DNA of 64,000 bases, taken from IMG/VR virus record IMGVR_UViG_3300025853_000035, positions 1 to 64,000 of that record. One strand, given 5' to 3'. Of the stretch, positions 1-64,000 are shown piece by piece; within the stretch, counting starts at the first letter, position 1, and each line of letters begins with the position of its first letter. The notes under the pieces are model-generated. The model was not told where the DNA came from and searched no databases. It worked only from the letters and a program-made list of their open reading frames with translations. The stretch is from a virus (Duplodnaviria; Heunggongvirae; Uroviricota; Caudoviricetes). The position numbers were made by a program, and so were the translations under genes.

Positions 1-128
1 GAAGGCATGGGCGGTTGACCAGCTTTTTTCGCCCGGTAAGGTTTGCGGCCATTCCACGCAAAGCGTGCCATCCACGGCGGAGCGGTAAAAGCGCGCTTTC
101 GGGCAGAATGCTAATATGAAAGCGCGGA

Positions 129-365
129 TCATGCCATTTCCTCCAACCAAGGGATCAAGGCGGGCTTATTCATACAAGAGCGCAGGCCGCCGGGGTAGCG
201 AACGGCGACGCTTTCGCCGATCGGGATGGCGCGCAGGGTTTCGATTGCGCCCGCCTTGTCGCCTTCATAGATCAGGGTGTCGTTTTCCCCGATGACGATC
301 GACGTTGCGCCGTTGCGGTCGCTGGGACCGACTTCGCGGACGGAAGAGCGATAAACCTTGAACAT
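129..365 (-). CDS. hypothetical small protein (79 aa, starts MFKVYRSS)
   Basis: ORF 129..434 trimmed to the internal ATG directly preceded by the GGAGACAGAC SD motif. Has its own upstream promoter copy. Confidence 0.45.
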   Translation of the reverse strand: MFKVYRSSVREVGPSDRNGATSIVIGENDTLIYEGDKAGAIETLRAIPIGESVAVRYPGGLRSCMNKPALIPWLEEMA

Positions 366-440
366 TGTCTGTCTCCTTGCTGTTGATTCGTTTCTAGGCG
401 AAGGGACTGATTCGGTCAAGCACTTATTCCACAAAAAGAA
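366..440 (-). promoter_or_regulatory. conserved phage promoter plus leader (family copy, minus strand)
   Basis: Reverse complement reads GTGCTTGACCGAATCAGTCCC..TAGAAACGAATCAACAGCAAGGAGACAGACAATG. TTGACC -35, 17-nt spacer, TAGAAA -10, conserved leader and SD. Confidence 0.6.
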
Positions 441-459
441 AGAGGGGGCGTTAGCCCCC

Positions 460-645
460 TCAAATCATATCCTCCGGCGGATCAATCCCATAGTCGCCCC
501 TTGGGACGCCTTGCGGGTCTTCCTCGCGCTCTATGCGGGCGATTTCCGCCTCCGCCTCCGCTATGGTTGCCCAGCGCGATAGGACGCGCTGACGCAGGAA
601 ACCGTCCGGGCAATGGACGACGGCGACGCGGTGGCGCTTACTCAC
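460..645 (-). CDS. hypothetical protein (61 aa)
   Basis: ORF only. Start overlaps the stop of the upstream ORF, suggesting translational coupling in the 1044->460 operon. Confidence 0.3.
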   Translation of the reverse strand: MSKRHRVAVVHCPDGFLRQRVLSRWATIAEAEAEIARIEREEDPQGVPRGDYGIDPPEDMI

Positions 646-844
646 CGCCAGCCGTCCGAAAGGATGCGGCGGACTCCGCTTCGCCCAGCCATTCTAGTGC
701 GGCGGCGATTTCCATATTGGAGTCGTGCAACTCCTCCTCGGAATAGTCGCCATATTGCGACCCCTGAAAGACGGCATCGCCGTGGCAGTGCAGGGCGTTA
801 ATGATGGTTGCGCGGATCGCGTCCGGCATCGCGGGCGTCGTCAT
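638..844 (-). CDS. hypothetical protein (about 68 aa, starts MTTPAMPD)
   Basis: Internal ATG of ORF 638..919 overlaps the stop of 841..1044 (ATGA coupling). Confidence 0.3.
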   Translation of the reverse strand: MTTPAMPDAIRATIINALHCHGDAVFQGSQYGDYSEEELHDSNMEIAAALEWLGEAESAASFRTAGGE

Positions 845-1044
845 GCCTTCGCGTCCTCCGCCACCGTGCCGGTGATCTCGACATAATCGATCTCGTATTT
901 CATCGAGTCGATCTGCCACGATTCGGACAGGTCCACCTCATATTCATACATGAGTTCGAGGGCCTGTTCCGCCGTCTCCGCTTCCACGACGACGCGCTGG
1001 TGCGTGAATTCCGTCACCGTATAATCAACGAAAAACTTGGGCAT
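841..1044 (-). CDS. small acidic protein (67 aa)
   Basis: ORF with SD GGAGACAGAC plus ATG and an upstream promoter copy. Acidic composition. Confidence 0.5.
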   Translation of the reverse strand: MPKFFVDYTVTEFTHQRVVVEAETAEQALELMYEYEVDLSESWQIDSMKYEIDYVEITGTVAEDAKA

Positions 1045-1118
1045 GTCTGTCTCCTTGTTGGTGATTCGTTTCTAGTATGCTCCGCCGATTCGGTCAAGCA
1101 CTTTTTCCATATTATCCG
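1045..1118 (-). promoter_or_regulatory. conserved phage promoter plus leader (family copy)
   Basis: Reverse complement: GTGCTTGACCGAATCGGCGGAGCATACTAGAAACGAATCACCAACAAGGAGACAGACATG. Confidence 0.6.
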
Positions 1119-1183
1119 GGCTGGGCGTTAACCTTAACGGATGGTAACGGATGACAGGAAAGGGAGGCTTTCGCCTCCCTCCC

Positions 1184-1597
1184 TTAGTTCAGGCCGTATT
1201 CTTCCCGAAGGGCTTCCGCCTCCTCCTCGGTCTCGACCAGCAAGGCGCGGCGGATCATGCTTGTCATGTCGGCGCAGCCGTCCGCCTCGCCTTTCTCGTT
1301 CAGTTCTTCGATCAGGCCCAGCCGGGCTTGTTCGGACAGGCGGGGAGGGGCGTCGGCGACGGAAATGTAGGTTTCGCCGATCCGGGTCAGATATTCCGAA
1401 TGATGATCCTCGAAATATTCCGCAATGGCGTCAGCCTTATCCTCCGGCATCGCCTTGTCAGGATATTCGGTTTCCCACCAGTCGGCGACAAACGCATAAA
1501 TTTCCTCTTCCAGCACTTTCGGCGATTCCGCCACATAGACGTTATTGCCGTTGCCGTGCTCGATGACGGCGACATAGACGGTCGGGCCTTTCTTCAT
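1184..1597 (-). CDS. acidic hypothetical protein (137 aa)
   Basis: ORF, strongly acidic (many D/E). Co-transcribed behind 1594..1875. Confidence 0.5.
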   Translation of the reverse strand: MKKGPTVYVAVIEHGNGNNVYVAESPKVLEEEIYAFVADWWETEYPDKAMPEDKADAIAEYFEDHHSEYLTRIGETYISVADAPPRLSEQARLGLIEELNEKGEADGCADMTSMIRRALLVETEEEAEALREEYGLN

Positions 1598-1875
1598 GCG
1601 GCGATCTCCTTTTGCTTCGTGGCGTTGATGATGGCCTCTTCGATTTGCTCAAAGCACGCCGTTGTTTCGATCCGCAGGCCGGACGCGAGAATAATCGTGC
1701 AATGGTCCCAGATTTCGCGGTCAGCGTCGTTCCAGACGTTCAGGACCGCAGCGACGTGAGGGACGGCGATCATGGCGAAGCCCGGTCCGCAATCATCGCG
1801 GCGCGCTTGCTTTTCCCATATGTCCACTTCGATGAAGCCCGGCATGGGACTGCGTGCGAAAAAATGATCCGACAA
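1594..1875 (-). CDS. hypothetical protein (93 aa, non-ATG start)
   Basis: ORF preceded by a GGGAGACACG SD-like motif and a promoter copy. Confidence 0.45.
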   Translation of the reverse strand: MSDHFFARSPMPGFIEVDIWEKQARRDDCGPGFAMIAVPHVAAVLNVWNDADREIWDHCTIILASGLRIETTACFEQIEEAIINATKQKEIAA

Positions 1876-1950
1876 ATCGTGTCTCCCTATTTGATGATTC
1901 GTTTCTAGGTGAGGGGACCGATTCGGTCAAGCACTTTTTCCACCGATCAA
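1876..1950 (-). promoter_or_regulatory. conserved phage promoter plus leader (family copy)
   Basis: Reverse complement: GTGCTTGACCGAATCGGTCCCCTCACCTAGAAACGAATCATCAAATAGGGAGACACG. Contains the palindrome TGACCGAATCGGTCA. Confidence 0.6.
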
Positions 1951-2081
1951 TGGTTAACGGGCTGGACCGCCGCGTTAACCTTAACGAATGGTTAGGACCG
2001 GCAAGCCAAAGCGGCCGGACTCAAGAGAGTCCAGCCGCCAAGATGATAAGGATGATGCCGCCTATTAGGCGCGTGATGGCT

Positions 2082-2483
2082 TCAATTATCGGCGATCTCC
2101 CATGTAAGGACGAACCACGCTTGGCAGCTTTCCGCGCCGTCGTCGTCCGCATCCTCGTCCGGCACCTCCAGCGAAGCATCGAAAATCCGGGCAGGATCGA
2201 CGCCATCGAATGTCGCGTCGATAGCGGCGGCGATTGCCTCGTCTGTCACCTCGTCCGGCACGCGGTCGCCCGTCTGGCGCACCTCGTCGATGAGTCCTTT
2301 CCGAACGTCGTCAACGGTCGAATTGCCATCGACATAGACGCCGAAAAGGCATTCGCCATCGCGATTGTGATGATCCTGCAAATAGCAGCCGATGCAGGTA
2401 TCGACATGAACCATAGCGACGCCAGAGTCCGCGTCTTCGCGGAATGTGGCCAGTTGCTCTTGGGTCGAGAGAGGGAAGGGCAT
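2082..2483 (-). CDS. acidic hypothetical protein (about 133 aa, starts MPFPLSTQEQ)
   Basis: Internal ATG of ORF 2082..2546 is preceded by GGAGACAGAC. The C-terminus is very acidic. Confidence 0.45.
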   Translation of the reverse strand: MPFPLSTQEQLATFREDADSGVAMVHVDTCIGCYLQDHHNRDGECLFGVYVDGNSTVDDVRKGLIDEVRQTGDRVPDEVTDEAIAAAIDATFDGVDPARIFDASLEVPDEDADDDGAESCQAWFVLTWEIADN

Positions 2484-2562
2484 TGCGTCTGTCTCCTGTG
2501 CGACATTGCACGCCATCTTGCTAGGGGAGGAGAGTGATTCGGTCAAGCACTAATTCCACCGC
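2484..2562 (-). promoter_or_regulatory. conserved phage promoter plus leader (family copy)
   Basis: GATTCGGTCAAGCAC element on the plus strand at 2536-2552, the same family as the other copies. Confidence 0.5.
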
Positions 2563-2571
2563 GCAAATGGT

Positions 2572-2812
2572 TAACGGGCTGGGGCTGGGCGTTAACCTTA
2601 ACAGATGGAGGAAGTCGTTAACCTTAACGCCGCGTTAACCTTAACGGCTCCGGCGTTAACCTTAACGAAGTGGTGGATTTTGTTAACCTTAACGAACCGT
2701 TAACACTAACTAAGTCGTTAACCTTAACGGATCGGTCGATTTCGTTAACCTTACCCGGCCGGCGCGGTTTCGCGCGCGTTAACCATCGGCTGGGCGCGCG
2801 GCGACGATCGCG
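2572..2812. repeat. direct-repeat array of GTTAACCTTAAC (about 8-10 copies, spacers 4-14 nt)
   Basis: Seen directly: CGTTAACCTTAACG units recur between 2572 and 2812, with variants GTTAACACTAAC and GTTAACCTTACC. Confidence 0.9.
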
Positions 2813-2835
2813 GGCGCGGTTTTCAAAATCAGATG

Positions 2836-3026
2836 CAAAATGACCTTCGTCCATAACTCCCGGCGCAAAATGGCCTCGGTCCATAGAATCGCAAAATGAC
2901 CTCGATCCATAATAGCAGATGCAAAATGGCCTCGGTCCATAATTTTGCAAAATGACTTCGATCCATGACTTCGGAGCGGTCGCGGGCGATCACCCAGCAA
3001 AATGACCTCGATCCATGACATGGGAA
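2836..3026. repeat. direct-repeat array of CAAAATGACCTCGATCCATAA (about 7 copies)
   Basis: Repeated aaaatgaccttcgtccataa, aaaatggcctcggtccatag and aaaatgacctcgatccataa units. Confidence 0.9.
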
Positions 3027-3829
3027 GGCCCGTGGGAGGCTCAGGGAGCGCCACAGGGCGTCAGGAGGCCCCAGAAGGCACCGGGAGGACCTGTTGAGGC
3101 TCCACGGCGCTTAGAACGGCTCTGAGGGGCCTCCAGACGGGCACTGTAAAGCCAGAATGGCGGTCGAAGCACCAGAAAACGGGTCAAATCCGCCATTTTA
3201 CCCTCTGAGGGGTCAATTTCCCGGCCTTATGTCGCCAAATGTCCGTTTTTCGACATTACACCGACAGTTTCACTTGACATTGGTGGTGGAGCCGACCCGG
3301 CCGGGGTCCGATTTGACGAACCATCTTTTACAACATTAGGCTGTAAAATCACAAAATCTTTTTTCGACTTTGCCCCTTCAAACCCGCAGAAAACTGCCAT
3401 TTTCCCTTCTAATATTCCAATCTACAGATTGTGTGACTTTAGTCGGTGCAACATTACCGGCGCGGCGCGGCCTCAAGGGGACGATCCGGGACGCCGGACA
3501 TGGGTCGTCGATCGCTTCCCGAGGCTTCTCAGGGCGATTTGTGGAGGCGGCTGGAGGATGTGATGGAGGTGGGAGGGGGGCGTGCTGCCCGGAAATGGTG
3601 GAGATATGGGTGGAAGGAGTGATGGAAAATCGAAATCCAACACCCCGGCCTATGTCCTGACGGGGAGGGTCCCAGAGGTCTGGAGAAAAGGGGTCCCCGG
3701 CCCTTGCTCTGAGGGGGAGGGTCCCCTAGTCTGTGTCGTGGGGACCGTCGGCCGGATGTCGTTCGTCGGGGTCCCCCTGATCGGCGGGACGGTGCGGATG
3801 CAGGCTGGCGGACGAGAGCATGGCGGGCC

Positions 3830-3957
3830 TTTTGTTAAGGTTAACGCGGGGAGGGGATTTGTTAAGGTTAACGGATTGGAAGGTTTCGTTAAGGTTAACG
3901 CGGCCGGCATTTCTGTTAAGGTTAACGCCGGGAGCGATTTCGTTAAGGTTAACGACC
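3830..3957. repeat. array of GTTAAGGTTAAC (6 copies), the inverse orientation of the 2572-2812 array
   Basis: tgttaaggttaacg repeated with 12-20-nt spacers. It is the reverse complement of the GTTAACCTTAAC unit. Confidence 0.9.
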
Positions 3958-4027
3958 GCCCGAATGTTCCCGAACGGGGTCATTTCGGTCAGATTCGGGC
4001 GGTTTTTACGCTAATGTTCCCGAACGG

Positions 4028-4088
4028 GAGCATCAAAATGACCTCGATCCATAATAACCGCAAGGCAAAATGGCCTCGATCCATAATT
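4028..4088. repeat. two further copies of the AAAATGACCTCGATCCATAA repeat
   Basis: caaaatgacctcgatccataa and caaaatggcctcgatccataa. Confidence 0.85.
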
Positions 4089-4106
4089 TTTGATTGGATG
4101 ACCGGC

Positions 4107-5870
4107 TCAGCGGTGGCCAGCGCCGGTCATCTTCTTCGTCCCGCGACGGGCCTTCTGCTTGGCCCATTTCAGATATTGCGAGGTGGCGTCCACTTGGTCG
4201 TCATTCTTGCCGTTAGGGAAGGCCACGAGTTCCTTCTCATAATCGGCAAGCCACTTGGCGCTTTCCGGCAGGTAGACCTGCCCGGCCTCGAACATCGGCG
4301 TCACTTCGTCGAAACGGAACGACTTGCTCGCGGTGCCCACCTCGATTGGGATCAGCGCGGTAGGAGCACCACCATTCGCCTTCAACTGGCAATAGGCCAG
4401 ACCGTTGCCCTTGGCTTCGACCAGCAGGGCGTCGGCGTCGTAGCGCTTCACCACGCGGGCGATCTCGGACGACAGTTCGACCAGTTCCATTCGCTTGCGG
4501 ATCACGTCCACCAGATAATGGTTCCGTTTGAGGTCTTCGATCCAGACCGTGATGACGGTGTAGTCGCTTCGCTCCTTGTCCGTGTTCGCGGCGTCAACCG
4601 AAACCACGGTGCGACGAATCTGGTTCTGCGTTCCCTTCTCAGGATCGGCCTTGGCCGGCGGATGGGTGTAGCGCTGGAACCATTCAGCATCGACCGCGCC
4701 GCCGCTCACGTCCATAGGCGTGCCCTGATACAGCGAGTTCCACGACGCGGAAGTCATATCGCTTCTGAGATTTTCCAATGCGTCGAGGTCGTAAACCTCT
4801 GGCCACAATGCTTCGCCGGACGCCCGGCCTAGAATATCGTTGTCTTCTTCGGCGATGGCGGGGAGATTAATAATTTCAAAGCGGTATTTTTTGCGTTTTC
4901 CCTCTTTTTCCTCAAGAGAATCAATGAGTTGGTCCGCAAAATCTTTTTCTATTTTTTCTTGCTCTTCTCTTTTTTCCCGTTCTTCGCGATCTGAGATGCG
5001 TCCGCAGAGGTCGTCAGAGTGCCAGCGGGTCATAATAATGCCCAGCGGGGAACCCGGCAGAAGGCGCGTGGAGAAGTCGTCTGAATACCATTTGAACGCG
5101 GTGTCGCGGATCGTCGGGCTTTCAGCGTCCTTGCGGCTCTTGTAGGGATCGTCCACCATACCGTAGTGACCACGGAAGCCGGAGATACCCTGTCCGACAC
5201 CCTTGCCGACATATTTGCCCTTACCATTGGTCAGTGCCCAATAGTCCATGGCGCGCATGTCGTGCTTGATCTTGATGTCGGGGAAGACGCGCTGGTAATC
5301 CTCAGACGCGATGATCTGGCGAACGGTTGCACCGATTTCCTTGGCGACGAAGTCCTGACTGTGCCCGGCTTGCAGGAACTTCTGCTTCGATCCGAACTTG
5401 CCGAACCACCACGCAGGGAAGTGGTGCGACGAGTGGGTCGATTTACAGTGCCCCGGAGGCATGGACAGCATGAAGCGCATGGTCTCCTTGGAAGCGGAGG
5501 ACATGAGCAAGTCTCCGATGAGTTTCTGGTGCGGCGACATGGTGTAACCATTCTCGCGCTGCATGAACTCATAGAAATCGTGGTAGCTCTCGCGCGCCAG
5601 TTCGATCCAGACTTCGTCCAGTTCGGCCTCGGCGAAGTCGATCGTCTTATCGAGCGTGGTTAGCTGCGTGTCGAGATCGTCGGACTGACTAAGCGTCCGA
5701 AGTGCTTGGTAGTCGTGGGGCGAGAGGGTTGTCTGCTTGCGGACTGCTTCCTCCACTCGCGTCTGCAAGGACTTGAGTGACTTGACCGATGAGTGCAAGC
5801 GTGTTTTGCGGTCCCGCTTGCTTTCCGCTAGTTGCATCTGCTTGTGCTTTCTCGAACATTTTGAGGGCAT
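4107..5870 (-). CDS. terL: terminase large subunit
   Basis: 587-aa ORF. ATPase region plus the MTRWHSDDL motif and a C-terminal nuclease region (VSVDAANTDKERSDYTV, GKNDDQVDA). The start is uncertain: the listed start overlaps terS by about 180 nt, and later Met codons exist. Confidence 0.8.
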   Translation of the reverse strand: MPSKCSRKHKQMQLAESKRDRKTRLHSSVKSLKSLQTRVEEAVRKQTTLSPHDYQALRTLSQSDDLDTQLTTLDKTIDFAEAELDEVWIELARESYHDFYEFMQRENGYTMSPHQKLIGDLLMSSASKETMRFMLSMPPGHCKSTHSSHHFPAWWFGKFGSKQKFLQAGHSQDFVAKEIGATVRQIIASEDYQRVFPDIKIKHDMRAMDYWALTNGKGKYVGKGVGQGISGFRGHYGMVDDPYKSRKDAESPTIRDTAFKWYSDDFSTRLLPGSPLGIIMTRWHSDDLCGRISDREEREKREEQEKIEKDFADQLIDSLEEKEGKRKKYRFEIINLPAIAEEDNDILGRASGEALWPEVYDLDALENLRSDMTSASWNSLYQGTPMDVSGGAVDAEWFQRYTHPPAKADPEKGTQNQIRRTVVSVDAANTDKERSDYTVITVWIEDLKRNHYLVDVIRKRMELVELSSEIARVVKRYDADALLVEAKGNGLAYCQLKANGGAPTALIPIEVGTASKSFRFDEVTPMFEAGQVYLPESAKWLADYEKELVAFPNGKNDDQVDATSQYLKWAKQKARRGTKKMTGAGHR

Positions 5871-6228
5871 CGCCCATCATCTTGAGGCATTCATTGGCGG
5901 CCTTGTATTCGCCGGCCGCCTGAGCGAACTTCACATTGGAAGCCATCATGTCCATGACACGTTGGAAGGTCCAAGCAGCCACTTCGACAGCGCTTTCGGG
6001 ACTGCCTGCGGCTTGCTTTCGGAGAATGTCGAACTCCACGCTTTTGCGCTCGATCTCCGCACGCAATTCTTCCACCCGTTGTTTCACGAGCGGCTGGCTG
6101 GCGAGGGTGCTGGCGTTCGAGCTTGATGGCTCGTATCCAGCGTTGGTGTAGGCATCTAGCTGCGTGCAGCCTTCGGCGAGGAACTTGGCGAAAAGCTCCT
6201 GCTTCTTGTTCAGGTAGGTTTGGGCCAT
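5689..6228 (-). CDS. terS: terminase small subunit
   Basis: MAQTYLNKKQELFAKFLAEGCTQLDAYTNAGYEPSSSNASTLASQ resembles P27-family terminase small subunits. The start sits at the stop of the RuvC-like gene. Confidence 0.65.
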   Translation of the reverse strand: MAQTYLNKKQELFAKFLAEGCTQLDAYTNAGYEPSSSNASTLASQPLVKQRVEELRAEIERKSVEFDILRKQAAGSPESAVEVAAWTFQRVMDMMASNVKFAQAAGEYKAANECLKMMGDALKMFEKAQADATSGKQAGPQNTLALIGQVTQVLADASGGSSPQADNPLAPRLPSTSDA

Positions 6229-6776
6229 TACTTGGGTGCCCCTTTTCTCTTGGGGAGGGTCCCGTTGATGAGACCGAGGTGGAAGGGTTGGGTGGGCTGG
6301 TGGCCCAACAGGATCGCGGAATAGAGGGCGATCAGAGCGGACTCGGCCCGGCCATGATCCATCTTGCGGGACCAGCCGGCGGTGCAATTCGGGAAGAGGA
6401 GCGAAGCGCGGTGCTTGGTCTGCTCCTTGTCGGCCGGGCACTGCATGTGCATCTTCCACTTGGCCGGGGCGACCGAAGCCATGGGGATGTCGAGGCCGGC
6501 GGCGATGCCGAGGGCGATGCCAGTAACCTTACCGAAGGTGAACGCGCCGACATGACCATCGTTCGGCGTCGATTGCACGTTTTCGATCGTGCAGTAGTCG
6601 AGCGGGAAATGCGAAAACGCCGCGACGTAGCCATCCACGTCGCAGCGCTTGCGTTCTTTGTCCCCGACCTTGACGATCAGAGTGGGGGTGTCCCAGAGGT
6701 GAAGCTGGAAATCTTGGAGATCGAGGACCGCGAGTGCCCCGGTCAGGCCGGGGTCGATCCCACCGATGAAGCGCAT
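6228..6776 (-). CDS. RuvC-like Holliday junction resolvase
   Basis: N-terminus MRFIGGIDPGLTGALAVLD matches the RuvC/YqgF fold signature. Confidence 0.7.
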   Translation of the reverse strand: MRFIGGIDPGLTGALAVLDLQDFQLHLWDTPTLIVKVGDKERKRCDVDGYVAAFSHFPLDYCTIENVQSTPNDGHVGAFTFGKVTGIALGIAAGLDIPMASVAPAKWKMHMQCPADKEQTKHRASLLFPNCTAGWSRKMDHGRAESALIALYSAILLGHQPTQPFHLGLINGTLPKRKGAPK

Positions 6777-7171
6777 GGGGAGACTTTGAACAGAGGGATG
6801 ACATTCCCCTCTCTGGTCTCCAGCACCGGCGGGCCGCCGGTGAAGAAGAGATCAAGTTCTCGGTAGGCGTCGAGGTAGCGGAGGATTTCTTCCACCGGTT
6901 CGACCACCGGGAGCTTCCTGCCATCGTCCAGAAGGATTTCGGTTGCAGGTAGAAGGGAGCAGAAGTCGGACTCTACACCACTTTCCTCCACTTTGTCAAG
7001 CAATGACTTGACAACAGCGATTTTGTCAATGTCAATCGAGACTGTCAGTGTTTCGATCGAGTCGGGCCGCCGGATCGGGACGGTGACCGGGAAGCTAAAC
7101 ACGGCGGCACTCCTCCGGGGTGGTCGGCCATGGCTCACCTTCCTCCGGGTAGAGAAACGGCGCAACGACAA
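6743..7171 (-). CDS. hypothetical protein (142 aa)
   Basis: ORF in the compact minus-strand operon. Confidence 0.4.
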   Translation of the reverse strand: MSLRRFSTRRKVSHGRPPRRSAAVFSFPVTVPIRRPDSIETLTVSIDIDKIAVVKSLLDKVEESGVESDFCSLLPATEILLDDGRKLPVVEPVEEILRYLDAYRELDLFFTGGPPVLETREGNVIPLFKVSPCASSVGSTPA

Positions 7172-7430
7172 GCATCCCGTTCGAGCCGACGGCGACCCAC
7201 TCCTCGTTCCCGTAGGTGAAGACCTCGACCGAGAAGCGGATTTCGTGCTGTGGGGTCAGTGCGTGCAGATCGTCATATTCGGCCGGTGGTGGGATCAGCT
7301 TCATGGGAGGCACCCACGACAGCCGCATCGTCGGACCGAAGCCGCGATGGTAGCGACTGAAACCCAGATGCTGCCAGAAGATTGCCGCCAGTGCTTCGCG
7401 GCTGGTCGGCGGTAGCTCAGCGGTAAACAA
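7095..7430 (-). CDS. hypothetical protein (111 aa)
   Basis: ORF only. Confidence 0.3.
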   Translation of the reverse strand: MFTAELPPTSREALAAIFWQHLGFSRYHRGFGPTMRLSWVPPMKLIPPPAEYDDLHALTPQHEIRFSVEVFTYGNEEWVAVGSNGMLVVAPFLYPEEGEPWPTTPEECRRV

Positions 7431-7803
7431 GATAGTCCTCCAGCTTGATGTCCGCGAGTTGGTGGAAGCCTTCCCATGGGAAGGGGTGAATGATGACGCG
7501 ATGACCGCAGACGAGTGATGCGAACACCGTGCCGCCGAGCATCGCGTCTTCCAACGTGAAGGTCAGCGTGACCGGTCGGATTGGGAAGGGGTCGATCCCG
7601 TCCTCGTCGTCAGGCTCGCGGGGATAGGAGATCGCGCTGCGGGCGGGGAAATAATCGACCACCACCTTGCGGCGCTTGGTCGCAGCCATGATCTGAGGGA
7701 CGCCAGCCAGCGCAGCCGCCTCCACCAATTCGGCGAAGGGTAGCTCCCGGCTCATGTGTTGGAACCCAGCGCGCGGATCATCGCGGCAGTGACCGGGTCG
7801 CAA
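7417..7803 (-). CDS. hypothetical protein (128 aa)
   Basis: ORF only. Confidence 0.4.
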   Translation of the reverse strand: MRPGHCRDDPRAGFQHMSRELPFAELVEAAALAGVPQIMAATKRRKVVVDYFPARSAISYPREPDDEDGIDPFPIRPVTLTFTLEDAMLGGTVFASLVCGHRVIIHPFPWEGFHQLADIKLEDYLVYR

Positions 7804-8093
7804 TCTGCGTCGTCGAGCAGGGCGACCAGTTCCGAGTAGGGAACATAGTAGCTCAGCGCGCCTGCCTTGATACCAACGATCGGATCGCGGGTGAGGGAAG
7901 GTGTGCTGTCATAGCTGACCCAGCGCGAATAGCTGATCGAGGTGATCGTGTGCTTGGGAAGCTCGACGCTCTCGAAATAGAGGTCTTTGGCGTTCGGACC
8001 GAGTTGATGTTCGTCGATCGCGATGAGAGAGGGGATGTAGTCGGTCGGGGCGGTCTTCGCGTTGTAGACCAGCCGATACCCGTGGGTGAGCAT
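7752..8093 (-). CDS. hypothetical protein (113 aa)
   Basis: ORF only. Confidence 0.4.
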   Translation of the reverse strand: MLTHGYRLVYNAKTAPTDYIPSLIAIDEHQLGPNAKDLYFESVELPKHTITSISYSRWVSYDSTPSLTRDPIVGIKAGALSYYVPYSELVALLDDADCDPVTAAMIRALGSNT

Positions 8094-8254
8094 TGATAGG
8101 GAACTCCGTGGCTTGAGGGCCTATGGTCAGCCAGAAGATACCCAATGTCAAGGGAAAATGGCGGTCAGGGAGGTTTGTAAAAATTACTGAAAAATCTAAT
8201 AAAACTGGTTGGACCGCTAACCCACGGTAATCCGCCGTCGTTTACGGAAGGTTC

Positions 8255-8298
8255 CCTACTATATTATATATTTATATATTTTTAATAATAAAGTATAT
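8255..8298. repeat. AT-rich tract (tatattatatatttatatatttttaataataaagtatata) in a 63%-GC genome
   Basis: Seen directly. Candidate DNA-unwinding element. Confidence 0.85.
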
Positions 8299-8499
8299 AA
8301 CCAAGAACCTTCGCATAGGGCCTCACCGGTCAGAACGGGGCGATCAGGGCAGACCTAATTCGTGGCTGGGCTGAATAAAAACGAAACGTAAAAGTTGGTG
8401 GCGGCTCAAAAAAGCCCGGTAAAATCGCTGTAACCCGCAGAAAACAGCCATTTCTACACCATCACTCGTCCCTTATCACCTCCTCTAATTACCTCTCCA

Positions 8500-8640
8500 T
8501 CACGCCCAAATCGCAAAAACCCACCCCGCCATCACGCCCATCACGCCATCTCGATCCCCTCCATCACGCCTCCTCGGCATCACGATCATCACGCCATCAC
8601 GATCATCACGCCATCATGGCCGTCACGTCAAAATGACACC
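8500..8640. repeat. iteron-like direct repeats of CATCACGCC and ATCACGATCATCACGCC
   Basis: ccatcacgcccatcacgccatc...catcacgcctcctcggcatcacgatcatcacgccatcacgatcatcacgcc. Confidence 0.85.
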
Positions 8641-8788
8641 CGAATATCCCGACAAAATGTCCAATAAAAAATAAAAAGACACCCGGCGGCCCCTGAAACC
8701 CTTGGAAATCCGTCGCTTTCACCTTCCACCACTTTTTCTAACATTTTGGATCGTTGACAATTATCGCGTGATGCACCATCATGTGAGA

Positions 8789-10138
8789 ATGACCACACCA
8801 ACCAGCCATACTGACGCTGCCGACTCGCAGACGCCCGCCGCCGTCCCTGATGTGCCCTTCACCAGCCGCTCCGGTGCGCTACCCAACGAGCGCGTGATGA
8901 TCACCACGGGCATCTTCTATGTGATGGAGCACGACGGCCCCATCCGCTTCTGGATTCACGCGCGCACCTACAACAAGCGCCCGGTCGCTGGTGGTCCCAA
9001 GCGCGTTCGCGGCTTCAACGAGTATGACAAGGCCGTGCGCTTCATGCGCCGGGCGACCAAGGACGCGATCGCCGCTGATCCTGCCGTCCGCAAATGGTTG
9101 GCCAGCTATGAAGGTGTTGAGGCCAACAATGCCGCCGGCATCCAGAACTTAGACCCTGTGCCCCCTCGCAAGCGTGGCCGGCCGGTGGGCAGCAAGAATG
9201 CACCCAAGCCGCAGAAGCCGGGACCGAAGCCCAAACCGCCCGAACCGAAGAAGCGCGGACCCAAGCCGAAACCCCAGCCGCCCGCGCCGATCGAGCATCC
9301 GCCCGTGTCCTTGACCGCGCTGGTTGATCGCTTCCGCATCGAGCCGGAGCTTTCCAACCCGATCGCACAGGTCTGGCGCTGCGTCTCGAACACGGCTCCT
9401 GCTCGTGGCCGCCGGGCGCGCACCGGGAACAACCAGACCGGCGACCTTCCGCACCTGATGGGGAGCTACCTCATCACGCACTATGACCGGGGCGTCTATT
9501 CGGCCGCCTCGGATGAAGACGGCGTGGCCTATATCTATCCGACGTGGATCGACGCGGAACGGGAGGCCAAGTTCTTTTACGAGCAAGCGCCGGAACCCAA
9601 GCTGCCGATGGAAGGGATCACCCACTACCGGGTCGATCATGTTGAGGTTCACCTGACGCCCGCCATCCACGACGGCCGGCCCTATTCGCTGTTCGACACG
9701 CGGGTCTGTGCATATGTGCGCGACGGGCGCGGATACAAGTCCTACACCCGACTCGACAGTGCAAAAGAAGCGGCAAACGAATATGCCGACCTCGCGCCCT
9801 TCTCGGTGCGGCTGGCCCGCGCGCTGGTGGAGACGCCGGAAGAGAAGGCGAACCGCGAGCGCCGCGAGGAACTGGAAGCGATCGAAGCCGCCCGCGCCCA
9901 AGAGGAACGCGACCGCCTCTATGAAGAGGAGATGGCTGACCTCGCGCGCCGCCGGGCGAACGCGCCAGAGCGCCGGTTCCTGACACCGGAGGAGATCGCG
10001 ATCGAGAAGGCCAAGCGCGTGCAGATCATCAACCCGACGCCGGAGCAGAAGCTCGCCGCCCGCCGGGCCAAATATGTGCGCCGGTCCTATTCGGATCGGG
10101 AAGCGCGCGCCCACCGGCAGGCGGCGTCTGATTCGTAG
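8789..10138 (+). CDS. AT-hook-containing DNA-binding protein (candidate origin-binding protein)
   Basis: Pro/Lys-rich segment with AT-hook cores (PRKRGRPVGSKN, KKRGPKPKP) and a charged C-terminal coiled region. A TTGACA promoter lies inside the listed ORF, so the start was moved to the ATG at 8789. Confidence 0.55.
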   Translation: MTTPTSHTDAADSQTPAAVPDVPFTSRSGALPNERVMITTGIFYVMEHDGPIRFWIHARTYNKRPVAGGPKRVRGFNEYDKAVRFMRRATKDAIAADPAVRKWLASYEGVEANNAAGIQNLDPVPPRKRGRPVGSKNAPKPQKPGPKPKPPEPKKRGPKPKPQPPAPIEHPPVSLTALVDRFRIEPELSNPIAQVWRCVSNTAPARGRRARTGNNQTGDLPHLMGSYLITHYDRGVYSAASDEDGVAYIYPTWIDAEREAKFFYEQAPEPKLPMEGITHYRVDHVEVHLTPAIHDGRPYSLFDTRVCAYVRDGRGYKSYTRLDSAKEAANEYADLAPFSVRLARALVETPEEKANRERREELEAIEAARAQEERDRLYEEEMADLARRRANAPERRFLTPEEIAIEKAKRVQIINPTPEQKLAARRAKYVRRSYSDREARAHRQAASDS

Positions 10139-10203
10139 AATAAGTGGTTGATCGAATCACATCACGCGGTTATGTCCGTCTCAACGAAACAACAGGAGGA
10201 CAC

Positions 10204-10575
10204 ATGAAATCCGAAGATATGGACCGCGATCAGTTGCTCGAACTGGTTGCCCGCCTGCGCGATCGCGTTGGTCTGCTGACGGCCGAGAAGAACGGCCAGC
10301 GGAAGGAATATGAAACCCGGATGGCTAATCTCCGGTCGGCCAAGCGTCTCGCAAACAAGCGCGCCGACGCGGCCGAGGAAGCTATGCGTGGCATGGCCGC
10401 CCAGATGCAGAACCTGATCGCATACAAGACGCCGGCCGGTGCCGTCGTCTGGGAACTGCTGCGCCGCTGGGTCAAGCGCTATGAGGCTGTGCCCGCATGG
10501 TCGGCCGAGCGCGACATGCAGATTCTCCTCGACTCCCGCGCCGTCCTTGCTGAGCACGAGAAGGCGGCGGCCTGA
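10204..10575 (+). CDS. hypothetical protein (starts MKSEDMDRDQ)
   Basis: Internal ATG preceded by the SD AGGAGGACAC and a TTGATCGAATCACATCACGCGGTTATGTCC-type promoter. Confidence 0.45.
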   Translation: MKSEDMDRDQLLELVARLRDRVGLLTAEKNGQRKEYETRMANLRSAKRLANKRADAAEEAMRGMAAQMQNLIAYKTPAGAVVWELLRRWVKRYEAVPAWSAERDMQILLDSRAVLAEHEKAAA

Positions 10576-10868
10576 TGTTCGGCTTCTTCAATCGCAAGCG
10601 GCCGGCCGCGCCGGTGACGCAGGTCCTCGTCGGCCTGACGCCGGAAGCGACCTCAGTTGCCATGAACGCGATCCGCCAGTCCATGGACAACATGGCGGAG
10701 CAGGAGGAGCAACTGCGGCGCGACGCCAAGGAACACCACGAGCGGGCCACGCAAGCGGAAAACAACGCACGCGATATGCGGCGCTATGGTCGCCGCTGCA
10801 CGGATGAAGCCGATGCCCTTGCCCAGAAGCGCGCCGCGCTCGCTGAAACGCTCAAGATCGGGGGATAG
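10575..10868 (+). CDS. hypothetical protein (97 aa)
   Basis: ORF. ATGA overlap with the upstream stop. Confidence 0.4.
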   Translation: MFGFFNRKRPAAPVTQVLVGLTPEATSVAMNAIRQSMDNMAEQEEQLRRDAKEHHERATQAENNARDMRRYGRRCTDEADALAQKRAALAETLKIGG

Positions 10869-10869
10869 C

Positions 10870-11133
10870 ATGAACGACAAGGAATTCCTCACCATGGTCG
10901 CTTCCCACTGGCCATACACCCGCGACTGGATGACGCCGGGAGACCTCGAAGCCGAGCGCCAGCGTATCCGTGACATCGCCGATCGCCTCACGCCGGCCGA
11001 CCAGACGCCCGAAGACATCTTCCATGCCGGATACGAGGCGGCTCTGCGCCACACAAGCGGAGGCACGCGCCCCATGGACCTGACCGCTCAGAAGGCGTGG
11101 GCGCAATACCAGCGGATGCAACAGGCGAAATAA
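10870..11133 (+). CDS. hypothetical protein (starts MNDKEFLTMV)
   Basis: Internal ATG of ORF 10786..11133. Confidence 0.4.
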   Translation: MNDKEFLTMVASHWPYTRDWMTPGDLEAERQRIRDIADRLTPADQTPEDIFHAGYEAALRHTSGGTRPMDLTAQKAWAQYQRMQQAK

Positions 11134-11193
11134 TTCACCGCCATTTGCACAAACCCTATAGACAGTCTCACATGACATAGGTATCAGAATCAC

Positions 11194-11817
11194 ATGACGA
11201 ACGAATCGCAAGCCACCCGGTCCTTCTTCGCGGAGATCGACCAGATACTCACCGAAGGAAAAGGAGCCTCCATGCAGACCACCACCGACCGCACGATCGA
11301 CTCCAGCGCAGCATTCGGCGCGCTGCTCGACGAAATCTTCGGCGCTGCCAAGCCCACGGCCCAGCCGGAACCGACCGCTGCCGACAAGGAAGACATCGAG
11401 AACGCGCTCGCCTTCATCGACCTGATGTCCGCTCTGCTGGGCGTGCCGCCGGTGGCTCCGACTGCCGCGCCGTTCGCGATGGTGCCCTTCGCCAAGCTGT
11501 TCAGCACCCGCCACGGCCAGTTGCTGGTCACGCTCAACAACCCGACGCCGGAGCACGACGGACCGCACATCGTCATTCGCGGTGCCGGTCCGCGCGAATA
11601 CACGCCCGAGTTCGTCATGGCCTACACGGGCACCGACGAGGGCTGGCTGTCGGCCGCGCGCGCGTTCGATGCCTTCTCGCAGGAAGTCGCCGAAGGTGCA
11701 GCAGCCGATCTGTCGGCGCGTGGTCAGGCGGCGTTCTCCGAGCAGTTGATGGCCGCCATGGCTGCGTCCGCCGAAGCGGGCATGACCGACACCACCAAGC
11801 ACCGCGACGCGGTCTGA
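11194..11817 (+). CDS. hypothetical protein (207 aa); its C-terminal half is paralogous to the next gene
   Basis: Shares the FAKLFxTxHGQLLxT...DGPxIxxRG motif with 11830..12129. Confidence 0.5.
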   Translation: MTNESQATRSFFAEIDQILTEGKGASMQTTTDRTIDSSAAFGALLDEIFGAAKPTAQPEPTAADKEDIENALAFIDLMSALLGVPPVAPTAAPFAMVPFAKLFSTRHGQLLVTLNNPTPEHDGPHIVIRGAGPREYTPEFVMAYTGTDEGWLSAARAFDAFSQEVAEGAAADLSARGQAAFSEQLMAAMAASAEAGMTDTTKHRDAV

Positions 11818-11829
11818 TCGGAGGGACCG

Positions 11830-12129
11830 ATGGCAAAGTTCGCAAAGCTGTTCGAGACCGAACACGGTCAGTTGCTCGCAACGATCGAAGGCGTCGGTGA
11901 CGACTTCGACGGCCCGACGATCTGCCTGCGCGGCGAAACCGCCGAAGGCGTCGAGCCGGCGTTCCGCGCCGGCCCGTTCACCGACACCCCGCAGGGCTGG
12001 GCCGAGGCCGAGGATTTCCTCGCTCGGATCGATCAGGAAGATGCCGAGAACATCGCCCGCAATCTGTCCGCGACCCTGAGCAACTTCATGCGCTCGGTCG
12101 AAGACGAGGCGGCCGAGCAGGTTGGCTGA
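11830..12129 (+). CDS. hypothetical protein (99 aa), paralog of the 11194..11817 C-terminal domain
   Basis: MAKFAKLFETEHGQLLATIEG versus MVPFAKLFSTRHGQLLVTLNN. Confidence 0.5.
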   Translation: MAKFAKLFETEHGQLLATIEGVGDDFDGPTICLRGETAEGVEPAFRAGPFTDTPQGWAEAEDFLARIDQEDAENIARNLSATLSNFMRSVEDEAAEQVG

Positions 12130-12376
12130 CGCCTTCTGCAACAAGTGCGGCTACTTCGGCCCTGAAACGACGGGTGGCGCTCATCGTCGCCCGTCGGACG
12201 GGGAGGTGTGCAACTATATGTGCGCCCCAGCCGCGCCGGTCTCCCCGGAGATCGCCGCCGAACGCGCCCGCATCCTCGCCGCTCTGGACGGGGAGGCGGA
12301 GCAATATCCCGGAACCGATTGGGAGCTTCACCTCCGAGCGGTCCAGTTCTTCCTCGAAACGGAGGTCTTCCCGTGA
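12122..12376 (+). CDS. small Cys-containing protein (CNKCGY..CNYMC)
   Basis: ORF with paired Cys residues. Confidence 0.35.
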   Translation: MADAFCNKCGYFGPETTGGAHRRPSDGEVCNYMCAPAAPVSPEIAAERARILAALDGEAEQYPGTDWELHLRAVQFFLETEVFP

Positions 12377-12699
12377 GCTACCACAACCCGCGCACCGAGA
12401 TCGCTGCGTCCATCGCTTCTGGTATGCTGGCGCGCGGCCGGGTATGGAACCCGAAGGAGGTTTGGTCTTTGGCCGATGAGCTTCTGGCGGCTGACCCGGA
12501 GGCGAACCCAGCCGAACCGACCGCCTATGAGAAGGCGCTGGAAGAGCAGAACGCCGAGTTGGTGGAAGCGCTCGAACGAATCCTGCGGATCAGCCGCGAC
12601 CGGTTGGACACTACGGACCCTATGTCCTCCTCCATCGTGGGGGATTTCCAGTGCATCGGTTACACGGCGCACCGGATACTGGCGAAGTTCCGGCCGTGA
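12373..12699 (+). CDS. hypothetical protein (GTG start, VSYHNPRTEI)
   Basis: In-frame GTG overlapping the upstream stop. Coding-like composition. Confidence 0.35.
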   Translation: MSYHNPRTEIAASIASGMLARGRVWNPKEVWSLADELLAADPEANPAEPTAYEKALEEQNAELVEALERILRISRDRLDTTDPMSSSIVGDFQCIGYTAHRILAKFRP

Positions 12700-13025
12700 G
12701 CGTCTTCGAGATCATCGGCTATGTCGTGGTGATCCTCGCAGGGATCGCGGCGGGCCTGTTCGTCCTCGTCTGCCTCTATGCGAACCTGATCCACCAGCGG
12801 TTCGAGGCGATCCTGTTCCGCAAGACGCAGCGCCGTCTTTCGCTGGCGGCGTGGCATCACACGGCCCTTAGCCAGACGCCGAAAGACGAATGGCCGGCGA
12901 GCGACTGGCCGATCAACGAGCGCCCTTTCTACCTGTCCTATCAGGCGTTCGGGCGACGCTTCTTCATCATGGCCGGCTCGCTGGGCGACCACCGGTTCAA
13001 CGCCATCAAAGGGGAGCACCCATGA
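12696..13025 (+). CDS. small membrane protein
   Basis: Hydrophobic helix VFEIIGYVVVILAGIAAGLFVLVCLYANLI. Confidence 0.4.
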   Translation: MSVFEIIGYVVVILAGIAAGLFVLVCLYANLIHQRFEAILFRKTQRRLSLAAWHHTALSQTPKDEWPASDWPINERPFYLSYQAFGRRFFIMAGSLGDHRFNAIKGEHP

Positions 13026-13300
13026 AGTTCACGGTTGAGGTGACGCAGATCGTCACCGTCACGCTCGACGAGACCAAGTTCACGTCGGAGTTCATGGATG
13101 AATTCCGCCAGTCGTTCTTCCAATTCGATACGCTCGAAGAGCACGCGGAACACCTCGCCCAGCTTGCGGCGCGCGGTATCGCGGAACCGTCGAAACACTG
13201 CGGCGAGTTCATCGAAGGCTATGGCCCGTCGGTGGATATGGGCATCACGACCAACGTGGACCTCCTCGAAACCTTCGTCATCGACAAGGCATCGGCATGA
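13022..13300 (+). CDS. hypothetical protein (starts MKFTVEVTQI)
   Basis: Internal ATG of ORF 12890..13300, ATGA-coupled to the upstream gene. Confidence 0.4.
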   Translation: MKFTVEVTQIVTVTLDETKFTSEFMDEFRQSFFQFDTLEEHAEHLAQLAARGIAEPSKHCGEFIEGYGPSVDMGITTNVDLLETFVIDKASA

Positions 13301-13521
13301 GTTGGTTCCAGAAACAGCGGCAGGACTTCATCCGCGCCACGCTGATGACTTACGGCATGATCCGCCGCAAGCAGATCGTCGAGAAGTTCGACGTGACGCT
13401 GGCGATCGCATCGTCGGACATCCAGACGTTCATGGACGCCCACCCGGACCTGATCGATTACGACCGCTACGCCAAGTGCTATGCGTTCGACGGCACCGAC
13501 CTGCTGGAGGAGAAGCCATGA
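13297..13521 (+). CDS. hypothetical protein (74 aa)
   Basis: ORF only. Confidence 0.4.
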   Translation: MSWFQKQRQDFIRATLMTYGMIRRKQIVEKFDVTLAIASSDIQTFMDAHPDLIDYDRYAKCYAFDGTDLLEEKP

Positions 13522-13877
13522 CCATCCCCAACACGAAGGAATCGCAGCGCGTCCTCGCCGAGGAGATCGCGAAGCAGGTGGCGGATAACTCCGGCTGGAA
13601 GTCCATCACGTCCAACTACGCCCGTATCTATCAGGCCGCCTTCCTTGGCGTCGTGAAGACCTGCGAGCGGCTGGCCGCGTCGGCGGCGTCGGATGCCGAG
13701 TTCCAGATCGACAACATGGAGACCATCCGCCCCGGCGGCGGTCCCATCACGAATCTCTGCCGCGAGGTCGAGTTCGAGACGCGCTATGCCAATCCGCCGG
13801 GGAGCAATCCCTGCAACGAGATCATCGGCGGATCGCAGGACGACGTGCTGGTCGAGATCGACGAGAGCCGGCCATGA
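13518..13877 (+). CDS. hypothetical protein (starts MTIPNTKESQ)
   Basis: Internal ATG of ORF 13098..13877. Confidence 0.4.
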   Translation: MTIPNTKESQRVLAEEIAKQVADNSGWKSITSNYARIYQAAFLGVVKTCERLAASAASDAEFQIDNMETIRPGGGPITNLCREVEFETRYANPPGSNPCNEIIGGSQDDVLVEIDESRP

Positions 13878-14143
13878 CGGACTTCTCAATCGGGGACCGC
13901 GTTAAGTTGGCCGACCCGGAAAACTGGAAGCAGCCCTACCGCAAATTGGGAAACGATGGTCGCCTTGCGACCGTGACTTCCATCGTCGAGAGCAACTTTC
14001 GTGATCCGATCAAGATCGAGTTCGACGTGAAGCGGAAGGGCGCTACCCACCACACGATCTGGCTCAAGGCGCGTGACATCACACTTACGGACGAGGACCG
14101 GCCGCTGGCCGGCATTCATCTGCATCAAGGAGGAGACCTATGA
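13874..14143 (+). CDS. hypothetical protein (89 aa)
   Basis: ORF only. Confidence 0.4.
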   Translation: MTDFSIGDRVKLADPENWKQPYRKLGNDGRLATVTSIVESNFRDPIKIEFDVKRKGATHHTIWLKARDITLTDEDRPLAGIHLHQGGDL

Positions 14144-14586
14144 CTTCCGCAACGGGCTGGGTCACAATGAGCTTATCTCCAATTCAGCAGCCACCCTCTG
14201 ACATGGAATCATCTGTGACCGCGATCATCGAAAACGAAAACTGGTTCGACGACCTCAGCTTCGACGCCAAGGGCGTAGCCGGCGCATGGTTCGGCATGAT
14301 GGTGCCGGGCAAGGGCGAAGTCACCTTCCAGTTGCAGAAGGCCAAGCCTTCCCCGCGCGCTCAGGCGGCGCTTGACGAACTGGTGACCAAGGGTCTGGCC
14401 AGCGTCGAAGCCTTCAACCGCTACGGCGGCCTCGTCTACCGGCCGCTGGTGCGGTTCGACATGGCGATGGAATGGCTGGGCAGCAACCTTGACCACCCGG
14501 ACATCAAGTTCGCCCTGACGGAAGAGGTCAAGGACGAGAAGGACGCGCGCAAGCACCAGAAGAAGGCGCTGGCCGTTGGCGGATAG
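14140..14586 (+). CDS. hypothetical protein (148 aa)
   Basis: ORF only. Confidence 0.4.
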   Translation: MTSATGWVTMSLSPIQQPPSDMESSVTAIIENENWFDDLSFDAKGVAGAWFGMMVPGKGEVTFQLQKAKPSPRAQAALDELVTKGLASVEAFNRYGGLVYRPLVRFDMAMEWLGSNLDHPDIKFALTEEVKDEKDARKHQKKALAVGG

Positions 14587-14772
14587 CTCACTCCATTACA
14601 TGGGCGACGACTACACCCGGTCGGTCGCCATGAAGATCGCCAGCGCAGCGGCGCAGGGCATCATCGAAGCGCCGTCGCTGGACGGCTTCCTGATGGCCGT
14701 CACCCGCGTGCTCAACACCGTAACGATCGACCACGCCGATCTGGGCGAGTTCGAGATCATCGTGAGGAAGAA

Positions 14773-15057
14773 ATGAACCACCGCCCCACACAGCCTGTCC
14801 CTTACGCGCCGTTCCGCCGTCTCCTCGCATGGGTTCTCCGCCGCCGGCTGGTGGCGCTGGTTGACCATGACAACGAGGTGAATGTCCGGGTCGAGTGCTA
14901 CGACAAGGATGGTAACCCGTTCGCATGGCGCTATAAGGGCATCAAGCGCGGCGTCCACCTCCGCGAAGGCGGCCTGACCGTCGGTATGTCCTTCGTCGAA
15001 TACTGGTATCCGCTGGCGGACTTCCGCAAGCGTAGCCGGGCGAAGGGCTGGGCGTGA
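14773..15057 (+). CDS. hypothetical protein (94 aa)
   Basis: ORF only. Confidence 0.35.
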   Translation: MNHRPTQPVPYAPFRRLLAWVLRRRLVALVDHDNEVNVRVECYDKDGNPFAWRYKGIKRGVHLREGGLTVGMSFVEYWYPLADFRKRSRAKGWA

Positions 15058-15214
15058 CCGACGATCGGATCGAGGTCGTCATGCTCAAGCGCCGGATCGA
15101 GGAGCTTGAGCACCAGATCAACCACATCAAATCTCACATGGTGAACTCGGCCGGCCGTATCCAGATCATGCTGGATGAGGACGATTACGAGGGCATCTGC
15201 GAAGAACTGGAAGC

Positions 15215-15502
15215 ATGGAAATGACGCGGAGCTACCCTGTCCCGACCGAGCGCTGGTATCACAGCTACATCCCGTGCGTGGTCATCACGACCATCTTGGG
15301 CTTCGCCATGGCGGCATGGACCGACGGGACCACCACCGCTGTCATCCTGAGCTTCGGCATCATGGGCGTCCTGAGCTTCGCCGTCACGGCTGCTGCGTGG
15401 ATGGTCGATGGCTTCACGGCGAAAAGCTGCGGTGCCTTCTGGACGATGATGACCTGCGGCGCGGTGTGCGCTTTCGTGCCTGTTGGGGTGGACCTGTTTT
15501 GA
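15215..15502 (+). CDS. membrane protein (95 aa, 2-3 TM helices)
   Basis: Hydrophobic segments. Confidence 0.4.
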   Translation: MEMTRSYPVPTERWYHSYIPCVVITTILGFAMAAWTDGTTTAVILSFGIMGVLSFAVTAAAWMVDGFTAKSCGAFWTMMTCGAVCAFVPVGVDLF

Positions 15503-15744
15503 GAACCATCCGGGACATCCTGAGCGAAATGATCGTGCTGGAGGGCGAACTGAACCTTTGCAATTATGACCACGACGACGTGGTCTGCTTGCAAGATGGC
15601 TTCATCGCTTCCTACCATCTCGCGGTGGAGGCGCTGGAGCTTCTGGACGCCGAAGCCCGCCGGGCGAGCGATGAAGCCGACGCCGAGGAAATGAACCGAT
15701 TGGCCGGAGCTACCTACCGCCAGTCGCTTGGGGACTGACACACC

Positions 15745-15975
15745 ATGCGTAACTGCCTGACCTGCAAGTGGCGGGGACCGGCACGGACTCCGCAGTGCTC
15801 CAAGGAACCGGAGCATTCGGCGACCTGTGAATACCCGCTCCCGACCATCACCATGATCGGCTTCAACGTGACGGACGTGCGCCGCCACATCAATCTGGCG
15901 ACGATGTTGCCGGACAGTCCCTATTACCATGAGGCGCACGCTGCACAGGAATGCGCCACATGGGTTGACGCATAG
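15745..15975 (+). CDS. small Cys-rich protein (76 aa)
   Basis: CLTCKW..C..C pattern. Confidence 0.35.
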   Translation: MRNCLTCKWRGPARTPQCSKEPEHSATCEYPLPTITMIGFNVTDVRRHINLATMLPDSPYYHEAHAAQECATWVDA

Positions 15976-16038
15976 GACGAATCATCCTACGACAGTCTCA
16001 CACGACACTGAGTCGATTAGAAATAAAAGGAGACTGAC

Positions 16039-16356
16039 GTGGGCAAGGCCCTCACACATAATATCCGCTTCGAGGCCGAGGTCGGCACGCGCATCCTGCG
16101 ATCGCATTTCTGGGGCATCTGCGCGTCGGACGCCGACGGTCATGCCCTGTGGTGGTCGGACAAGGCGAAGCGCTGGTTGACGTGGGAAGAGTCCCGCGAA
16201 CTGCGGTCGGGATACAGCACCCACTATCACGGTCCGCGCACCTACAAGGCATTCCTGAGTCATCTGCGCGACCACCCGGAACTGGCCGGCGCGACCGTCA
16301 CGCTGGTAAGCCGCTTCCACGATCACAGCATCGTGGCCGAACCGACCATGCACTGA
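16039..16356 (+). CDS. hypothetical protein (105 aa)
   Basis: ORF preceded by the promoter-like GACAGTCTCACACGACACTGAGTCGATTAG and the SD AAAAGGAGA. Confidence 0.4.
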   Translation: MGKALTHNIRFEAEVGTRILRSHFWGICASDADGHALWWSDKAKRWLTWEESRELRSGYSTHYHGPRTYKAFLSHLRDHPELAGATVTLVSRFHDHSIVAEPTMH

Positions 16357-16369
16357 GGAGACCGCTGCC

Positions 16370-16744
16370 ATGATGACCATGAACCAAGTGATCGCCGCCC
16401 TCAAGGAACTGGCACCGGAACGCCCGGTCGTGTTCAGCTTTGCTGACATCGCGCCGACGACCGTGGCCAGCTATCGCGGATATTATGACCAGCCAGCGCT
16501 GGGCTGGGAACCGACCGGATACGACGGCGACGCCCGCCCGCCGGAGGCTGAGGCACTGATCGAACAGCTTGAAGGTGCGATCGGCACGATCTTCACCGGC
16601 TGGAAGGGCGGGGACTATCGCTACAACGGCGACGAGACGCTATGGGTTGCGAACCCCGGCAGCAGCACCGGTAACTTCATCACGGGCCTCGACCTCAGCG
16701 GCTATTTCGCCGTGCTGATCGTCGGCCGGGAGGAAGGATATTGA
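16370..16744 (+). CDS. hypothetical protein (124 aa)
   Basis: ORF only. Confidence 0.4.
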   Translation: MMTMNQVIAALKELAPERPVVFSFADIAPTTVASYRGYYDQPALGWEPTGYDGDARPPEAEALIEQLEGAIGTIFTGWKGGDYRYNGDETLWVANPGSSTGNFITGLDLSGYFAVLIVGREEGY

Positions 16745-17283
16745 GCGCCGACCAGATGCTGATCCTTGAGGCCGCTGCGTTCGCCGCCAGCCGCCATCAC
16801 GGGCAGGTCCGCAAATGGACCGGTGAGCCTTACGTCACGCACACCTTGGAGGTCGCCTCCATCGTCGCGCAAGTGACCGACGACACCGACATGATCATCG
16901 CCGCGATCCTGCACGACGTGGTGGAGGACACCAACACGCAAATCGGCGAGGTGTGGAACCGCTTCGGCTACGAGGTGGCGAACCATGTCCAATGGCTGAC
17001 TGACGTGAGCAAGCCGTCGGACGGCAACCGGGCGATCCGCAAGGCGATGGACCGTGAGCATATCGCGAAGGCTCCGCCCCGGACGAAGACGATCAAGCTG
17101 GCCGACCTGATCTCGAACTCCCGGTCGATCCTCGCGCTGGACGAAGGCTTCGCCCGCATCTACCTACCGGAGAAAATCCGGCTGCTCGGGGTGCTGATCG
17201 AGGGGAATGAATCCCTGTGGCAAGAGGCACACGAGATCGTCCAGCAGGGCCTCGCCAAGCTGGCGGAGAAGCGCGACGCATGA
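16741..17283 (+). CDS. small alarmone hydrolase, HD-domain (p)ppGpp hydrolase of the SpoT/Mesh1 family
   Basis: HHGQVRKWTGEPYVTHTLEVASI...IIAAILHDVVEDT and IKLADLISNSRSI match the RelA/SpoT hydrolase (HD) motifs. Confidence 0.8.
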   Translation: MSADQMLILEAAAFAASRHHGQVRKWTGEPYVTHTLEVASIVAQVTDDTDMIIAAILHDVVEDTNTQIGEVWNRFGYEVANHVQWLTDVSKPSDGNRAIRKAMDREHIAKAPPRTKTIKLADLISNSRSILALDEGFARIYLPEKIRLLGVLIEGNESLWQEAHEIVQQGLAKLAEKRDA

Positions 17284-17552
17284 GCGACTTCTACAAGCTG
17301 CATTTCTGGCGGCCGGCCGCCGGCTTCAATAGCATCACGCCCTGCGATCGCACGGACGAGCGCCTGAACCGCTGCGAGATCGAGTGCTTCGGTCCCGGCC
17401 GCGACACCCATGTCTTCCTCCGCGATGAAGGCGAGACGCTGCTGCGGTTCATCTATCGCATCCAAGGCGTCGAGACGCTGATGAAGGCCGCCCACTGGCA
17501 GGGCCGCCGGTTCCAAGCCGGCGTCATGAGAGAGGCGCTGGAAGTCCGATGA
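17280..17552 (+). CDS. hypothetical protein (starts MSDFYKLHFW)
   Basis: Internal ATG of ORF 17217..17552. Confidence 0.4.
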   Translation: MSDFYKLHFWRPAAGFNSITPCDRTDERLNRCEIECFGPGRDTHVFLRDEGETLLRFIYRIQGVETLMKAAHWQGRRFQAGVMREALEVR

Positions 17553-17968
17553 CATTCGCCGACGAGGTAAAGCGCGAGCGGGACGGGGAGGGCGTCTCGA
17601 TATTCGAAGCCTTCCACCGCGTCATGCAGCGACAGATGCTCCGCGACGTGGATGCGGCCGAAACGGTGGATGACCTCAAGCACATCCTCCGCGAATTGAT
17701 CCTCGAAACCCGGTTCGATCGCCGCGTTGCTGGTTGACATCACGACTCACTTCGCATAGTCATTTTAACATGACATCGAGTCGTTCAAGAATAACAGGGG
17801 ACACCACTTGAACAATCGCTACCTCTTCTTCTTCGCCATTATCGCCTTCATTCTGGTGACCGGCGTCCTCGCCCAACTCGGCCTCTCGTCCGCTGCGATC
17901 AGCGCGGGCATCGCCGCCGTCGTGATCGCTATCGGCCTGATGGCTGAGATCGATGGCACCTTCGCGAA

Positions 17969-18163
17969 ATGAGCAAGCGCCATTTCTATGGCGCGGCGAG
18001 CATCGCCTGCGTCATCACCGCCGGCTGGATGGCCGATCAGGGTCACTATTGCAGCACCATCTCGCTCATCATCGGCGGGATCATGTGCTTCTACGCTGCG
18101 ATCGTCTGCGATGCCGATCGCATGGAATCCATGCTGGACGAAATTCTGGATAGCACCCCATGA
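17969..18163 (+). CDS. small membrane protein (64 aa)
   Basis: Two hydrophobic helices. Confidence 0.35.
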   Translation: MSKRHFYGAASIACVITAGWMADQGHYCSTISLIIGGIMCFYAAIVCDADRMESMLDEILDSTP

Positions 18164-18567
18164 TCAACACCGACGAGGCGCGCGGGACGGCAGTATGGCC
18201 GATGTCGATCGCCGACGAACTTGCAGACACGCTGACGCCCCGGCAGATCGAAAAGCTCTACGAGGCGCACAATCTGATCCACGACATGGCGGACGAGATC
18301 GAACTCCTCCGCAACTCCGGCGCTTTCCTGCTCGACGAGAAGCATAAGGAAGCGACCGAGGCGATGCTGTGGTTCGACCGTGCCCAGCAGTGGAAAGCCG
18401 ATTTCTCTCGTTTGAATGGGGAATATGATGTGGCGCTGAGGGCGCTTCGCCCCTTCGCGGACTGTTGCGAGTTCATCGACGCCACCGAAGATGACGAAGA
18501 ATGGGCGAAGTTCCGTCTTCTCATCAAACACTATCGAGCCGCAAAGCGCGCTGTAGGACCTGAATAA
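18160..18567 (+). CDS. hypothetical protein (135 aa)
   Basis: ORF only. Confidence 0.4.
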   Translation: MINTDEARGTAVWPMSIADELADTLTPRQIEKLYEAHNLIHDMADEIELLRNSGAFLLDEKHKEATEAMLWFDRAQQWKADFSRLNGEYDVALRALRPFADCCEFIDATEDDEEWAKFRLLIKHYRAAKRAVGPE

Positions 18568-18899
18568 TGGGCTTGAAGCAGAAGACGATGAAGACCGTCG
18601 AGGATGTTCTTCTCTGGATTCACACCAACGAGCACCACATCGTCGGCGGTGATTACAGGCCCGGAGCGCCTTTCGAGGAAGGTCCGACCCACCATTATTA
18701 CCAGAACCACTTCGAGAAGATGCGCGTCCCGGCCAAGCTGTTCGAGGAATTGAAGGGCTTGCTCCAGCCGAACAAGCGCGCCTTCGACACCCGCATGTTC
18801 GCGCTCACCAAGGAAGGCAAGCGTCGCCTCTATCGGTGGGCCTACAGCAACAACCCCATCATCCCGGCGAACCGGGAGAAAGCAGCAGCATGTTCCTGA
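18567..18899 (+). CDS. hypothetical protein (110 aa)
   Basis: ORF only. Confidence 0.4.
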   Translation: MGLKQKTMKTVEDVLLWIHTNEHHIVGGDYRPGAPFEEGPTHHYYQNHFEKMRVPAKLFEELKGLLQPNKRAFDTRMFALTKEGKRRLYRWAYSNNPIIPANREKAAACS

Positions 18900-19198
18900 C
18901 ACCGATCGACGACATCCTTGGGGTGCTGGAAGCCAACGCGGTCGCCTATCGCAAGGCGCAGGAGACCGGTAAGCGTGCCGACATCAAGGCATGGAAAGAC
19001 GCGGCAGGCGTCGCCGAAGTCACATGCGTCGGGCACATGCGGGCAGCGCTTACCGAGATCGCTGCGCTGCGACAGGCGCTCGACGACATGACGGACCTCT
19101 ACACCGCCCTGATCAATTCCGGTGACTGCGGTCATTGGGACCCGGAGACGGACTGGCAGGTCATTGCCGCCCGCGCCGCCCGGAGTGACGACGCATGA
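18890..19198 (+). CDS. hypothetical protein (starts MFLTPIDDIL)
   Basis: Internal ATG of ORF 18836..19198. Confidence 0.4.
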   Translation: MFLTPIDDILGVLEANAVAYRKAQETGKRADIKAWKDAAGVAEVTCVGHMRAALTEIAALRQALDDMTDLYTALINSGDCGHWDPETDWQVIAARAARSDDA

Positions 19199-19434
19199 GC
19201 GAACCGACACCGTGGCGCTGGTATGCCGGCCTCTACCCTGACGACGTGTTCGATCTGTCCGGCCCGTGCCTTACCCGCGAGGGCGCGATCAACGAGGCGC
19301 ATGGGACGTGCTGGGAGGATGGCGACACCTTCTATGTGATCGAGGCGCGAAGCGACGGCGACCCGGCCGACGAGGATGGCCTCTACTGGTTCGTGGAGAC
19401 GCGGAACCTCGAATGCGTGGAGTTCAAGGAATGA
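19195..19434 (+). CDS. hypothetical protein (79 aa)
   Basis: ORF only. Confidence 0.4.
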   Translation: MSEPTPWRWYAGLYPDDVFDLSGPCLTREGAINEAHGTCWEDGDTFYVIEARSDGDPADEDGLYWFVETRNLECVEFKE

Positions 19435-19631
19435 TGGTGTTCCTCGCTTGGTGCGGCATCGCATACATAACATGGTGCGTCGTAGGCTTTACCGTGGCCG
19501 GACTGCGGGACCGCTATGCACTCTACAGCCGCTTCGAGAAGGTTCTGGTCGCGGGACTCATCCCCTTGGTCGGCCTCTTCTATGTGGTGGCAACAGGCTG
19601 GCGCTGGTTTTTCTGGAGGCCCATCGAATGA
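19431..19631 (+). CDS. small membrane protein (starts MMVFLAWCGI)
   Basis: Internal ATG of ORF 19266..19631. Two TM helices. Confidence 0.4.
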   Translation: MMVFLAWCGIAYITWCVVGFTVAGLRDRYALYSRFEKVLVAGLIPLVGLFYVVATGWRWFFWRPIE

Positions 19632-20023
19632 GCTTGATCTACGTCGCCGCGCCTTACAGCCATGCCGATCCGGCCGTCGTCGCATCACGCGTCAACGCCT
19701 TCACGCACACCATGCGGGAACTCATCGCCTTGGGACATCACCCGGTGTCCCCGCTGATGAACCATCTCCTCGCCGAGACGGGCAACGAGTTCCCGCTGAC
19801 GTGGGACTATTGGGCCGACTTCTCCAAGAAGCTGCTCACCCGATGCGATCGCTTGTGCGTCCTCATTCTGCCCGGCTGGGAAGAATCGACCGGCGTTCAG
19901 GCCGAGATCACGATCGCCAAAGATCACGGCATCCCGGTAGGCTTCTGGATACCGCCGGAGAAGCTGATCACCGAAGACCTCTACGACGAACTGGCGGCCC
20001 GCATGAACTGGAGGACCAGATGA
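19628..20023 (+). CDS. DUF1937 / nucleoside 2-deoxyribosyltransferase-like protein
   Basis: MSLIYVAAPYS...CVLILPGWEESTGVQAEITIAKDHGIPV matches the DUF1937 pattern (IYxAxPYS ... GWExSxGxxxE). Confidence 0.5.
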   Translation: MSLIYVAAPYSHADPAVVASRVNAFTHTMRELIALGHHPVSPLMNHLLAETGNEFPLTWDYWADFSKKLLTRCDRLCVLILPGWEESTGVQAEITIAKDHGIPVGFWIPPEKLITEDLYDELAARMNWRTR

Positions 20024-20295
20024 AGCGCGCGGAACTGGAAGAGCGAATCACCGAAATGGTGGAGGACACGCTGTATGAGAACGGCGTGGACATCGGCGAG
20101 TTTCGCCACACCAGAGATGCCACCGTGGCGATCATCGAAATGGTGCTCGAATATGCGGCACAGATCGCGATGAGCGATAAGCTGATCCTCAGCGAACATC
20201 GCAGTCGCGGGAGCTTTGGCGGCGCTCGCAAGAACCACGGCGAACTGATCGCACTGATGCTGCGCCAGCCGGAAGAATTTGAAAAATTGCCTTGA
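20020..20295 (+). CDS. hypothetical protein (starts MKRAELEERI)
   Basis: Internal ATG of ORF 19516..20295. Confidence 0.4.
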   Translation: MKRAELEERITEMVEDTLYENGVDIGEFRHTRDATVAIIEMVLEYAAQIAMSDKLILSEHRSRGSFGGARKNHGELIALMLRQPEEFEKLP

Positions 20296-20352
20296 CGGCA
20301 CCGACAGTCTCACTTAACAGGCAGTCATCCCAAACAAAACAGGAGGTAACTT

Positions 20353-21144
20353 TTGAAGAAAATCGCTCTCGCATTTGCCATGGTTCTGGGCCTGAGCGCC
20401 TGCGGCGTCGCTTCGCCCGATCCGGGTCAGGAAGCCGTCCTCGTGCAGAAGCCCATGTTCTTCGGCCACGGCGGCGTCGTTGATACCCCGGTGAAGACCG
20501 GCAAGGCATACACGGCGTTCACGACCGACGCGATCTATGTCGATATGTTCCCCAAGGAATATAAGGTCTCGTTCGACGACCTCATGACCAAGGACGGCGT
20601 GCCGATGCACTTCGACGCGACGCTGGTCCTGACCATCACGGACTCGGTCAAGCTGGTCGAGAAGTTCGGCCCCAAGTGGTTCGAGAACAACATCCAGAGC
20701 GTCTACGGAAGCCTGATCCGTCAGGAAGTCCGCAAGCACCCGATGACCGAGGTCGCGATCGACACCACGGCGATCGACAACATCGACCGGGTGATCAACG
20801 CCGAACTCAAGAAATATATCGCCGAGAAGGGCCTGCCGCTGGCCGTCGGCCGCAGCACCGTCGGCAAGGCCAATCCGCCCCCGTCGGTCAAGGACCAGCG
20901 CGTGAAGACGGCGCAGGAGCAGCAGCGCGCCGAGACCGAGGCCGCCGGCCAGAAGGCCGAAGTGACCCGCAAGGCCCGCGAGTTGGCCCGCGCCGAGGCG
21001 GACAACGCCTACCGCACCCAGATGAACCTCAGCCCGGACCAGTTCGTCGAACTGGAGCGGGTCAAGGCCATCAAGGAAAGCTGCGCCGACGGTGGCAAAT
21101 GCACCCTGATCGTCGGCGGACAGGCGCTCTACACCGCCAAGTAA
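20353..21144 (+). CDS. SPFH/band-7-like lipoprotein
   Basis: Lipoprotein signal MKKIALAFAMVLGLSAC, an SPFH-like core, and an Ala/Glu/Gln-rich coiled tail. Confidence 0.55.
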   Translation: MKKIALAFAMVLGLSACGVASPDPGQEAVLVQKPMFFGHGGVVDTPVKTGKAYTAFTTDAIYVDMFPKEYKVSFDDLMTKDGVPMHFDATLVLTITDSVKLVEKFGPKWFENNIQSVYGSLIRQEVRKHPMTEVAIDTTAIDNIDRVINAELKKYIAEKGLPLAVGRSTVGKANPPPSVKDQRVKTAQEQQRAETEAAGQKAEVTRKARELARAEADNAYRTQMNLSPDQFVELERVKAIKESCADGGKCTLIVGGQALYTAK

Positions 21145-21196
21145 GGGCCGAAGCGGCGAGGTGCCCGACGCCTCGCCGCTTCCTCGGGAGCACATC

Positions 21197-21658
21197 ATGA
21201 CCGACATATATTGCAAGGGTTCGATCGCCCTCGGCACCGGGTGCATGAAGTGCTCTCGCTGCAAGGAAGAGATCGCGGCCGGCGTCACGCCCATCGCTGA
21301 GAAGCCCCGGAAGATGAAACCCATCCCGATCTCGGCGGCCGAACGGATCGCCAAGGACTATGGCTACGATCAGGTCGTCATCATGGCGCGTCGGATCGCC
21401 AATCCCGACGACGAAATCAACGGCGAACACATCACGACCTACGGAGGCAACAAGACGCATTGCGCCGTCGCCGCGATGATGGGGGATACCCTCAAGGACA
21501 TCGCCGGCTGGCCTGAGCGCGCGGACTTCGACCTCGTCCGGGAAATGTATCACGAACTGCTCGACGGGCAGATCATCCATTCCGATTACGACCGCGCCTG
21601 CGAAATGCTCGGCGCTCTCCGCCGCATCCTCTATCCGCGCGAACGGGACAAGAAATGA
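21197..21658 (+). CDS. hypothetical protein with an N-terminal Cys cluster (starts MTDIYCKGSI)
   Basis: Internal ATG of ORF 21161..21658. C..C..C pattern near the N-terminus. Confidence 0.4.
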   Translation: MTDIYCKGSIALGTGCMKCSRCKEEIAAGVTPIAEKPRKMKPIPISAAERIAKDYGYDQVVIMARRIANPDDEINGEHITTYGGNKTHCAVAAMMGDTLKDIAGWPERADFDLVREMYHELLDGQIIHSDYDRACEMLGALRRILYPRERDKK

Positions 21659-22116
21659 CCCTCCCATATTACGACATATTTGGCGTCGGCGCGGCTGTCC
21701 GCTCCTTCATGCGGACCCTCGAAAACACCAACCGCAAAACCGGCCGGACCACCCGGACCGTGGAGCAGGTCCAGCCGGGCGATGTCGTCGTCTGCGGTGG
21801 TAACAAGACGCGGATGATCTACGCCTATGAACTCAAGAGGCGTGGTCTGGAAGTCGTTGGTTCGCCCAATCATCACTCCTACCGGAACGTCCTTCTGATC
21901 GTCGATCGCCCGGACCCCGACCGCGATCTGCTCCGCGCCTACCCGCAGACAGACGGCACCATCCACTTCACCCACGACTATGTGGAGCGGGTCTATGGCG
22001 ACGCCGTCGAGACCGCATCCAAGCGCCTCGCCAACATCCGGGATCGCTGGGGCAAGGAACCGGACCGGACCCGTGAACCCGCCATCAACCACATCGACCG
22101 TGAAGGATTCAACTGA
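21655..22116 (+). CDS. hypothetical protein (153 aa)
   Basis: ORF only. Confidence 0.4.
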   Translation: MTLPYYDIFGVGAAVRSFMRTLENTNRKTGRTTRTVEQVQPGDVVVCGGNKTRMIYAYELKRRGLEVVGSPNHHSYRNVLLIVDRPDPDRDLLRAYPQTDGTIHFTHDYVERVYGDAVETASKRLANIRDRWGKEPDRTREPAINHIDREGFN

Positions 22117-22745
22117 TGCGCCAGCCGACCATCTATCTCGACTGCGACGGCGTGCTCGCGGATTTCGATCGCGGCTTCGAGGAGCATTGGGGAATGCTCA
22201 GCGCCGACTATGAGAAGCGCTATGGCTCCACCCGTTTCTGGGAAGAGATCGAAGGCCATCCCGACTTCTTCGGCACCCTTCCGCTGATGCGGGACGCGCT
22301 GACGCTGTATGAAGGCGTCAAGCACCTGCGGCCGATCATCCTGACCGGTATGCCCAAGGGCGGCTGGGCGGACATCCAGAAGCGCCGATGGGCCGCCGCC
22401 CATTTCCCCAACGTCAAGGTCATCACCTGCCTGTCGGCCAAGAAGGCGCAATATTGCCAGCCGGGCGACATCCTGATCGACGACACGCCCAAGCACCGCT
22501 CGAAGTGGATCGCGGCCGGCGGCGTCTGGATCGACCACGCGGATGCGGCCACCTCGCTCGAAGCTTTGTGGGCACACCGTCCTGACCTCCGTCCGGGGAC
22601 AGCGGACATCACCTTGGCCAAGGCCGCGCTGATCGACCGGATCATCGACGCCTACCACACCACCCGCGTCTCCGGCACGTCGGCTTCCGCGCACATCCTG
22701 TCGAAGCCTTATGTGAAGCAGGCTTTCGCGGCCCTCGGTCTCTGA
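22116..22745 (+). CDS. 5'(3')-deoxyribonucleotidase (HAD, NT5C family)
   Basis: N-terminal IYLDCDGVLADF DxDxV HAD motif typical of NT5C-family deoxynucleotidases. Confidence 0.65.
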   Translation: MRQPTIYLDCDGVLADFDRGFEEHWGMLSADYEKRYGSTRFWEEIEGHPDFFGTLPLMRDALTLYEGVKHLRPIILTGMPKGGWADIQKRRWAAAHFPNVKVITCLSAKKAQYCQPGDILIDDTPKHRSKWIAAGGVWIDHADAATSLEALWAHRPDLRPGTADITLAKAALIDRIIDAYHTTRVSGTSASAHILSKPYVKQAFAALGL

Positions 22746-22901
22746 TGCTCAAGGGGTTGGCTTTGCTCGCCACTGCTTTCCTGTTGGCCATCTATGTCGG
22801 CGAGTCCATCGGCGTGGCTCTCATCGCCGTCTGTATCACCCTGATCCTGCTCCCGCCCTCGTGGGACCCGGCCATCATCATCAAAGAAAGACAACTGAAC
22901 A

Positions 22902-23198
22902 ATGCGTCCCGATGAAGCCCTGAACCTGATCTTCTTCGATCAGGACAACTACGAAGAAACCTCGATCGCCGACTATTTCAAGCTGCAACTGGCGACGCTG
23001 TGGGAGGAAGGCGAAAGCTTCTCCGGCAAGCGCCCGTTCGGCAACAGCGGCTGGGAAATGTGCCTCGACTTCGTGCTGGTGAAGAACGGCTGCATCAAAG
23101 GCACGATCGACGAGGAAGACCCGGACTATCCCGAAGTCTACGACGTGGACAGCAAGGAGCGCGACGCCTTCATCCAGCAGATGATAGAAGCGCTCTGA
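22902..23198 (+). CDS. hypothetical protein (98 aa)
   Basis: ORF only. Confidence 0.4.
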   Translation: MRPDEALNLIFFDQDNYEETSIADYFKLQLATLWEEGESFSGKRPFGNSGWEMCLDFVLVKNGCIKGTIDEEDPDYPEVYDVDSKERDAFIQQMIEAL

Positions 23199-23440
23199 TG
23201 GGATGCCCGACCGGCAAGGTAATGCACCGGGGAAAGCGGAGCGCTCATAAGGCGCTCCTCAACGTCCAGAGCAGGACCGGCCGGTTGGTGCCTTACTTCT
23301 GTCCCAAGTGCCGGCATTGGCATCTGGGGAACACGCCGCAGACCCGGTTGGAGCGGATGAACAATCTGTTCGACCGGGTCGCCCAGCTTGACGCTGCCCG
23401 GATGGTGGATGAATCGGTGAACGGTGTGAATCACCGTTGA
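23198..23440 (+). CDS. zinc-ribbon protein (starts MGCPTGKVMH)
   Basis: CPTG..CPKCRHWH; ATG overlaps the upstream stop. Confidence 0.4.
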   Translation: MGCPTGKVMHRGKRSAHKALLNVQSRTGRLVPYFCPKCRHWHLGNTPQTRLERMNNLFDRVAQLDAARMVDESVNGVNHR

Positions 23441-23497
23441 CGTGGAGGAAGTATTGTCCTATTCCGATTCGCGAAGCAACGAACTTGGAGACAGACA

Positions 23498-24157
23498 ATG
23501 GTATACCTCACCGAAGCAGTCCACGACGCGCCCCACAGCACCGAAGTCGAGATCGTAGAGGTCTCGCAATCGACCTACGGTGAGGTCTATCTGATCAGCC
23601 GCAAGGATGGGAAGCTCTTCACCAAGGAAGATGGGTCCATTATCATGCTGGCCTCCGTCGCGCCATTCCGGGTATCTGACACCCTTCCGCGCGCGATCAG
23701 CGTGATCACCACCGCGCAGAAGGTGATCCAAGCCCGGCAGGGTGAACTCAAGGCGGAAGCCGACCGCCGCATCGCCGCCCTGAAAGCGGAGATCGCTGCT
23801 GAGCAGAAGGCCGAACTGAACCTACTGAGCGATCAGGCGCAGGCCCTTTATCGCGAGGAGAAATGGGCGGAACAGCGCGCGATCGTGGGCCACCCGCACG
23901 AAGGTAAGAAGGTCTACAAGACGATCCGTGCCGGCCGTATGGGTAAGCGCGAGGAGGTCGTCTTCGGCCTAATCGAAACGCGCCGCGCCGACACCAACTT
24001 GCCGGCAAATCGGGGCAACTGGAGCCTACCGAACATGGGCACCTCGTTCGTCCGCCTGCTCAAGAAAGATGGCAAACCGGGTCTCAATGTCGAGACTGCC
24101 TTTGCCGGTGATCCCCTACACGAAAATACCGGCTGGAAGCTGGTGGAGGAAGCTTGA
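23498..24157 (+). CDS. hypothetical protein (219 aa)
   Basis: ORF with an upstream promoter-family copy at 23440-23497 and SD GGAGACAGACAATGG. Confidence 0.5.
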   Translation: MVYLTEAVHDAPHSTEVEIVEVSQSTYGEVYLISRKDGKLFTKEDGSIIMLASVAPFRVSDTLPRAISVITTAQKVIQARQGELKAEADRRIAALKAEIAAEQKAELNLLSDQAQALYREEKWAEQRAIVGHPHEGKKVYKTIRAGRMGKREEVVFGLIETRRADTNLPANRGNWSLPNMGTSFVRLLKKDGKPGLNVETAFAGDPLHENTGWKLVEEA

Positions 24158-24855
24158 TGGCACGCGAAATCGAAGACCCCATCACCATCGAACAGGACGG
24201 CCCGCTCGGTGGGACGAAGACCCGGCACCCGTCGTTCGCGCAGATCGTCGCATCACGCGTCAGCGGTCAGACCGTCCTCTACGGCTCGGACTTCGTCCAC
24301 CAGAATTACATCACGATCACCGTGACGGCGAGCGAGCTTAACCGCACCCTGTCGAACGACTGGCACTTCGGCCGCAAGCAGATCATCGAACTGGCGATGA
24401 GTGAAGCGCAATGGTCCTCGTTCGTCTCGTCGATGAACATCGGTAGCGGCGTGCCCTGCACGCTGACATGGCAGGAAGGGAAGGGGGTGATCCCCGGCCT
24501 GCCCATGCCCGAGGCGCGTGCCGACCAGTTCGGCAAAGAGTTTCAGGAAGACTTCGACGAAGCCATTCAGGCGCTCAAGGAAGCACTGGAAGAGGTGGGC
24601 ACGCTGGGCCTGTCGAAAGCCAAGGCTGATCGGATGAAGGCCCGGATCATCACGGCCCATCGCAAGATCAGCGACGCCGCGCCGTTCGTCGCCAACCAGT
24701 TCGGTGAGCATATGGAGAAGGAACTGGAACGGGCCAAGGTGGAAATCCATGGCTATGCAACCAGCCTCTTCCAGCGCGCCGGGATCGCTGCTTTGACCGA
24801 CGGAACCGGACATTCCCCTCCTCCAATCGCTTTACCTGACAAAGGCGACGCGTGA
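24154..24855 (+). CDS. hypothetical protein (233 aa)
   Basis: ORF only. Confidence 0.45.
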   Translation: MMAREIEDPITIEQDGPLGGTKTRHPSFAQIVASRVSGQTVLYGSDFVHQNYITITVTASELNRTLSNDWHFGRKQIIELAMSEAQWSSFVSSMNIGSGVPCTLTWQEGKGVIPGLPMPEARADQFGKEFQEDFDEAIQALKEALEEVGTLGLSKAKADRMKARIITAHRKISDAAPFVANQFGEHMEKELERAKVEIHGYATSLFQRAGIAALTDGTGHSPPPIALPDKGDA

Positions 24856-25295
24856 TCTCCTACCGCAAGAGAGGGATAGATGGTCTTGAACTTCTCGCAT
24901 GGATTGAAAGCCACTGTGAGAAGGATGATGATGGGTGCTGGATATGGCCGGGTTCCGCCTCTGACCGAGGATATGGGACTATAAAATACAAGGGCAAGAC
25001 GTGGCGCGTCCATCGTCTGACAGCCTTCCTTGCCGGGAAGGGAACACCTCCAGAGTGGGATCACAATTGTGAGAAAACTCTGTGCTGTCGTCCAGCCTGT
25101 TTAGAAGATGTGACACACCAAGAGAATGTCACCAGAGGCAATCTCGATAAAGTCTCAGCGATCCGGTATTCGACCGTAACTCACTGCCCCGCTGGTCATG
25201 AGTATGCAGGAAGCAACCTGCATATCGACCGCAAAGGCCATAGACGCTGCAAGACTTGCGCGCGGGATTTACAAAGAGCGCGTAGAGCCGCTTAG
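24852..25295 (+). CDS. HNH homing endonuclease
   Basis: WRVHRLTAFLAGKG..EWDHNCEKTLCCRPACLEDVTHQEN is an HNH motif. Local GC is markedly below the flanks. Confidence 0.7.
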   Translation: MISYRKRGIDGLELLAWIESHCEKDDDGCWIWPGSASDRGYGTIKYKGKTWRVHRLTAFLAGKGTPPEWDHNCEKTLCCRPACLEDVTHQENVTRGNLDKVSAIRYSTVTHCPAGHEYAGSNLHIDRKGHRRCKTCARDLQRARRAA

Positions 25296-25307
25296 TAAGG
25301 ACGACGA

Positions 25308-25595
25308 ATGATCGACTTTAGCATCACATCCTTCGCCATCGGCGCGGGCCTGATCGCGCTTGTCTGGTCCTTTTGGCCAGAGGCAGCACAGGTCAAATAT
25401 TTCCGGGGCGTGGATTCCGCCAAGGAACTGTTGCAGCATAATTGGGACAACCGGACGGCGATCGAGCATTTCTACGAGGAGAGCTTCATGTTCTCCTCCG
25501 GCGATGCCTATGACAAAGGCTATCGCGACACGCTGCTGAACCGCATCCGCGACATGGAGCGCACCGAGGAAACTACCTGCAAATGTAGGGCGTAA
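25308..25595 (+). CDS. hypothetical protein (95 aa, N-terminal TM helix)
   Basis: ORF only. Confidence 0.4.
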   Translation: MIDFSITSFAIGAGLIALVWSFWPEAAQVKYFRGVDSAKELLQHNWDNRTAIEHFYEESFMFSSGDAYDKGYRDTLLNRIRDMERTEETTCKCRA

Positions 25596-25596
25596 G

Positions 25597-25669
25597 TGGA
25601 TAAAGTGCTTGACCGAATCGGTCATCCGGCTTAATCCGATTCGTGTAACAACGGCTGAGGAGACAGGCG
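25597..25669 (+). promoter_or_regulatory. conserved phage promoter plus leader (family copy)
   Basis: GTGCTTGACCGAATCGGTCATCCGGCTTAATCCGATTCGTGTAACAACGGCTGAGGAGACAGGCGATG. Confidence 0.65.
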
Positions 25670-25852
25670 ATGACCATGATTGAACTGAACCCGGAATCGA
25701 AAGCGCCACACGCCTATGGCGTCGGCGTCTGGGACGGCAAGGACCCCAAGACGATCACGGATGTGCTGGTCCGAGCGACGAACCGCGATCAGGCTGCTCG
25801 CATCGCCGAGCGCGCCGGCTACGTCGCCCGCGACGTGAACATGGTCGGCTGA
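25670..25852 (+). CDS. hypothetical protein (60 aa)
   Basis: ORF after a promoter/SD copy. Confidence 0.4.
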   Translation: MTMIELNPESKAPHAYGVGVWDGKDPKTITDVLVRATNRDQAARIAERAGYVARDVNMVG

Positions 25853-25853
25853 T

Positions 25854-26045
25854 ATGGCGCGCTACATCACCGTCTTCCGCGACCCGCAGAACGCCCTCGA
25901 TTGGGATTTCCACATCTCCGAGTTCGAGGACGATCTCAAGCACGTCCACCACAACCTCATAGAGCGGGGCGTCACGACCGGCGCTTCCTATGCGCTGGGC
26001 GATAAGGTGGCCGACCTCGCCGCTCTCGCGAAGAAGGGGACCTGA
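25854..26045 (+). CDS. hypothetical protein (63 aa)
   Basis: ORF only. Confidence 0.35.
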   Translation: MARYITVFRDPQNALDWDFHISEFEDDLKHVHHNLIERGVTTGASYALGDKVADLAALAKKGT

Positions 26046-26046
26046 C

Positions 26047-26289
26047 ATGGCGCTCTATCAGTTCGACATCTACAGCGAGAAGCTGGAACTCATCGCCTCC
26101 GAAGTCATGGGTTTCGAGGAGAAGGTCCATGCCCGCGCCAAGGCCGGCCGCTTCGCCAAGAAGCATAACGGCCCGGTCGATGTGGCGACCTACGATCCGG
26201 CCAAGGATTTCGATGAGCGTTACATCACGACCGCCTACCCCAGCGTCCACACGCGGAGCGGCTACTATTTCGAGAGGATCGAGAATTGA
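26047..26289 (+). CDS. hypothetical protein (starts MALYQFDIYS)
   Basis: Internal ATG of ORF 25990..26289. Confidence 0.4.
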   Translation: MALYQFDIYSEKLELIASEVMGFEEKVHARAKAGRFAKKHNGPVDVATYDPAKDFDERYITTAYPSVHTRSGYYFERIEN

Positions 26290-26522
26290 TCGTTCAGTCC
26301 CCCACGCCCTCCTATCCCGGTATGGTTCTCCCGTCCGTCGGTCTGCTCCACCGGCTTGGGGCGCAGTTGAAAGCGCTGCGGGAATCCCGTGCCAGCCTGC
26401 CGTGGTGGCAGCGCAAGAACAAGCACATCCTCACCGGGGCGATCGCCGCCTACGAGGTCGAGATCGAAGACCTCAAGGCGCTGATGGCGAAGACCGTGGC
26501 TGACACCGACATTATGGCTTGA
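26286..26522 (+). CDS. hypothetical protein (78 aa)
   Basis: ORF only. Confidence 0.35.
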   Translation: MIVQSPTPSYPGMVLPSVGLLHRLGAQLKALRESRASLPWWQRKNKHILTGAIAAYEVEIEDLKALMAKTVADTDIMA

Positions 26523-26581
26523 CATCGAGTCAGGTCCAAGCCTACTAACAGGCAATCAAGAATCACTCGGAGACAGCCTTA

Positions 26582-26821
26582 ATGCCTTTTGATCTCGAAG
26601 ACGACGAGCAGAACACGCCGCGCGCCCGCTACAACACCTTGGAGGCCGGTCTGCCGGTCCCGGCGGTGGCGCAGTCGAACCGTGCGCTGTCCGAAGCGCT
26701 CTACACTTACAGCGAGACGCACGAGTTTCGGATCGACCCCGAACTGGCGCTGACCATGTGGCAGATCGTCGAATGGGCACGCGCGGCGACGCCGGCCCAG
26801 ATCGAGGAGATCAGGCTTTGA
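26582..26821 (+). CDS. hypothetical protein (79 aa)
   Basis: ORF after the promoter TTGACATCGAGTCAGGTCC... and the SD GGAGACAGCC. Confidence 0.4.
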   Translation: MPFDLEDDEQNTPRARYNTLEAGLPVPAVAQSNRALSEALYTYSETHEFRIDPELALTMWQIVEWARAATPAQIEEIRL

Positions 26822-27192
26822 CCTACACCACGGCGATCATGGGTATCCCGCGCGCTGCGTGGGACATCATGGCCATGGCTTTGGAAGAGGCTGGCTACGA
26901 TCGCGAGATCATCACCATGGCCGGCGGCCTGAACATGGTCGCGCTCGACATGACGCATATCTCGGTGGTCGCCACCGATGACTCCGACATGGTCGCCAAC
27001 TCCGGCCGCCTGAGCGACTTCGCCGTCCAGTCGAACGAAGAGGCATTCCGCGCCGGGTTCGAGGCCGCCCGCATCGGCGACTTCTACGAGAGCTATCACG
27101 CCGCTTGGAGTGAATACACGCCCAGCGACGACATCATGGCGTTGCAGGACGCCATCGCCGGCCGAGACATCGGTCATTCCGAAATCGACTGA
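26818..27192 (+). CDS. hypothetical protein (TTG or ATG start; MGIPRAAWDI)
   Basis: In-frame TTG overlapping the upstream stop; alternative ATG at 26839. Confidence 0.4.
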   Translation: MTYTTAIMGIPRAAWDIMAMALEEAGYDREIITMAGGLNMVALDMTHISVVATDDSDMVANSGRLSDFAVQSNEEAFRAGFEAARIGDFYESYHAAWSEYTPSDDIMALQDAIAGRDIGHSEID

Positions 27193-27206
27193 CACAAGGA
27201 ACCACC

Positions 27207-27482
27207 ATGAAATCGACGCCCACTTATCGCCTGACTGCCATCACCGCTGAGGGCACCAGCCTGTCCTCCGGGCGGGGCACCGGCCTTGAAGCCGCCATCA
27301 ACTATCTGAACCGCTTCGCGCTTGGCGATCCGACCGTCGTCGGGAACAAGACGCCGTTCGCGGCGGTCCTGCTGGAGGTCGATCCGGTCACCAGCGTTGC
27401 CACCCCGATCCACTCGTGGTCGGCAGGCGGCGACTTCACGCCGACCGTCGCCGAGGAAGCGCCCGTCAATGAAGCTGACTGA
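27207..27482 (+). CDS. hypothetical protein (91 aa)
   Basis: ORF only. Confidence 0.4.
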   Translation: MKSTPTYRLTAITAEGTSLSSGRGTGLEAAINYLNRFALGDPTVVGNKTPFAAVLLEVDPVTSVATPIHSWSAGGDFTPTVAEEAPVNEAD

Positions 27483-27789
27483 CGACAATTTCGAGCAGGT
27501 GCTGCCGGCGACGACCCGGCCGTTCCTGCTCAACTTCCGCTCGTCTTTCTGCGGCCCGTCCAATGTCGTCGCCGGCCTTCTCGATCACCTGTTCGACGAG
27601 GGCTGGCTGGCTGATGAGGACATCATCGACATTGATGTCGAAGCTTTCCCCAAGCTCACCCGCGCGATGCAGATCAAGGGGACGCCCACGCTGCTCCTCA
27701 TGAAGGACGGCCAGCCGCTCGGCTCGCGCATCGGCACCATGCCCTATGAGGACTTGGTCGCCTTCATCTCAACCGCCCACGACAAATAG
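27469..27789 (+). CDS. thioredoxin-like protein (monothiol CGPS motif)
   Basis: FLLNFRSSFCGPSNVVAGLL...KGTPTLLLMKDG resembles a thioredoxin fold (FxxxWCGPC, cis-Pro TPT). Confidence 0.5.
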   Translation: MKLTDDNFEQVLPATTRPFLLNFRSSFCGPSNVVAGLLDHLFDEGWLADEDIIDIDVEAFPKLTRAMQIKGTPTLLLMKDGQPLGSRIGTMPYEDLVAFISTAHDK

Positions 27790-27798
27790 GAGATCGAA

Positions 27799-28194
27799 TT
27801 GAACGCCATCACTCTGGAATCGGAGACCGGCGATAGCCTGTCCCCCATCATCGGAAAGATCGTCACCGATCTGTTCTCGATCGTCGTGATCTTCATCGTC
27901 GGGCTGGGCGTCGCCGCCTACGGGGCCTTCGTCCTGACCACGATCTGGGACTGGTTTCTCGTGCCGGCCGGCTATGCTACCCTGTCGTTCAAGACGGCGA
28001 TCGGCGCGGCGCTCATCGTGAGCCTGCTGACCGCGAAGGACGCCAAGGTCGCCGGGGCGATGCGGGAGATGCCTGAGAACAAGCCGGACCCCGCGATTTT
28101 CAGCGACGCGGCCAAGCGGTTCACCATCGTCTGCGTGTTCATGACCATGGTCCTCGCGTCCGCCTTCGCGTGGACCCTGATCCTGCCGAACTGA
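27799..28194 (+). CDS. membrane protein (131 aa, multiple TM helices)
   Basis: Hydrophobic segments. Confidence 0.45.
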   Translation: MNAITLESETGDSLSPIIGKIVTDLFSIVVIFIVGLGVAAYGAFVLTTIWDWFLVPAGYATLSFKTAIGAALIVSLLTAKDAKVAGAMREMPENKPDPAIFSDAAKRFTIVCVFMTMVLASAFAWTLILPN

Positions 28195-28219
28195 CCGCAT
28201 CACTCGCCGCGTCAACGAG

Positions 28220-28252
28220 TAGCCCCGGAGAGCAATCTCCGGGGCTTTTTAT
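28220..28252 (+). terminator. rho-independent terminator
   Basis: AGCCCCGGAGAGCAATCTCCGGGGCTTTTTATT. Confidence 0.7.
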
Positions 28253-28305
28253 TCTCCGCACATCACGCGGCGATTAGCCATCACATTCACCGCAAAGGAA
28301 GCAAC

Positions 28306-28515
28306 ATGACTCACAGCGAACGTGACAAGCTCGCGATCACCACTATCCTCCAGCAGATGGGAGACGCGACCTATCCCGACATTGCCCTGCGCGGCGGGGA
28401 GGGACTGGCATCGCCCTTGATGGAGATGGTCTGCGCCGGCGAGGTGATCAAAGAACAGGACCCCAGCCGCCCGGTGTATCAGCAGACGCGGTATCGTCTC
28501 GCGAATGTCGATTGA
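28306..28515 (+). CDS. hypothetical protein (69 aa)
   Basis: ORF only. Confidence 0.35.
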   Translation: MTHSERDKLAITTILQQMGDATYPDIALRGGEGLASPLMEMVCAGEVIKEQDPSRPVYQQTRYRLANVD

Positions 28516-28572
28516 CGAAGAGGAACAATTGTCCTATTCCGATTCGTGTTACAGCGACACCGGAGACAGACA

Positions 28573-28926
28573 ATGGCGAACATCACCTACTTCTACGATG
28601 AGGACGAGAACCGCATCGAACTCCCCACCAAGTGGGTGATCTGCGGCACCTGCAACGGCGACGGCGCGCACTCGCGTCATCTGGGCGCGATGACCCAGCA
28701 GGACCTCGACGATTGGGACCCGGACGCGTGGGAGGACTACAAGGCCGGCGTCTATGATCGCCAGTGCGAGGCATGTGATGGTGCGGGTAAGGTGAAGGTC
28801 GCCGACACCGATCGGATGAACGCCGACCAACTCGCCCGGTGGCGTGAAGAGATGCAGGCCGAGGCGGAATACGAAGCCGAGGTTCGGGCCGAGCAGCGCT
28901 ATTTCTATGGATTGGAGGCTTACTGA
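28573..28926 (+). CDS. Cys-rich (zinc-binding) protein (starts MANITYFYDE)
   Basis: Promoter/SD copy at 28511-28572. CGTCNGDG...CEACDGAG. Confidence 0.45.
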   Translation: MANITYFYDEDENRIELPTKWVICGTCNGDGAHSRHLGAMTQQDLDDWDPDAWEDYKAGVYDRQCEACDGAGKVKVADTDRMNADQLARWREEMQAEAEYEAEVRAEQRYFYGLEAY

Positions 28927-29207
28927 TGCAGGAAATCCGCATGACCGCAACACTTCGCGCGCCGTGGATGCCGGCCGTCGGCTCTCGTGAAGAGATGATC
29001 CTGAACTTCATGACCGAGAACGGGCGCACCGGATACGAGAACGAAATCTTCGCGATCCACGACGACTTTTATCTCGTCCAGTCGGAGGCCGGGCCGGGCC
29101 ATTATCTGTGCCCGTTCGTGCAGGAAAAGCTCGACCGGATGAACAAGGAGATCGAGGAGATCGTGCAGGCCGCCGTTGATCGCTACGACGATTGGGCGAC
29201 CGACTGA
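28926..29207 (+). CDS. hypothetical protein (93 aa)
   Basis: ORF only. Confidence 0.4.
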   Translation: MQEIRMTATLRAPWMPAVGSREEMILNFMTENGRTGYENEIFAIHDDFYLVQSEAGPGHYLCPFVQEKLDRMNKEIEEIVQAAVDRYDDWATD

Positions 29208-29332
29208 TTCCTCCGCTGGCTGACAAACAAGTTTGATCAGCGATAGGTGGAATATCAGGATGACAAAATAGATTGACCGAATCGAACAACAAACCTACTT
29301 CGGTCAAGCTAGACTAATCGAAGGAGACAGAC

Positions 29333-29878
29333 ATGGACTTCGTCCGACAAGCCGTAGAACCCCTCCGGGCAGACGCGATCGAGCGCGCCCGGCAAGGGGC
29401 CGAGGAAGCGATCAAGAACGTCCACATCGCGCTCGCGGCGCATGAGTGGAACATCAACGCGGCGGCCCCTTATCCGCGCGACTTGGGTGGCGGCCTCCAG
29501 TTCTTCGCGGCGCGGGTCAAGCACAACCTGTTCCACGCGGTCACGCAGCAGGACCCGGCGCGTGGCTACCAGTCGAACAACGGCACCCGGCCGGTCTATG
29601 TCGTCATGGATGCCGAGCGCGGACAGCGCTACATCACGCAGCAGATGGAACAGGCGGCGGCCGAATACGACGCCTTCATCCTCAAGCTCATCAACAAGGT
29701 CGGCGACGTGACCGCTGCCGTGCTGCACGGCAACCACGTCTGGTCCTATTCGACGCTGATCGTCACTAAGCCGGACGGCTCTAAGGTCGCATGGCGGACC
29801 CAGCAGATTATGAATTACTCTAAGAACGGTAAGCCATTCCATCAATATCCTTCTAGGAAGGTGAAGATAGCTTCCTGA
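29333..29878 (+). CDS. hypothetical protein (181 aa); its C-terminal 23 codons run into an AT-rich inserted segment
   Basis: Promoter/SD copy at 29270-29332. The 3' end is encoded by low-GC DNA shared with the GIY-YIG element. Confidence 0.45.
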   Translation: MDFVRQAVEPLRADAIERARQGAEEAIKNVHIALAAHEWNINAAAPYPRDLGGGLQFFAARVKHNLFHAVTQQDPARGYQSNNGTRPVYVVMDAERGQRYITQQMEQAAAEYDAFILKLINKVGDVTAAVLHGNHVWSYSTLIVTKPDGSKVAWRTQQIMNYSKNGKPFHQYPSRKVKIAS

Positions 29879-30494
29879 CCGAGTAGCCCTTATGGTGCTT
29901 CCTTTTACCACTAGCTACGGAACTCATATGGCCCATCCCTAGGTTATTTTCGACGCAGTAAGCATTAAGGCTTCTTACTTCTACGACCTCTCCATTAGGA
30001 GTCGTTACCTCCCAGACATGGTCAAAAGTATCTAGGATAGCTGAGACTCTTTTCGCGGTTCGTTTTGGGTCCTCCTTGCCGCGCGTCTTCCCTAGTTTGG
30101 CCCGCCGGAGCTTGTCTCTCGTTTCCTCAGATATTGGGCTACGCCGGTAGGATGATTCTCTTATCCGGCTACGCCACTCAGGGGTCAGCCTAGGAGGCGT
30201 CTTAAACCGTGCGTCCCCTTCTCTTCGATATTGCTGGTTCAGGATCAACGGATTGTCAAAGTTGGCTTCAATGAGGCGCTGCTCATAATCGTAAGCCTCT
30301 AACGGTGTTTCAAATTCTCGGACGACATAGGCATGGAAACTAGCATACCCCATGTCTTTGACCTTCTTCGATGACGATTGATAGACACCCAGATCGTCGC
30401 TCGCGTTGTTTTTGTTCGACTCGCGGTAACCAAAGTAGAAATGGCGAGTGTCCCGGTGAACCAGTATGTAGACATAAGGAAGTGCTTCGGCCAT
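29853..30494 (-). CDS. GIY-YIG homing endonuclease
   Basis: YVYILVHRDTRHFYFGYRESNKN is a GIY-X10-YIG motif. Low GC and opposite strand to the neighbours. Confidence 0.7.
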   Translation of the reverse strand: MAEALPYVYILVHRDTRHFYFGYRESNKNNASDDLGVYQSSSKKVKDMGYASFHAYVVREFETPLEAYDYEQRLIEANFDNPLILNQQYRREGDARFKTPPRLTPEWRSRIRESSYRRSPISEETRDKLRRAKLGKTRGKEDPKRTAKRVSAILDTFDHVWEVTTPNGEVVEVRSLNAYCVENNLGMGHMSSVASGKRKHHKGYSVRKLSSPS

Positions 30495-30548
30495 GTAATT
30501 AGTATATCACATAGTTTCCGGTAAAGCTAGGTAATAGGGACCATTTGA

Positions 30549-30944
30549 TTGATCTACCACGGCAAGCCTCCCTTCCTCGAATGCTCAAGTGCCGGCGACC
30601 GTCGGTTCAGTGCATTCTACGCCCGTCTGAGGGGCAGGGAAGGGCAAACGATCGAGCAGCTATACCAAGGAGCCAAGGTCTTCTCCTGCGGCTCCACGGG
30701 CCTCTCCATCAAGGAGGCGAAGGGACTGCGCCCGGTCAACGGCCGGGAGGTGCGGGCGCTCTACGCCGCGCTGTGGGACGAGTATATCGCCGAGAACCCG
30801 GACCTGATACCGGTGCTTCTGGCGGCGACCGGGCTGGCCGATCGCTTCGGCCGGCGCGGCGGCGTCTGTCAGGCCACCGAGCTTTGGCGTATCCGCGACA
30901 GACATTTACACATGACTGTTGACGAACCGGAAGAATCGTCCTAG
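30549..30944 (+). CDS. hypothetical protein (131 aa)
   Basis: GC-rich ORF resuming just after the AT-rich endonuclease element. Confidence 0.35.
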   Translation: MIYHGKPPFLECSSAGDRRFSAFYARLRGREGQTIEQLYQGAKVFSCGSTGLSIKEAKGLRPVNGREVRALYAALWDEYIAENPDLIPVLLAATGLADRFGRRGGVCQATELWRIRDRHLHMTVDEPEESS

Positions 30945-30979
30945 TTCGGTGTCACCAACAACGACTCAGGAGACAGACC

Positions 30980-31342
30980 ATGGATTTCGACTCGATCGAA
31001 CGCGCTGAACGGGACTTCGCCAACAACTTCATCACGACCCTCGCGCTCACGCTGGGTGCGCTGCCGGTCAAGACGGCGGAGACCATGGCGAAGGCGGCCT
31101 ACAAGGTCTGCTGCGACACCTGCGTCGCCTACGGTCAGAACCCCGATTACGAGGTCTTCATGAAGACCCCGGAAGAATCCGGCGACTTCCTCGGCGGCCA
31201 GCCGGGCGTCTGGATCGTGTGTTGGGAGAGCGGCCCGTTCCAGTGGGCGATCCCCGCGAGCATGGAGATCGGCTCCACCACCGGCAAGCTCGTCGAACCC
31301 TATTACAGCTTCGACCTGACCTTCTATCCGAGCGAGGACTGA
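30980..31342 (+). CDS. hypothetical protein (120 aa)
   Basis: Promoter/SD copy at 30921-30982 (TTGACGAACCGGAAGAATCGTCCTAGTTC...AGGAGACAGACCATGG). Confidence 0.5.
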   Translation: MDFDSIERAERDFANNFITTLALTLGALPVKTAETMAKAAYKVCCDTCVAYGQNPDYEVFMKTPEESGDFLGGQPGVWIVCWESGPFQWAIPASMEIGSTTGKLVEPYYSFDLTFYPSED

Positions 31343-31343
31343 C

Positions 31344-31607
31344 ATGACCGAGTTCAGCTATAAGGATGACGACGACTTCCTTGCCGCTGGTGAGGGCGAA
31401 CTGTGGCACGTCCGGGTGATCAGCAGCCACGACGACTGCAACTATGTCGATTTCGAGGTCCGGGCCGAGACGGAGGAAGAGGCCGCCGAGAAGGCGGAGA
31501 CCGTCGCCCGGCGCAACCCGGACTATTATTTCGAGGCGGTCTCGCCGCCGACTTATCACGCCGAGCGGCGCAACATCGAACGCATCGAAGAGGAGGGCGA
31601 AGCATGA
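31344..31607 (+). CDS. hypothetical protein (87 aa)
   Basis: ORF only. Confidence 0.4.
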   Translation: MTEFSYKDDDDFLAAGEGELWHVRVISSHDDCNYVDFEVRAETEEEAAEKAETVARRNPDYYFEAVSPPTYHAERRNIERIEEEGEA

Positions 31608-32245
31608 AACTGATCGACGCGATCCGCAATGTCACCCGCCCGGCCGAGCCGGATCGGTGGCGTCACTCCGCGCCGCTGGAGGAAATCTGCGAGGCGCTGG
31701 GCATCGACTATGACTGGAACGAGCCGGAAGAACTCCAGACGCGCCTCCAGTCCTACCCGATCTTCAACTGGCTCTGCACCGACACGCACGTCGGCCTCAA
31801 CGCCATCTATTTCGATGGCGAACCGGTCGGCTGTTCCATGCAGACGGCGCGCAAGTCCAGCACCAACGTAGAATGGATTTCGGCGGAGGACGCCCGACGG
31901 GTCCGAGAAGCCATCCTGAGCTATCGGGAAGAGAAGCTTTTCGACCTGATCAAGCCGGACGCCGAGATCGGTGACGACGCTGGTGTCGCCTATACGAGTC
32001 AGGCGCTGACGAATGAGGGCACCTATCAGGGCCGGCCGGTAACGGCGCTGGTCTGGTATGACGGCCTGACCTCGCGTTCCACGCCGGAGGAGTATCGCAA
32101 GCCGGGCCGGGCCTACACTGAGGCGGTGCCCTACGCGGACGAGAAATCCAACTGCGTCCTCGTGCAGGACGGCGACGAGCAGCGGATCATCCCGATTGAG
32201 GATTTCCGCATCGCTTTCAACGTGAAAGGCGTGCAGGCAGCATGA
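31604..32245 (+). CDS. hypothetical protein (starts MKLIDAIRNV)
   Basis: Internal ATG of ORF 31403..32245. Confidence 0.4.
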   Translation: MKLIDAIRNVTRPAEPDRWRHSAPLEEICEALGIDYDWNEPEELQTRLQSYPIFNWLCTDTHVGLNAIYFDGEPVGCSMQTARKSSTNVEWISAEDARRVREAILSYREEKLFDLIKPDAEIGDDAGVAYTSQALTNEGTYQGRPVTALVWYDGLTSRSTPEEYRKPGRAYTEAVPYADEKSNCVLVQDGDEQRIIPIEDFRIAFNVKGVQAA

Positions 32246-32484
32246 ATAAGCGGGACAAGGAACGCCTTCAACGCCTGATTGACCGGGCGGCCGAGGCAAC
32301 CAGCGAACACTTCAAGGCGGTCTCCGCGCTGGATGCGTTCTGCCTATCCCACTTCGGAACCACCCCTTCCGATCTGGACGCTGACAGCATCATTGACTCC
32401 GTTCTCGGAGGTGGCGGCCTCGCCTCCGGTATGAAAGCCGAGGACTTCATCGCGATCATGGAAAACGAGGGCAACGAACCTTGA
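32242..32484 (+). CDS. hypothetical protein (80 aa)
   Basis: ORF only. Confidence 0.35.
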   Translation: MNKRDKERLQRLIDRAAEATSEHFKAVSALDAFCLSHFGTTPSDLDADSIIDSVLGGGGLASGMKAEDFIAIMENEGNEP

Positions 32485-32873
32485 AATTCTACCTCTGCCA
32501 GACTACCGACGGCCCGCAATACGTCCACCTCCAAGCGGACGCCAAGCGGATCGATCCGAAGTTCGAGACGGTCGAAGTTGATCTGACCAAGGAGGCGATC
32601 ATGAATCGCCTCAACGAGTTGATGCGACAGGCGCACTCAGGTGCCGTCCCTGACGCATCGCTGGAGGAGCCACAGGACATTCCCCCCGCACCTGTCGCTC
32701 CTCCGGCACCCAAACCGGTAGCCAAGCCTGACCGGGCCGCACGCAACGACGCCCAGATCGCATGGGAGGAGTTCATCTGGGACATCCCGGCCGGCGAGGC
32801 TTATCGCCTCAACACCTTGCAGAAGGTGATCGAAGAGCGCCGGTCCGAGATCGAGGAAGGCGTGAACGTATGA
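32481..32873 (+). CDS. hypothetical protein (130 aa)
   Basis: ORF only. Confidence 0.4.
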   Translation: MKFYLCQTTDGPQYVHLQADAKRIDPKFETVEVDLTKEAIMNRLNELMRQAHSGAVPDASLEEPQDIPPAPVAPPAPKPVAKPDRAARNDAQIAWEEFIWDIPAGEAYRLNTLQKVIEERRSEIEEGVNV

Positions 32874-33193
32874 AGGATATGCCCGAAGAAATCGCCTGCG
32901 TCGCGATCAAGTATCCCGACATCGGGACTCTTGCGCTGCCCGCGCCCGCCCGCCACCACCATGTCATGTGGACGCGGCTGTTCGTGGACGGGAAGAAGAC
33001 CGGCGGCGAAGCGAAGCAGGGGTTCCTCACCACCCACGGGCGCTTTGTCGATCGGGAAGAGGGCCTGCGGATCGCCAAGGCCAACGACCAGATCGTCGTG
33101 AAGCATGGCAACGCCAATGAACTCTATTCGGAGGACATGTGGGACACGCCGCCGGAGGCGCGCGACTACCGGATCGCCTACGCAGACGATTAG
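32870..33193 (+). CDS. hypothetical protein (starts MKDMPEEIAC)
   Basis: Internal ATG of ORF 32762..33193. Confidence 0.4.
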   Translation: MKDMPEEIACVAIKYPDIGTLALPAPARHHHVMWTRLFVDGKKTGGEAKQGFLTTHGRFVDREEGLRIAKANDQIVVKHGNANELYSEDMWDTPPEARDYRIAYADD

Positions 33194-33279
33194 TAGATTA
33201 AGTGGTGAACGAATCGGTTGACCGGGCAGTCGAATCATCCTAGATGAAGTCACAGACAGAATAAGGAGACAGACACAGA

Positions 33280-33639
33280 ATGCTTGCTTCATCTCAGGTT
33301 GCCGTAGACCGCGCCGCAGCGTCCGACGCCACCATCCTTCGCCCGATGCCGCGCCGGGGCCGTCAGGGCTTGCCGCCCATGAAGGAAAAGCCGACCGTGC
33401 GCTATTACAACACCGCCGGCTATCTGGTGCGGGAAGCCATGATCGAGACCGGCATCGACCACCACGATCTGATCCACGCACTGCTGGAGCGCGACCATAC
33501 GGTCGAAGACATCAAGGCGATGTCTCCTCGCAAGCGCCTGCAAGAATATCTGCACTGGAATTTCTACATGGACCGCGCGGACGTGATCCTTGCTGTTGCC
33601 GACGCTGCCGGCCTGACCGGGGAGGGCGCACACGCATGA
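33280..33639 (+). CDS. hypothetical protein (119 aa)
   Basis: Promoter/SD copy at 33196-33279 (GGTTGACCGGGCAGTCGAATCATCCTAGATG...AAGGAGACAGACACAGAATG). Confidence 0.5.
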   Translation: MLASSQVAVDRAAASDATILRPMPRRGRQGLPPMKEKPTVRYYNTAGYLVREAMIETGIDHHDLIHALLERDHTVEDIKAMSPRKRLQEYLHWNFYMDRADVILAVADAAGLTGEGAHA

Positions 33640-34205
33640 AAGACCTTCTCGCACTCCAGACCCGCATCAAGGCAGCTTGGGCTGACATCCATTGGCTCCA
33701 GAACCGCGACGCGACCGAACAGGATTTCACCGAACTCCTCGACGACACCAAATCGATCGTCAAGGCGCTCGATCAGATCGTCGCCCGGCGCACGCCACGG
33801 CAGGTTGGCGCGGAAACCGACTCACAGATGGTCGAGTTCCTTGAGGGCGTCACCGGCGCGGTGGATGCGGACGACTACGCCTACCACGCATTGTGGGAAC
33901 GCTTCGCTGAGGAAGCGACCAAGTTCTTCGACAGCGGTAAGCGCATCCGTTACTCGTGGGTAGCCAACACTGTCGGGCTTCGGACCTGCGTCGGCACCTA
34001 TGACGGACGCGAGTGCTGGGTCAGTCTGACCACCGCCGTCGTCGATGGACAGAAGCTCCTCTTCTATTATGGCACCAGCACCTTCGTCGATCACGACCTG
34101 ATCCGCACATGGCTGGACGCCAACATCCCCGCCACCGGCCGCCAATCGGATGGCCGCATCCATCACACCGATGCCACGAACTTCGTGAACATCCTCCGCC
34201 GATAA
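33636..34205 (+). CDS. hypothetical protein (189 aa)
   Basis: ORF only. Confidence 0.4.
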   Translation: MKDLLALQTRIKAAWADIHWLQNRDATEQDFTELLDDTKSIVKALDQIVARRTPRQVGAETDSQMVEFLEGVTGAVDADDYAYHALWERFAEEATKFFDSGKRIRYSWVANTVGLRTCVGTYDGRECWVSLTTAVVDGQKLLFYYGTSTFVDHDLIRTWLDANIPATGRQSDGRIHHTDATNFVNILRR

Positions 34206-34216
34206 GGAGACCCATC

Positions 34217-34741
34217 ATGAACCGCCGCGAAATTCTCGCCAGCATCGGCGTCGCCGCCGTGGGGGCCTTGCTGCCTACCGTCGCCTTCGCCCGCAGCACC
34301 GCCATCGAATGGGCACCCGGCACGCTCGACAACCCGCACGCCGCCTTGGTGGGGACATGGATCAACGAACGGATCGAGGAAGGCGTCCTCTACACCCGTG
34401 GTAGCAACGTCATCGACAACCAGATCGTCAAGCTGGTCATGCCGCACTTCCGAGTCGTGCCCGGCAAGCCGGTCTGGAGTTGGATGACCGGACCGACCGA
34501 CGAACCCGGCCTCGCGATCTTCATCACCGAGATGGGCGTCCCCATCACGGAGACCAGCATCCTCACCTCGAACGGGTATGAGGCGTATTTCGGCAAGCCC
34601 AAGCCGGAGCACATGCCTGACTATGCGGTCAAGCAGCCCTTCCTCAATTACGACCAGACGAAGTTGATCGAACCCTACCTCCCGAAGGGGCATATCGACT
34701 ACGACATGCGCTGGATCGAATCGTTGAAGGAGGCCCGCTGA
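34217..34741 (+). CDS. secreted protein with a twin-arginine signal peptide
   Basis: MNRREILASIGVAAVGALLPTVAFA is a Tat-type signal (RREIL followed by an h-region and AFA). Confidence 0.5.
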   Translation: MNRREILASIGVAAVGALLPTVAFARSTAIEWAPGTLDNPHAALVGTWINERIEEGVLYTRGSNVIDNQIVKLVMPHFRVVPGKPVWSWMTGPTDEPGLAIFITEMGVPITETSILTSNGYEAYFGKPKPEHMPDYAVKQPFLNYDQTKLIEPYLPKGHIDYDMRWIESLKEAR

Positions 34742-34985
34742 GCTTGGTCGAACGTAAAAGCCCTTGGGCATTCGAAGCCCCGTGGACTCCGTGGTATGTC
34801 TGGTATCCGCGTCTGATCCGCGACGAAGCGCTGGAGATCACCGCCATCATGTGGCTCGAAACCGTCGAGCGACGCCGCGTCGCTGGTCGTTGGGAATATA
34901 GGATCGCACGATAAGGCGATCCGGCCATTGACATTCTGACTTAACACAGTTACCAGAATCACTGAACAAAGAAATCGGAGTCGTA

Positions 34986-35201
34986 GTGACTGAAAACCAG
35001 CGTAACCTTGCAGTTCGCCTTTTGCGTGAACAGCACATCGCCCTTTCGCAGCGTAATGAAGTCATGCGAAAGAACTTCGGCGATCGCCTGACCAAAGCAC
35101 TCAATGCTGAGTGTGAGCAGCGTGATCGCGAGATCGAAGCCCTCGACCTGACGATCGACCTGCTCAACAAGGTCAAGGTCGTGGAAATTCGGAGTGCCTG
35201 A
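34986..35201 (+). CDS. hypothetical protein (71 aa)
   Basis: ORF after the promoter CCATTGACATTCTGACTTAACACAGTTACCAGAATC. Confidence 0.35.
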   Translation: MTENQRNLAVRLLREQHIALSQRNEVMRKNFGDRLTKALNAECEQRDREIEALDLTIDLLNKVKVVEIRSA

Positions 35202-35524
35202 CGCCGATCCGAACTCTCGTCTGCCGATCTACCGGTTGCCCCGGTATCGGACGGAAGGGACGGCCGGGGCATTCGGACGCTGGGTGGGCAGCAAGCCATC
35301 ACGCCCAGCGCCCGCAGCGCCACAGGCCGAAGTCCTCATCGGCCAGCCGGACCTGCCGCCCATCTGTTCGGGCGACGAATGCCGGCTCGGCCGCGAGAAC
35401 CCCTGCACGAAGTGGTGCCGCCTGTCAGCCCGTGCTGACAAGCCGGAGCCGGAACTGCCCAAACCGCCGTCACGTTAAAGCGTCACGACCGACATTTTGA
35501 CTTGACATAACGATCATTTTCAAT

Positions 35525-35881
35525 ATGGAGAATGTCATGTCCACCCGCCCGACCCTCAAGATGCTTTCTGGACATCAGCGAGCGGCGTCTTGCCAATTCC
35601 CTGTAGGCTCCCACTGGCGGCACCAGTCGTCGGGCAAGGTCTACGAGGTGACCGGCCACGTTACGCTTGAGGCGAGCGGGGAGGCGGCGGTGTGCTATCG
35701 CCCGGCCGAATGTGATGACCTTGAACTCCTGACCTTCGGCGAGGCCCCGTCCTCCGAAGTGGTCTTCGCGCGTCCTGCGCATGAGTTCACCGAAGCCGTG
35801 AGCTACCACGATGGCTCGGTCACCCGGCTGGGGCCGCGCTTCGTGCCTGTCATCCGCCAGACCCGGTGGGTCAGCCCGTGA
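35525..35881 (+). CDS. hypothetical protein (118 aa)
   Basis: ORF after the promoter TTGACTTGACATAACGATCATTTTCAATATGG. Confidence 0.4.
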   Translation: MENVMSTRPTLKMLSGHQRAASCQFPVGSHWRHQSSGKVYEVTGHVTLEASGEAAVCYRPAECDDLELLTFGEAPSSEVVFARPAHEFTEAVSYHDGSVTRLGPRFVPVIRQTRWVSP

Positions 35882-36002
35882 TCGCGTCCAAGACGATCGC
35901 TGCGCTGGCCGGCGTTACCGGCACACCGCCGCCACTTCCTGATCCCGGCTCGTTCCTCATCCTTGCGACAGCCTGTGCTTTGTTCGGTGAGACTCTGATC
36001 CG

Positions 36003-36473
36003 ATGGTTCCAATAACGAGTAATCTGCCCGGCGTTCTGTGCGTCGAAGTGAGTGAACTGGAGCCAGACCCGAACGCCTTATACCGCTGCTGCTTCACCGG
36101 CGGCCGGGATTTCACCGACAAGGATTGGGTCTGGCGCAACCTCTACGAACTGAACGGCTATGCCGAGGTAGGGGCGATCGCCGAGATCGGAATCGGCTGC
36201 GCCACCGGCGTGGATGCCTTGGTGCTGGAATGGGCGATCGCCAAGAACGTGGCGTGGACTCGCTACGTCGCCGATTGGGATCGGTTCGGCACCGCCGCCG
36301 GCTCCATCCGCAACACCGCCATGCTGGAGGACTTCCAGCCGGACTATCTGGGAGTGTTTCCCGGTGGCGTGGGCACGACCCACTGCGCACGAACAGCACG
36401 CAAGCTGGGGATCGAACGCGTGTTCCTTACCCCTGAGATCGATCCCTTCGAAGAGGCTTCCAAATGGGGATGA
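36003..36473 (+). CDS. SLOG/DprA-like Rossmann protein (DUF2493-like)
   Basis: YRCCFTGGRDFTDKDWVWRNL resembles the TGxRD motif of DUF2493/SLOG proteins. The assignment is tentative. Confidence 0.35.
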   Translation: MVPITSNLPGVLCVEVSELEPDPNALYRCCFTGGRDFTDKDWVWRNLYELNGYAEVGAIAEIGIGCATGVDALVLEWAIAKNVAWTRYVADWDRFGTAAGSIRNTAMLEDFQPDYLGVFPGGVGTTHCARTARKLGIERVFLTPEIDPFEEASKWG

Positions 36474-36712
36474 GAAACCAAGCGACCGTCAAGGTCATGT
36501 TCCCGGACGGCCTCCGCGAGGTCCCGGCCTACATGCAGCTTTTCGATCACGGCAACCCCTTCCGCTGCCGGGGTGGCCTGACGCCGGAGGACATGAGCGG
36601 ATGGGAATTCCACCGCATCATCGGCCGGGATTACGAGTGGGTGGCGCACGAATGCCGTCGCCCTGCCGACCCTGAACCCTTTCTTTTCGCCGTCGCGGCG
36701 GGCTGGGAATAA
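36464..36712 (+). CDS. hypothetical protein (82 aa)
   Basis: ORF only. Confidence 0.35.
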   Translation: MGMRNQATVKVMFPDGLREVPAYMQLFDHGNPFRCRGGLTPEDMSGWEFHRIIGRDYEWVAHECRRPADPEPFLFAVAAGWE

Positions 36713-36713
36713 C

Positions 36714-37934
36714 ATGAGCATCCGCAAGTCCATCACGCATCAACTCAAGCACAACAGCGCCCTCCACGGCGCGATCCTGTCCGGTGGCGCGGCGCTCATC
36801 ACCAAGCTCTACGAGGCATATCAGGAGCGGCAGGTGCTTCGGGTCCGGTTCAATTCGGACATGCCTGACTATGCCGCCATCACGCGCTACATCACCGATC
36901 ATCTGCTCGACACCGAGCGGAGCCGGTCCTTCACCTATTCGGCGGACAGCCGCTGGCGGGACGGCGAGGAAACCACCGAGAACCAGACGCTGGCGATCGG
37001 CTACGGCAACCACGCCGGGCGCTTCCGTGGCACCCTGATCGAAGTGGAGCGATCCCTCGACGAGAGCAACCGGGCGGGGACGTTCAAGGAAACGCTGGTC
37101 GTGACCTTCATCACTCGCGACAAGGCCGTCGTCCGGGATTTCATCGACGAACTGGTCAAGATCACCAGCGCCGGGTCGGCCGTGTTCAAGCACGTCCCAA
37201 TCTACACCAACACTTCGTCCTATTGGGATCGCACCGGCAAGCTGCCCCTGCGTTCGATCGAGAGCGTGTTCACGGCGGACGACGCCGGGCAGCATGTGGT
37301 GGACGCCGTCCGCGCCTTCGAGGCCAAGAAGGATGAGCATCACCGCCTCGGCCTGCCCCATCACATCGGCATCCTCCTGCATGGCGAACCGGGCTGTGGT
37401 AAGTCGAGCCTGATCCATGCCGTCGCCTCCGAACTCCAGCGGTCGATCTATTATCTCAATCTGGGGTCGGTCACCGACGACTCCTGCCTCACGAGCCTGC
37501 TGGCCGGGACGCGTGATTGGTCGAAGGCGCTACTGGTGCTGGAGGACATCGACGCAACCGGCGTGATGGTCAACAGGGCCGAGGGAGGCGCTGAGAAGGG
37601 CAAGAAGAAGAAAGACAAGGCGAAGGAGCAGGACGCGGCGGTAACCGCCTCCAGCAGCCCTGTGAGCCTGTCTGTGCTGTTGAACTCGCTGGACGGCATC
37701 CTGTGCCCGGACGGTCTCGTCGTCATCGCCACCACCAACCACCTCGACCGGCTGGACCCGGCCCTGCGCCGCCCCGGCCGCTTCGATCACCTGATCGAGC
37801 TTGGCAAGCTGGGCTATGACGATTTCGTCCGCATGGCCCGCCTGTTCGGCAAGGACCCTAACCAGTTCCTCGTCGCAAATGACGTGGAGATGACCGGGGC
37901 ACAGATGCGCGCGATCCTGCTGGATGTCGCATAG
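36714..37934 (+). CDS. BCS1-like AAA+ ATPase
   Basis: Walker A GILLHGEPGCGKSS, Walker B ALLVLEDIDA, and SLLNSLDGI...VVIATTNHLDRLDPALRRPGRFD (sensor/arginine finger typical of BCS1-type AAA). Confidence 0.75.
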   Translation: MSIRKSITHQLKHNSALHGAILSGGAALITKLYEAYQERQVLRVRFNSDMPDYAAITRYITDHLLDTERSRSFTYSADSRWRDGEETTENQTLAIGYGNHAGRFRGTLIEVERSLDESNRAGTFKETLVVTFITRDKAVVRDFIDELVKITSAGSAVFKHVPIYTNTSSYWDRTGKLPLRSIESVFTADDAGQHVVDAVRAFEAKKDEHHRLGLPHHIGILLHGEPGCGKSSLIHAVASELQRSIYYLNLGSVTDDSCLTSLLAGTRDWSKALLVLEDIDATGVMVNRAEGGAEKGKKKKDKAKEQDAAVTASSSPVSLSVLLNSLDGILCPDGLVVIATTNHLDRLDPALRRPGRFDHLIELGKLGYDDFVRMARLFGKDPNQFLVANDVEMTGAQMRAILLDVA

Positions 37935-38160
37935 CCCCGTCGTCCGGGACGAATATGGACTCCGTGTGGTCCGCTTGTCCCCGCTCCGCACCCGGCGGCT
38001 CCTCCAGATGGCTGAGCACCCCGGTTTTCACCACAAGGCATTCTACAGCCAATACTGCCGCCTCATAGAAGAGGGCTGGGTAGGGTGGGTGATTGGGATG
38101 GCTTACCTCAAACCCGACGGCCAGCAGCATCTGGCCGCCATGCTACAGGAAGGAATCTAA
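37924..38160 (+). CDS. hypothetical protein (78 aa)
   Basis: ORF only. Confidence 0.35.
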   Translation: MSHSPVVRDEYGLRVVRLSPLRTRRLLQMAEHPGFHHKAFYSQYCRLIEEGWVGWVIGMAYLKPDGQQHLAAMLQEGI

Positions 38161-38768
38161 TGGCGAAGAACGCGATGGTCGATCTGGAGACGTGGGACCT
38201 GATCCCCGGTTCCGATCTCCGCAGCATCGGCGCGGTCATCTTCGACATCGAGACGGGCGAGTTCATCGACGAGTTCTATGTCGCGATCAAGACGCCTTGG
38301 TATCTCATAAAGCGGTGGTGGTGGCCGTTCGGCAAGCTGACCCGCTCTGCTGACACCATCAAGTGGTGGTCGCAGCAGTCGGAGGAAGCACAGAACGCTT
38401 TCACCAACCCGGTTAGCATAGGCGAAGCGCTGGGGATGCTGGATGACTGGTGGCGCAAGCACGAGAGCTTCGACTACACCCGCTTCTGGGCGCACGGGCC
38501 TCACTTCGACGAGCAGCTTCTGGCCGCCGCCTACCGCCTCGTGAAAGCGGAGAAGCAGTGGGGCAAGTCCTACCTCAAGGCACCATGGCTCTACCGGGCA
38601 CCGCGCGACCTGCGGACCTTTCTCGAAGCGGCCGGTATGGACCCCAAGACGGGCATCCCCAGCTTCGGCACCGCCCACAACGCCCTCGACGACGCCAAGG
38701 CTCAGGCGCTGGCCGTGGTCGAAGCTCGCCGCCGCCTGACAGCGCCCCGGCTGGCAGAAGCCGCGTGA
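38160..38768 (+). CDS. DEDDh 3'-5' exonuclease (DnaQ/DexA-like)
   Basis: Exo I VDLETWDL, Exo II HGPHFDEQLL and Exo III HNALDDA motifs. Confidence 0.7.
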   Translation: MAKNAMVDLETWDLIPGSDLRSIGAVIFDIETGEFIDEFYVAIKTPWYLIKRWWWPFGKLTRSADTIKWWSQQSEEAQNAFTNPVSIGEALGMLDDWWRKHESFDYTRFWAHGPHFDEQLLAAAYRLVKAEKQWGKSYLKAPWLYRAPRDLRTFLEAAGMDPKTGIPSFGTAHNALDDAKAQALAVVEARRRLTAPRLAEAA

Positions 38769-39004
38769 GCGCCAAGATGACCCGCATCCTCCTCCCCGGT
38801 CTGCCGTCCGGGGAGGGCTATCTGGATTGGGACGAGCGCTCGATCGAGGATATGGTCTCCATCATGCGCCGCCGGGCGGCCCACTACCGGATGGTGGCTG
38901 ACGCCATCGACCGGGCGGCCGACGAGGACTTCAAGATCGACATCGTCCGGGGATCGATCGTCCAGCACCACATCCGCAACCTCCAGCCGGGACGCGACGC
39001 ATGA
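38765..39004 (+). CDS. hypothetical protein (GTG start)
   Basis: In-frame GTG overlapping the upstream stop. Confidence 0.35.
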   Translation: MSAKMTRILLPGLPSGEGYLDWDERSIEDMVSIMRRRAAHYRMVADAIDRAADEDFKIDIVRGSIVQHHIRNLQPGRDA

Positions 39005-39294
39005 GCTTCGAATTGCTCTCACCCGGCCCGCTAGGTGCCATCCTCCACGTCAACCGCCAGTTCATCGCCATGAACGCCAAGGACGGAGGCAACCGCCCCG
39101 TCTACACCCTCAAGCCCAACGGCCCGAACTCGACACCGATCTATGCCCGCGAGGTCTCCGTCGATGGTCCCTCGCGCTGCGTGTTCAGCGCCGACCGGCT
39201 CGCCTGCGGTGCCCATGCTTGGATTGCTATCCCGCCCGGCACCACCCTCGGCCTTCACGATCCGATGACCTTCGAGGAGGCCAAGGCCGCCTGA
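39001..39294 (+). CDS. hypothetical protein (97 aa)
   Basis: ORF only. Confidence 0.4.
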   Translation: MSFELLSPGPLGAILHVNRQFIAMNAKDGGNRPVYTLKPNGPNSTPIYAREVSVDGPSRCVFSADRLACGAHAWIAIPPGTTLGLHDPMTFEEAKAA

Positions 39295-39312
39295 CCTACC
39301 GCTGACCTACCG
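39293..39312. repeat. integrase arm-type repeats (2 copies of TGACCTAC, inverted)
   Basis: ctgacctaccgctgacctacc; reverse complement of the GTAGGTCAG repeats further right. Confidence 0.6.
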
Positions 39313-39437
39313 TTGTCTCCACCTCACCCGTCGTCCGAAAGGCCGGCGGGTGTTTTGTTTTGTGATTCGCGAGCCGCTGAATTTCCCCCATAAGACCCAT
39401 CTTGACCCATGGCGTAACACCGTGAGCCAAGGAAAAG

Positions 39438-39462
39438 TAGGTCAGAAAGTAGGTCAGCGCCA
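39438..39462. repeat. integrase arm-type repeats (2 copies of GTAGGTCAG)
   Basis: aagtaggtcagaaagtaggtcagcg. Confidence 0.6.
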
Positions 39463-39470
39463 AGAAACGA

Positions 39471-39498
39471 AAAGCCCCGCCGGTTAGGGCGGGGCTAT
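39471..39498. terminator. rho-independent terminator-like hairpin
   Basis: AAAGCCCCGCCGGTTAGGGCGGGGCTAT. Confidence 0.5.
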
Positions 39499-39524
39499 AA
39501 ACCCTTGATTTACAAGGGAGAAAA

Positions 39525-39572
39525 TGGTGGACGCACTAGGGTTCGAACCTAGGACCCGCTGATTAAGAGTGA
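39525..39572 (-). other. 3' tRNA fragment (acceptor 3' strand, T-arm and CCA): the attP core
   Basis: The minus strand reads ...GGTCCTAGGTTCGAACCCTAGTGCGTCCACCA. No matching 5' acceptor strand (GGACGCA) lies upstream, so this is a partial tRNA copy as expected of a phage att core. Confidence 0.7.
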
Positions 39573-39696
39573 CAAACTCCTGTTACACGACGAGACGCGC
39601 CGAGACAAGCTGTCTCAAGAAAACCCCGGAAATCCGCCATTTTTGGTCCTTTCTTAGTAACAACGTGGGACATCCTGTTTCATCCAGAAACGACAA

Positions 39697-39762
39697 AAAG
39701 TAGGTCAGGAGTAGGTCAGCCCTCTTGCGGCGGCGCTCCGGGTAGGTCAGAAGTAGGTCAGA
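39697..39762. repeat. integrase arm-type repeats (4 copies of GTAGGTCAG)
   Basis: agtaggtcaggagtaggtcagcc ... ggtaggtcagaagtaggtcagaaac, immediately upstream of int. Confidence 0.6.
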
Positions 39763-39792
39763 AACTCGATCTGCAAACAGGAAGATTTGTCC

Positions 39793-41148
39793 ATGAAGAA
39801 ACAGCTTACGGCGGCCTTCGTCAAGGGCCTCAAGCCCGGTCCGAAGAAACAGGTGATCACTGATTCTGTGGCGGCCAACCTCCGCCTGATCGTCCACCCG
39901 ACCGGGCGAAAGATTTGGGCATGGCAAGGCAAGGTGAACGGTGAGCCGAAGACGGTGACGCTGGGTCAGTGGTTGGAGACCGGAGGCATGGACCTGTCCG
40001 CCGCCCGCGAGCGAGCGACCGAGATCAACACCGCCAAGGTCGAGGGAAGAGCGGTGAGCTTCCTAACGCCCAGCGAGGAGTCATCCGAGCCGGCGATCGA
40101 CCCGCGCGCCTCCCTCACCTGCGACTGGATGTTCGATCAATATATGGCGGCCGAGGGCGAGACGAGGAAGACGGCCAAGGAGAAGCGGACCACCTACAAC
40201 CGGGAGATCAAACCGACGCTGGGTGAGCGGCAGATCGACACCATCACCTACGACGATCTGGCGGCGATCGTGCAGAAGAAGTTTGCGGAAGGGAAGGGGC
40301 CGGCGTCGAACCGGCTCAAGGCGCTCATCGCCCGCTGGTGGAAGTGGGGCGTCTCGCGCGGCCGGGCCGTGACCGGTCTGACCGTCAACCCGGCGATCGA
40401 TCTGGTGAGCCTCGCCGACGAGAACAAGCGTCGTCGCTACCTCACGAATTACGAGATCGGGGTGTTCTTCAAAGGAACCTATTTGGCTCGTGACACCTTC
40501 GCTGAGATGATGACCGTCATCCTCTACACCGGCCTGCGACGGAGCGAGGCGGCCGGTCTGACATGGGACGAGGTCCGCTTCCACGACAACACGATTCTGA
40601 TCAGCGGTGAGCGGATCAAGAACGGGTTGGACCTGCTGCTGTGGATGCCGGACACGGTGGTCGCGATCCTGCGCCAACGCAAGCGCCTCACCGGCAATTA
40701 CAAATACGTCTGGCCGGCCCCGTTCTCGTGGAGGCAGGGCGAGACGGTCGATGAAGACGAGGACACGTCGAAGGAGCTAATCAGCTTCACGAAGCCCATG
40801 AACGCGCTCAACGAGACCTGCCAGAAGCTGGCGGCGAAGGAGCGGAAGACCATGGAGCGGTTCACCGTCCACGATCTGCGTCGCACGCTGGCGACGGGTA
40901 TGCGGGGATTGAGGGATGCCGAGGACAAGCCTCTCATCCTGTCGGACATCGTCGAGCGGGTCATCAACCACATCATCGGCGGCGTCCGGGGCAACTACGA
41001 TCACCACGACTATTTCGCGGAGAAGAAGGCGGCGCTCCGCATTTGGGCGGAGCACCTTGATCCGATCAGGCTGACCGCTCACGCAGCCATTGAGAAAACT
41101 CACTCCGCAGCCAGCGGGTCGCCTGCACGTTCACTGGCTGAGGCATGA
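39793..41148 (+). CDS. int: tyrosine integrase (P4-type)
   Basis: N-terminal arm-binding domain (LTAAFVKGLKPGPKK...ANLRLIVHPTGRKIWAWQGKVNG, DUF4102-like) and a catalytic region with HDLRRTLATGM and a C-terminal Tyr. Adjacent to a tRNA fragment and arm repeats. Confidence 0.9.
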   Translation: MKKQLTAAFVKGLKPGPKKQVITDSVAANLRLIVHPTGRKIWAWQGKVNGEPKTVTLGQWLETGGMDLSAARERATEINTAKVEGRAVSFLTPSEESSEPAIDPRASLTCDWMFDQYMAAEGETRKTAKEKRTTYNREIKPTLGERQIDTITYDDLAAIVQKKFAEGKGPASNRLKALIARWWKWGVSRGRAVTGLTVNPAIDLVSLADENKRRRYLTNYEIGVFFKGTYLARDTFAEMMTVILYTGLRRSEAAGLTWDEVRFHDNTILISGERIKNGLDLLLWMPDTVVAILRQRKRLTGNYKYVWPAPFSWRQGETVDEDEDTSKELISFTKPMNALNETCQKLAAKERKTMERFTVHDLRRTLATGMRGLRDAEDKPLILSDIVERVINHIIGGVRGNYDHHDYFAEKKAALRIWAEHLDPIRLTAHAAIEKTHSAASGSPARSLAEA

Positions 41149-41386
41149 ACTTTCCGTCGCGCCGCCAGCGGTAAAGCGTCTGCCGGCTGATCTTGAGCTT
41201 GGCGCAGATTTCCGCGATCGTAATGATTTCGTCGGGATCAGCATCACGCGCCGGGGTGATAGTGCCGAGGAGAGTGGCCATGCTGAGGAGGCCATTCAAT
41301 TCGGCATCATCAAGGGTGATACCGAGGCCGCTGGCTTTAGCGGCCTCGATCTTCGCACACAGGGAGGTCATGTCGGTCATGCTCAT
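41066..41386 (-). CDS. AlpA-like HTH excisionase / transcriptional regulator
   Basis: ISRQTLYRWRRDGKFMPQPVNVQATRWLRSEFSQWL matches the Phage_AlpA helix-turn-helix signature. Convergent with int. Confidence 0.7.
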   Translation of the reverse strand: MSMTDMTSLCAKIEAAKASGLGITLDDAELNGLLSMATLLGTITPARDADPDEIITIAEICAKLKISRQTLYRWRRDGKFMPQPVNVQATRWLRSEFSQWLRERSA

Positions 41387-41461
41387 GGTCTACCCAGAAT
41401 GACCATCACTGTCAATTCATAATAGCTCTTGGTCGATCATCACGCGCCATCACGTCATTTT

Positions 41462-41530
41462 CCGTCTTGACCCATCGGACAAATCTTCCTATTCGCTTCT
41501 CATCAACAACGACTCGAAGGAGACAGACCG
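41462..41530 (+). promoter_or_regulatory. conserved phage promoter plus leader (family copy)
   Basis: TTGACCCATCGGACAAATCTTCCTATTCGCTTCTCATCAACAACGACTCGAAGGAGACAGACCGATGG. Confidence 0.6.
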
Positions 41531-41920
41531 ATGGCTTTCAAGATCACCAAGACCGACAACGCCCGCGTGATGAAGCTGGCCGGCGAACTCGACGATATGC
41601 GAACCGAGATCAACGACAAGCTCGACGAATGGCGGGGCGAACTGAGCGGCCTGCTCGACGCCCTCAACGAGAAGCGTGAGGAACTGCGTGGCGTGATCGA
41701 GGACATCCAAGCCGAACAGCAGAGCGCCTATGACGACATGTCGGAGCGCTGGCTCGAAGGCGACCGCGCCTCGCCCACCGAAGACTGGATCGGCGCGCTT
41801 GCGGATGCGGAGGCATTGGTCTCCGACGACTTCACGTTCGAACTGCCTGACGAAATGGAATTCGACGACGAGTTCGAAACCCTCAAGGACGAGGGTCTGC
41901 CCACCGAGCCGGAATATTGA
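41531..41920 (+). CDS. highly acidic protein (129 aa); candidate DNA-mimic or anti-restriction protein
   Basis: Strongly acidic composition (D/E-rich C-terminus DDFTFELPDEMEFDDEFETLKDEGLPTEPEY). First gene after int/xis. Confidence 0.45.
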   Translation: MAFKITKTDNARVMKLAGELDDMRTEINDKLDEWRGELSGLLDALNEKREELRGVIEDIQAEQQSAYDDMSERWLEGDRASPTEDWIGALADAEALVSDDFTFELPDEMEFDDEFETLKDEGLPTEPEY

Positions 41921-42001
41921 AACGGCAAAATGGCGGTTGACGAACCGGAAGAATCGTCCTAATTCGACCCCATCAACAACGAATCGAAGGAGACAGACCC
42001 T

Positions 42002-42352
42002 ATGGCTCAGAAGCTCATCCTTGATGACCAGATGGAGGTGCTGCGGCAGAACGGGGCGGTCGCCTCGCGCTCCGGCGACGGCAGCGATCTTCGTCCCGTG
42101 CTCAAGCTCTTCACCCCGGACGGCGCGGCGACGTGGCTTATCTCCGAGATCGATGCCGACGGCGACACGCTGTTCGGTCTGTGCGATCTGGGCCTCGGAG
42201 AACCAGAGCTTGGTTACGTCTCGCTGACCGAGATCAAGTCGATCCGGGGCGGGCTGGGTCTCCCGGTCGAACGGGACATCTCGTTCACCCCGACGATGAC
42301 CATGGCCGAATATACCACCAAGGCTCGCCGGGCCGGCCGGATCGTTCTTTGA
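42002..42352 (+). CDS. DUF2958-like protein
   Basis: LFTPDGAATWLISEIDADGDTLFGLCDLGLGEPELGYVSLTEIKSI resembles DUF2958. Promoter copy at 41922-42001. Confidence 0.4.
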   Translation: MAQKLILDDQMEVLRQNGAVASRSGDGSDLRPVLKLFTPDGAATWLISEIDADGDTLFGLCDLGLGEPELGYVSLTEIKSIRGGLGLPVERDISFTPTMTMAEYTTKARRAGRIVL

Positions 42353-42417
42353 CCGGGCCGCCGGCCACGGTCCTCCTGACCTTGAAGGAATCCGAAGCCT
42401 TGCTCTGGGGCTTCGCC

Positions 42418-42753
42418 ATGATGGGGGACTATGCTCACGAGCCGCCGGACGATGAGACTGATCCGGTCTATCTCCTGCTCAAGGCAGGGTATAGGCCGGA
42501 GCAGTTCGAGGCCGCCTGCAAGCGCCTCCGTCCGATGGCACTCGACGATTATCTGCGTGAGCCGTTCTCGGACCTCGAAAAGATGATCTTGCGGTTGGCG
42601 GTGGAGAACACATCGTGGATCACCACCTACCGCACCCACGCCCCAACCCGTGACTCGCCCATGCTGATCCGTGAAGCATTGACCGCGTTGCGAACCCTCG
42701 CCGCCAAGCTCGAAGACTTCGGCATCGAAGTCAACTACATCCCCAACGATTGA
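42418..42753 (+). CDS. hypothetical protein (starts MMGDYAHEPP)
   Basis: Internal ATG of ORF 42133..42753. Confidence 0.4.
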   Translation: MMGDYAHEPPDDETDPVYLLLKAGYRPEQFEAACKRLRPMALDDYLREPFSDLEKMILRLAVENTSWITTYRTHAPTRDSPMLIREALTALRTLAAKLEDFGIEVNYIPND

Positions 42754-42764
42754 AAAGGAGCCAC

Positions 42765-43865
42765 ATGTTCGACATCTGTGTATTCGCTGGCCGTATGCGT
42801 CCGCCGACGGCCGCTCATCTGGCCAACATCCGCGCCGGCCTCGCCGCTTCCCAATATGTCTTCGTCATCATCGGCTCGACCGGTGAAGCCCCGCACTTCA
42901 AGAACCCCTTCACGTTCGACGAAGTCCAGACCATGATCCGTGGCTCGCTGTCGGCGGCCGAGAATGATCGCGTCTTCGTCCACGGCGTCCGCGACCGCGA
43001 CAATGACCTTGCGTGGGTCCGCGACGTGCAGAAGATCGTCCACGAACAGGCGACCGCGCTGTCGATCCCCGGCGAGCCGCGTATCGCTCTGGTAGGCTGC
43101 AACAAGGACGGCTCGTCCTATTACCTCAAGCTCTTCCGCCAGTGGGGAAGCATCGGTGTCGAGCCGATCCTGAACGACGGCGAATCGATGTCGGCGACCG
43201 CCATGCGTATGGCGCTCTACGAAGCCGAGGACCCCGGCCGCGTCCTCAAGACGTGGAAGGACCTGTTCGGCGCTTCCTATCTCCCGCACGGCACCTTCTG
43301 GTTCCTGCGCCAGTGGGTGAACACCGAGCACTTCCAGCAGATGCGGGCCGAGGCGCTGTTCATGCGGGACGAACTCAAGAAGTTCCAGCCGAACCCCTAC
43401 ACCGGCCAGCCGCAGCAGCACAATTGCGCCGACTTCTATCTACAGCACGGCGGCGCTGTCCTGCTGGTCAAGCGCGATCGGATGCCCGGCGAAGGGCTGT
43501 GGGCGGTGCCCGGCGGGCACAAGCACGCCTACCAGACGTTCCGCGACGCAGCGCTCGCTGAGCTTGGTCAGGAAACCAGCATCTTCGACCTGAACGAAGC
43601 CATCACGCCCGACGTGATCAACAGCTACATCCGGGGCGACAAGCTGCTCGACAATCCGTGGCGGTCGAACCGCGAAGTGACCGTCTCGGTAGCTTACGGC
43701 GCGCTGCTGCCCGGCAGCTTCACCCGGCCGCTGATCGAAGGCGCTGACGACGCCCGCGAAGCCCGCTGGTGGAACATCGACGAGATCACCCGTGACATGA
43801 TGTTCGAAGACCACTTCAACATCATCGAGGATTTCTCGAACCGCTTCCGCGATCTGACGATCTAA
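42765..43865 (+). CDS. nadM: bifunctional NMN adenylyltransferase / Nudix ADP-ribose pyrophosphatase (NadM-Nudix)
   Basis: N-terminus ICVFAGRMRPPTAAHLANI matches the archaeal-type NMNAT motif GRFQPxH/TxGH. C-terminal Nudix box GGHKHAYQTFRDAALAELGQETS. SD AAGGAG before the ATG. Confidence 0.7.
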   Translation: MFDICVFAGRMRPPTAAHLANIRAGLAASQYVFVIIGSTGEAPHFKNPFTFDEVQTMIRGSLSAAENDRVFVHGVRDRDNDLAWVRDVQKIVHEQATALSIPGEPRIALVGCNKDGSSYYLKLFRQWGSIGVEPILNDGESMSATAMRMALYEAEDPGRVLKTWKDLFGASYLPHGTFWFLRQWVNTEHFQQMRAEALFMRDELKKFQPNPYTGQPQQHNCADFYLQHGGAVLLVKRDRMPGEGLWAVPGGHKHAYQTFRDAALAELGQETSIFDLNEAITPDVINSYIRGDKLLDNPWRSNREVTVSVAYGALLPGSFTRPLIEGADDAREARWWNIDEITRDMMFEDHFNIIEDFSNRFRDLTI

Positions 43866-43877
43866 TCAGGAGACCCC

Positions 43878-45344
43878 ATGAGCTATATCACGACCATCGG
43901 GGAACTGCTGAACCAGCCGATCCTCAACAGCGACACCTACAAGAACAGCCACTGGACGTTCGAGCACCCGCAGTTCACTTCGAGCTACGGCTACATCGAA
44001 GCCCGTAAGGGTGGCGAGTTCAGCGAGGTCATGTTCTTCGGCCTGCAATACCTGCTGCGCTATTACCTGACCCAGCGCGTCACCGACTCGGTGATCGCCC
44101 ACGCCCGCCGCTTCCTCCCGCTGCACGGCGTGCCGTTCAACGAAGAAATGTGGACGACCATCCGCGACAAGCACGATGGCCGGTGGCCGGTGCGGATCAA
44201 GGCGCTTCCAGAGGGCGTCCTCGTCCCGCAGGGCTGTGTCCTTGTCACGGTGGAATCGCTCGACGAGGAATGCGCCGGTGTCGCCGCGTTCGTCGAAACC
44301 CTGCTGCTTCGCGGCGTCTGGCTCCCCACCACGATCGCCACCCGGTCGATGCGCTGGTGGCGTCTGGTCGATCGCTACCTCACCCAGAGCGGCACGCCGG
44401 AGACGGCGGAGTTCAAGGTGGTGGACTTCTCGGCGCGCGGCGTCCGGTCGTCCGAGGACGCAGGCATCTCCGGCATGGCCCATCTCCTGAACTTTCAGGT
44501 GACCGACAATCTGCTTGGCATCCTGTTCGGCCAGAACGCCTACACGACCGAAACCATGCTGGGATATTCGATCCCGGCGACCGAGCACTCGGTCACCACG
44601 TCGTGGGGCAAGGAAAACGAGCAGGCGTTCTTCGAGCACATTCTCGAAGTCCATGGCCAGACCGTGAACCCGCTGGGCGGCCGGTCGCCGGTGTCGGTGG
44701 TGATCGACACCTACGATCAGGACAACGCCGTCCGCATGTGGCTGACGCCGGCCGAGAAGGGCGGTTGCGGCCTCCGCGAGAAGCTGGAAGCGTCGAACAT
44801 GTGCGTCGTGCTGCGGCCGGACTCGGGTGATCCGATCATCAACGTCGTCCACCTGCTCGACCTGATCGGAAGCCTGACGGGCTGGACGGTCAACGAGAAG
44901 GGCTTCCGCGTCCTCCCGGATTTCGTTCGCGTCATTCAGGGCGACGGCATCCACGAAGAATCGCTGCGCCGCATCCTCCAGCGTGTGGTCTACCACACTT
45001 GGTCGATCGACAACCTGACCTTCGGTTCGGGCGGTGGTCTGATGATGCACGACGTGGAGCGCGACACCCACCGCTTCGCCATGAAGACCTCGGAAGTGGT
45101 CATCGGCGGTATCACCAGCGCCGTCCGCAAGGAGGTCAAGACCGATCCGTCCAAGGCATCCAAGGCCGGGCGCTTCGCAGTGGTGATGGAGAACGACGTG
45201 CTGATCACCATCCCGGAAGACGAACTCAACGGTCGTCTCAACTATCTGCGGACGGTCTACGAGGACGGCGAACTGGTCGCCCCTGAGACGTTCGATCAGG
45301 TCCGGGAGCGCGCTCGCCAGTGGCGCGTCATCGGGCACGGCTAA
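43878..45344 (+). CDS. nadV: nicotinamide phosphoribosyltransferase (NadV/NAMPT)
   Basis: N-terminus LNQPILNSDTYKNSHW matches the NAMPT DT/SYKxxH signature. 488 aa. Confidence 0.8.
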   Translation: MSYITTIGELLNQPILNSDTYKNSHWTFEHPQFTSSYGYIEARKGGEFSEVMFFGLQYLLRYYLTQRVTDSVIAHARRFLPLHGVPFNEEMWTTIRDKHDGRWPVRIKALPEGVLVPQGCVLVTVESLDEECAGVAAFVETLLLRGVWLPTTIATRSMRWWRLVDRYLTQSGTPETAEFKVVDFSARGVRSSEDAGISGMAHLLNFQVTDNLLGILFGQNAYTTETMLGYSIPATEHSVTTSWGKENEQAFFEHILEVHGQTVNPLGGRSPVSVVIDTYDQDNAVRMWLTPAEKGGCGLREKLEASNMCVVLRPDSGDPIINVVHLLDLIGSLTGWTVNEKGFRVLPDFVRVIQGDGIHEESLRRILQRVVYHTWSIDNLTFGSGGGLMMHDVERDTHRFAMKTSEVVIGGITSAVRKEVKTDPSKASKAGRFAVVMENDVLITIPEDELNGRLNYLRTVYEDGELVAPETFDQVRERARQWRVIGHG

Positions 45345-45349
45345 TGGAA

Positions 45350-45377
45350 GGGCCGCCCTCCGGGGCGGCCTTTTTTA
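45350..45377 (+). terminator. rho-independent terminator
   Basis: GGGCCGCCCTCCGGGGCGGCCTTTTTTAT. Confidence 0.75.
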
Positions 45378-45402
45378 TGGAATAAGTGATTGACTGAATA
45401 TC

Positions 45403-46314
45403 TTGCTTCCCGTAAATGCTATGGCTCAACCGGAGAAGGAGACAGCCTTGAATTTCATCGACCGCATCTGTGAAGACGAACCCCTCGCGCGCGAACTGTT
45501 CGAGGGCGTCAGGGTCGTCACGGTGCATGACGATGTCTATCAGGCGGCTGTCGAACTGATGGAACGCGACGCGACCAAGATCGCCGGCATCGCCAAGTTC
45601 ACCTGCTGGCCGGACTATAACACATGGATCGAAATCCCAGCGCCCAAGGGGCAGCACACGATGGGGTTCTTGTTCTATGGCGGCCTCACGAAGAAAGAGC
45701 AGAGCGTCACGGCAGGCCATGGGCTGGTGTTCATCGGCTTCCCTGATGGTGAGATCATGGCCATCCCTGTTCGCTACGATCTGGAGAGCTACAGCCTCGT
45801 ATGGGCAGATCATCACCAGCTTGCCGCCCGCGCCGCCAAGGCCAACAACGCCAGCCCGGCTGTCCTGTCCCTGCTTGCGATCCACCAGCGGGCGACGACT
45901 GATCCCATCCTGATCCACTCGCAATATGCGGGCGTGCTCGATCACGCCAAGCCGCTGATGTTCTCGCTGCTGGCGTTCATCAATTCACCGAAGCTCGTCC
46001 GCATCCGGGAATGCGACAAGGCGCGGCTGAACGCCCGCCGACTCAAGCGTGGGAAATATCCCTTCCATCCGCATCACGAGGTGCGGCTCAACATCGACAA
46101 GCACATCCTGAGCATCACACAGGGGCAGGGGGACGGCCCTGAGCGCGAACTGCACTTCGTCCGGGCGCATCTGCGCTTCCTCGTCCACCCACGCTACAAG
46201 AACGTCTCCGTGACGCTGGTGCAGCCCCACTACCGGGGCAACCCGGAACTTGGCATCTTGAACACCAGCTATGCGATCGACCGGACGAACTCCCGGTGGA
46301 AGGATGCGGAGTAA
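45403..46314 (+). CDS. hypothetical protein (303 aa)
   Basis: ORF only. Confidence 0.45.
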   Translation: MLPVNAMAQPEKETALNFIDRICEDEPLARELFEGVRVVTVHDDVYQAAVELMERDATKIAGIAKFTCWPDYNTWIEIPAPKGQHTMGFLFYGGLTKKEQSVTAGHGLVFIGFPDGEIMAIPVRYDLESYSLVWADHHQLAARAAKANNASPAVLSLLAIHQRATTDPILIHSQYAGVLDHAKPLMFSLLAFINSPKLVRIRECDKARLNARRLKRGKYPFHPHHEVRLNIDKHILSITQGQGDGPERELHFVRAHLRFLVHPRYKNVSVTLVQPHYRGNPELGILNTSYAIDRTNSRWKDAE

Positions 46315-46416
46315 GTGAGGGACGAGTCCGCTGCGCGGACTCGTGGAGAAAGTGCTTGACCAATTCGCCGGGCTGAACTATCTGAGTCGCAGCAACAGCG
46401 AATCAGGAGACAGACG

Positions 46417-47352
46417 ATGTGCGGAACTTGTGGAAACCTTGCTCACGACGATCTCGACGATGACATCGGCGACATCTTCGGCACGGGCCAGATGAGCACC
46501 GAGGACGCCGCACGCGCTGCTGAGTTCGCCAAGGCTGTCTCGGACAACACCCGCCCGGCCGCCGGCCCGGTTCTCTATTGGGACACCTGTGGCTCGTGCC
46601 GTGGGTCGGGCAACTTCATCACCTATTCCGGCCGCGTCGGTGGGGCCTGCTTCAAGTGCAAGGGCAAGGGACAGGTTCCCTTCAAGACCTCACCGGAGAA
46701 GCGGGCGGCTGATGCCGAGCGCAAGCGCAAGAACCTCGCCACCAAGCTCGAAGCCTTCGTCACCGCCCACGCGGACGAATGGGCATGGATCGCGACGGAG
46801 GCTCCCAAGTTCGACTTCGCCAAGAGCATGTTCGACAAGCTGCTCAAGGATGGTGAACTGACGCCCGGCCAGTTGGCAGCGGTGCAGAAGCTCATCGCCC
46901 GCGAACAGGCCCGCACTGAGGCGGAGGCCGCCCAGAAGGAAGCCGCGCCGGTGATCGAGGAAGCATCACTCGCCAAGATCGAGGAGGCATTCGCCGCTGC
47001 GATCGCCCGCGACATCGCGCGTCCCAAGCTGCGCCTCGATACCTTCATGTTCTCGCCGGCCCGGTCGGGCGTGAACGCCGGGTCGATCTACGTCAAACAC
47101 CTCACGGAAACGAACCGTGATGGGGAGAAGCGCTACCTCGGCAAGATCACCGATGGGAAGTTCCTCAAGTCGTGGGGCTGCACCCCTGAGGAAGAGCAGC
47201 GGATCATTGCCGCTGCCATGGACCCGCTGGCCGCCGCCACTGCCTATGGCCGCCGTGAGGGCAGGTGTTCGTTCTGCGGGCGCAAACTCACGAAGTCGGA
47301 ATCAATCGACCGGGCGATAGGCCCGATCTGTGCAGAGAATCTAGGTTGGTAA
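46417..47352 (+). CDS. Cys-cluster (zinc-binding) protein, 311 aa
   Basis: Promoter/SD copy at 46351-46416. CGTCGN...CGSCRGSG..CFKCKGKG and C-terminal CSFCGRK...GPICA. Confidence 0.5.
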   Translation: MCGTCGNLAHDDLDDDIGDIFGTGQMSTEDAARAAEFAKAVSDNTRPAAGPVLYWDTCGSCRGSGNFITYSGRVGGACFKCKGKGQVPFKTSPEKRAADAERKRKNLATKLEAFVTAHADEWAWIATEAPKFDFAKSMFDKLLKDGELTPGQLAAVQKLIAREQARTEAEAAQKEAAPVIEEASLAKIEEAFAAAIARDIARPKLRLDTFMFSPARSGVNAGSIYVKHLTETNRDGEKRYLGKITDGKFLKSWGCTPEEEQRIIAAAMDPLAAATAYGRREGRCSFCGRKLTKSESIDRAIGPICAENLGW

Positions 47353-47411
47353 GGCTTGACCAACCGGAAGATTTGTCCTATTCCAGATTCATCAGCAACA
47401 AGGAGACAGAC

Positions 47412-47696
47412 ATGACGCAACTCGAAAAGAACCTCGCAGCGCTGCCGGCGCACTGCTACTCGATCCTCAACACGACCGGCGAACTGATCATCATCAAGCG
47501 CGGCGAGACCGGCTACTTCCCCACGGAAGGCTACACGGAGAACGAGCACTGCACGTTCGAGCAACTGGTGGTGATCCTCAACAACCGCATGGGCGTCAGC
47601 CCGGCGCAGCGCTTCGCCATGGACATGGGTTCGATGTTTGGATGGGACATCCCCGGTGCCCATCCCGATGTCCACGCCGACCGGGTGGTCGCATGA
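47412..47696 (+). CDS. hypothetical protein (starts MTQLEKNLAA)
   Basis: Promoter/SD copy at 47347-47410 (AGGAGACAGACATG). Confidence 0.5.
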   Translation: MTQLEKNLAALPAHCYSILNTTGELIIIKRGETGYFPTEGYTENEHCTFEQLVVILNNRMGVSPAQRFAMDMGSMFGWDIPGAHPDVHADRVVA

Positions 47697-47935
47697 GGGC
47701 GGTCCGCATCGCCGTGGTCATCACGGCCATCGCGCTGGCGGCCAAGGCGTCAGCGGCAGGGGGCGATCCCGATGTCCGCAAGGGCGAGGTGTATGGCACG
47801 CCATATTCCAACGACACGCAGCGGAAAATCCGCCGGGAGCAGGAGATCGCCCGACAGATCGACCGCGACCGGGAACGCCGGGAGAGCGCACGGGAGACCG
47901 AGCGCCGGGCGATCGAGAAGCTGCGGCCGAGGTGA
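47693..47935 (+). CDS. small secreted protein (signal peptide)
   Basis: MRAVRIAVVITAIALAAKASAAG signal-like N-terminus followed by a charged R/E-rich region. Confidence 0.4.
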   Translation: MRAVRIAVVITAIALAAKASAAGGDPDVRKGEVYGTPYSNDTQRKIRREQEIARQIDRDRERRESARETERRAIEKLRPR

Positions 47936-48158
47936 AAGGCGCTGTGGCTTTCGACGAACTCATCACGCGGCTGGACGCAGAGAGCAAAGTTCTGGGCGAC
48001 CGTGCCCGCACGCTCCGGGCCGAGGGGAAGACCTACGAACAGGTTGTCGAGTATTTCGACGCCTTGCGGGCGCTGGCTCGGCTTGCCCGTGCCCCTACTG
48101 TCGGTGTCGGCGCGTAGGGCAATTCTAACTTGACAGTCATGGTCATTCTTACTATGCG

Positions 48159-48698
48159 GTGAGAATGACCTTTCCCGTTTACAACGAATCGACTGGCCAT
48201 TCCCTTTTCGGGATGCCTGTCAAAGTGAGCAAATTCATTCCCGACGATGTCTTCATGGCGGTGGACCCCGCCGGAGACGCGGACAAGACCGCCATCGTGG
48301 AGATGAAGACCGGTTCCGTCCGCACGCTCAAGGAAATCTACGACGATCTCCCTGCTGATGGGGACACCCTGAGCGAAGACATCCAGCGCGCCATGGAAAA
48401 GCTCCGCGCGAATGACTACGCCACCTTCTTCGGTAGCGTCACCACCTCCAACGTCACCACCTCCAACGTCGCGGACGACACGAACGTCGCGTTCGACATG
48501 CTCAAGATGATGGACATCATCGAACAGGCCCGCATCGCGCGGTTTGAGCAGGACAAGAGCATCGTCAACGCCCTGATCAACAGCGGCTTCACCGTCACCT
48601 GCAACGAGTTCACCCACCGCCCGGTCGCCATCCTTCCTGAGGATTTCTCGGAGGCGCTGGAAGCTGTGCTGGAAGAGCGCAAGCGGAGGGTCCTGTGA
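48159..48698 (+). CDS. hypothetical protein (179 aa)
   Basis: ORF after the promoter AACTTGACAGTCATGGTCATTCTTACTATG. Confidence 0.45.
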   Translation: MRMTFPVYNESTGHSLFGMPVKVSKFIPDDVFMAVDPAGDADKTAIVEMKTGSVRTLKEIYDDLPADGDTLSEDIQRAMEKLRANDYATFFGSVTTSNVTTSNVADDTNVAFDMLKMMDIIEQARIARFEQDKSIVNALINSGFTVTCNEFTHRPVAILPEDFSEALEAVLEERKRRVL

Positions 48699-48949
48699 AG
48701 AGCACCGACCTCCAGCCCGGCCAGATCGTCCTCATGGATGGCGAACCGCACCTCGTGGAAGCGGTTGATGTCGAGGTCCACATCACGCTCCAGCGGATCG
48801 AGCCTCTTGGCGATCGGTTCACCGACATCTTGGACGGCCAGACGCCGGAGCCTTTCGCCCCGGTCTTCTGCATCCTGACCGGCAAGCGGGGCGATCCCCA
48901 GCTTTGCAGCCCGCACCTCACCCTTCTGTCACCTGAGGAAATCACATGA
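48695..48949 (+). CDS. hypothetical protein (84 aa)
   Basis: ORF only. Confidence 0.4.
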   Translation: MKSTDLQPGQIVLMDGEPHLVEAVDVEVHITLQRIEPLGDRFTDILDGQTPEPFAPVFCILTGKRGDPQLCSPHLTLLSPEEIT

Positions 48950-49275
48950 TACCTGTTGATATTGGGCCGCATCCCGACGCGCCCAACCACTACATCGTCT
49001 TCGGCAAGCCGGAAGGCTGGAAGGACGAGGACTGTTCGGTGCTGGCCACCCGCCGCGTCGGCGTCACCGGCGACGTTCTGTATGAGCCGGCAGTCCGCGT
49101 CGTGCGGAGTCCGCTGCCCTCCGGCGAGGATGTCTATCCGGCGTTCCTGTCCGAATGGGTGCCGACGGAGGAGGAGCTTCAACGGCTGAACAAGGGCGAG
49201 CCGCTGCGCCTGCTGGTATCCGGTAATGGCATCCCGCCTGTGGCGCTCTGGGTGCGCGAGGAGGACGAAGTTTGA
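48946..49275 (+). CDS. hypothetical protein (109 aa)
   Basis: ORF only. Confidence 0.4.
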   Translation: MIPVDIGPHPDAPNHYIVFGKPEGWKDEDCSVLATRRVGVTGDVLYEPAVRVVRSPLPSGEDVYPAFLSEWVPTEEELQRLNKGEPLRLLVSGNGIPPVALWVREEDEV

Positions 49276-49502
49276 CCCGCGCCTACGACAACCCCAACAG
49301 CCCCTATTACGGCCCTGCACGGCGTCTGTGGGTCACTCTCGTCGGTCTGTGCGATCTCGACCTGCTCGACCAGCAGTATAATTGGGAATGGGGTGAGCGC
49401 TGGGATACCAGCATGGCCCGGCTCCTCGCCGGTGGGGCGAGCGAGGCTGGCGTCGCCCGGCACATCCTCGGCCGGATACTGGACATCTACCAAGAGAAAT
49501 GA
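49272..49502 (+). CDS. hypothetical protein (76 aa)
   Basis: ORF only. Confidence 0.4.
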   Translation: MTRAYDNPNSPYYGPARRLWVTLVGLCDLDLLDQQYNWEWGERWDTSMARLLAGGASEAGVARHILGRILDIYQEK

Positions 49503-49530
49503 AAAACGCCCGGTAATCGCCGGGCGTTTT
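49503..49530. terminator. bidirectional rho-independent terminator
   Basis: AAAAACGCCCGGTAATCGCCGGGCGTTTTCTATT, with T/A runs on both sides. Confidence 0.75.
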
Positions 49531-49764
49531 CTATTGGGGAGCAAGCTCGCGCGCTGCCGCCAATTCCTCCATCTTCCCCAGCCCGTAGGTGTCCGCATAG
49601 GCCATGAGGACCGTCACATAGTAAGGAGCGCCCTCAGCCTCCCAGCGACGCGTCGCCCGGCCGCCGGAGGAAAACCCCATCAACCGGTCAAGCTGACTCT
49701 GGTCGATCTTGTGGCGATCCCGGAAGTCTTTGACCGACTGTGCGGGTGTGCGGGCATCAGCCAT
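49531..49764 (-). CDS. XRE-family HTH protein (Cro/CI-like or antitoxin-like), about 78 aa
   Basis: KIDQSQLDRLMGFSSGGRATRRWEAEGAPYYVTVLMAYADTYGL is an HTH_XRE-like motif. Last gene of a three-gene minus-strand operon. Confidence 0.6.
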   Translation of the reverse strand: MADARTPAQSVKDFRDRHKIDQSQLDRLMGFSSGGRATRRWEAEGAPYYVTVLMAYADTYGLGKMEELAAARELAPQ

Positions 49765-50152
49765 GACCACCGATTCCTCCCTGTTGAAGTCTCCCCGCCC
49801 CGAGAGGTTCGTTGAGGCGCACCCGCTCGCAACGAAAAACTGCTGCTGCATCCGTGACCGATTTCTTTGTGCTTTCGGCGTGCTCCTTGTCGGTGGCTAC
49901 CGCGACCAGCGTGCATTTGTCCGGGGTCAGCGCCCAAGCGAGATAGACGTATATCTCATTGGTATAAGGAGCATATTCCAGACAATTGTCATGATGGACC
50001 TTGCGAATGTCGAGCGCATCAATTAGCGTCAGCACATCCGCTGCCAGACACGCCCGGTCTTTGGGTGTGAAATTGGTGGGAAACCCCTTCGGGGTCTCCG
50101 CAGCAATCCACGTCAGCAGGCGTGAAGTGGCATCCGATACCTGATCGGTCAT
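49757..50152 (-). CDS. hypothetical protein (132 aa, starts MTDQVSDATS)
   Basis: Internal ATG abutting the stop of the upstream Zn-ribbon gene. Confidence 0.45.
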   Translation of the reverse strand: MTDQVSDATSRLLTWIAAETPKGFPTNFTPKDRACLAADVLTLIDALDIRKVHHDNCLEYAPYTNEIYVYLAWALTPDKCTLVAVATDKEHAESTKKSVTDAAAVFRCERVRLNEPLGAGRLQQGGIGGHG

Positions 50153-50460
50153 GCCGGCACCTGCGACTGGATAAGGGTCCCCGTATTTGAATCCCATGCT
50201 TGTTGACATTCTCCGCAGTGGTAGGACCGAACCCTGTCGTTCACAACCATCGCAGATGCAAGCCCCAATCGACCCTTCGATCGCGACGCACCATACAGCG
50301 CCGCTATCCGATCCGCTTCGGCCTCCGCCTCTTGTGGAGACATAGCGTCCTCGGAAAGCGCCTTCTGGTAGAAGAATTCCCAGATGCCTCCACCATCCAG
50401 CGAAACACCGCAGCTTGGGCAGTTGCCGTGCTCCAGAGGGGGAGACGGGATTGATGTCAT
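50149..50460 (-). CDS. zinc-ribbon protein (about 104 aa, starts MTSIPSPPLE)
   Basis: CPSCG...CGEC pair of CxxC motifs. Confidence 0.45.
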   Translation of the reverse strand: MTSIPSPPLEHGNCPSCGVSLDGGGIWEFFYQKALSEDAMSPQEAEAEADRIAALYGASRSKGRLGLASAMVVNDRVRSYHCGECQQAWDSNTGTLIQSQVPA

Positions 50461-50587
50461 AGACTTCCTCCACAGATTGGTTGATGAGAAGGTTTGGGTA
50501 AGTCGGACCGGAAGATTTGTCAAACGAAAAACGCCCTCGGTATTTCTACCGAAGGCGCTCAACGCTGGGGTGTGGGAAGGGGAGAGA

Positions 50588-50980
50588 TCAGCCGGCCGGC
50601 GGTGCGTCATCACGCGACGACGTGCCGAGGTTCGACGGCTTGTCAGTGCCTCGGCCGAAGGTCGGCATGACCAGACGCCAGATGTCGGCGAACACGGCGA
50701 TTGGGTTGTTCTTGAACTCGTTCGACGCCTTGAAGAGGCCGAAGATGATGTTCTCGGAGATGATCGCGGCAACGCCACAGATCGCGTAAACATAGCGGCT
50801 GTCGTGGAAGATCGAGCCGGCCAGCACAGCGGCACCGCCGCCGATGATGCACGAAAGCAGGAGACGCCACCAGACACGGCGCTCCCCAGACAGGATCGAC
50901 TGGAGAAGGACGAGCAGAGCGCCGCCAGAACCCAGCCAGACCGCCTGCTGGAGTTCGGAATCGGAGAAGTTAATCGGCAT
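50588..50980 (-). CDS. membrane protein (about 130 aa, 3 TM helices)
   Basis: Hydrophobic helices (VWLGSGGALLVLLQSIL; LLLSCIIGGGAAVLAGSIF; YVYAICGVAAIISENIIFGLF). Confidence 0.5.
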   Translation of the reverse strand: MPINFSDSELQQAVWLGSGGALLVLLQSILSGERRVWWRLLLSCIIGGGAAVLAGSIFHDSRYVYAICGVAAIISENIIFGLFKASNEFKNNPIAVFADIWRLVMPTFGRGTDKPSNLGTSSRDDAPPAG

Positions 50981-51335
50981 GACTGCGAGGACCCCAGAGG
51001 TAGATCGAGTTTGCTTGACCCTTTTGGAGGTCACCACGGATGAAGAGATGAGCGGTTGTCAGCAGGAGAGCGAGGCCGGTGTGCAGGACCAACCAAACCA
51101 CCTGATCGGGTTCATGGCAACGCCCCTGATAGGTGATGCCGTAATTGATGAATGCAGCCGTCTGCACCAGCGCGAAGATCGAAGAGAAGGTGACCCAGAC
51201 GTAGAGCAGGGCATTGCGCCGACCGCTCAGAATGTCCCGCCACTCGTATTGGAAATGTTGCCCAGACCCGACCGCCACGAGGCCAGTCAGGAAGGACACA
51301 GCGCTGCTGATCGCCGCCAGAAAGACGAGGAACAT
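50970..51335 (-). CDS. membrane protein (121 aa, 3-4 TM helices)
   Basis: Hydrophobic helices. Confidence 0.5.
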   Translation of the reverse strand: MFLVFLAAISSAVSFLTGLVAVGSGQHFQYEWRDILSGRRNALLYVWVTFSSIFALVQTAAFINYGITYQGRCHEPDQVVWLVLHTGLALLLTTAHLFIRGDLQKGQANSIYLWGPRSHAD

Positions 51336-51420
51336 AGAGACACCTTCGGTGAGATGAGACCGGTGAACCGTTCACCGAAAACGAAGGCGCTAGTATATCA
51401 CTGGTGAGGTGAAAAGGCAA

Positions 51421-51462
51421 GCACAAATGGCCGCTCGAAGAAAACACTTCGAGCGGCCATTT
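51421..51462. terminator. bidirectional rho-independent terminator
   Basis: AAATGGCCGCTCGAAGAAAACACTTCGAGCGGCCATTTG. Confidence 0.7.
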
Positions 51463-51484
51463 GTTCAATCACTTCGTCAATGAT

Positions 51485-51826
51485 TTAGTCTGGGGAAAGG
51501 GGGAGCGCCTTCTTGATGAACGTGCCGCCCATGGGACCCAGCTTGTAGGTTTTGATCACAGGACCGAAGGTGGGGAACATCTCGTGAAGGTAACGAAGCT
51601 CGACGAGATCGTTTAGCTCCTTCTCGAATTTCCCTGCCTTGAGTTTGATGAGGACTGCGATCTGGTCCACCGTGGGATAAGCCTTCTGGCCTGACATGCG
51701 GATATGCGCTTCCACTGCGATCAGCACCTTGAGATGACGGAGGGTGAGGTTCCGCTTTCCGAAGTGCATCAGGCTGCTCAGCGTCCGCAGCGCCTGATCA
51801 GCGCCCGAACCAGTTACGGATTTCAT
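51485..51826 (-). CDS. winged-helix (MarR-like) DNA-binding protein
   Basis: LTLRHLKVLIAVEAH...YPTVDQIAVLIKLKAGKFEKELNDLVELRYL resembles a MarR/wHTH fold. The start is uncertain. Confidence 0.4.
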   Translation of the reverse strand: MKSVTGSGADQALRTLSSLMHFGKRNLTLRHLKVLIAVEAHIRMSGQKAYPTVDQIAVLIKLKAGKFEKELNDLVELRYLHEMFPTFGPVIKTYKLGPMGGTFIKKALPLSPD

Positions 51827-52253
51827 CGGCGTCTTGCGCGGTGAAGCTGCCGAAGGCGTCTGCCATTTCTTCGACATGGTGGACGATCGTATTGTAGATC
51901 GAGGGGGCGCGTTCGCGGAGTTCTGCACGTTCGAGGCCAAGACTGACATCTCCCATCTTGTTGACGGGAATAATGACAGTGCCCCGCTCTTCCAGAATGT
52001 CCCATAGCCCGCCGAGACTGTTCAGGACGGCGTCCAGATCGGACTCGTTTCCCTCAACGAAAAACGACCCCGGTGTCATGGCAGGCTTCCGCTTGGTCGG
52101 CACGCCGTAGGCATTCGACGCGCCACGGATTATGGCCTGACCACCTTTACCAAATCCGAGCAGATTGTCACCAAAAACAAACGTAAAATTAGGCAGTTCG
52201 TCGCATAATCCGCGCGAATACCAGCCAGAGAAGCGTATAATCATTATATCCAC
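51798..52253 (-). CDS. conserved hypothetical protein (151 aa) immediately upstream of rtcB
   Basis: ORF with the Gly-rich motif FVFGDNLLGFGKGGQAIIRGASNAYGVPTK. Family not recognised. Confidence 0.45.
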   Translation of the reverse strand: MDIMIIRFSGWYSRGLCDELPNFTFVFGDNLLGFGKGGQAIIRGASNAYGVPTKRKPAMTPGSFFVEGNESDLDAVLNSLGGLWDILEERGTVIIPVNKMGDVSLGLERAELRERAPSIYNTIVHHVEEMADAFGSFTAQDADEIRNWFGR

Positions 52254-52322
52254 CTTGCGACCAGAGGGGTAAACGGATACCTGTCTAGGCGCGGGAAGCG
52301 TGAAACTCCCCGCGACGCTGGG

Positions 52323-53564
52323 TTAGCCCTTGACGTTCAAGACCTGCCGGAGCCGGTGCTTGATCTCGACCAGATCGTCCTGAGCGGCCATGACCGCACC
52401 GATCGGCTTGTAGGCGGCCGGACTCTCGTCCAGCACATCCGCATCAAGGCGGGCCTCGATCCCCTTCATGGCCTCGGCGTGCTGCTCCATGGTGATCAGC
52501 GCCTTGGCCTTGGTCCGGCTCATGGTCCGCCCGGCTCCGTGGCTGCACGAGTGGAACGAGTTCGGGTTGCCCTTGCCCTCCACGATGAAGCTGCCGGTGC
52601 CCATGGAGCCGGGGATGATCCCCAAGGTGCCCTCACGAGCCTGCACGGCACCCTTGCGGGTCACCCAGACATTCTCGCCGTAGTGCGACTCTCGGGTCAC
52701 ATAGTTGTGGTGGCAGTTGACCGCCATCTGCTCGGACATGAACGGGGGAAGGGTCTGACGCAGCACCCGGAGGACAGCCGCCATCATCTCCTTCCGGTTC
52801 TCCATGGCGAACTCCTGTGCCCACTCGACCGCCTCGCAGTAGTCGTCGTAGACCTCGGTGTGCTCTACCAGATAGGACAGGTCCTGATCCGGCAGATAGT
52901 CCGCGATGTGATAGCGGTGCATCTCCTCCTTCGCCTTCTCGATGAAGTAGGTGCCGATCGCGTTGCCGATACCGCGCGAGCCGGAGTGCAGCATCACCCA
53001 GACCCGGTTCTCCTCGTCGAGGCAAAGCTCGATGAAGTGGTTGCCGGTGCCGAGCGATCCCAGATGCTGGGTCGGAAGCCGACGCTGGGCGATCTTAGGG
53101 TGCTTGGCGATGATCGCGTCATAACCCTTCTCCAGATACTTCCAGCGCTCGACGACGGAGGCCGGCGGGTTGCCCCATGAGCCGGGATCACGCCCGCCAC
53201 GAATCTGATCCATGGTTCCGCGACCGTGAGGAACCGCCGCCTCGATCATCCCACGGATATGGGATAGGCTGTCCGGGAGATCGTCGGCGGTCAGGGAGAG
53301 GCGAAGCGCCATCATCCCACAGCCAATATCGACGCCGACCGCCGCCGGGACGATCGCGCCCTTGGTGGCGATCACGGTGCCTACGGTCGAACCCTTGCCG
53401 GCGTGAGCGTCAGGCATCACGGCGACGTGCTTGTGGACGAAAGGCATCCGCGCCATGTTCTCGATCTGCTGGATGGCCTCAGCCTCGAACGGATAGCCCT
53501 CCGGCTCCCACAGCTTGACCAGCTTCTTGCGGCCGAAACTGTCCTCAACCTGATGAACGCGCAT
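52323..53564 (-). CDS. rtcB: RtcB RNA ligase (3'-phosphate/2',3'-cyclic phosphate RNA-splicing ligase)
   Basis: 413 aa. MPDAHAGKGSTVGTV, HSGSRGIGN and NCHHNY motifs typical of RtcB. Confidence 0.85.
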   Translation of the reverse strand: MRVHQVEDSFGRKKLVKLWEPEGYPFEAEAIQQIENMARMPFVHKHVAVMPDAHAGKGSTVGTVIATKGAIVPAAVGVDIGCGMMALRLSLTADDLPDSLSHIRGMIEAAVPHGRGTMDQIRGGRDPGSWGNPPASVVERWKYLEKGYDAIIAKHPKIAQRRLPTQHLGSLGTGNHFIELCLDEENRVWVMLHSGSRGIGNAIGTYFIEKAKEEMHRYHIADYLPDQDLSYLVEHTEVYDDYCEAVEWAQEFAMENRKEMMAAVLRVLRQTLPPFMSEQMAVNCHHNYVTRESHYGENVWVTRKGAVQAREGTLGIIPGSMGTGSFIVEGKGNPNSFHSCSHGAGRTMSRTKAKALITMEQHAEAMKGIEARLDADVLDESPAAYKPIGAVMAAQDDLVEIKHRLRQVLNVKG

Positions 53565-53754
53565 GTCTTTGTCTCCTTCTTTTTTGGTGGGCCGACATAG
53601 CTTCCTCTACGTCGGCCCACATATTTCTGTGATGGCTCTACGCCAGTGCGATTCACTTCATGATGATCTCCTTGGTTTCGTCTACCGATTTCATCGTTCA
53701 GTGAGACTCGGTATAATGTAACGCCAAACTGTCGTCAACCGTGAAAGGGAAAAG

Positions 53755-56700
53755 TTAAAGGCCCCGGACCTTCATCGCCTTCACGTCCTCTTCGGACATG
53801 ATCTCGATGTCGAGTCCCTTGCTTTCCTTGAGGTTGGCGCGGACCTGCGAGAGCGGCGGGAAGATGAACACGCGGCTCTGGTTGGTCTGACCGTCAAGCT
53901 TCATCTTGACCTCCCGAGCGCCGAACCAGTCGCCCACCACCGTCGAGATGTCGTCGAAGCTGGTCTTGGCCTTGTCCGACGAGAACAAGAAGCGGACATA
54001 ATCCGACACCGCTGCTCGCAGGTCCTTGGCGTAGACCATCGTCTCGCGATCGTCGTTCAGTTCGATCGACGGGAAACGGTTCTCGTCGCTCGTCTCGTAA
54101 AGGCCGGACTTGACCAGTTCGAGCATGAACTTCTGCACGCCCGACAGCGTCTCGATCTGCTGCTTCTGGAGGTGGTCGGTCTTGGGCGGCGTGAACAGGC
54201 TGGCGAAGGTGCCCTTGACCGGCTTCCAGTGGAGCAGGTCGTGCAGCATGGCTTGCAGGCCACCCTTCTTGTCCATCTGCTCGCGCATCAGGCCGAAGAA
54301 CTCCAGATCGCCTTGGCGGGCATCCGAGCAGCGCAGCACGAAGAAGCGACGTTCGTCCTTGAGCGAGGCAGGGACCACCCAATCGTTGTTCGAGATCAGC
54401 GCGAGGCGCGTGTAGTTCTCGGACTGGATCGGGTCATAGCCCTTCTTTTCGATCAGCACCGACTTGTTGGTGATCATGTCCTTGAGGACACCTTCCGCCT
54501 GCGGGTCAGCGGCCCAGAAGGCTTCTTCGCAGACCATGAGCAGGGCGGTTTCAAGGTGGCCGTTGAACTGACCGACGATCTGCTTCCGCTGGCTCACGGT
54601 GATGCCGTGGAAGCCAAGCAGCTTGTTGATGAAGTCGAACAGGGTGGACTTACCCGTGCCCTTACCGCCGGTGATGACCAGCGTCGAACCCGGCTTGGCC
54701 TCCGGCTTCTGGAACAGCATCGCCAGCCACGTCATCAGCCACTCGAAATACTCGTCGTTCGACTCGCAGATGTTCTCGTAGATGTGACCACGCAGCATCG
54801 ACCAGTCACCGGCGACCGGTTCGTCCTTGTTGTCGAGGATGTTCTCCCACGTCGTCGGGACCGGCTCATACGGCCAGCCACGGAACAGGTTGTAGATGTC
54901 CTTGGCGACGCGGCGGCCGGGAGCGAACACCACCTGACGGTAGGTGCGGCGCTTGTCCCATTCCAGCCACAGGTCGAACCCGGCCAGCTTCTTCGACTGC
55001 TTGCCCTCGGCGATCCAGATCACGCGGTTCTTCTCGAACAGCTTCACGTCTCCCTGCGTTTCGAAGATCACGTCATCATCGGCGGAGCGCGGCTCCACCA
55101 GAATCTTGACGCCGCCGGACGTGCGGATCACTGCATAGCGCCGGTTGAACGCACGCAGCATGGTTTCCTCGGAATCGCCGAAGTCAAGATCGTCGTCCTC
55201 GAACTCCGGCTCCTCGGCCTCGTCGGTCGTAGGGGCGTCGGCGCGCGGCGTCGGCTTCTTCGGCTTGACCGGCTCTTCCTCCTCTTCCTCGTCCTCCTCC
55301 AGTTCGAACAGATAGTCCTTGTTGGTGAGGTCGGCCGGCGTGATCAATTCCTGCTCGATCAGTTCCTTGAGGTAGTCGAGGCGATCGCGGCCGGAGCAGG
55401 CGTTGTGGGTGCAGTTGAAGGTGAAGCCGCCTTCATAGCCGTCTTCCAGATTGTCGGAAGCGTTGACCACGAAGGTGCCGCCGCCGCCGAAGCTGGAGTG
55501 CTCGGCCTCGAACGGGCATTCGACGTGGACGCCGGCCTTGTTACCCCGGCCTTCGCGGATGAAGTCGCCACCGATCACATCCTCAAGCATCGCCTGCACA
55601 TCGAAGCGCTTGGCGTGCTTGATCGACCAGCCCTTGAGGTTGAAACCGCCGCTGGTGATGTAGCGGTTTGCGTCGTCCTCGTCGCCGTCATCCGCTCCAC
55701 CGGCCGCCGTGAAGGCGTTGCTGGCCACGGCGCTACGCTTGTTGTCGCGGCCCCGGCGCATCTTGACCCGGTCGAACTTGTCGAGGTCCAGCGGCTCGCC
55801 GCAGACCACCCACGAACCGAACGCCTTGTCCTTCGAGGCGTGGCGGGGCAGGTAGAAGAGGCGGGCAGGGTCTACGCACTTCTCATCGAAGAAGAGATCG
55901 AGCGCGGTGCAGAAGCCAGCATAGCGTTCCTTCCACTCGTCGATCGCATCCTTCTGCGAGCCGCCGCGCTTGGCGAACACGAAGGCTTCCTTGAGCGGAA
56001 ATACCGCACGGAACTTCGGCATCGGCTTATGCTGGACGAGGATGACGACGCCGTCTTCCGAGTGGTGGGCGTCATCCAGAATCGTCAGTTCCTCGACGAT
56101 CGCCGGCAGCACACCCTTCTTCTTGATCAGGTAGTCGCGGACCGCTTCCTCTTCGACCTCGGATGCCTCGGCCCACTTCATGAAGTGGTCGCGCTTGATG
56201 ACCGACGTGTTCTTGAGGTGGCTGTGGGTGGTGTAGATCACCGCCTCCAAACCATGCTGCTGGATCGTCCGCATCACGTCGTCGAGCGGCGCACCGGAGT
56301 CGAGATCGACGCCGAGGATGTGGTTGGCGATCATGGCGACGGCCTTGCGGGCACCGTTCGCGGACTGTCCTTGCAGGAAGCAGGGACCGTCCTTCTGGCC
56401 TTCCTTGTGATCCTGCAACATCGTCTCGAACTGGCCGAAGGTGCTGGACACCTCCTTCCACTTGCCCTGCGCTTCATCGCGGCGGCGGCCGGTCATGAGC
56501 GTGATGTTTGTCATGGTGCCCGGCGTCTGGATGTCGAGGTCCTGCGGGAGATACCAGTTCAGGCCGTCGAGATTGACCTTGCCCTTGCTATCGAGGAAGA
56601 CCGAGAGCGGGCACAGGTGCAGGCCGCTCTTCTGCCCGGAGACAGGATCGCCGTCGAGCATGTAGATCATACCGCCGGACACGTCGAACGAAGGCTGAGG

Positions 56701-56913
56701 CTCGACCACGTCGGGATTACCCGCGACGAAGATGCCGACAGCATCGCCGGTGTCAGTGACCAGATCGATCCACGGGTCGTTGGCATTTGACGCCCACGCG
56801 CCGACTTGCAGGAGATCATCGCTCGTGAACTCGTTCCCATCAGCATCGGAAACGGTGATCGCGCCGGTCGTGCGATCGAACAGATCGCAGATGAATTTGG
56901 TGTATAGAGCCAT
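53755..56913 (-). CDS. DNA primase/helicase (P4/D5-family NTPase C-terminal domain)
   Basis: 1052 aa. Walker A VITGGKGTGKSTL and Walker B FFVLRCSD in the C-terminal half, consistent with a phage/plasmid primase P4-type C-terminal domain. Central poly-acidic linker (EEDEEEEEEP). Confidence 0.65.
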   Translation of the reverse strand: MALYTKFICDLFDRTTGAITVSDADGNEFTSDDLLQVGAWASNANDPWIDLVTDTGDAVGIFVAGNPDVVEPQPSFDVSGGMIYMLDGDPVSGQKSGLHLCPLSVFLDSKGKVNLDGLNWYLPQDLDIQTPGTMTNITLMTGRRRDEAQGKWKEVSSTFGQFETMLQDHKEGQKDGPCFLQGQSANGARKAVAMIANHILGVDLDSGAPLDDVMRTIQQHGLEAVIYTTHSHLKNTSVIKRDHFMKWAEASEVEEEAVRDYLIKKKGVLPAIVEELTILDDAHHSEDGVVILVQHKPMPKFRAVFPLKEAFVFAKRGGSQKDAIDEWKERYAGFCTALDLFFDEKCVDPARLFYLPRHASKDKAFGSWVVCGEPLDLDKFDRVKMRRGRDNKRSAVASNAFTAAGGADDGDEDDANRYITSGGFNLKGWSIKHAKRFDVQAMLEDVIGGDFIREGRGNKAGVHVECPFEAEHSSFGGGGTFVVNASDNLEDGYEGGFTFNCTHNACSGRDRLDYLKELIEQELITPADLTNKDYLFELEEDEEEEEEPVKPKKPTPRADAPTTDEAEEPEFEDDDLDFGDSEETMLRAFNRRYAVIRTSGGVKILVEPRSADDDVIFETQGDVKLFEKNRVIWIAEGKQSKKLAGFDLWLEWDKRRTYRQVVFAPGRRVAKDIYNLFRGWPYEPVPTTWENILDNKDEPVAGDWSMLRGHIYENICESNDEYFEWLMTWLAMLFQKPEAKPGSTLVITGGKGTGKSTLFDFINKLLGFHGITVSQRKQIVGQFNGHLETALLMVCEEAFWAADPQAEGVLKDMITNKSVLIEKKGYDPIQSENYTRLALISNNDWVVPASLKDERRFFVLRCSDARQGDLEFFGLMREQMDKKGGLQAMLHDLLHWKPVKGTFASLFTPPKTDHLQKQQIETLSGVQKFMLELVKSGLYETSDENRFPSIELNDDRETMVYAKDLRAAVSDYVRFLFSSDKAKTSFDDISTVVGDWFGAREVKMKLDGQTNQSRVFIFPPLSQVRANLKESKGLDIEIMSEEDVKAMKVRGL

Positions 56914-56920
56914 GAGGACC

Positions 56921-57367
56921 TTATTTGGTGAGGTTGAGATCGTAGGTGGTCACCGGGCCACCTGTGTTCTTGTCGTGCAGCGAGGCTGCTTCGACGGCCT
57001 CTTCGGCGGTAGCCCCTGCGGCCAGCGCACCGAGGGCCAGCATCGTCCCGGAGCCGATTGCGGTGTAATCGGCATAGATCGGGACGAGGTGTCCATCATC
57101 GAATTCATAGGCGCGGCCGGAAACACGATCGACGAGCAGCGCGGAGAATTCGGAGGTGTTGTTGAGAAGGTCGGCCGGAACTTCGTCGCTATGACAACCG
57201 TCCTTGACCCACTTTTCGAGAATGCGCCGGTAACAGACAGCACCAGCCAGCGCGACGAGGTAATTGCCGCATTCGGCGATCTTGTCCCGGTGGCCATTTG
57301 TGTAGGTGTTATAGGCGATTAGGGTATCGGCAGCGAGGACGCCGTCGCGATAGCAGATGGTAGTGAT
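56921..57367 (-). CDS. HslV/proteasome-like Ntn-hydrolase protease (Thr1 directly after an unusual ATC initiator)
   Basis: TTICYRDGVLAADTL...AIGSGTMLALGALAAG aligns with HslV (TTIVSVRRNG...AIGSGGPYAQAAARAL). The listed 189-aa ORF contains a family promoter (TTGACA-N17-TATCTC) and SD GGAGACGGACC inside its N-terminal extension. The codon right after the SD is ATC, followed by ThrThr. Confidence 0.55.
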   Translation of the reverse strand: MTTICYRDGVLAADTLIAYNTYTNGHRDKIAECGNYLVALAGAVCYRRILEKWVKDGCHSDEVPADLLNNTSEFSALLVDRVSGRAYEFDDGHLVPIYADYTAIGSGTMLALGALAAGATAEEAVEAASLHDKNTGGPVTTYDLNLTK

Positions 57368-57394
57368 GGTCCGTCTCCGCCGGGTGAATGGGTG

Positions 57395-57430
57395 CGGAGA
57401 GATAATCGAAACTGTCGTTGGTGTCAAGTT
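57395..57430 (-). promoter_or_regulatory. promoter-family copy driving the HslV-like gene
   Basis: Reverse complement: AACTTGACACCAACGACAGTTTCGATTATCTC ... GGCGGAGACGGACCATC. Confidence 0.5.
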
Positions 57431-57491
57431 AGAATTGCGGTGAGTAATAACTCGGACGCCAACGGACGATGGCGGAAAGGGTGAGGACAAA

Positions 57492-57530
57492 GAAAAGGCC
57501 CGGCTCTCTTGCGAGGACCGGGCCTACCAC
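57492..57530 (-). terminator. rho-independent terminator for a minus-strand transcript
   Basis: Minus strand reads GGCCCGGTCCTCGCAAGAGAGCCGGGCCTTTTCTTTG. Confidence 0.6.
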
Positions 57531-57699
57531 CGGATTTCACCGTGTTTGGAGACAGACAATCTCCGGCGGATAACTCCTGATAGGGGGTTGCACCCTACCG
57601 GTCAAGGCACCTTTCGCTGCTGCCCGAACGAGGATAGCGGTCTATCGACTTCCGCCCTCGCCAGCACGTCTACCACTTACCCGAGGTTTATCACCGTCA

Positions 57700-58183
57700 T
57701 GCCGGCTTCTAGCCTCGGACGAGGGAGTCGAACCCTCATTTGCCCAGCTTGCCCTACCTTGGGCCTTCTCTTCCTTCATCCGTCGCGAACGGTAGGTTCG
57801 GACAGCAGCGAAAAGTGTCTTGCTCCCAGATAGGATGATTCTTCCTATCTGTCAAACACAGTTCAGAAGGAGGCCCAACACAGTCGCGCGGGGGAGTGCG
57901 ACTAGCGGTCAGGGGTGGGGTCGTGCTGGACCCCCATCTGAACTGTGTGGCCCGTTCTGTTGCTCGGTGGGCCAGCCCGCACCTTAGGAGTTGATCCCCA
58001 AGGAATTCACCGGACACAGTTTAGGCCGAAGCCCTCACATTCGTCCGGCTGAGATCACGCCGCGAGGCGCATCTCGACAACTTCGTTGTCGTTGACAGTT
58101 ACGTCGGTGATCCGCATGACGGGCGGTGTCTAAACGGGTCGCGTCCTTCTCTCAGCCTTGCCGCTCGATCCTAATTCACCCCC
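57700..58183 (-). ncRNA. ssrA: tmRNA-like (ssrA-like) gene: tRNA-like 5' end, tag reading frame, downstream T-arm-like element (3' end unresolved)
   Basis: Minus strand from 58183 reads GGGGGUGAAUUAGGAUCGAGCGG, which fits the tmRNA 5' consensus GGGGnUGAuUcuGGAUuCGAcGGG. About 95 nt downstream is an in-frame tag (V)NDNEVVEMRLAA followed by a TGA stop (plus-strand coordinates about 58046-58085), ending in the degron-like LAA. A GAGGGTTCGACTCCCTC T-arm motif sits at 57721-57737. No clean 3' acceptor plus CCA was found. Confidence 0.45.
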
Positions 58184-58997
58184 ATCAACTGCACTGACAA
58201 CCAACACCTCCATCCGCTAAGACTTTGGCGCTAGGGTCGCTAAACCCTAACCGGCGTTCCGACTGTCAGCATTACGCTTGGGCGCGCTGTCAGTGCAGAT
58301 GGTGGAGGTGGCGGGCTCTGCCCCCGCGTCACGGCTCAACCTCGATCGTCCGAATAACGACCATATTCTTTGTGGCCCAGCGCCCCGCGCTGAGAAGCGC
58401 GGTCGATAACGGCACGATGGGCCAACCTCGTTGCGATCAGATCGGTGAGGGATTCGAACCCTCGGCTGGACGGTGCGCCATAATTCTGACTACGGAGCCG
58501 TTGCCTCCGAATTCCATCCAGTCTTGCATCGATCACCCTTAAACCACTCGGGCAACCGACCTGATCAAACCTCCCCTGCACACTCGGAATAGCGGGCAGA
58601 CATTGCGGCGCTGAAAGCGCGGGAGGAAATTCTTGCCATCACTGGCAATGTGAAACCTCAAAGCTCAGCAGGCTCACTACTTCCTGCCTATAGCCGCGTC
58701 AGTGTAACGCCACACCTCTCCACGAGGAGCAAAAGGTCTCGCATTGCGAGTGATACCCGGCGGAGTAACAACAAGGAGACAAATCCGCTCCGCCGGGCAT
58801 CCGATCTGGAACTTCCCCGCATGGGCTGCTCCGTCTCGATGAACACATCTCTAAGCGATTCGTTACAGAACGTCAAGCGAAAATGTCGCTGCATTCTTTT
58901 GGCGCATCACTTTTTAGAGAGAGGTGACAAAAATCTGATTTCCTGCCAAAGAGCGGGGCGCGGCCGAGGAGGTCGAGCAATCAAAGTTAGGTGCTAA

Positions 58998-59855
58998 ATG
59001 GCTCAAGCCACCAAGAAAATCGCAGAGAAGACAGCTTGGCTGAGAGAGGCCATAGAGCGTGGCAAGAAGGAATGTTTCAGCATCGTCGCTGACATCACGC
59101 CCGAGGCGGCGGCACTCCTTCTGGACAACAACCCCGACAACCGCAGCATCAACGCGACGATCGTGCGCCAGCTAGTGGCCGACATGAAGAACAAGCGGTG
59201 GCAGTTCAATGGTGAGTCGATCATCGTCGCAGACACCGGCGAACTCAACGACGGGCAGCACCGTCTCTCGGCCGCCGTCGAGGCGGGTTTCACCTTCAAG
59301 AGCGTCCTCGTCTTCGGCGTCCCGCGCGTCAGCCGCATCACGCTCGACATGGGCCGCATCCGCAGCGTCGGGGACTATCTGCAAATCTCCTCGATCAAGA
59401 ACTCCATGACGGTGGCGGCCATCACGCGGCTGGTCATGTCTTGGGAGCGCGCCAACGGGCGCAACTTCGAAGCCGGCAAATGGCTGACGATCCCAGAGCA
59501 GATCACGCGCGCTATGACCGATGAGGCGATCCATCACGCGGCAAATTGGGCGGTCAGCCGTAACCCATACGCCCATAGACTCGCCCCCGGCTCGGCCTTT
59601 GGCTTCTGCTATGTCGTCCTGTCGCGAATCAACCCCAGCGACGCGGAGACCTATTTGGAGCAGGTCGTGATGGGAGAGGGCCTGCACCGCAAGGACGCGG
59701 CGTTCGCTGTGCGTGATGCTCTGGTGGTAAGCGAGACCCGGATCAGGGTAGAGCGGATCGCGATGATCCTGCGGGGCTGGTCACACTTCCGTAACCAGAC
59801 TGAGCCTAGCAAGCAGGCTATCAACGGACGCTTCCCGCTTCCTGAACTCAACTAG
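58998..59855 (+). CDS. ParB/Srx-like nuclease-domain protein
   Basis: IIVADTGELNDGQHRLSAAVEAG matches the ParB N-terminal box (GxxRxxA). Confidence 0.6.
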   Translation: MAQATKKIAEKTAWLREAIERGKKECFSIVADITPEAAALLLDNNPDNRSINATIVRQLVADMKNKRWQFNGESIIVADTGELNDGQHRLSAAVEAGFTFKSVLVFGVPRVSRITLDMGRIRSVGDYLQISSIKNSMTVAAITRLVMSWERANGRNFEAGKWLTIPEQITRAMTDEAIHHAANWAVSRNPYAHRLAPGSAFGFCYVVLSRINPSDAETYLEQVVMGEGLHRKDAAFAVRDALVVSETRIRVERIAMILRGWSHFRNQTEPSKQAINGRFPLPELN

Positions 59856-59866
59856 GAGGAGACCCT

Positions 59867-60274
59867 ATGGCCAGCCAAACGATGATGAACGGGTTGAAGG
59901 GCATCGCAGCCTTCGTGGCGATTGCCGGCGGTGGTGTGATGCTCTTGAAGCTCCAATATGATTCCTCACCGGCTGGGCAGGCGGTCGCGGCGAAGCTGGA
60001 GCAGCAGGAAAACGATCGGCCCCTCATCAACGTCGCGGAGACGTTGGTGAAGGGCCGATTGCGTGATCCAGATAGCGCGACATTCACAGGCACGAAGGTC
60101 GTCCGCAGCAGCGGGAAGGAAGCCGTCTGTGGTTTCGTGAACGCTCGCAACGGCGCGGGCGGTATGGCCGGCGACAGATGGTTCATCGTCGCGGACAGCG
60201 AAGCCTATTTCATGGACGACGGCGCTGACGCCGCTCAGGTGATCGAAGCGACCTGCGGAACTACTTCGACTTGA
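59867..60274 (+). CDS. membrane-anchored protein (135 aa)
   Basis: N-terminal TM/signal segment GLKGIAAFVAIAGGGVMLL. Confidence 0.4.
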   Translation: MASQTMMNGLKGIAAFVAIAGGGVMLLKLQYDSSPAGQAVAAKLEQQENDRPLINVAETLVKGRLRDPDSATFTGTKVVRSSGKEAVCGFVNARNGAGGMAGDRWFIVADSEAYFMDDGADAAQVIEATCGTTST

Positions 60275-60545
60275 TCTTCACGACCACCGTCTGATCGAGC
60301 AGACGCCCACCTTCGGTGGTGACGCGGAAGAGGATCGGACATGATTCTCCTTCGCTACCACCTGACAGCCAGACGGTCAGGCGGTTGTCTGTGAAGCCAT
60401 AGCTGTCGATGTGGACGGTGCCCTCGACCACGGACACCTCCATGATGGACGCGATGCGATCGCCGGGTTCCATGCGGCTGGAGTAATCCACCACATAGTC
60501 AAGAACCTCGTCCGGGTCCTTCGGGGTCTTCCACTTCATGCTCAT
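60261..60545 (-). CDS. hypothetical protein (94 aa), downstream of the tail fibre
   Basis: ORF only; possible tail-fibre assembly or accessory role judged from position alone. Confidence 0.4.
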   Translation of the reverse strand: MSMKWKTPKDPDEVLDYVVDYSSRMEPGDRIASIMEVSVVEGTVHIDSYGFTDNRLTVWLSGGSEGESCPILFRVTTEGGRLLDQTVVVKIKSK

Positions 60546-62167
60546 AGATATGCAATCCGGTCTTCGGCTGGGAGGAGGACTTCTCGGTCCTCGGATGGGA
60601 GAAGGACCTCACGCTCTTCGGCAGTGAGGGTAACGAGACGATCTTCGGCAGGGAGAGCCGCCACCCGATCGGCCGGCGTCGCGATGTTGCTGCTGAACGA
60701 TAGCGACACCATCCGACCAGTCATCACGCCCTCGGAGGCGATCTGGCTGGAGTAAACCGTGGCCCCGGCCCACCCCGACATGATAGACGCGCCTTGCGAC
60801 CCCATGAGGCCAACATTGATGGCGACGCCCGTCATCCGGCCGGTGCCGATCGCGCCGATCTGAGCGAAACGGCTTACCGCAAACTCCAACTCCTTGAATG
60901 CGCCGATTGACGACCCGCTACCTGAGAAGGTGGCCGGGACGGTGACATCCGTAGGAGTGAATGACCCGGTCGATGAACCCTCGGCCGCCATGCGGACAGA
61001 GACGTAACCGGTGAAGGATGCGGTGCTGGTTCCCTCGGCAAGGAAGCTACCTGCAATTGTGCGATGACCGACGAACCTGAACGAGTCGCCGTCGAATTTC
61101 GGCGACGACTCCATTTTGGCGCTGACGATCCGCTGAGCGGTAAGTGCCCCACTGGCTGAGCCGGCGGCCGAGAACTCTGCCTCGCCCGGACCGAACGCCC
61201 GTGCAAGCATCGCATCACCAGCCACGCCCGACGAGGACAAATCGCCCGACACATTAGCGCGCCCCACGAAGGCGGCTACCGAGGTGCCTGCGCTCGCCAG
61301 ATCACCGACCGAGGCGGAGAAACCGATGCTCTGAAAGTCAGGCTCAGGTGCCTGCGCCAGCGAATACATCTGGGCAGTGATGAGAGCGATCGCGTCGAAG
61401 CGAGCGTTTGACTCGCCGGCCGCGTTACGCATCTCACCGACACGGTAGGTCGCCGATTGCATGTAGGCCGTAGGCGTGGTGCCTGCCGCCGCCATGGTCC
61501 CCGACTTGGTCCAACCACCCACGAACTCAGCGGTGGAGGTGTTGGTGCTTTCCGGCGTGCCTGACACGATCGCGCCATCAACGGTGTAGGCGCTGAAATT
61601 GATGGTGCGTCCATCACCACGAATGAAGAGGCCGACCTTACCGGGCGCGGTCAAGGGGTCCGTGGCGTCCTCATACTCCCAGAGCATCGCTCCCGCTTTG
61701 AACAGCGTGAACTTGTTGCCACTGACCTGCAACTCGAAGTCGTGGAACGTGCTGGTGGGAGCCAACGGTTGCAGCCCCAACGTCTGGTTCAGAAGCGTGC
61801 GGGAGCCGTTGACCGTCTTATAGAGAGCCACATAGGACGTGGCGATCGTGATAAAATACCCGGACGTTCCGTTGATACGGAACGCCACGCCGGGAAAACC
61901 GGTCGAACCGAAGTTGCCGGTCGTGAAGGCGATATTATAGTCGGCTTCCGGTGCGTCATCGGATAGATACGCGATAACGCCCGGCGACGTGGTCGATGTG
62001 GTGCGTGCGCCTTGGTTGGCGATGACCGACATAGTGCCGGACGTGCCACCCAAGCTGGAACTGGTGCCAGACACAGAAACCCACGACCCGCCCAATGGCG
62101 CGACGCGGCCATTGAGCGCAACCGTGGTGGTTTCAGTTAGTGCGTCTTGGGCAAAGATTGTTGCCAC
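60542..62167 (-). CDS. tail fibre / receptor-binding-like protein
   Basis: 541 aa, Gly/Ser/Thr/Ala-rich beta-rich composition. C-terminal tandem LPxEDREVLL repeats. Confidence 0.5.
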   Translation of the reverse strand: MATIFAQDALTETTTVALNGRVAPLGGSWVSVSGTSSSLGGTSGTMSVIANQGARTTSTTSPGVIAYLSDDAPEADYNIAFTTGNFGSTGFPGVAFRINGTSGYFITIATSYVALYKTVNGSRTLLNQTLGLQPLAPTSTFHDFELQVSGNKFTLFKAGAMLWEYEDATDPLTAPGKVGLFIRGDGRTINFSAYTVDGAIVSGTPESTNTSTAEFVGGWTKSGTMAAAGTTPTAYMQSATYRVGEMRNAAGESNARFDAIALITAQMYSLAQAPEPDFQSIGFSASVGDLASAGTSVAAFVGRANVSGDLSSSGVAGDAMLARAFGPGEAEFSAAGSASGALTAQRIVSAKMESSPKFDGDSFRFVGHRTIAGSFLAEGTSTASFTGYVSVRMAAEGSSTGSFTPTDVTVPATFSGSGSSIGAFKELEFAVSRFAQIGAIGTGRMTGVAINVGLMGSQGASIMSGWAGATVYSSQIASEGVMTGRMVSLSFSSNIATPADRVAALPAEDRLVTLTAEEREVLLPSEDREVLLPAEDRIAYL

Positions 62168-62193
62168 GGATTACCTCCCGTTAGAGAGGCGCA

Positions 62194-62622
62194 TCAGTCC
62201 TCGGTGATGGTGCCCGTGGTGGACAGGCGCGGCGTGATGCCGTTACCGCAGACGATGTTCGGGGTGATGGTGCCCGAGTAGAGGAGGATGCCCGCGCCGT
62301 TCTGGGACAGGCCGATACCGAAGTGCGAGGCCGTGCCCGTGCCGCCGCTGCCGGTGGGGAAGTCGATGTTCTGAGCCGGGGAGACGGCATTGCCAGTCAC
62401 CTGCCAGCCGGCCGCAGTGCGGGCGACGGCGACGCGGGCATAGTTGGTGTAGGCGATCTCGTTGGTCGCCTGCGTGCCTGCTTCACCCGGATCGCTGGTG
62501 TGCAGCGAAACATAGAGGGTGGTCAGGGGAGCGACTTCTGCGTCGTCCGCGAGGTTGGCGATACCGGTGCCGTTGAAGAGGAGCGCCAGAATGGCGTTCT
62601 CAAGAAAATTGCTCTTGGACAT
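62194..62622 (-). CDS. tail fibre-associated protein (142 aa)
   Basis: Gly/Thr-rich. Directly upstream of the tail-fibre gene on the same strand. Confidence 0.4.
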   Translation of the reverse strand: MSKSNFLENAILALLFNGTGIANLADDAEVAPLTTLYVSLHTSDPGEAGTQATNEIAYTNYARVAVARTAAGWQVTGNAVSPAQNIDFPTGSGGTGTASHFGIGLSQNGAGILLYSGTITPNIVCGNGITPRLSTTGTITED

Positions 62623-62757
62623 GGGTTCTCAAATCTGGCTGGGGAGGGGCGGCACCTAAGCGGATGCCATCTTGTTAACCATAGCAGGTTATGCCCCAAA
62701 TGTCAATTCATAATGACCGTCAGTAAGACGTGACACTGGTTTTCGCTGGGGATGATC

Positions 62758-62833
62758 TGGCACGGGTGGTGGGACTCGAACCCACGTTGCACGGTTTTGG
62801 AGACCGGCCGAATAGCCGCTATCTTACACCCAT
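62758..62833 (-). tRNA. tRNA-Trp (CCA)
   Basis: Manual cloverleaf: acceptor ATGGGTG/CACCCGT, T-arm GTGGGTTCGAGTCCCAC, anticodon loop CTCCAAA, encoded CCA. Confidence 0.6.
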
Positions 62834-62842
62834 GTGAAACGC

Positions 62843-62926
62843 TGGAGCCGCCCACAGGGATCGAACCTGCGTCCTTTCGGAACCTCCGGGTTGCAACCGG
62901 GTGCCTTACCTCTCGGCCAAGGCGGC
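62843..62926 (-). tRNA. class II (Ser-like body) tRNA with apparent GCA anticodon
   Basis: Acceptor GCCGCCT/GGGCGGC, Ser-like D-arm GGCCGAGAGGTAAGGC, 14-nt variable arm, T-arm GCAGGTTCGATCCCTGT, CCA. The anticodon region CCGGTTGCAACCGG is palindromic; the most plausible loop TTGCAAC gives GCA. Confidence 0.5.
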
Positions 62927-62933
62927 TCATATC

Positions 62934-63020
62934 TGGAGGAGAGTGAGGGGATCGAACCCTCCCAGCCTTTCGGCTACCTTCGCTTAGCAAGCGAGTGCGT
63001 TACCACTCCGCCAACTCTCC
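62934..63020 (-). tRNA. tRNA-Ser (GCT)
   Basis: Acceptor GGAGAGT/ACTCTCC, D-arm GGCGGAGTGGTAACGC, loop TTGCTAA, long variable arm, T-arm GGGTTCGATCCCC, CCA. Confidence 0.65.
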
Positions 63021-63027
63021 ATTAAAC

Positions 63028-63100
63028 TGGATGCCCGGCCACGGATCGAACGTGGGTTTCATGCTTCAAAGGCACGGGTCTTACCATTAGACGAACGGGC
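63028..63100 (-). tRNA. tRNA-Gln (TTG)
   Basis: Anticodon stem CGTGC/GCATG, loop CTTTGAA, T-arm CCACGTTCGATCCGTGG, CCA. Confidence 0.55.
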
Positions 63101-63102
63101 AT

Positions 63103-63180
63103 TGGTTCTCCGCCGAGGACTCGAACCTCTATCTTTCCGCATTCAGAGTGCGGCGGCCGGACCTGCCAGCTAAGCGGAGA
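63103..63180 (-). tRNA. tRNA-Gln (CTG)
   Basis: Acceptor TCTCCGC/GCGGAGA, anticodon stem CCGCA/TGCGG, loop CTCTGAA, T-loop GGTTCGAGTCC, CCA. Confidence 0.55.
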
Positions 63181-63198
63181 ACAGGATCAGGACTTAGG

Positions 63199-63272
63199 GG
63201 TGACCTGTGGGTTTCGAACCCACCATCTCCGGCACCACAAGCCGGCGCATCAACCTACTCTGCCTAGGCCAC
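63199..63272 (-). tRNA. tRNA-His (GTG), no encoded G-1
   Basis: Acceptor GTGGCCT/AGGTCAC, anticodon stem CCGGC/GCCGG, loop TTGTGGT, T-arm GTGGGTTCGAAACCCAC. Position -1 is U and no CCA is encoded. Confidence 0.6.
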
Positions 63273-63369
63273 ACCTAAATCCTGAACTGCATCCCATCGT
63301 CCTCATGTGACCAGATATGACCGATAGGGCGGTCATATTGCCCATATATGGACGATAGAACGGTCAAAC

Positions 63370-63446
63370 TGGAGCCGACGGTGGGATTTCAACCCACGAT
63401 CTGCCGTTTACGAGACGGCTGCTTTGAGGCTCTAAGCTACGTCGGC
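63370..63446 (-). tRNA. tRNA-Thr (CGT)
   Basis: Acceptor GCCGACG/CGTCGGC, anticodon stem GCCGT/ACGGC, loop CTCGTAA, T-arm GTGGGTTGAAATCCCAC, CCA. Confidence 0.65.
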
Positions 63447-63453
63447 ATAACTC

Positions 63454-63540
63454 TGGTGCGGTTCCCCGGACTTGAACCGGGACGGCCTTTCGGCCACTGA
63501 GGTTTGAATCCAGCGCGTCTACCAATTCCGCCAGAACCGC
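63454..63540 (-). tRNA. tRNA-Leu (CAA)
   Basis: Leu-type D-arm GGCGGAATTGGTAGACGC, loop TTCAAAC, long variable arm, T-arm CCCGGTTCAAGTCCGGG, CCA. Confidence 0.65.
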
Positions 63541-63548
63541 ATTGATCT

Positions 63549-63634
63549 TGGTGCCCTAGGCAGGACTTGAACCTGCACGACCTTTCGGCCCACGGCCTCT
63601 CATGCCGCTATGTCTACCGTTCCATCACAAGGGC
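63549..63634 (-). tRNA. tRNA-Leu (GAG)
   Basis: Leu-type D-arm GATGGAACGGTAGAC, anticodon stem GCGGC/GCCGT, loop ATGAGAG, long variable arm, T-arm GCAGGTTCAAGTCCTGC, CCA. Confidence 0.6.
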
Positions 63635-63646
63635 GTGATTGTAATC

Positions 63647-63730
63647 TGGTGCGCCTCCCCGGACTTGAACCGGGACGAGTTTCCCCCACGGCTTCTGAGG
63701 CCGCTACGTCTGCCATTCCGCCAGAGGCGC
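63647..63730 (-). tRNA. tRNA-Leu (CAG)
   Basis: Acceptor GCGCCTC/GAGGCGC, D-arm GGCGGAATGGCAGACG, loop CTCAGAA, T-arm CCCGGTTCAAGTCCGGG, CCA. Confidence 0.65.
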
Positions 63731-63736
63731 GTTAAC

Positions 63737-63823
63737 TGGTGGGTAGGTGAGGTATCGATCCTCCCCCTCTTGCGAGGCGCGGTGTTACAGACCGCCTGCC
63801 GGAGCCACCGGCTTTACCTACCC
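63737..63823 (-). tRNA. tRNA-Tyr (GTA), class II
   Basis: Acceptor GGGTAGG/CCTACCC, anticodon stem GCGGT/ACCGC, loop CTGTAAC, long variable arm, unusual T-loop ATCGATA, CCA. Confidence 0.55.
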
Positions 63824-63891
63824 GTGAAAATTGAAAACAAAAAAGCGCCAAGAGCCAGTGGCTCATGACGCTGTGAAAAATCGCGATGGGG

Positions 63892-63978
63892 TGGAGGAGG
63901 GTAGAGGAATCGAACCCCTAGGTCTCTCAACACTAGCCCGGTTTTCGAGACCGGTTTGCACCCTGTGCGCTACCCTCC
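63892..63978 (-). tRNA. tRNA-Ser (CGA), class II
   Basis: Acceptor GGAGGGT/ACCCTCC, anticodon stem CCGGT/ACCGG, loop CTCGAAA, long variable arm, T-arm AGGGGTTCGATTCCTCT, CCA. Confidence 0.55.
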
Positions 63979-64000
63979 GTATCCGGGGAGCGGCGCGTCA

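Follow-up and report, generated by a model that had tools for sequence, protein, structure and literature searches.

Translation-support and RNA-repair genes of a Lacusarx-like phage, with two putative tRNA-like RNAs flanking the tmRNA

The window analysed here, a stretch of 64,000 nucleotides, is assigned by its sequence to a Lacusarx-like (CbK-like) siphovirus of sphingomonad-type alphaproteobacteria. It shares approximately 80% DNA identity with Erythrobacter phage XM05; Erythrobacter phage vB_EliS-L02 (L02 below) and Lacusarx also match, and none of the three exceeds approximately 80% identity to the window phage. A first-pass annotation had reported an RtcB ligase, a tmRNA, a tRNA array and an HslV-like peptidase, and all four were found, each on the minus strand, among the following features:

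51798..52253, minus strand: DUF7831 protein, 151 aa (Pfam), carrying the motif quoted in the first-pass annotation
52323..53564, minus strand: RtcB RNA ligase, 413 aa (Pfam RtcB, phrog_1075, alignment to PDB RtcB chains)
53755..56913, minus strand: primase/helicase, 1052 aa, with a DUF5906 P-loop domain (Pfam DUF5906; PHROG DNA primase families; 'DNA primase' in XM05)
56921..57367 (mature part 56921..57364), minus strand: proteasome-beta/HslV-like Ntn peptidase, predicted, approximately 147 aa when mature (phrog_1040, AF2 and Foldseek)
57497..57575, minus strand: small conserved hairpin RNA and intrinsic-terminator-like stem with U-tract (sequence; promoter-like box ahead of it at 57579..57605)
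57609..57816, minus strand: TL-2, tRNA-like putative non-coding RNA downstream of the tmRNA (fold, homologues, covariation)
57946..58400, minus strand: two-piece (permuted) tmRNA of alphaproteobacterial type (Rfam; tag VNDNEVVEMRLAA)
58435..58566, minus strand: TL-1, second tRNA-like putative RNA, immediately 5' of the tmRNA (sequence, fold, Lacusarx copy)
62758..63978, minus strand: tRNA array, 11 confident genes and a marginal tRNA-Tyr (ARAGORN, Rfam tRNA), reaching the window end

These genes had been taken as one module within 12 kb. The run is not contiguous, being interrupted by the primase/helicase gene, by fibre-like genes (Gp77/Gp80 families) and by two plus-strand ORFs. The order tRNA array - tmRNA - (peptidase) - primase - RtcB - DUF7831 is nevertheless shared by XM05, L02, Lacusarx and relatives from metagenomes, as established from annotated relatives, an Rfam run on those relatives, metagenomic contigs and IMG/VR loci, which settles in the affirmative the earlier question of whether the genes are syntenic in related phages. 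Like the window phage, Lacusarx (PMC5648845), L02 and XM05 each have a tRNA array (starting Trp, Cys, Ser, Gln), a two-piece tmRNA, a large primase-like gene, rtcB and a DUF7831 gene, with identical order and strand. Lacusarx also has the fibre-like genes between tmRNA and tRNAs and the TL-1 RNA; unlike the window phage it carries tadA, and neither TL-2 nor the HslV-like peptidase is present. The peptidase is shared by XM05 and L02, but in these phages the tRNA array directly adjoins the tmRNA. For L02 the literature reports 29 tRNAs, together with an ORF labelled 'proteasome' and an RNA-splicing ligase assigned to tRNA repair (PMC9127768). Since such a tRNA/tmRNA/RNA-ligase region has already been described in Lacusarx-like phages, it is ordinary for this family of sphingomonad phages, and what is new is limited to the two tRNA-shaped RNAs, absent from annotations, on either side of the tmRNA.

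The RtcB protein matches Pfam PF01139 over its full length (E 1e-122; residues 33–413 on model positions 1–426), and its DIGCG, GTGNHF, HSGSRGIG, HHN and SCSHGAGR motifs align with the same motifs in Thermus thermophilus RtcB among the PDB homologues. These motifs hold the metal-binding Asp/Cys/His residues and the guanylylated His nucleophile. The enzyme is intact and is predicted to be a ligase. Substrates of RtcB are RNA ends with a 2',3'-cyclic phosphate (or 3'-phosphate) and a 5'-OH, the products of tRNA and rRNA cleavage by metal-independent ribonucleases, and the ends produced by anticodon nucleases are exactly those on which it works. Its role as a tRNA-repair enzyme in Lacusarx-like phages is the published reading (PMC5648845, PMC9127768).

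The small DUF7831 ORF had been placed upstream of rtcB and proposed as an RtcB partner. Along the direction of transcription it lies downstream, and we rejected the partnership on gene-neighbourhood counts: among 80 viral DUF7831 loci, RtcB was found within 6 kb at 11, all of them close relatives (at least 50% identical), and at none of the remaining 69, while in one relative five genes separate rtcB from the DUF7831 gene. Both DUF7831 and the peptidase occur near RtcB, tRNAs or tmRNA only inside the Lacusarx-like clade, and outside it RtcB is found near the peptidase at a single locus. Fold analysis of DUF7831 gave no firm assignment, an ADP-ribose-binding macrodomain being among the candidates considered.

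The primase/helicase gene starts 8 nt past the stop codon of the peptidase gene, and a promoter-like box (TTGACA-N17-TATCTC) stands ahead of the peptidase, primase/helicase, RtcB and DUF7831 genes. The first three apparently form one transcription unit. The promoter-like pattern TTGAC-N18-TATC was observed four times against an expectation of 0.26. Three of these copies fall within 57401-57855, in each case a short way ahead of the peptidase gene or an RNA gene. These boxes were not called by a strict sigma-70 promoter scan, and the terminator-like stem at 57497..57575 was not called by a simple terminator scan because its loop is too long. Support for the putative boxes and terminator comes from recurrence of the motif and from conservation, the hairpin/terminator-like element being kept in XM05, L02, Lacusarx and three further relatives (L004, L006 and L008).

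The tmRNA scores above the gathering threshold of two Rfam models (RF01849 alpha_tmRNA, 68.8 bits against 50; RF04321 tmRNA_permuted, 79.6 bits against 47). Its acceptor piece has the 3' end ...CACCUCC-A-CCA and its coding piece starts with GGGGGUG, so that pairing of the two gives G3.U70, and the tag frame reads VNDNEVVEMRLAA followed by a UGA stop, ending in the canonical LAA. The gene first described as tmRNA-like is thus a complete two-piece tmRNA by sequence, and trans-translation is its putative activity. ARAGORN missed the tmRNA in the window; homologous tmRNAs are present in XM05, L02 and Lacusarx, and the tags that ARAGORN gives in relatives are ANDNTVVEMRLAA and ANDNTPVVVARDEVRLAA. 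To look for a host origin of the tmRNA, genome contigs were scanned with the T-arm/acceptor sequence; the single match was a 127-kb contig, which is binned as a Clostridia MAG and is probably phage.

The peptidase matches phrog_1040 'peptidase HslV family' (2e-33). It has no Pfam family at E <= 0.01, Proteasome PF00227 included; PF00227 is carried by a few distant homologues. Across 19 peptidase sequences T43, T44, D55 and K70 are invariant and S147 nearly so, and across 36 sequences the Asp, the Lys and both glycines of GSG are invariant, and T1, T2 and the Ser almost so. An AF2 model (pLDDT 96.9) gave Foldseek probability 1.0 to 5ovs (BPH), 6z46 and 1m4y (HslV), and equally to 20S beta subunits. 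The phage protein shares with HslV, BPH and 20S beta subunits the fold (TM about 0.75), the N-terminal Thr, the Asp, the Lys and the Gly-Ser-Gly; it differs from them in its length (approximately 147 aa versus 171–220 aa), in having no Pfam Proteasome match and in having no adjoining HslU. It is modelled as a proteasome-beta fold with conserved catalytic residues and is a predicted Ntn hydrolase. Its start, and hence its expression, is uncertain because ATC replaces the ATG found directly before Thr1 in the relatives; GGAGA stands 6 nt ahead of this ATC codon and a promoter-like box also lies upstream.

While the fold and catalytic residues bear out the HslV-like label, the same cannot be said of the phage-private rescue pathway that had been attached to it, in which the tmRNA would tag stalled products and the adjacent peptidase would degrade them. 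Approximately 450 nt separate the tmRNA from the peptidase gene downstream of it, and the two are neighbours in XM05, L02 and several metagenomic relatives as well. However, Lacusarx has the tmRNA without the peptidase gene, approximately 40 more distant phage loci have the peptidase with no tmRNA and only 0–3 tRNAs, and a separate promoter-like box and the terminator lie between the two genes. The tag itself ends in ...LAA, which is the canonical ClpXP-type degron. Moreover, no HslU-type AAA+ unfoldase adjoins the peptidase, the sole AAA+ protein seen in the window being BCS1-like and encoded 20 kb away (36714-37934). A private pathway of this kind is thus very improbable, and we infer that the peptidase belongs to the primase's transcription unit, with nothing tying it to the tmRNA.

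With default settings ARAGORN finds 11 tRNAs in the window: Trp-CCA, Cys-GCA, Ser-GCU, Gln-UUG, Gln-CUG, His-GUG, Thr-CGU, Leu-CAA, Leu-GAG, Leu-CAG and Ser-CGA. Ten of these reach the Rfam RF00005 gathering score in at least one scan; Gln-CUG falls under the tRNA gathering score at 24.5 bits, and Ser-CGA matches tRNA-Sec under that family's gathering score. The first-pass annotation had counted 12 tRNAs and left Cys out of its list of identities. The twelfth, Tyr(GUA) at 63737..63823, is marginal: it is seen only at a relaxed threshold (ARAGORN -ps90), has an encoded CCA and a non-canonical T-loop (UAUCGAU), and gives no Rfam match at E <= 1. The array continues past the window end, and relatives with the same gene order hold 22–29 tRNAs covering most amino acids, a complement supported by published work on Lacusarx-like phages (PMC5648845, PMC9127768).

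We compared the tRNAs with the phage's own codons in 29 window genes. It can be seen that they read CTG (0.44) and CTC (0.36) of the Leu codons and TCG (0.37) and AGC (0.27) of the Ser codons. Gln is served for both of its codons, as are the codons for His, Cys, Tyr and Trp; in all this amounts to 24.5% of codons in these genes. For Leu, Ser, Gln, His and Cys, the codons that the phage uses most are therefore covered. The match is good rather than perfect, since Thr-CGU serves a Thr codon that ranks only second in use, and Leu-CAA reads a rare codon (7%). Tracking of codon usage is the outcome that the first-pass annotation had itself set against its proposal that these isoacceptors were selected as decoys. 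The window boundary cuts a general complement, of which these 12 tRNAs are the end piece, and offers an example of how a cut-off window can make such a complement resemble a selected set.

This bears directly on a dedicated counter-defence role, according to which the tRNAs would act as substitutes or decoys for host-cleaved isoacceptors and RtcB would mend the remaining cuts. Phage systems of this type are well known: T4 Pnkp and Rnl1 repair PrrC-cleaved tRNA-Lys, and phage tRNAs can overcome tRNA cleavage by PARIS or retrons. The window phage resembles them in having an RNA ligase and tRNAs able to restore a damaged pool, and the chemistry of RtcB suits anticodon-nuclease ends. In contrast to T4, it encodes RtcB, a ligase that works without an end-healing kinase/phosphatase, and its tRNA set is near-complete, whereas one or a few isoacceptors are targeted in the T4, PARIS and retron cases. 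No anticodon-specific pattern was seen among the window tRNAs. Reviews connect phage tRNAs, RNA ligases and RlaP with host RNase effectors (PMC7824862), and an RlaP-family nucleotidyltransferase is encoded in XM05, the closest complete relative; however, tblastn found no RlaP homologue in the window. Taken together, we regard a dedicated role as rather unlikely.

The locus is instead probably a translation-support and RNA-maintenance region, in which a cluster of RNA genes, from the tRNA array to the two RNAs beside the tmRNA, makes up one half and the putative protein operon from the peptidase to DUF7831 the other. The large tRNA array would supply isoacceptors for the preferred codons of the phage, with 12 genes inside the window and the rest beyond its end. 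The two-piece tmRNA would use the alanyl-tRNA synthetase of the host and SmpB, assumed to be host-supplied, to add a ...RLAA tag recognised by ClpXP-type proteases of the host, and would so free ribosomes stalled on broken mRNA during infection, while RtcB would rejoin cleaved RNA ends of the type described above. We infer that the gene set keeps translation going when host RNA is degraded or attacked, and protection from tRNA-cleaving defences would therefore be a generic by-product and not an isoacceptor-specific design. In this generic form, counter-defence through tRNA supply and RtcB repair is plausible. What survives of the module first proposed is thus a conserved translation-support and RNA-repair neighbourhood, shorn of isoacceptor decoys, private proteolysis and an RtcB partner.

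The two RNAs beside the tmRNA appear in no annotation. TL-2 comprises, in order, a long closing helix, a hairpin, a T-arm (GAGGGUUCGACUCCCUC), a closed acceptor-like stem, UA, a GG-containing D-like loop and a second hairpin, and its fold has a z-score of -5.5. Six homologues were found, and one more by a covariance-model search; in their alignment 92.9% of cells are paired, against 40–52% in slid controls, and 22 pairs show double changes. TL-2 follows the order of the bacterial Y RNA YrlA as described in Chen 2014 (stem, V, T arm, closed acceptor-like stem, UA, D arm, stem), with a degenerate D stem in the window copy. As judged from this alignment, it is structured, with covariation support and YrlA topology. 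The motif GNCGAAN0-1G near the 5' end fits in XM05 (GCCGAAAG) and in L012/L013 (GUCGAAAG); in the window (GAUGAAGG), L004 and L011, U stands where the motif has C. A further motif, GNCGAANG, is present in some homologues. Chen 2014 warns of tRNA dimers as false positives, and one of this kind occurs at L006 2189-2263, but we rejected this reading for TL-2, as its 20-bp closing helix covaries and anticodon arms are absent.

TL-1 is closed by a helix of 12–13 bp, with which a class-II-like D arm, a long central arm and a canonical T arm form a cloverleaf-like four-way junction (fold z -3.2). It cannot be recognised as a tRNA. The Lacusarx copy is 89% identical, and there is no Rfam match. ARAGORN sees TL-1 only with its intron option (-i), as a tRNA-Cys with a 49-nt intron, a reading we rejected on the basis of poor anticodon-stem pairing, a 13-nt linker after the D arm and the length of the closing helix.

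Bacterial rsr-yrlA-rtcBA loci and the Band-7/b7a-tRNA/RtcB operons offer analogues for a Y-RNA-like repair unit independent of Ro60, in which the TL RNAs would be cofactors or scaffolds of RtcB, or decoys for host tRNA-binding nucleases. TL-2 shares with the rsr-yrlA(-yrlB)-rtcBA loci of Salmonella and Mycobacterium and with Bxz1 YrlA the T arm, closed acceptor-like stem, UA linker, GG D-loop and long terminal helix, and the rsr-yrlA-rtcBA genomes, like that of the window phage, hold a tRNA-mimicking RNA together with RtcB. Mycobacteriophage Bxz1 carries a tmRNA, and like the window phage it combines this with many tRNAs. The Rfam YrlA model finds two tandem modules in the TL-2 slot of the relative L008, of 38.1 and 23.4 bits, the better of which exceeds the 32.5 bits given to the genuine Bxz1 YrlA, all of these scores being below the gathering score of 69. 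An SPFH/Band-7 protein is also encoded in the window, and it has been proposed that tRNA-like RNAs aid RtcB (bioRxiv 10.1101/312249).

Against this, the YrlA model gave no match to the window TL-2 even at E <= 10, nor did any other Rfam model match it, and unlike YrlA systems TL-2 has a degenerate D stem and an extra hairpin and adjoins the tmRNA rather than rtcB. From TL-2 it is 4 kb to RtcB, across the primase gene, and 31 kb to Band-7. Ro60/TROVE was absent from the window ORFs (Pfam, covering the large ones), from the window and loci searched by tblastn with Bxz1 Ro, and from XM05 (genome annotation and Pfam on large unknown proteins); against all phage records the same tblastn query gave 357 phage matches, none from Erythrobacter or Sphingobium phages. 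The structure rests on seven related sequences, and the TL elements could be RNase P/Z processing signals of the tmRNA transcript, or decayed tRNAs. By analogy with the bacterial operons, a Ro60-independent repair unit is possible though unlikely, and we are more doubtful still that TL-2, and possibly TL-1, are orphan Y-RNA-like tRNA mimics without Ro60, co-transcribed with the phage tmRNA or made next to it, that serve as RtcB cofactors or as decoys for host tRNA-targeting nucleases.

As a translation-support and RNA-maintenance region, the locus changes little: it adds one further case to a phage group with a published tRNA/tmRNA/RtcB region. The TL RNAs, encoded together with RtcB but not with any Ro60, are of wider interest. 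Orphan mimics, if such they are, would represent a new Ro-independent branch of the Y RNA/RtcB theme in RNA repair, and if the TL RNAs are functional they would provide a simple phage system in which to address the role of tRNA-mimicking Y-like RNAs in RNA repair, a question that applies likewise to bacterial YrlA and to the predicted Band-7-associated tRNA.

All of the features on which the first-pass annotation had based a translation and RNA-repair module, namely RtcB, a tRNA array, a tmRNA and an HslV-like protease, are present on the minus strand. RtcB (52323-53564) is full length at 413 aa (Pfam, 1e-122), and all of its catalytic motifs align to solved RtcB structures. A region of 12.6 kb shows approximately 80% identity to Erythrobacter phage XM05, with further matches to Erythrobacter phage vB_EliS-L02 and Sphingobium phage Lacusarx. 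These three phages all carry the tRNA array, the tmRNA, a large primase-like gene and rtcB in the same order. Metagenomic relatives found through the peptidase carry tRNAs, tmRNA, peptidase, DUF5906 primase, RtcB, zero to five small genes and DUF7831, in that order, and the synteny raised in the first-pass annotation is seen in the isolated phages and the metagenomic relatives alike. The tRNA/tmRNA/RtcB arrangement is already published for related phages, and vB_EliS-L02 has been described as carrying 29 tRNAs, a 'proteasome' ORF and, for the repair of tRNA, an RNA-splicing ligase (PMC9127768). The arrangement in XM05, vB_EliS-L02 and Lacusarx, taken with the published descriptions, indicates that the module belongs to a known kind.

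Twelve tRNA genes had been proposed. Eleven are found by ARAGORN at default settings, most of them also supported by Rfam, whereas the twelfth is seen only with a relaxed threshold:

62758-63978, minus strand: 11 tRNA genes, Trp-CCA, Cys-GCA, Ser-GCU, Gln-UUG, Gln-CUG, His-GUG, Thr-CGU, Leu-CAA, Leu-GAG, Leu-CAG and Ser-CGA
63737-63823, minus strand: Tyr(GUA), with an unusual T-loop and an encoded CCA

The array extends up to the end of the window, and in relatives the corresponding run, which opens with Trp, Cys, Ser, Gln, Gln, His, Thr, Leu, extends to 22-29 tRNAs for most amino acids. Codons read by the 12 tRNAs make up 24.5% of the total in 29 window genes (8814 codons), and they include the two main Leu, the two main Ser and both Gln codons, as well as those for His, Cys, Tyr and Trp. 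The match is imperfect, as Leu-CAA serves a rare codon and Thr-CGU one that ranks second in use among Thr codons. Since the set is the end of a longer array and follows frequent phage codons, the idea that its isoacceptors were chosen for proneness to cleavage is not borne out; tRNAs that track phage codon usage had been named beforehand as the outcome refuting such a link. A GOLLD-like large RNA with an embedded tRNA lies in the tRNA region of one relative (L006 1041-1525; 137 bits against a gathering score of 150, E 3e-36), and the window stops short of the equivalent position.

The tmRNA (57946-58400, minus strand) is of the two-piece alphaproteobacterial type and exceeds the curated thresholds of both relevant Rfam families. 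Alignment and sequence place GGGGGUG at the 5' start of the coding piece and CACCUCC-A-CCA at the 3' end of the acceptor piece, which together give a G3.U70 pair. The tag frame reads VNDNEVVEMRLAA followed by a stop, and terminates in LAA, which ClpXP-type proteases recognise as their canonical degron. The sole genome-collection contig with the exact tmRNA T-arm/acceptor sequence (JAZOTD010000014.1, 127 kb) is binned as a Clostridia MAG and is probably a mis-binned Lacusarx-like phage genome.

The peptidase ORF, which ends at 56921, has no match in Pfam and matches the PHROG 'peptidase HslV family' at 2e-33; the family has at least 427 relatives in IMG/VR. In its homologues, which start MTTIAYR, the Thr, Asp and Lys do not vary and the Ser of GSG hardly does, and its AlphaFold model (pLDDT 96.9) matches BPH, 20S beta subunits and HslV with a probability of 1.0. 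The codon before the catalytic Thr (57365-57367, minus strand) is ATC in the window and ATG in relatives, so that GGAGA is followed six bases on by ATC-ACT-ACC (Ile-Thr-Thr) rather than ATG-ACT-ACC. The same Ile precedes Thr in a near-identical metagenomic protein, and one other homologue has a short propeptide with Ile-Thr-Thr at its end. This suggests that Thr1 would be exposed either by AUC initiation or by autoprocessing of a propeptide.

A scan of about 50 peptidase loci found tRNA arrays in eight of the nine close relatives (at least 55% identical) and tmRNA matches in all five examined, whereas the other 41 loci had 0-3 tRNAs and no tmRNA. Of 79 peptidase loci, 9 have RtcB nearby, and all but one of the 9 are within the clade. 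Lacusarx has the tmRNA and lacks the peptidase. This last point, the absence of tmRNA from the 41 distant loci and the LAA end of the tag argue against a private proteolysis pathway formed by the tmRNA and the peptidase, as had been suggested. Between the two genes there is also a hairpin resembling a terminator, and with it a separate promoter-like box. The small ORF at 51798-52253 (minus strand), taken to be upstream of rtcB and a possible RtcB partner, is DUF7831 and actually lies downstream in the direction of transcription. Only 11 of 80 viral DUF7831 loci, giant-virus contigs included, have RtcB within 6 kb, and all 11 are close relatives (at least 50% identical), which speaks against a partnership.

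The primase gene starts 8 nt past the peptidase stop, and the peptidase, primase and rtcB genes therefore seem to be transcribed together. Four copies of the box TTGAC-N18-TATC lie in the window, where 0.26 would be expected:

57401-57427, minus strand: promoter-like box, preceding GGAGA and the ATC codon of the peptidase gene
57579-57605, minus strand: promoter-like box
57829-57855, minus strand: promoter-like box
46356-46382, plus strand: promoter-like box
57497-57575, minus strand: short nested hairpin (CCGCCGG...GGAGA..UCUCC...CCGGUGG), then a terminator-like stem and U-tract

The three minus-strand boxes cluster in the RNA-gene region, each 5' of an RNA gene or the peptidase gene, and relatives have similar boxes at equivalent sites. 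The hairpin and terminator-like stem, kept in all relatives examined, stand directly before the promoter-like box of the peptidase/primase operon.

The 455 nt of non-coding sequence that separate the tmRNA from the peptidase gene fold far more stably than shuffled versions (z -7.9). Their core is one of two tRNA-like RNAs, TL-2, the other (TL-1) lying just 5' of the tmRNA:

57609-57816, minus strand: TL-2, about 200 nt, fold z -5.5; a closing helix of about 20 bp is followed by a small hairpin and a canonical T arm (GAGGGUUCGACUCCCUC), after which come a closed acceptor-like stem, the dinucleotide UA, a loop that contains GG (AGUGGUAGA) and one more hairpin
58435-58566, minus strand: TL-1, a cloverleaf-like four-way junction, fold z -3.2; a closing helix of 12-13 bp, a class-II-like D arm, a long central arm and a canonical T arm

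XM05 and metagenomic relatives have, at the equivalent position, five further distinct TL-2 homologues. In their alignment 92.9% of cells are paired, against 40-52% with slid partners, and both sides have changed in 22 of 50 pairs, against 5-10 when slid; none of 500 shuffles reached the observed values. A covariance model built on six sequences recovered one extra copy (79.8 bits), which lies within the tRNA array of an L02-like contig and is without the acceptor-like hairpin. The covariation is supported across 6-7 homologues.

The element order of TL-2 is that described for YrlA, a tRNA-mimicking bacterial Y RNA (Chen 2014; Wang 2018 preprint). In the same slot after the tmRNA, another relative (L008 9440-9577) has two tandem modules, each with a T arm, a 6-7 bp hairpin, UA and a canonical D arm and with the anticodon arm absent. 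These score 38.1 and 23.4 bits with the Rfam YrlA model, against only 32.5 bits for the genuine YrlA beside Ro in mycobacteriophage Bxz1, all three being below the gathering score of 69. We therefore conclude from sequence comparison that the slot beside the tmRNA does hold YrlA-like modules in Lacusarx-like phages, and that the window TL-2 is a more divergent version. Membership of TL-2 in YrlA itself is not established: the order fits, but the window copy has no Rfam hit, its YrlA model giving no match even at E <= 10, and no Ro60/TROVE gene was found in the window or the XM05 genome. The 357 phage records positive for Ro likewise include none from an Erythrobacter or Sphingobium phage.

TL-1 has a copy in Lacusarx (L002 10387-10516, 89% identical), and a pattern scan of IMG/VR found no other. 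It is not a recognisable tRNA, and the ARAGORN call of a tRNA-Cys with an intron is not convincing. Both tRNA-like RNAs may merely mark where RNase P/Z processes the tmRNA transcript, and it is rather unlikely that they act as RtcB cofactors or decoys. In some bacteria a Band-7 protein is found with a tRNA-like RNA adjoining RtcB (cited in bioRxiv 10.1101/312249). The window has an SPFH/Band-7 protein (20353-21144, plus strand) 31 kb from rtcB, and no tRNA was detected beside its gene.

Several other genes were noted in the window:

60261-62622, minus strand: fibre-like genes (Gp77 fibre-tail adaptor family, a 541-aa protein, Gp80 fibre family)
58998-59855, plus strand: ORF of phrog_5931
59867-60274, plus strand: ORF
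42750-45344, plus strand: Nudix-domain protein adjoining nicotinamide phosphoribosyltransferase (NAMPT)
38085-38768, plus strand: Rv2179c-like 3'-5' exoribonuclease
36714-37934, plus strand: BCS1-like AAA+ ATPase
39787-41148, plus strand: tyrosine integrase with an arm-binding domain

The fibre-like genes lie between the tmRNA and the tRNA array, as in Lacusarx and L008 but not XM05 or L02, and the two plus-strand ORFs break up the minus-strand RNA region. The first contains an NDGQHR motif, which we take to be typical of ParB/DndB-like nuclease domains, and its Lacusarx counterpart is labelled HNH endonuclease in RefSeq. The closest complete relative, XM05, encodes an RlaP-family (RNA-ligase-associated Pol-beta) nucleotidyltransferase (record 117515-118495; L091 17515-18495), and tblastn with this protein found no homologue in the window. 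The likely XM05 counterpart of the Nudix-domain gene, judged by gene order, is annotated as a cytidyltransferase. Phage NAD+ salvage pathways, which the Nudix and NAMPT pair resembles, have been reported to counter NAD-depleting defences.

The gene identities, intact motifs, synteny and codon match were observed directly. The phage would provide a near-complete tRNA pool of its own, and its tmRNA would work with host SmpB, AlaRS and ClpXP-type proteases. RtcB would reseal RNA ends bearing 2',3'-cyclic phosphate and 5'-OH, and the three together could sustain translation while host RNA is turned over or attacked. The set may also blunt tRNA-cleaving defences, an effect that reviews ascribe to such phage sets (PMC7824862); nothing in the evidence points to particular nuclease targets. 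What is notable in the region is mostly its unannotated YrlA-like RNAs without Ro, rather than the module flagged in the first-pass annotation.

Follow-up and report, generated by a model that had tools for sequence, protein, structure and literature searches.

How is a gene translated when the codon standing where its start should be is ATC? The question is raised by a short reading frame in the window, by which we mean the whole stretch of phage DNA that was analysed (64,000 nucleotides, positions 1 to 64,000 of the IMG/VR record IMGVR_UViG_3300025853_000035). On the minus strand, a Shine-Dalgarno (SD) block is followed directly by ATC-ACT-ACC (57367-57359), and this ATC opens a frame of 148 codons that continues with ACT ACC ATC TGC (Thr-Thr-Ile-Cys) and closes with TAA at 56923-56921. 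The succession of SD and ATC-ACT-ACC was first described in an initial annotation of the locus, made from the DNA letters, and both its coordinates and its sequence are correct on direct reading. The 42-residue N-terminal extension which that annotation placed before the threonine is indeed present in the listed open reading frame (ORF), but it is 41 codons long, the Ile being residue 42. The SD block, GGAGACGGACC, is a one-mismatch variant of the recurrent ribosome-binding site (RBS) of the phage, GGAGACAGAC, which the window contains 13 times without mismatch (0.17 expected), several of these copies with ATG immediately after (for example GGAGACAGACC-ATG at 30969). The spacing between GGAGA and ATC, 6 nt, equals the spacing at those ATG genes of the window that carry the same motif, such as GGAGACAGACC-ATG. 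The features of the locus are collected in Table 1.

Table 1. Features at and around the peptidase gene, given in window positions and ordered along the minus strand.
Feature	Position	Strand	Basis
Permuted (two-piece) alphaproteobacterial-type tmRNA	57946..58400	-	Rfam RF01849 alpha_tmRNA, RF04321 tmRNA_permuted
Promoter-to-terminator RNA-like unit, ~370 nt	~57488/57490-57855	-	promoter and terminator
Intrinsic terminator of the upstream RNA unit	57488..57525	-	stem GGCCCGGUC-CUC-GCAA-GAG-AGCCGGGCC, then UUUUCUUUG
Promoter-like element, TTGACA (57427-57422), 17 nt, TATCTC (57404-57399)	57399..57427	-	inside the apparent N-terminal extension
Shine-Dalgarno block GGAGACGGACC	57368..57378	-	GGAGA 6 nt before ATC
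ATC in the start-codon slot, directly 5' of the Thr1 codon	57365..57367	-	sequence; aligned ATG in XM05 and L02
Proteasome-like (PPH/HslV-like) Thr1 peptidase, coding sequence	56921..57367	-	ATC start slot, 147 mature codons, TAA
Primase/helicase-type gene, 1052 aa	53755..56913	-	PHROG DNA primase families; DUF5906 recorded for homologue
RtcB	53564-52323	-	downstream of primase

The product of the frame is predicted to be a compact peptidase of the proteasome family, an N-terminal-nucleophile (Ntn) hydrolase of 147 residues with Thr1 as its nucleophile. Curated models fall below threshold here: Pfam PF00227 (Proteasome) reaches 13.6 of the 22.4 bits required, and the only NCBIfam model to appear, TIGR03634, has 17.9 bits where 224 are needed, with no HslV model at E<=1. 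Because Pfam and NCBIfam were sub-threshold, the assignment needed PHROGs, a profile search against the PDB and structure prediction. PHROG 1040, named 'peptidase HslV family', matches with E 4.9e-33. A profile of the family searched against the PDB finds the Betaproteobacteria proteasome homologue (BPH, 5ovs) as its best match (E 1.2e-11), followed by proteasome beta5 and HslV. The AlphaFold2 (AF2) model, calculated on a 41-sequence family alignment, reaches a pLDDT of 96.8 and a pTM of 0.89, contains the alpha-beta-beta-alpha sandwich of proteasome beta and HslV, and retrieves archaeal and eukaryotic 20S beta subunits, HslV and BPH from the PDB with Foldseek (probability 1.00, TMq 0.67-0.80). 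The Ntn-hydrolase fold proposed for this protein from its sequence is confirmed by the profile search, the AF2 model and the Foldseek matches. Residues T1, G8, A11, D13, K28, G41 and G104 are invariant in the 41-sequence alignment, and at least 90% of the sequences share S105; T1, D13, K28 and G41 are the proteasome catalytic set Thr1/Asp17/Lys33/Gly47, shifted by shorter loops.

The initial annotation had called the enzyme HslV-like, a label that is right in pointing to a Thr1 Ntn hydrolase, but the protein is better filed under PPH than under HslV. PPH is a phage proteasome-like family (Fuchs et al. 2021, Bioinformatics 37:4694, PMC8665760), with which we compared the peptidase by properties and description. 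Its members are compact proteins of ~140 residues that lack insertions and the C-terminal S12/H5, and PPH-type homologues are reported to have no propeptides (PMC8665760). The peptidase, with 147 residues, is similarly compact, shows no propeptide and has equivalents of Thr1/Asp17/Lys33/Gly47; like PPH, whose members come mostly from tailed phages and prophages of Proteobacteria, it is phage-encoded. Helix H2 is absent from PPH, and in the AF2 model of the peptidase, read by itself, the H2 region appears reduced, H1 (43-54) being followed by just a 5-residue helix (64-68) before the next strand. Size, phage habitat, BPH as the nearest solved relative, the absence of a propeptide and the apparently reduced H2 are thus the grounds on which the peptidase fits PPH better than true HslV. 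In one respect it departs from the published description: the ATC found here, and the CTG, ATA, ATT and ATC starts of its family, go unmentioned in the PPH paper, in which 'start codon' and 'methionine' do not occur (PMC8665760).

HslV (ClpQ) nevertheless shares several traits with the peptidase. Both have the same Ntn fold (Foldseek matches 1m4y and 6kui at E ~1e-8), the N-terminus of HslV, Met-Thr-Thr-Ile, is processed to Thr1 and resembles the Thr-Thr after the slot here, and PHROG 1040 and the GenBank annotation of the homologue in phage XM05 carry the HslV name. However, the peptidase is ~28 residues shorter, the curated HslV and Proteasome models do not match it above threshold, and no HslU-type ATPase gene adjoins it among the ORFs scanned within ~10 kb, where its neighbours are RNA genes, a primase and RtcB; an ATPase encoded farther away, or the HslU of the host, might still serve it. 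BPH (PDB 5ovs, 5ovt, 5ovu), the nearest solved structure in the profile search, aligns with the peptidase at Thr1 and at the AAD, K and GSG motifs, but it has ~200 residues with insertions absent from the peptidase and is cellular, not phage-borne. The closest viral structural matches found by Foldseek are the 'proteasome subunit beta' of Caulobacter phage CcrBL9 and the 'Ntn hydrolase domain protein' of CcrColossus (E 8e-14 and 2e-10, 131-146 aa), with just 31-34% identity. These two CbK-like phages belong to the same broad group of large siphophages with a tmRNA and many tRNAs, and the Erythrobacter phages XM05 and vB_EliS-L02, which encode homologues of the peptidase, are CbK-like siphophages too, vB_EliS-L02 being called so in PMC9127768.

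What stands before Thr1 in other members of the family bears directly on the ATC. In XM05 and vB_EliS-L02 (L02), both Erythrobacter phages in GenBank, ATG-ACN-ACN occupies the aligned position behind the same TTGACA box and an SD, and MTT is the N-terminus of 54 of 62 protein homologues. For a census of the slot, loci were collected from metagenome and viral collections by internal peptide patterns, which makes the sample blind to the start codon; a genome-collection scan that used an initial Met pattern is biased towards ATG and was excluded. Among 116 distinct coding sequences, the codon before Thr1 is ATG in 79, GTG in 26, TTG in 6, CTG in 2, ATA in 2 and ATC in 1, while 20 further loci with divergent N-termini have ATG (15), GTG (2), ATT, ATA and ACG (1 each). 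Taken together, these ~136 loci (ATG 94, GTG 28, TTG 6, ATA 3, CTG 2, ATC 1, ATT 1, ACG 1) contain no slot codon other than ATG or a single-base neighbour of it, and the weak codons (CTG, ATA, ATC, ATT, ACG) account for ~6% of them. Anomalous gene calls provided extra cases with ATA (locus L017), ATT (L018) and TTG (L016). On a neighbour-joining tree of the close family, non-ATG states appear in at least five separate places. The downstream primase served as a control, and in the same loci it shows ATG at its conserved start wherever this can be read, that is, in all lineages with downstream sequence, the exceptions being one contig that is too short (L023) and two loci where the primase start overlaps the peptidase stop (L002, L021). 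As judged from this comparison of sequences, the slot before Thr1 is a start-codon slot. The recurrence of near-cognate starts across the family is a modest new observation; the protein family is a known one, and the start codon, though rare, is of a recognised type.

The lineages nearest to the window form a clade without ATG in the slot. ATC is present in a close copy (L014, 99.89% identical, with 3 mismatches and 1 gap in 3.5 kb), in a 155-kb contig (L013) and in two variants from another sample (L203 and L204; ERZ3820700, ~60x coverage by contig names), all three with 93% nucleotide identity, and the sister lineage (L015/L020, 87-88% nucleotide identity) has CTG. It might be thought that the start codon was lost in this clade and that the gene is now silent or a decaying pseudogene, given that no canonical start is present and that gene callers truncate or misplace the gene. 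Selection argues against this reading, which we consider improbable. dN/dS is 0.27 between the window and L013, 0.13 between the window and L015/L020 and 0.32 between L013 and L015 (p 5e-4 to 6e-11 against neutrality); the values are higher than the 0.05-0.11 obtained between ATG-bearing relatives, which could mean a partly relaxed constraint, but they are far below 1. The N-terminal 43 codons are the most constrained, with a dN/dS of 0.02-0.13 over codons 2-44 in the clade (p 1e-3 to 7e-9), and these codons inform on the start because they are translated only with initiation at or just before the slot. Further, no variant has a broken 148-codon frame or has lost a catalytic residue, the slot holds two or more kinds of start-type codon within the clade (ATC and CTG) and none incapable of initiating, and the same pattern recurs in unrelated lineages. 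The gene is therefore kept under purifying selection within the non-ATG clade.

Initiation could also occur at another non-canonical codon slightly upstream, yielding a brief leader peptide, either trimmed or tolerated. In four of the relatives (L013, L020, L203, L204) a TAG closes the frame 14 codons before the slot, none of the codons between being ATG, GTG or TTG, and in the locus with ATT in the slot (L018) the frame is closed 13 codons upstream. Candidate triplets do exist: the 13 open codons of L013 and L020 hold ATT and ATC triplets, an ATT/ATC of L013 standing just after the TAG, and an ATC lies 7 codons upstream of the slot in L013, L203 and L204, where the window has ACC; in the window itself ATT ATC is found at 57407-57402. 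We hold this alternative to be very improbable, since these triplets lie in or beside the -10 box and would probably be untranscribed or at the extreme 5' end of the message, and no candidate has an SD at working distance, whereas GGAGA precedes the slot codon at the distance seen at the ATG genes of the phage. The upstream codons are not conserved as protein either, as the TAG and non-synonymous changes indicate. The mechanism of Ntn hydrolases needs a free Thr1 amine, which an uncleaved leader would block.

A longer extension, removed autocatalytically as in proteasome beta subunits, was another of the options raised at the outset. In the window, where the TAG of the close relatives reads TCG, and in its near-identical copies, no stop interrupts the 52 codons before the slot, and the frame contains two in-frame TTGs, at 57490 and 57427, from which an extension of 21-41 residues would be made. 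The listed ORF (56921..57490, minus strand, 189 aa) takes the first of them, 41 codons upstream of the ATC, while gene callers chose the TTG at codon -20, which gives a 168-aa form (P0001, P0063, P0065). The location of both triplets speaks against their use as starts. The TTG at 57490-57488 is the end of the U-tract of the terminator that closes the upstream RNA unit, the TTG at 57427 is the -35 hexamer itself, and neither has an SD. The terminator folds with -29.8 kcal/mol (z-score -3.2; 0 of 200 shuffles equally stable) and is conserved in XM05, L02 and L013. All 25 close-family loci have the TTGACA box at the corresponding position, although their synonymous sites have diverged to saturation. 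Within the window, the phage promoter family described by the initial annotation is thin as a statistic: the exact TTGACA-N17-TATCT occurs only twice, with 0.34 expected at <=1 mismatch. A generic sigma-70 promoter and terminator scan called neither the peptidase promoter nor the upstream terminator; it missed the promoter because the -10 hexamer, the off-consensus TATCTC, ends in C. Direct reading, cross-phage conservation and folding are the basis on which both elements are described here.

Additional observations make a propeptide scarcely credible. Residue -1 can be Ile, Leu or Met, a variation that does not suit a conserved processing site, and it is not the Gly usual at -1 of proteasome cleavage sites. 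Every family locus has a start-type codon in the slot, the lack of propeptides described for PPH-type homologues points the same way, and an open run of ~40-50 codons is not unusual at the G+C content of the window. A propeptide made from an upstream canonical start is excluded in the close relatives, whose extension is interrupted by a TAG that no such start follows. In the window, where read-through transcripts might yield a longer product, it is disfavoured. The 189-aa ORF is an annotation artefact, running from the terminator U-tract through the promoter of the gene itself. Gene callers, in general, mis-annotate the peptidase, either as 168- and 189-aa forms that begin in the -35 box or the terminator, or as 94-105-aa forms without the active site; correctly annotated, the protein has 147 aa and begins with Thr1.

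Finally, sequencing or assembly might have turned an ATG into this ATC, as the two differ by one base and all ATG-bearing relatives align perfectly at this codon. This option has practically no chance of being right and drops out of those first raised, because the same ATC recurs in six runs or samples, in JGI 3300007345 and JGI 3300072335 and in both ERZ3820700 contigs. The protein of the window, in its 168-aa called form, is found on 23 contigs, and in all six of these that were listed (SRR6829923, SRR6829731, ERZ27275019, SRR5580654, SRR6829916, SRR5579952) the SD block is followed by ATC ACT ACC. The ATC is real.

The peptidase gene has a conserved setting in a window that carries phage-type genes, a tRNA array and a tmRNA, and its relatives are found in Erythrobacter phages and IMG/VR contigs. 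The order along the minus strand is tRNA array (63978-62758), several ORFs with no family match, tmRNA, RNA-like unit, peptidase, primase and RtcB, and XM05 and L02 have the same gene order. The primase ATG lies 7 nt after the peptidase stop, and the pairing of both genes, together with the motif TAAGGTC(A/C)C..ATG, is conserved across lineages; this arrangement suggests that peptidase and primase are probably co-transcribed. The tmRNA scores 68.8 bits with RF01849 (GA 50) and 79.6 bits with RF04321 (GA 47), while ARAGORN, which found 11 tRNAs in the window, did not report a permuted tmRNA. The initial annotation had seen a tmRNA-like gene next to the protease: the tmRNA is real by Rfam, but the terminated RNA-like unit stands between the two. 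For this unit no Rfam family reaches threshold, and the sequence GUCUGUCUCC (57557-57548) in its apical loop is perfectly complementary to the RBS motif of the phage. Because the phages are related, their shared gene order gives no independent support to a functional connection of tmRNA and protease. The papers on vB_EliS-L02 and on marine phage proteomics contain no data on the N-terminus or the function of the peptidase.

Some further properties of the start region were considered. No significant structure was found in the 5' leader and start region of the peptidase gene (fold z +0.66), and the proposal of a structure compensating for the weak codon was dropped for this reason. Neither do we claim compensation by the SD, which by eye is no stronger in non-ATG than in ATG lineages. 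No initiator-like or Ile tRNA is present among the 11 tRNAs found by ARAGORN in the window.

Among the options put forward for this locus, the comparative evidence selects initiation at AUC, and we infer that the gene most probably starts at the rare ATC. The complete reading, in which fMet initiates at AUC, Met is removed to expose Thr1 and output is low, appears likely to us. Transcription from the promoter of the gene, TTGACA-N17-TATCTC, would produce an mRNA with a leader of ~25-30 nt carrying GGAGA. The SD would position the 30S subunit, and the initiator fMet-tRNA would read the AUC 6 nt downstream of GGAGA. With Thr as the second residue, the Met would next be taken off by deformylase and methionine aminopeptidase, leaving the catalytic Thr1 exposed, the same steps as in HslV and in the ATG-bearing relatives. 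Since AUC is a weak start codon, output per mRNA would be low, and probably little of the enzyme is made. The chemistry of the active site may also explain why this is seen in the peptidase family. It fixes Thr at position 2, so that the start site cannot move, and a mutated ATG would therefore persist only as a codon that still initiates; it is this constraint that would make weak codons so visible here.

Initiation at such codons has been measured in E. coli, where AUC, AUA, AUU and CUG work at ~0.1-3% of AUG and N-terminal Met is seen by mass spectrometry at near-cognate starts (Hecht et al., bioRxiv 10.1101/063800). The host of this phage is probably a sphingomonad, and the efficiency figures are those of E. 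coli. ATG, GTG and TTG make up 99.95% of annotated starts in model bacterial genomes and plasmids (Hecht et al., 10.1101/063800), and the ~6% of weak starts in the peptidase family can be set against the remaining ~0.05%, a figure limited by annotation pipelines. As in natural weak starts (the AUU of infC, and the AUC, AUA, AUU and CUG of translation table 11), a near-cognate codon is located at a normal SD distance. The peptidase gene differs from infC in showing no sign of a feedback loop, and from known weak starts in general in that its weak start recurs in many lineages of one phage family, at a position pinned by active-site chemistry.

IF3 is known to discriminate against near-cognate starts, as in the model of infC autoregulation. 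A more speculative use of the weak start is as a regulatory device: IF3-discriminated codons (AUC, CUG, AUA, AUU) would keep the protease almost silent, and it would be released only upon a change, during infection, in the fidelity of start-codon choice or in the supply of ribosomes, maybe together with the adjacent small RNA, whose loop is complementary to the extended RBS, and a translation-repair module of tmRNA, tRNAs and RtcB. We regard this possibility as doubtful. Whatever its use, the low dose may be selected, for example by toxicity of the protease, or merely tolerated.

Because its catalytic Thr must be residue 2, the peptidase family offers an unusually clean positional anchor for spotting non-AUG initiation from sequence, and in alphaproteobacterial hosts its members offer natural and selectable systems on which near-cognate initiation can be tested. 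For the phages themselves, our results suggest that PPH proteases are needed, or tolerated, solely at very low dose.

The 10-mer GGAGACAGAC occurs 13 times in the window against 0.17 expected, and in 12 of these copies it serves as a ribosome-binding site, with the start codon 0-3 nt downstream; similar leaders (...caacaacga...) often precede these sites. The same 10-mer is found in the Erythrobacter phage vB_EliS-L02 (L02), with 4 copies in 50 kb against 0.12 expected. Conservation of this Shine-Dalgarno (SD) sequence well past its match to the anti-SD suggests that a second reader recognises it.

Upstream of the proteasome-like peptidase gene lies an RNA-like unit that has a promoter of its own and a strong terminator, matches no Rfam family and has counterparts at homologous phage loci. 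The 10-mer in its loop, GUCUGUCUCC, is the exact complement of the recurrent extended ribosome-binding site. This loop sequence is invariant in the window and in the phage counterparts and is presented within a stem; the two arms of this stem show covariation from phage to phage, being CCGCCGG/CCGGUGG in the window versus GUGUCCCGG/CCGGGACAC in L02. The unit may act as a phage sRNA, masking one class of the phage's ribosome-binding sites. Its copies in the window and L013, a 155-kb contig with 93% nucleotide identity, carry ~230 additional nucleotides that are not present in the Erythrobacter phage XM05; this insert, which contains the T-arm-like sequence GGGUUCGACUCCC, has a long inverted repeat closing it (CGCUGCUGUCCGAAC/GUUCGGGCAGCAGCG).

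Coordinates of the RNA-like unit, the recurrent 10-mer and translation-related genes (window positions unless a locus is named)
Feature	Location	Strand	Details
RNA-like unit	57488-57855	-	own promoter, strong terminator; loop at 57557-57548
Promoter of RNA-like unit	57855-57828	-	TTGACA-N17-TATCT
Insert in RNA-like unit	~57600-57827	-	~230 nt
Counterpart, L001	~4440-4600	-	
Counterpart, L002	~2815-2925		
Counterpart, L013	~2630-2745		
Permuted two-piece tmRNA gene	57946-58400	-	Rfam RF01849 + RF04321
RtcB RNA ligase	52323-53564	-	Pfam E 1.2e-122
tRNA array	62758-63978	-	11 genes
GGAGACAGAC sites	367, 1045, 2487, 23487, 28562, 29323, 30969, 33265, 41519, 41989, 46406, 47402, 57548		

The leaders of the peptidase gene were compared by eye. 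Relatives bearing ATG directly 5' of the Thr1 codon have a tiny ORF downstream of the -10 region and ahead of the SD, for example ATG GCG CTC TTC TGG AGA TAG, together with a hairpin that holds the SD GGAGA in its loop and whose arms seem to covary (GCGCT/AGCGC in L003, AGCCG/CGGCT in L004); these leaders are those of L003-L010, L022, L023, L001 and L004. Neither the tiny ORF nor the SD-loop hairpin was seen in the leaders of the window clade. As for the codon preceding Thr1, loci L042 and L043 share identical first 14 residues (TVLAFRDGVLAADT) and differ in this codon (TTG versus ATA), while ACG in L164 is the sole middle-position neighbour of ATG seen. In P0070, a contig variant of the window's protein, Pro stands in place of Thr2 (TIPTICY). 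At the other end of the gene, a conserved TAAGGTC(A/C)C(N)ATG joins the peptidase stop to the primase start, which lie 7-8 nt apart, at window 56913-56923 and at the homologous positions. The TAAGG at the stop can be used as an SD for the primase, whose translation could be coupled to the peptidase frame.

The peptidase locus is flanked by the RtcB gene on one side and by the tRNA array on the other. An aminoacyl-tRNA hydrolase is likewise encoded by L02, further along. The permuted tmRNA gene, which ARAGORN did not report at its position, has a tag frame that reads (V)NDNEVVEMRLAA-stop in the alignment by eye. Together, RtcB, the tRNA array and the tmRNA form a translation-maintenance neighbourhood.

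Follow-up and report, generated by a model that had tools for sequence, protein, structure and literature searches.

What does the minus strand encode between the parB-like gene and the HslV-family peptidase gene of this phage? In the 64,000-nt stretch of viral DNA analyzed here (the window), approximately 1.4 kb around this locus contain no convincing ORF. An initial annotation, made from the sequence alone, assigned the interval 57492-58183 to a phage-encoded tmRNA with an NDN...LAA tag frame. It described this tmRNA as a one-piece-like copy, unusual on a phage, that might be exceptionally long, interrupted, or a 5' fragment. All the sequence features that it quoted are present on the minus strand, and the tmRNA gene with its tag frame is indeed there. 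However, this gene is of the permuted type expected for alphaproteobacteria, which related phages are already known to carry. The lower ~450 nt of the interval fall beyond the tmRNA model and comprise other elements. At least three further conserved structured RNAs are found around the tmRNA, and they are unannotated in the related phage records that we inspected (Lacusarx, XM05, and vB_EliS-L02). The minus strand between the two protein genes is very probably the RNA gene block of a Lacusarx-like sphingomonad phage, with a functional tmRNA core and separate units downstream.

A complete two-piece tmRNA gene on the minus strand

Rfam covariance models identified a complete circularly permuted (two-piece) alpha-type tmRNA at 58400-57946. 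The alpha_tmRNA model RF01849 is matched in full over this stretch (model positions 1-355, 68.8 bits, gathering score 50, E 1e-16) and ends at 57946. The tmRNA_permuted model RF04321 is also matched end to end (positions 1-213, 79.6 bits, gathering score 47, E 1e-13); its match begins at 58362 and stops exactly at the tag stop codon. The Rfam check suggested with the initial annotation therefore came out clearly above the gathering scores, with corrected boundaries: the gene starts 180-220 nt further upstream than proposed and its model end is 57946. At E <= 5 in 57300-58900, no match to the standard tmRNA RF00023 or to intron families was reported, one lower-scoring match of the same clan being suppressed. 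With both models matched end to end, the gene is neither unusually long nor interrupted nor a 5' fragment.

The permuted order is directly readable. The acceptor piece (58362-58300), delimited by the start of the RF04321 match, the sequence, and the parsing of stem and CCA, comprises the 5' strand of a helix pairing with the coding piece, a T-arm (GCGGG-GGCAGAG-CCCGC, 58327-58311), the acceptor 3' strand CACCUCC (58310-58304), the discriminator A73 (58303), and an encoded CCA (58302-58300). The 3' acceptor strand and CCA, previously reported as missing, are thus located upstream. The exact sequence CACCTCCACCA has its sole copy within the window at 58310-58300, upstream of the coding piece; past the tag frame, no exact copy of the acceptor 3' strand was found. 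An intervening segment of 116 nt (58299-58184), visible as an insert in both Rfam model alignments, separates the two pieces; its removal from the precursor is predicted from known two-piece tmRNAs. It measures 65-116 nt among the relatives, the window having the longest in the family. The coding piece (58183-57946), supported by the full-length RF01849 match and an nhmmer profile, opens with the acceptor 5' strand GGGGGUG (58183-58177), 116 nt downstream of the acceptor piece. The sequence GGGGGUGAAUUAGGAUCGAGCGG, correctly recognized as a tmRNA 5' end, begins at 58183 and is the start of this piece, which also contains a D-loop analogue (AAUUAGGAUCGA). The window carries the alanine identity elements, with seven of seven acceptor pairs, G3.U70, and A73. 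The tag frame, GUC AAC GAC AAC GAA GUU GUC GAG AUG CGC CUC GCG GCG UGA (58096-58055), encodes the peptide (V)NDNEVVEMRLAA before the UGA stop. The resume codon is GUC or the next codon AAC, both in one frame.

A homologous tmRNA gene was detected in 20 loci with the nhmmer profile. It is present in Lacusarx (ssrA), XM05, vB_EliS-L02, 10 of 11 IMG/VR contigs, and six metagenome contigs. The features could be parsed in 19 of the 20 loci, the 5' acceptor strand of locus L012 not being located by the parser. Seven acceptor pairs are formed in 19/19 parsed loci, in five covarying variants, and all 19 have a G.U at position 3 and an encoded A73-CCA. The T-arm also covaries across these loci. The tag frame is open and of the form xNDN...LAA in every one of them despite changes in tag length, the tags of the relatives reading ANDN or VNDN...(R/A)LAA. 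Both the 5' end and the tag frame first noticed in the window are thus conserved in related phages. Loci L004, L019, and L020 read ..CUGUC|GCA AAC GAC AAC; the window type lacks this GCA, the usual resume codon of alphaproteobacterial two-piece tmRNAs, and its tag therefore starts with V or N.

ARAGORN, the other program recommended for checking the gene, called no tmRNA in the window. It also misses the gene in XM05 and in most environmental relatives. However, permuted tmRNAs were called by the program in four homologous loci (Lacusarx, vB_EliS-L02, L012, and L013), and Rfam assigns 54-100 bits to the copies that it misses. Because of these scores and of the four calls, we regard the blank result for the window as a false negative. 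As ARAGORN misses permuted tmRNAs with such Rfam scores, surveys based on it undercount phage tmRNAs.

The working of this tmRNA can be outlined by analogy with known two-piece tmRNAs. A single precursor would be transcribed. RNase P would cut it 5' of GGGGGUG (58183) and the 3' end would be trimmed to CCA (58300), these two steps freeing the 116-nt intervening segment. The two pieces would be held together by the seven acceptor pairs and the helix next to them, and G3.U70 and A73 would direct charging by alanyl-tRNA synthetase. Phage tmRNAs generally depend on host SmpB, and no SmpB gene was found in the window (tblastn, best E 0.096). With SmpB supplied by the host, the tmRNA would enter stalled ribosomes, where translation would resume at GUC or AAC (58096/58093), add Ala-(V)NDNEVVEMRLAA, and stop at UGA. 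The tag would mark the product for proteolysis, and the ribosome would be freed.

RNA elements downstream of the tmRNA model

Directly 3' of the tmRNA model, minimum free energy folds reveal a long imperfect hairpin (57948-57856, CACAGUUCAGA...UCUGAACUGUG, with the inner strands GGGGGUCCAGCAC/GUGUUGGGCCUCC). In L016 and in Lacusarx the hairpin is conserved through compensatory changes, and it is absent from XM05 and from the L004-L011 lineage. The ARAGORN call for the Lacusarx tmRNA extends 21 nt into the homologous hairpin. This element may prolong the coding piece at its 3' end, or else serve in processing or termination. It is followed by a tRNA-like RNA; the downstream hairpins formerly interpreted as tmRNA pseudoknots belong to these two conserved elements, outside the tmRNA model.

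The tRNA-like RNA, which we call a tRNA mimic (TLR), is ~210 nt long (57818-57608) and was defined by folding, nhmmer, RNAalifold, and covariation. Its closing helix P1 (57815-57796 paired with 57629-57610) encloses hairpin H1 (57793-57779), a T-arm GAGGG-UUCGACU-CCCUC (57737-57721), an acceptor-like hairpin (57718-57681), a D-loop-like sequence AGUGGUAGA (57677-57669), and a second, degenerate T-arm-like hairpin (57655-57637). The motif GGGTTCGACTCCC, once taken for the T-arm of the tmRNA, lies within 57737-57721 and is part of the mimic, which has its own promoter motif. The mimic was found by nhmmer in 14 loci, 8 of them distinct, always 0-120 nt downstream of the tmRNA. MAFFT and RNAalifold recovered P1; these alignments and the single-sequence minimum free energy folds mispaired the two palindromic T-loops and were replaced by a parse made by hand. 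In the resulting hand alignment, which holds only 8 sequences from ~4 lineages, canonical pairs occupy 153 of 160 cells in P1 (both sides changed at 9/20 positions), 40 of 40 in the T-arm (3/5 positions), 41 of 48 in the acceptor-like stem (5/6 positions), and 32 of 32 in the second T-arm. The sequence of the acceptor-like stem differs in every lineage.

No Rfam family matches the mimic at E <= 5, and the matches to plastid motifs cover the T-loop only. Scans of viral and genome collections with signature patterns returned, among the matches listed and after filtering with nhmmer, contigs already known and chance matches. We rejected an origin as tandem degenerate tRNA pseudogenes, in which a T-arm would be followed by the D-arm of the next tRNA, since covariation is seen both in the intervening hairpin and in the helix that encloses the unit as a whole. 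A mascRNA-like signal for 3'-end processing of the tmRNA is also unlikely: the acceptor-like stem is internal and permuted, so that no RNase P cut is expected at the junction. RNase III could possibly cleave the closing helix of 20-22 bp.

The last element of the block is a conserved small RNA of ~85 nt (57576-57487), identified by nhmmer, alignment, and consensus fold in about 14 loci. A hairpin GGAGA-UUGUCUG-UCUCC is nested in CCGCCGG...CCGGUGG, and the sequence is strongly conserved with little covariation. It ends in an intrinsic terminator (GGCCCGG..CCGGGCC-UUUUCUUUG, 57524-57487). The strong terminator that was expected to close the tmRNA is therefore real, as a hairpin and U-run on the same strand, but it ends the small RNA. 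A sub-threshold Rfam match of 23 bits to a betaproteobacterial toxic sRNA covers only UGUCUCC and the terminator, and nothing credible was obtained for the downstream RNAs in 57300-58900 at E <= 5.

Promoter-like motifs precede several of these units. TTGACA-N17-TATCTG (57827-57855), of the ..GGAAGAATCATCCTA subclass, is located upstream of the mimic, TTGACC-N17-TATCAG (57577-57605) upstream of the small RNA, and TTGACA-N17-TATCTC (57399-57427) upstream of the HslV-family gene, at the end of the noncoding RNA block. The window contains 28 copies of the motif TTGAC-N18-TA where 2.07 are expected, a 13-fold enrichment, and four of TTGAC-N18-TATC where 0.26 are expected. The mimic copy of L016 is preceded by a matching motif. 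A generic sigma-70 scan did not call these motifs, which, judging from their sequence and position, are putative promoters. The same RNA elements are present in XM05 and in the L004-L011 type in a different arrangement.

These elements bear on the reading of positions 58183-57492 as one long or interrupted one-piece-like tmRNA, in which the downstream hairpins would be pseudoknots and GGGTTCGACTCCC the T-arm, and in which the 3' acceptor strand would be lacking or shifted by an intron. The order on one strand is indeed 5' strand, tag frame, T-arm-like hairpin, terminator, and the whole stretch is strongly structured (z = -8.2 for the fold of the 461-nt region). This reading is nevertheless already refuted by the layout and retains hardly any probability. 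A complete CCA-bearing acceptor piece pairs perfectly with GGGGGUG from upstream, no copy of its 3' strand exists downstream, and neither a group I intron nor another Rfam family was detected at E <= 5. Moreover, the GGGTTCGACTCCC hairpin has an acceptor-like hairpin of its own after it, which covaries, both being enclosed by a covarying 20-bp helix, two enriched promoter motifs break up the stretch, and the elements are rearranged relative to one another in XM05. The tmRNA could also be a decaying, nonfunctional piece of a host ssrA gene, acquired for instance when a prophage attached at ssrA was excised imprecisely. ssrA is a frequent target of phage integrases, and fragments of it are documented in prophages (PMC9004378); the window encodes a tyrosine integrase, and ARAGORN fails on its copy. 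We consider such decay very improbable. Both pieces of the gene are complete, and in phages with only 54-67% HslV identity it has a fixed location, with the tRNA array on one side and the HslV-family gene on the other. Furthermore, the acceptor stem and T-arm have changed by compensatory substitutions, G3.U70 and CCA never vary, and the tags, of differing length, keep their frame and LAA end, a pattern of purifying selection.

Possible identities of the tRNA mimic

The mimic is the more novel part of the region, and its function is putative. Its order of T-arm, acceptor-like hairpin, and D-loop within a 20-22 bp helix is the architecture of YrlA RNAs and also that of the tRNA-like domain of a permuted tmRNA devoid of tag. 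In YrlA, stem-loops V, T, AS, and D follow one another between paired ends (Chen et al. 2014; PMC4201824). Like YrlA (RF02553), the mimic combines a terminal helix, the order T-arm, acceptor-like stem-loop, and D-loop, a canonical T-loop, and an RtcB gene nearby. The window mimic also shares a 7-bp acceptor-like stem with the YrlA of M. smegmatis, which is cleaved by RNase P. Conversely, it is roughly twice as long as the Rfam YrlA model (~210 nt vs. 114 positions), lacks a match to RF02553, has an inexact 5' motif in the window copy, and adds H1 and the second T-arm. In addition, Ro60 is encoded near YrlA, and no Ro60 gene was found near the mimic or in related complete phage genomes.

Could the mimic be a true Y RNA, a YrlA ortholog binding host Ro60/Rsr and tethering or gating Ro60 in infection? 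Precedents would be the Salmonella rsr-yrlBA-rtcBA locus and the mycobacteriophages with Ro60, YrlA, and tmRNA. The V-T-AS-D order inside a terminal helix fits, and RtcB is nearby on the same strand. In L012, the module right after the tmRNA scores 38.1 bits (E 6.5e-5) with the YrlA model, compared with 32.5 bits for the Bxz1 control, both positive controls being below the gathering score of 69. However, the window (E <= 5) and seven of the eight relatives tested (E <= 1) have no match to RF02553. The motif GNCGAAN0-1G is found at one aligned site in five of the eight members of the mimic family, and the 5' strand of the window mimic (UGUCCGAAC) is close to the GGUCCGA contacted by vertebrate Ro60 (PMC4201824). 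Conversely, the window copy has GAUGAAGG in place of GNCGAAN0-1G, which is also absent from L019 and L005, is present in about 4.5% of shuffles, and has no exact match in the Bxz1 control stretch. Neither the extra T-arm nor H1 has been described for YrlA. Published YrlAs lie within 4 kb of Ro60, and the mimic has no such neighbor: Pfam detected no TROVE domain in window ORFs of at least 330 aa, tblastn with Bxz1 Ro60 gave no match in the window or loci L001-L094, and no Ro60 was found in the complete genomes of XM05, Lacusarx, and vB_EliS-L02. The same tblastn search matched 357 phage records, none of them from Sphingobium or Erythrobacter phages. On balance, we consider it doubtful that the mimic is a Y RNA in this sense.

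A derivation from the adjacent permuted tmRNA by loss of the tag would account for the topology, which is identical to that of a permuted tRNA-like domain closed by a long helix, and for the constant location of the mimic just downstream of the tmRNA. By binding SmpB or some other partner of tmRNA, such an RNA would modulate trans-translation of the host or the phage. A precedent is the RNA of mycobacteriophage DS6A, limited to a tRNA-like domain and associated with tmRNA inhibition (as cited in PMC4131195 and PMC11915505). The window mimic and the tmRNA are also alike in having a single-stranded D-loop analogue and no D-stem. However, the mimic type of L004-L007 has a normal D-stem, and the acceptor-like stem has no G3.U70, no CCA, and a variable closing loop. 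The T-loop of the mimic is the canonical UUCGAcU and that of the tmRNA GGCAGAG, and there is no detectable sequence similarity between the two RNAs beyond generic tRNA motifs. This derivation is improbable.

In our opinion, the mimic most likely binds a protein that recognizes the tRNA elbow, within a translation-maintenance module of tRNAs, tmRNA, and RtcB. More tentatively, it may found a new class of phage tRNA mimics, with a YrlA/Y-RNA architecture coupled to tmRNA and without a phage Ro60. It could then act as a decoy or adaptor for a host factor that recognizes tRNA, such as SmpB, a defence nuclease cutting at the anticodon or acceptor, a modification enzyme, or Rsr. In infection, the mimic, the tRNA array, the tmRNA, and RtcB would jointly sustain translation, the small RNA and possibly a paralog at 58845-58730 being further parts of an RNA-only module. 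The authors of the YrlA study left the function of the tRNA-like module unanswered (PMC4201824). If the mimic works without Ro60, it would provide a simple phage system to probe the function of this module in Y RNAs.

Genomic context and relation to other phage tmRNAs

The tmRNA is surrounded by genes related to translation and proteolysis, as first proposed. The HslV-family peptidase (CDS 57367-56921) was assigned by PHROG 1040 (E 5e-33); its match in a PDB profile search was weak, and Pfam did not recognize it. RtcB, with 410 bits in Pfam, is encoded on the same strand about 4 kb away. The tRNA array is present with 11 ARAGORN calls inside the window rather than the 12 tRNAs counted previously. 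In at least 19 loci the tmRNA adjoins the HslV-family protease gene, a hint that tagging and proteolysis may be coupled in these phages.

Among the closest described relatives is the ssrA gene of Sphingobium phage Lacusarx (KY629563, LAV_00111), homologous with ~82% DNA identity over the matched parts; the tmRNA is mentioned in the Lacusarx paper (PMC5648845). In Lacusarx and in the Erythrobacter phages XM05 and vB_EliS-L02, the gene occupies the same position with respect to the tRNA array, a primase-like gene, and RtcB. The tags in this group are related (ANDNDVVTAEVRLAA, VNDNDVVETPMALAA, and VNDNDVVVARDEVRLAA), and in XM05 and vB_EliS-L02 the gene is present and unannotated. Lacusarx differs by an insertion at the 5' edge, an ORF for a LAGLIDADG endonuclease, and by the absence of an HslV-family gene in the annotated stretch from the tmRNA to the primase-like gene. 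Neither the mimic nor the small RNA was detected in the Lacusarx locus, including by nhmmer.

The two-piece form is known from Caulobacter (Keiler, Shapiro and Williams 2000, as cited in PMC9004378). The window gene shares with the alphaproteobacterial two-piece tmRNAs (RF01849/RF04321) the order acceptor piece, intervening segment, and coding piece, the 7-bp stem, G3.U70, A73, the encoded CCA, and an xNDN...LAA tag. It differs from them in being carried by a phage and missed by ARAGORN, in its T-loop GGCAGAG, in its 116-nt intervening segment, and in the extra conserved hairpin after its 3' end. Its presence on a phage is not unusual, contrary to what had been supposed. In one survey, the two-piece form accounted for 53 of the 133 unique tmRNAs of phages (PMC9004378), and 79 unique phage sequences are in a tmRNA database (PMC11915505). 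The gene is one more example in this known set, and its identification corrects the idea of an aberrant one-piece gene in an alphaproteobacterial phage.

The Bxz1-type cluster C mycobacteriophages and Bacillus phage G likewise combine a complete tmRNA and many tRNAs in a large phage. Mycobacteriophage tmRNAs are generally of the standard one-piece form. Bxz1 carries a Ro60 gene with a YrlA-like match upstream, whereas no Ro60 was found to accompany the YrlA-like RNA here. Bxz1 and ET08 are among the tmRNA-carrying mycobacteriophages (PMC4131195), and the YrlA of ET08 is included in a published alignment (PMC4201824). Two-piece tmRNAs are present in Melnitz and the pelagimyophages, this form being common in aquatic phages (PMC9004378). 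In Melnitz, a structured RNA is also located 3' of ssrA; it is a glutamine riboswitch and not a tRNA mimic.

A two-piece tmRNA gene and its relatives

We read the minus strand over 57200–58900 and ran Rfam on the whole window at curated thresholds, with a repeat on the sub-region 57300–58900. The initial annotation had placed a candidate one-piece-like tmRNA gene at 57492–58183 and proposed ARAGORN and Infernal with Rfam models as checks. In the whole window, ARAGORN called 11 tRNAs (62758–63978, minus strand) and no tmRNA. On the minus strand, Rfam matched two models over their full length, at overlapping positions: RF04321 tmRNA_permuted at 58362–58055 (79.6 bits, gathering score 47, E = 1.3e-13, model positions 1–213) and RF01849 alpha_tmRNA at 58400–57946 (68.8 bits, gathering score 50, E = 1.1e-16, model positions 1–355). 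The tmRNA is therefore genuine, but it is circularly permuted, of the two-piece type, and starts upstream of the interval first proposed; the alpha_tmRNA model ends at 57946.

According to sequence reading and Rfam, the acceptor piece (58362–58300, minus strand, as are all following elements of the gene) contains the T-arm GCGGG-GGCAGAG-CCCGC (58327–58311), the acceptor 3' strand CACCUCC (58310–58304), the discriminator A (58303), and an encoded CCA (58302–58300). An intervening segment of 116 nt (58299–58184) separates it from the coding piece, which begins with GGGGGUG (58183–58177), previously described as a canonical tmRNA 5' end. These two strands pair at 7/7 positions, with a G.U at position 3. 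The tag frame recognized in the initial annotation, GUC AAC GAC AAC GAA GUU GUC GAG AUG CGC CUC GCG GCG UGA (58096–58055), lies inside the Rfam-matched gene. The acceptor 3' strand plus CCA had been missed downstream because CACCTCCACCA has just one exact copy in the 64-kb window, and this copy lies upstream. Interruption by an intron, also envisaged, finds no support: no intron family matched the sub-region at E ≤ 5 and both models are matched over their full length.

The initial annotation had considered a one-piece-like copy unusual on a phage of alphaproteobacteria. Phage tmRNAs were listed in earlier work for mycobacteriophages and Bacillus phage G (PMC4131195), and the Lacusarx paper mentions a single tmRNA of that phage (PMC5648845). 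In a 2022 survey, 402 phage genomes with 133 unique tmRNAs were counted, 53 of these tmRNAs being two-piece and mostly aquatic; the survey also described phage Melnitz, which carries a glutamine riboswitch 3' of its two-piece ssrA (PMC9004378). The tmRNA database holds 79 unique sequences from phages, along with 11,946 permuted sequences (PMC11915505). A two-piece tmRNA is therefore expected here rather than unusual.

blastn against phage records gave a match to Sphingobium phage Lacusarx, with ~82% identity over the matched parts and an annotated ssrA at the matched position; matches to Erythrobacter phages XM05 and vB_EliS-L02 were weaker. Lacusarx shares with the window the order tRNA array, tmRNA, large primase-like gene, then tadA and rtcB; in XM05 and vB_EliS-L02, the tRNAs are followed by an unannotated gap and then by genes for an HslV-family peptidase and a primase. 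The Rfam permuted tmRNA model matched all three phages (80–100 bits), including XM05 and vB_EliS-L02, whose GenBank records leave the gene unannotated. ARAGORN called a tmRNA in two of the three, Lacusarx (tag ANDNDVVTAEVRLAA) and vB_EliS-L02 (tag VNDNDVVVARDEVRLAA). It made no permuted call in the window, XM05 (L002), or most environmental relatives (L004–L011, L016–L020), and the permuted tmRNAs that it misses score 54–100 bits with Rfam. Using the HslV-family protein as an anchor, we fetched 11 IMG/VR and 80 metagenome loci; the tmRNA lies directly upstream of the peptidase gene in 10 of the 11 IMG/VR loci. An nhmmer profile found it in 20 loci overall, including L015, practically identical to the window, and L016, whose HslV protein shows 90% identity. 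In Lacusarx, an ORF for a homing endonuclease of the LAGLIDADG type (LAV_00110, L001 6205–6750; Pfam LAGLIDADG_3, E = 9e-6) has inserted at the 5' edge of the tmRNA gene and overlaps it; the window and the other relatives lack this ORF.

Our feature parser read 19 of the 20 loci, leaving out L012, where the 5' acceptor strand was not found. In these 19 loci, five covarying variants of the acceptor stem occur, each of 7 pairs (GGGGGUG/CACCUCC, GGGGCCG/CGGCUCC, GGGGGCG/CGCCUCC, GGGGACG/CGUCUCC, and GGGGAUG/CAUCUCC), always with G.U at position 3 and an encoded A73-CCA. The T-stem covaries as well (GCGGG/CCCGC, CGGGG/CCCCG, CCGAG/CUCGG, ACGGG/CCCGU), and the tag frame, xNDN...(R/A)LAA, is open throughout, with 13 to 17 codons. 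This pattern of covarying stems, invariant G.U and A73-CCA, and open frame argues against a decaying fragment of a captured host ssrA. The resume region of Escherichia coli, UAGUC|GCA AAC GAC, is mirrored in L004, L019, and L020 (...CUGUC|GCA AAC GAC AAC). As the window type lacks the GCA codon, its tag translation may resume at GUC, the codon that ARAGORN takes for vB_EliS-L02, or at AAC; reading frame and C-terminal degradation signal are identical in both cases.

A tRNA mimic linked to the tmRNA

The tmRNA itself is of an already known kind; newness, if any, lies with a tmRNA-linked tRNA-mimic RNA, which may be new. This RNA (57818–57608, minus strand) was delineated with nhmmer, which detected it in 14 loci (8 distinct), and a hand-curated covariation parse. 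RNAalifold predicted a closing helix of ~25 pairs with many double changes. It also paired the two T-loops with each other, which we rejected as mispairing in favor of the hand-curated parse, checked against each sequence. In this parse, canonical pairs occupy 153/160 cells of the closing helix P1, 31/32 of H1, 40/40 of the T-arm T1, 41/48 of the acceptor-like stem AS, and 32/32 of the second T-arm T2; both sides have changed at 9/20, 2/4, 3/5, 5/6, and 3/4 positions, respectively. The sequence and loop length of AS differ in every lineage, and a D-loop-like AGUGGUAGA or AUGGUGGGA stands 3' of it. The T-arm of the window copy, GAGGG-UUCGACU-CCCUC, is the GGGTTCGACTCCC motif that had been attributed to the tmRNA. 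With T-arm, acceptor-like hairpin, and D-loop inside a terminal helix, the mimic has the order of a circularly permuted tRNA. It abuts the tmRNA 3' end in most relatives; in the window and L016, a hairpin and a promoter motif stand between them. Among the matches listed, signature scans yielded no members beyond known contigs.

Bacterial YrlA RNAs are defined by a GNCGAAN0-1G motif near the 5' end, the stem-loops V, T, AS, and D, and a same-strand location within 4 kb of Ro60 (PMC4201824). The hand-curated parse of the mimic has the YrlA module order. The Rfam YrlA model scored 32.5 bits (E = 3.4e-5) on a control upstream of the phage Bxz1 Ro60 gene and, above this control, 38.1 bits (E = 6.5e-5) on a module right 3' of the L012 tmRNA; it missed the window mimic at E ≤ 5 and seven of eight tested relatives. 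The GNCGAAN0-1G motif stands at one aligned site in 5 of the 8 mimic members; it is absent from the window copy and from the Bxz1 control stretch, and it arises in 4.5% of shuffles. No TROVE domain (Pfam) was found in window ORFs of at least 330 aa, and tblastn with Bxz1 Ro60 detected nothing in the window or in loci L001–L094. The 357 phage records matched by the same query include no Sphingobium or Erythrobacter phage, so Ro60 is absent from XM05, whose genome is complete and carries the mimic. Alternatively, the mimic might be an SmpB-directed RNA, since its topology is that of the tRNA-like domain of a permuted tmRNA minus the mRNA part; however, its acceptor-like stem has neither G3.U70 nor CCA. 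The mimic is built like YrlA, yet we do not assign it as a YrlA member. We infer its function from architecture and neighborhood alone.

Two further tRNA-like arrangements were observed. L012 (3440–3600) apparently carries two tandem modules of T-arm, acceptor-like hairpin, and D-arm directly 3' of the tmRNA, the first being the YrlA match. In the window, a tRNA-like gene directly upstream of the tmRNA (58439–58562, minus strand) has a good 7-bp acceptor stem, a D-arm, and a T-arm; where the anticodon arm would be, a single strand of 13 nt leads into a long, branched extra arm. Neither ARAGORN nor the Rfam tRNA model called it (tRNA-Sec 19 bits, E = 1.2). A conserved copy with changes in the long arm is present in Lacusarx (L001 ~6040–6180), and the window gene is probably cotranscribed with the tmRNA.

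Hairpin, promoter-like motifs, and small RNAs

The ~450 nt from 57946 to 57490 contain no credible ORF, fold at −221.6 kcal/mol (z = −8.2 vs shuffled sequence), and resolve into separate elements. A long hairpin (57948–57856, minus strand) includes the CACAGUUCAGA...UCUGAACUGUG and GGGGUCCAGCAC motifs, which had been assigned to the tmRNA and fall outside its model. It is kept with compensatory changes in L016 and Lacusarx, and no homologous hairpin is present in XM05 or the L004–L011 lineage. It may extend the coding piece at its 3' end or serve in processing or termination.

The motif TTGAC-N18-TA occurs at 28 sites in the window versus 2.07 expected (largest shuffle, 5), scattered phage-wide (e.g., 15965, 30919, 41937, 57855, and 58876). 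TTGAC-N18-TATC occurs at four versus 0.26 expected, three of them within this RNA block. A generic sigma-70 scan called none of the TTGAC-N18-TA motifs. The recurrence of subclasses, TTGACCGAATC... and ...GGAAGAATCATCCTA, marks them as predicted phage promoters, and the subclasses may represent different temporal classes. Those on the minus strand at 58876–58852, 57855–57831, 57605–57581, and 57427–57403 would split the RNA block into units.

A small RNA (57576–57487, minus strand) consists of an invariant GGAGA...GUCUGUCUCC hairpin and an intrinsic terminator. According to nhmmer and alignment, it is conserved in ~14 loci, chiefly at the sequence level. A candidate second small RNA of similar design (CCGGCGGAG...UUUGUCUCC...CUCCGCCGG) lies at ~58730–58845 (minus strand), between the promoter motif at 58876–58852 and a terminator-like hairpin at 58750–58738; the overlapping ORFs of 49 and 68 aa look spurious. 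L016 (~1720–1850) and L012 (~3590–3720) carry, 3' of the tmRNA, an extra element of ~130 nt, absent from the window; it ends in ...GAGCAACAGAACCGGGGCACC and looks like a duplicate of the tmRNA 3'-terminal domain.

Gene neighborhood

RtcB was confirmed in the window (Pfam, 410 bits), and the 1052-aa gene product is primase-like (DUF5906, PHROG DNA primase families). In PHROG, the peptidase falls into the HslV family (E = 5e-33), and a profile search gave a weak match to the solved beta-proteobacterial proteasome homolog. SmpB was not detectable in the window. Genes for a large terminase, a tyrosine integrase, NAMPT, and a NUDIX protein are also present. The literature interprets phage tRNA arrays combined with RtcB-type ligases as a way to repair, and compensate for, cleaved tRNAs (PMC7824862). 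Such a translation-maintenance module, with the tRNA array and RtcB, would also accommodate the tmRNA and perhaps the mimic.

The integrase has an Arm DNA-binding domain and adjoins the NUDIX and NAMPT (NAD salvage) genes (39787–41148 and 42750–45344, plus strand); given this integrase, the Lacusarx-like phage may be temperate or bear an integrative module. At the start site of the peptidase gene (57365–57367, minus strand), the codon is ATC in the window and the independent metagenome contig L015, ATG in seven relatives, and CTG in L016, with a GGAGAC Shine–Dalgarno sequence in place. This lineage thus seems to use a noncanonical start codon; a sequencing error is the less likely explanation.
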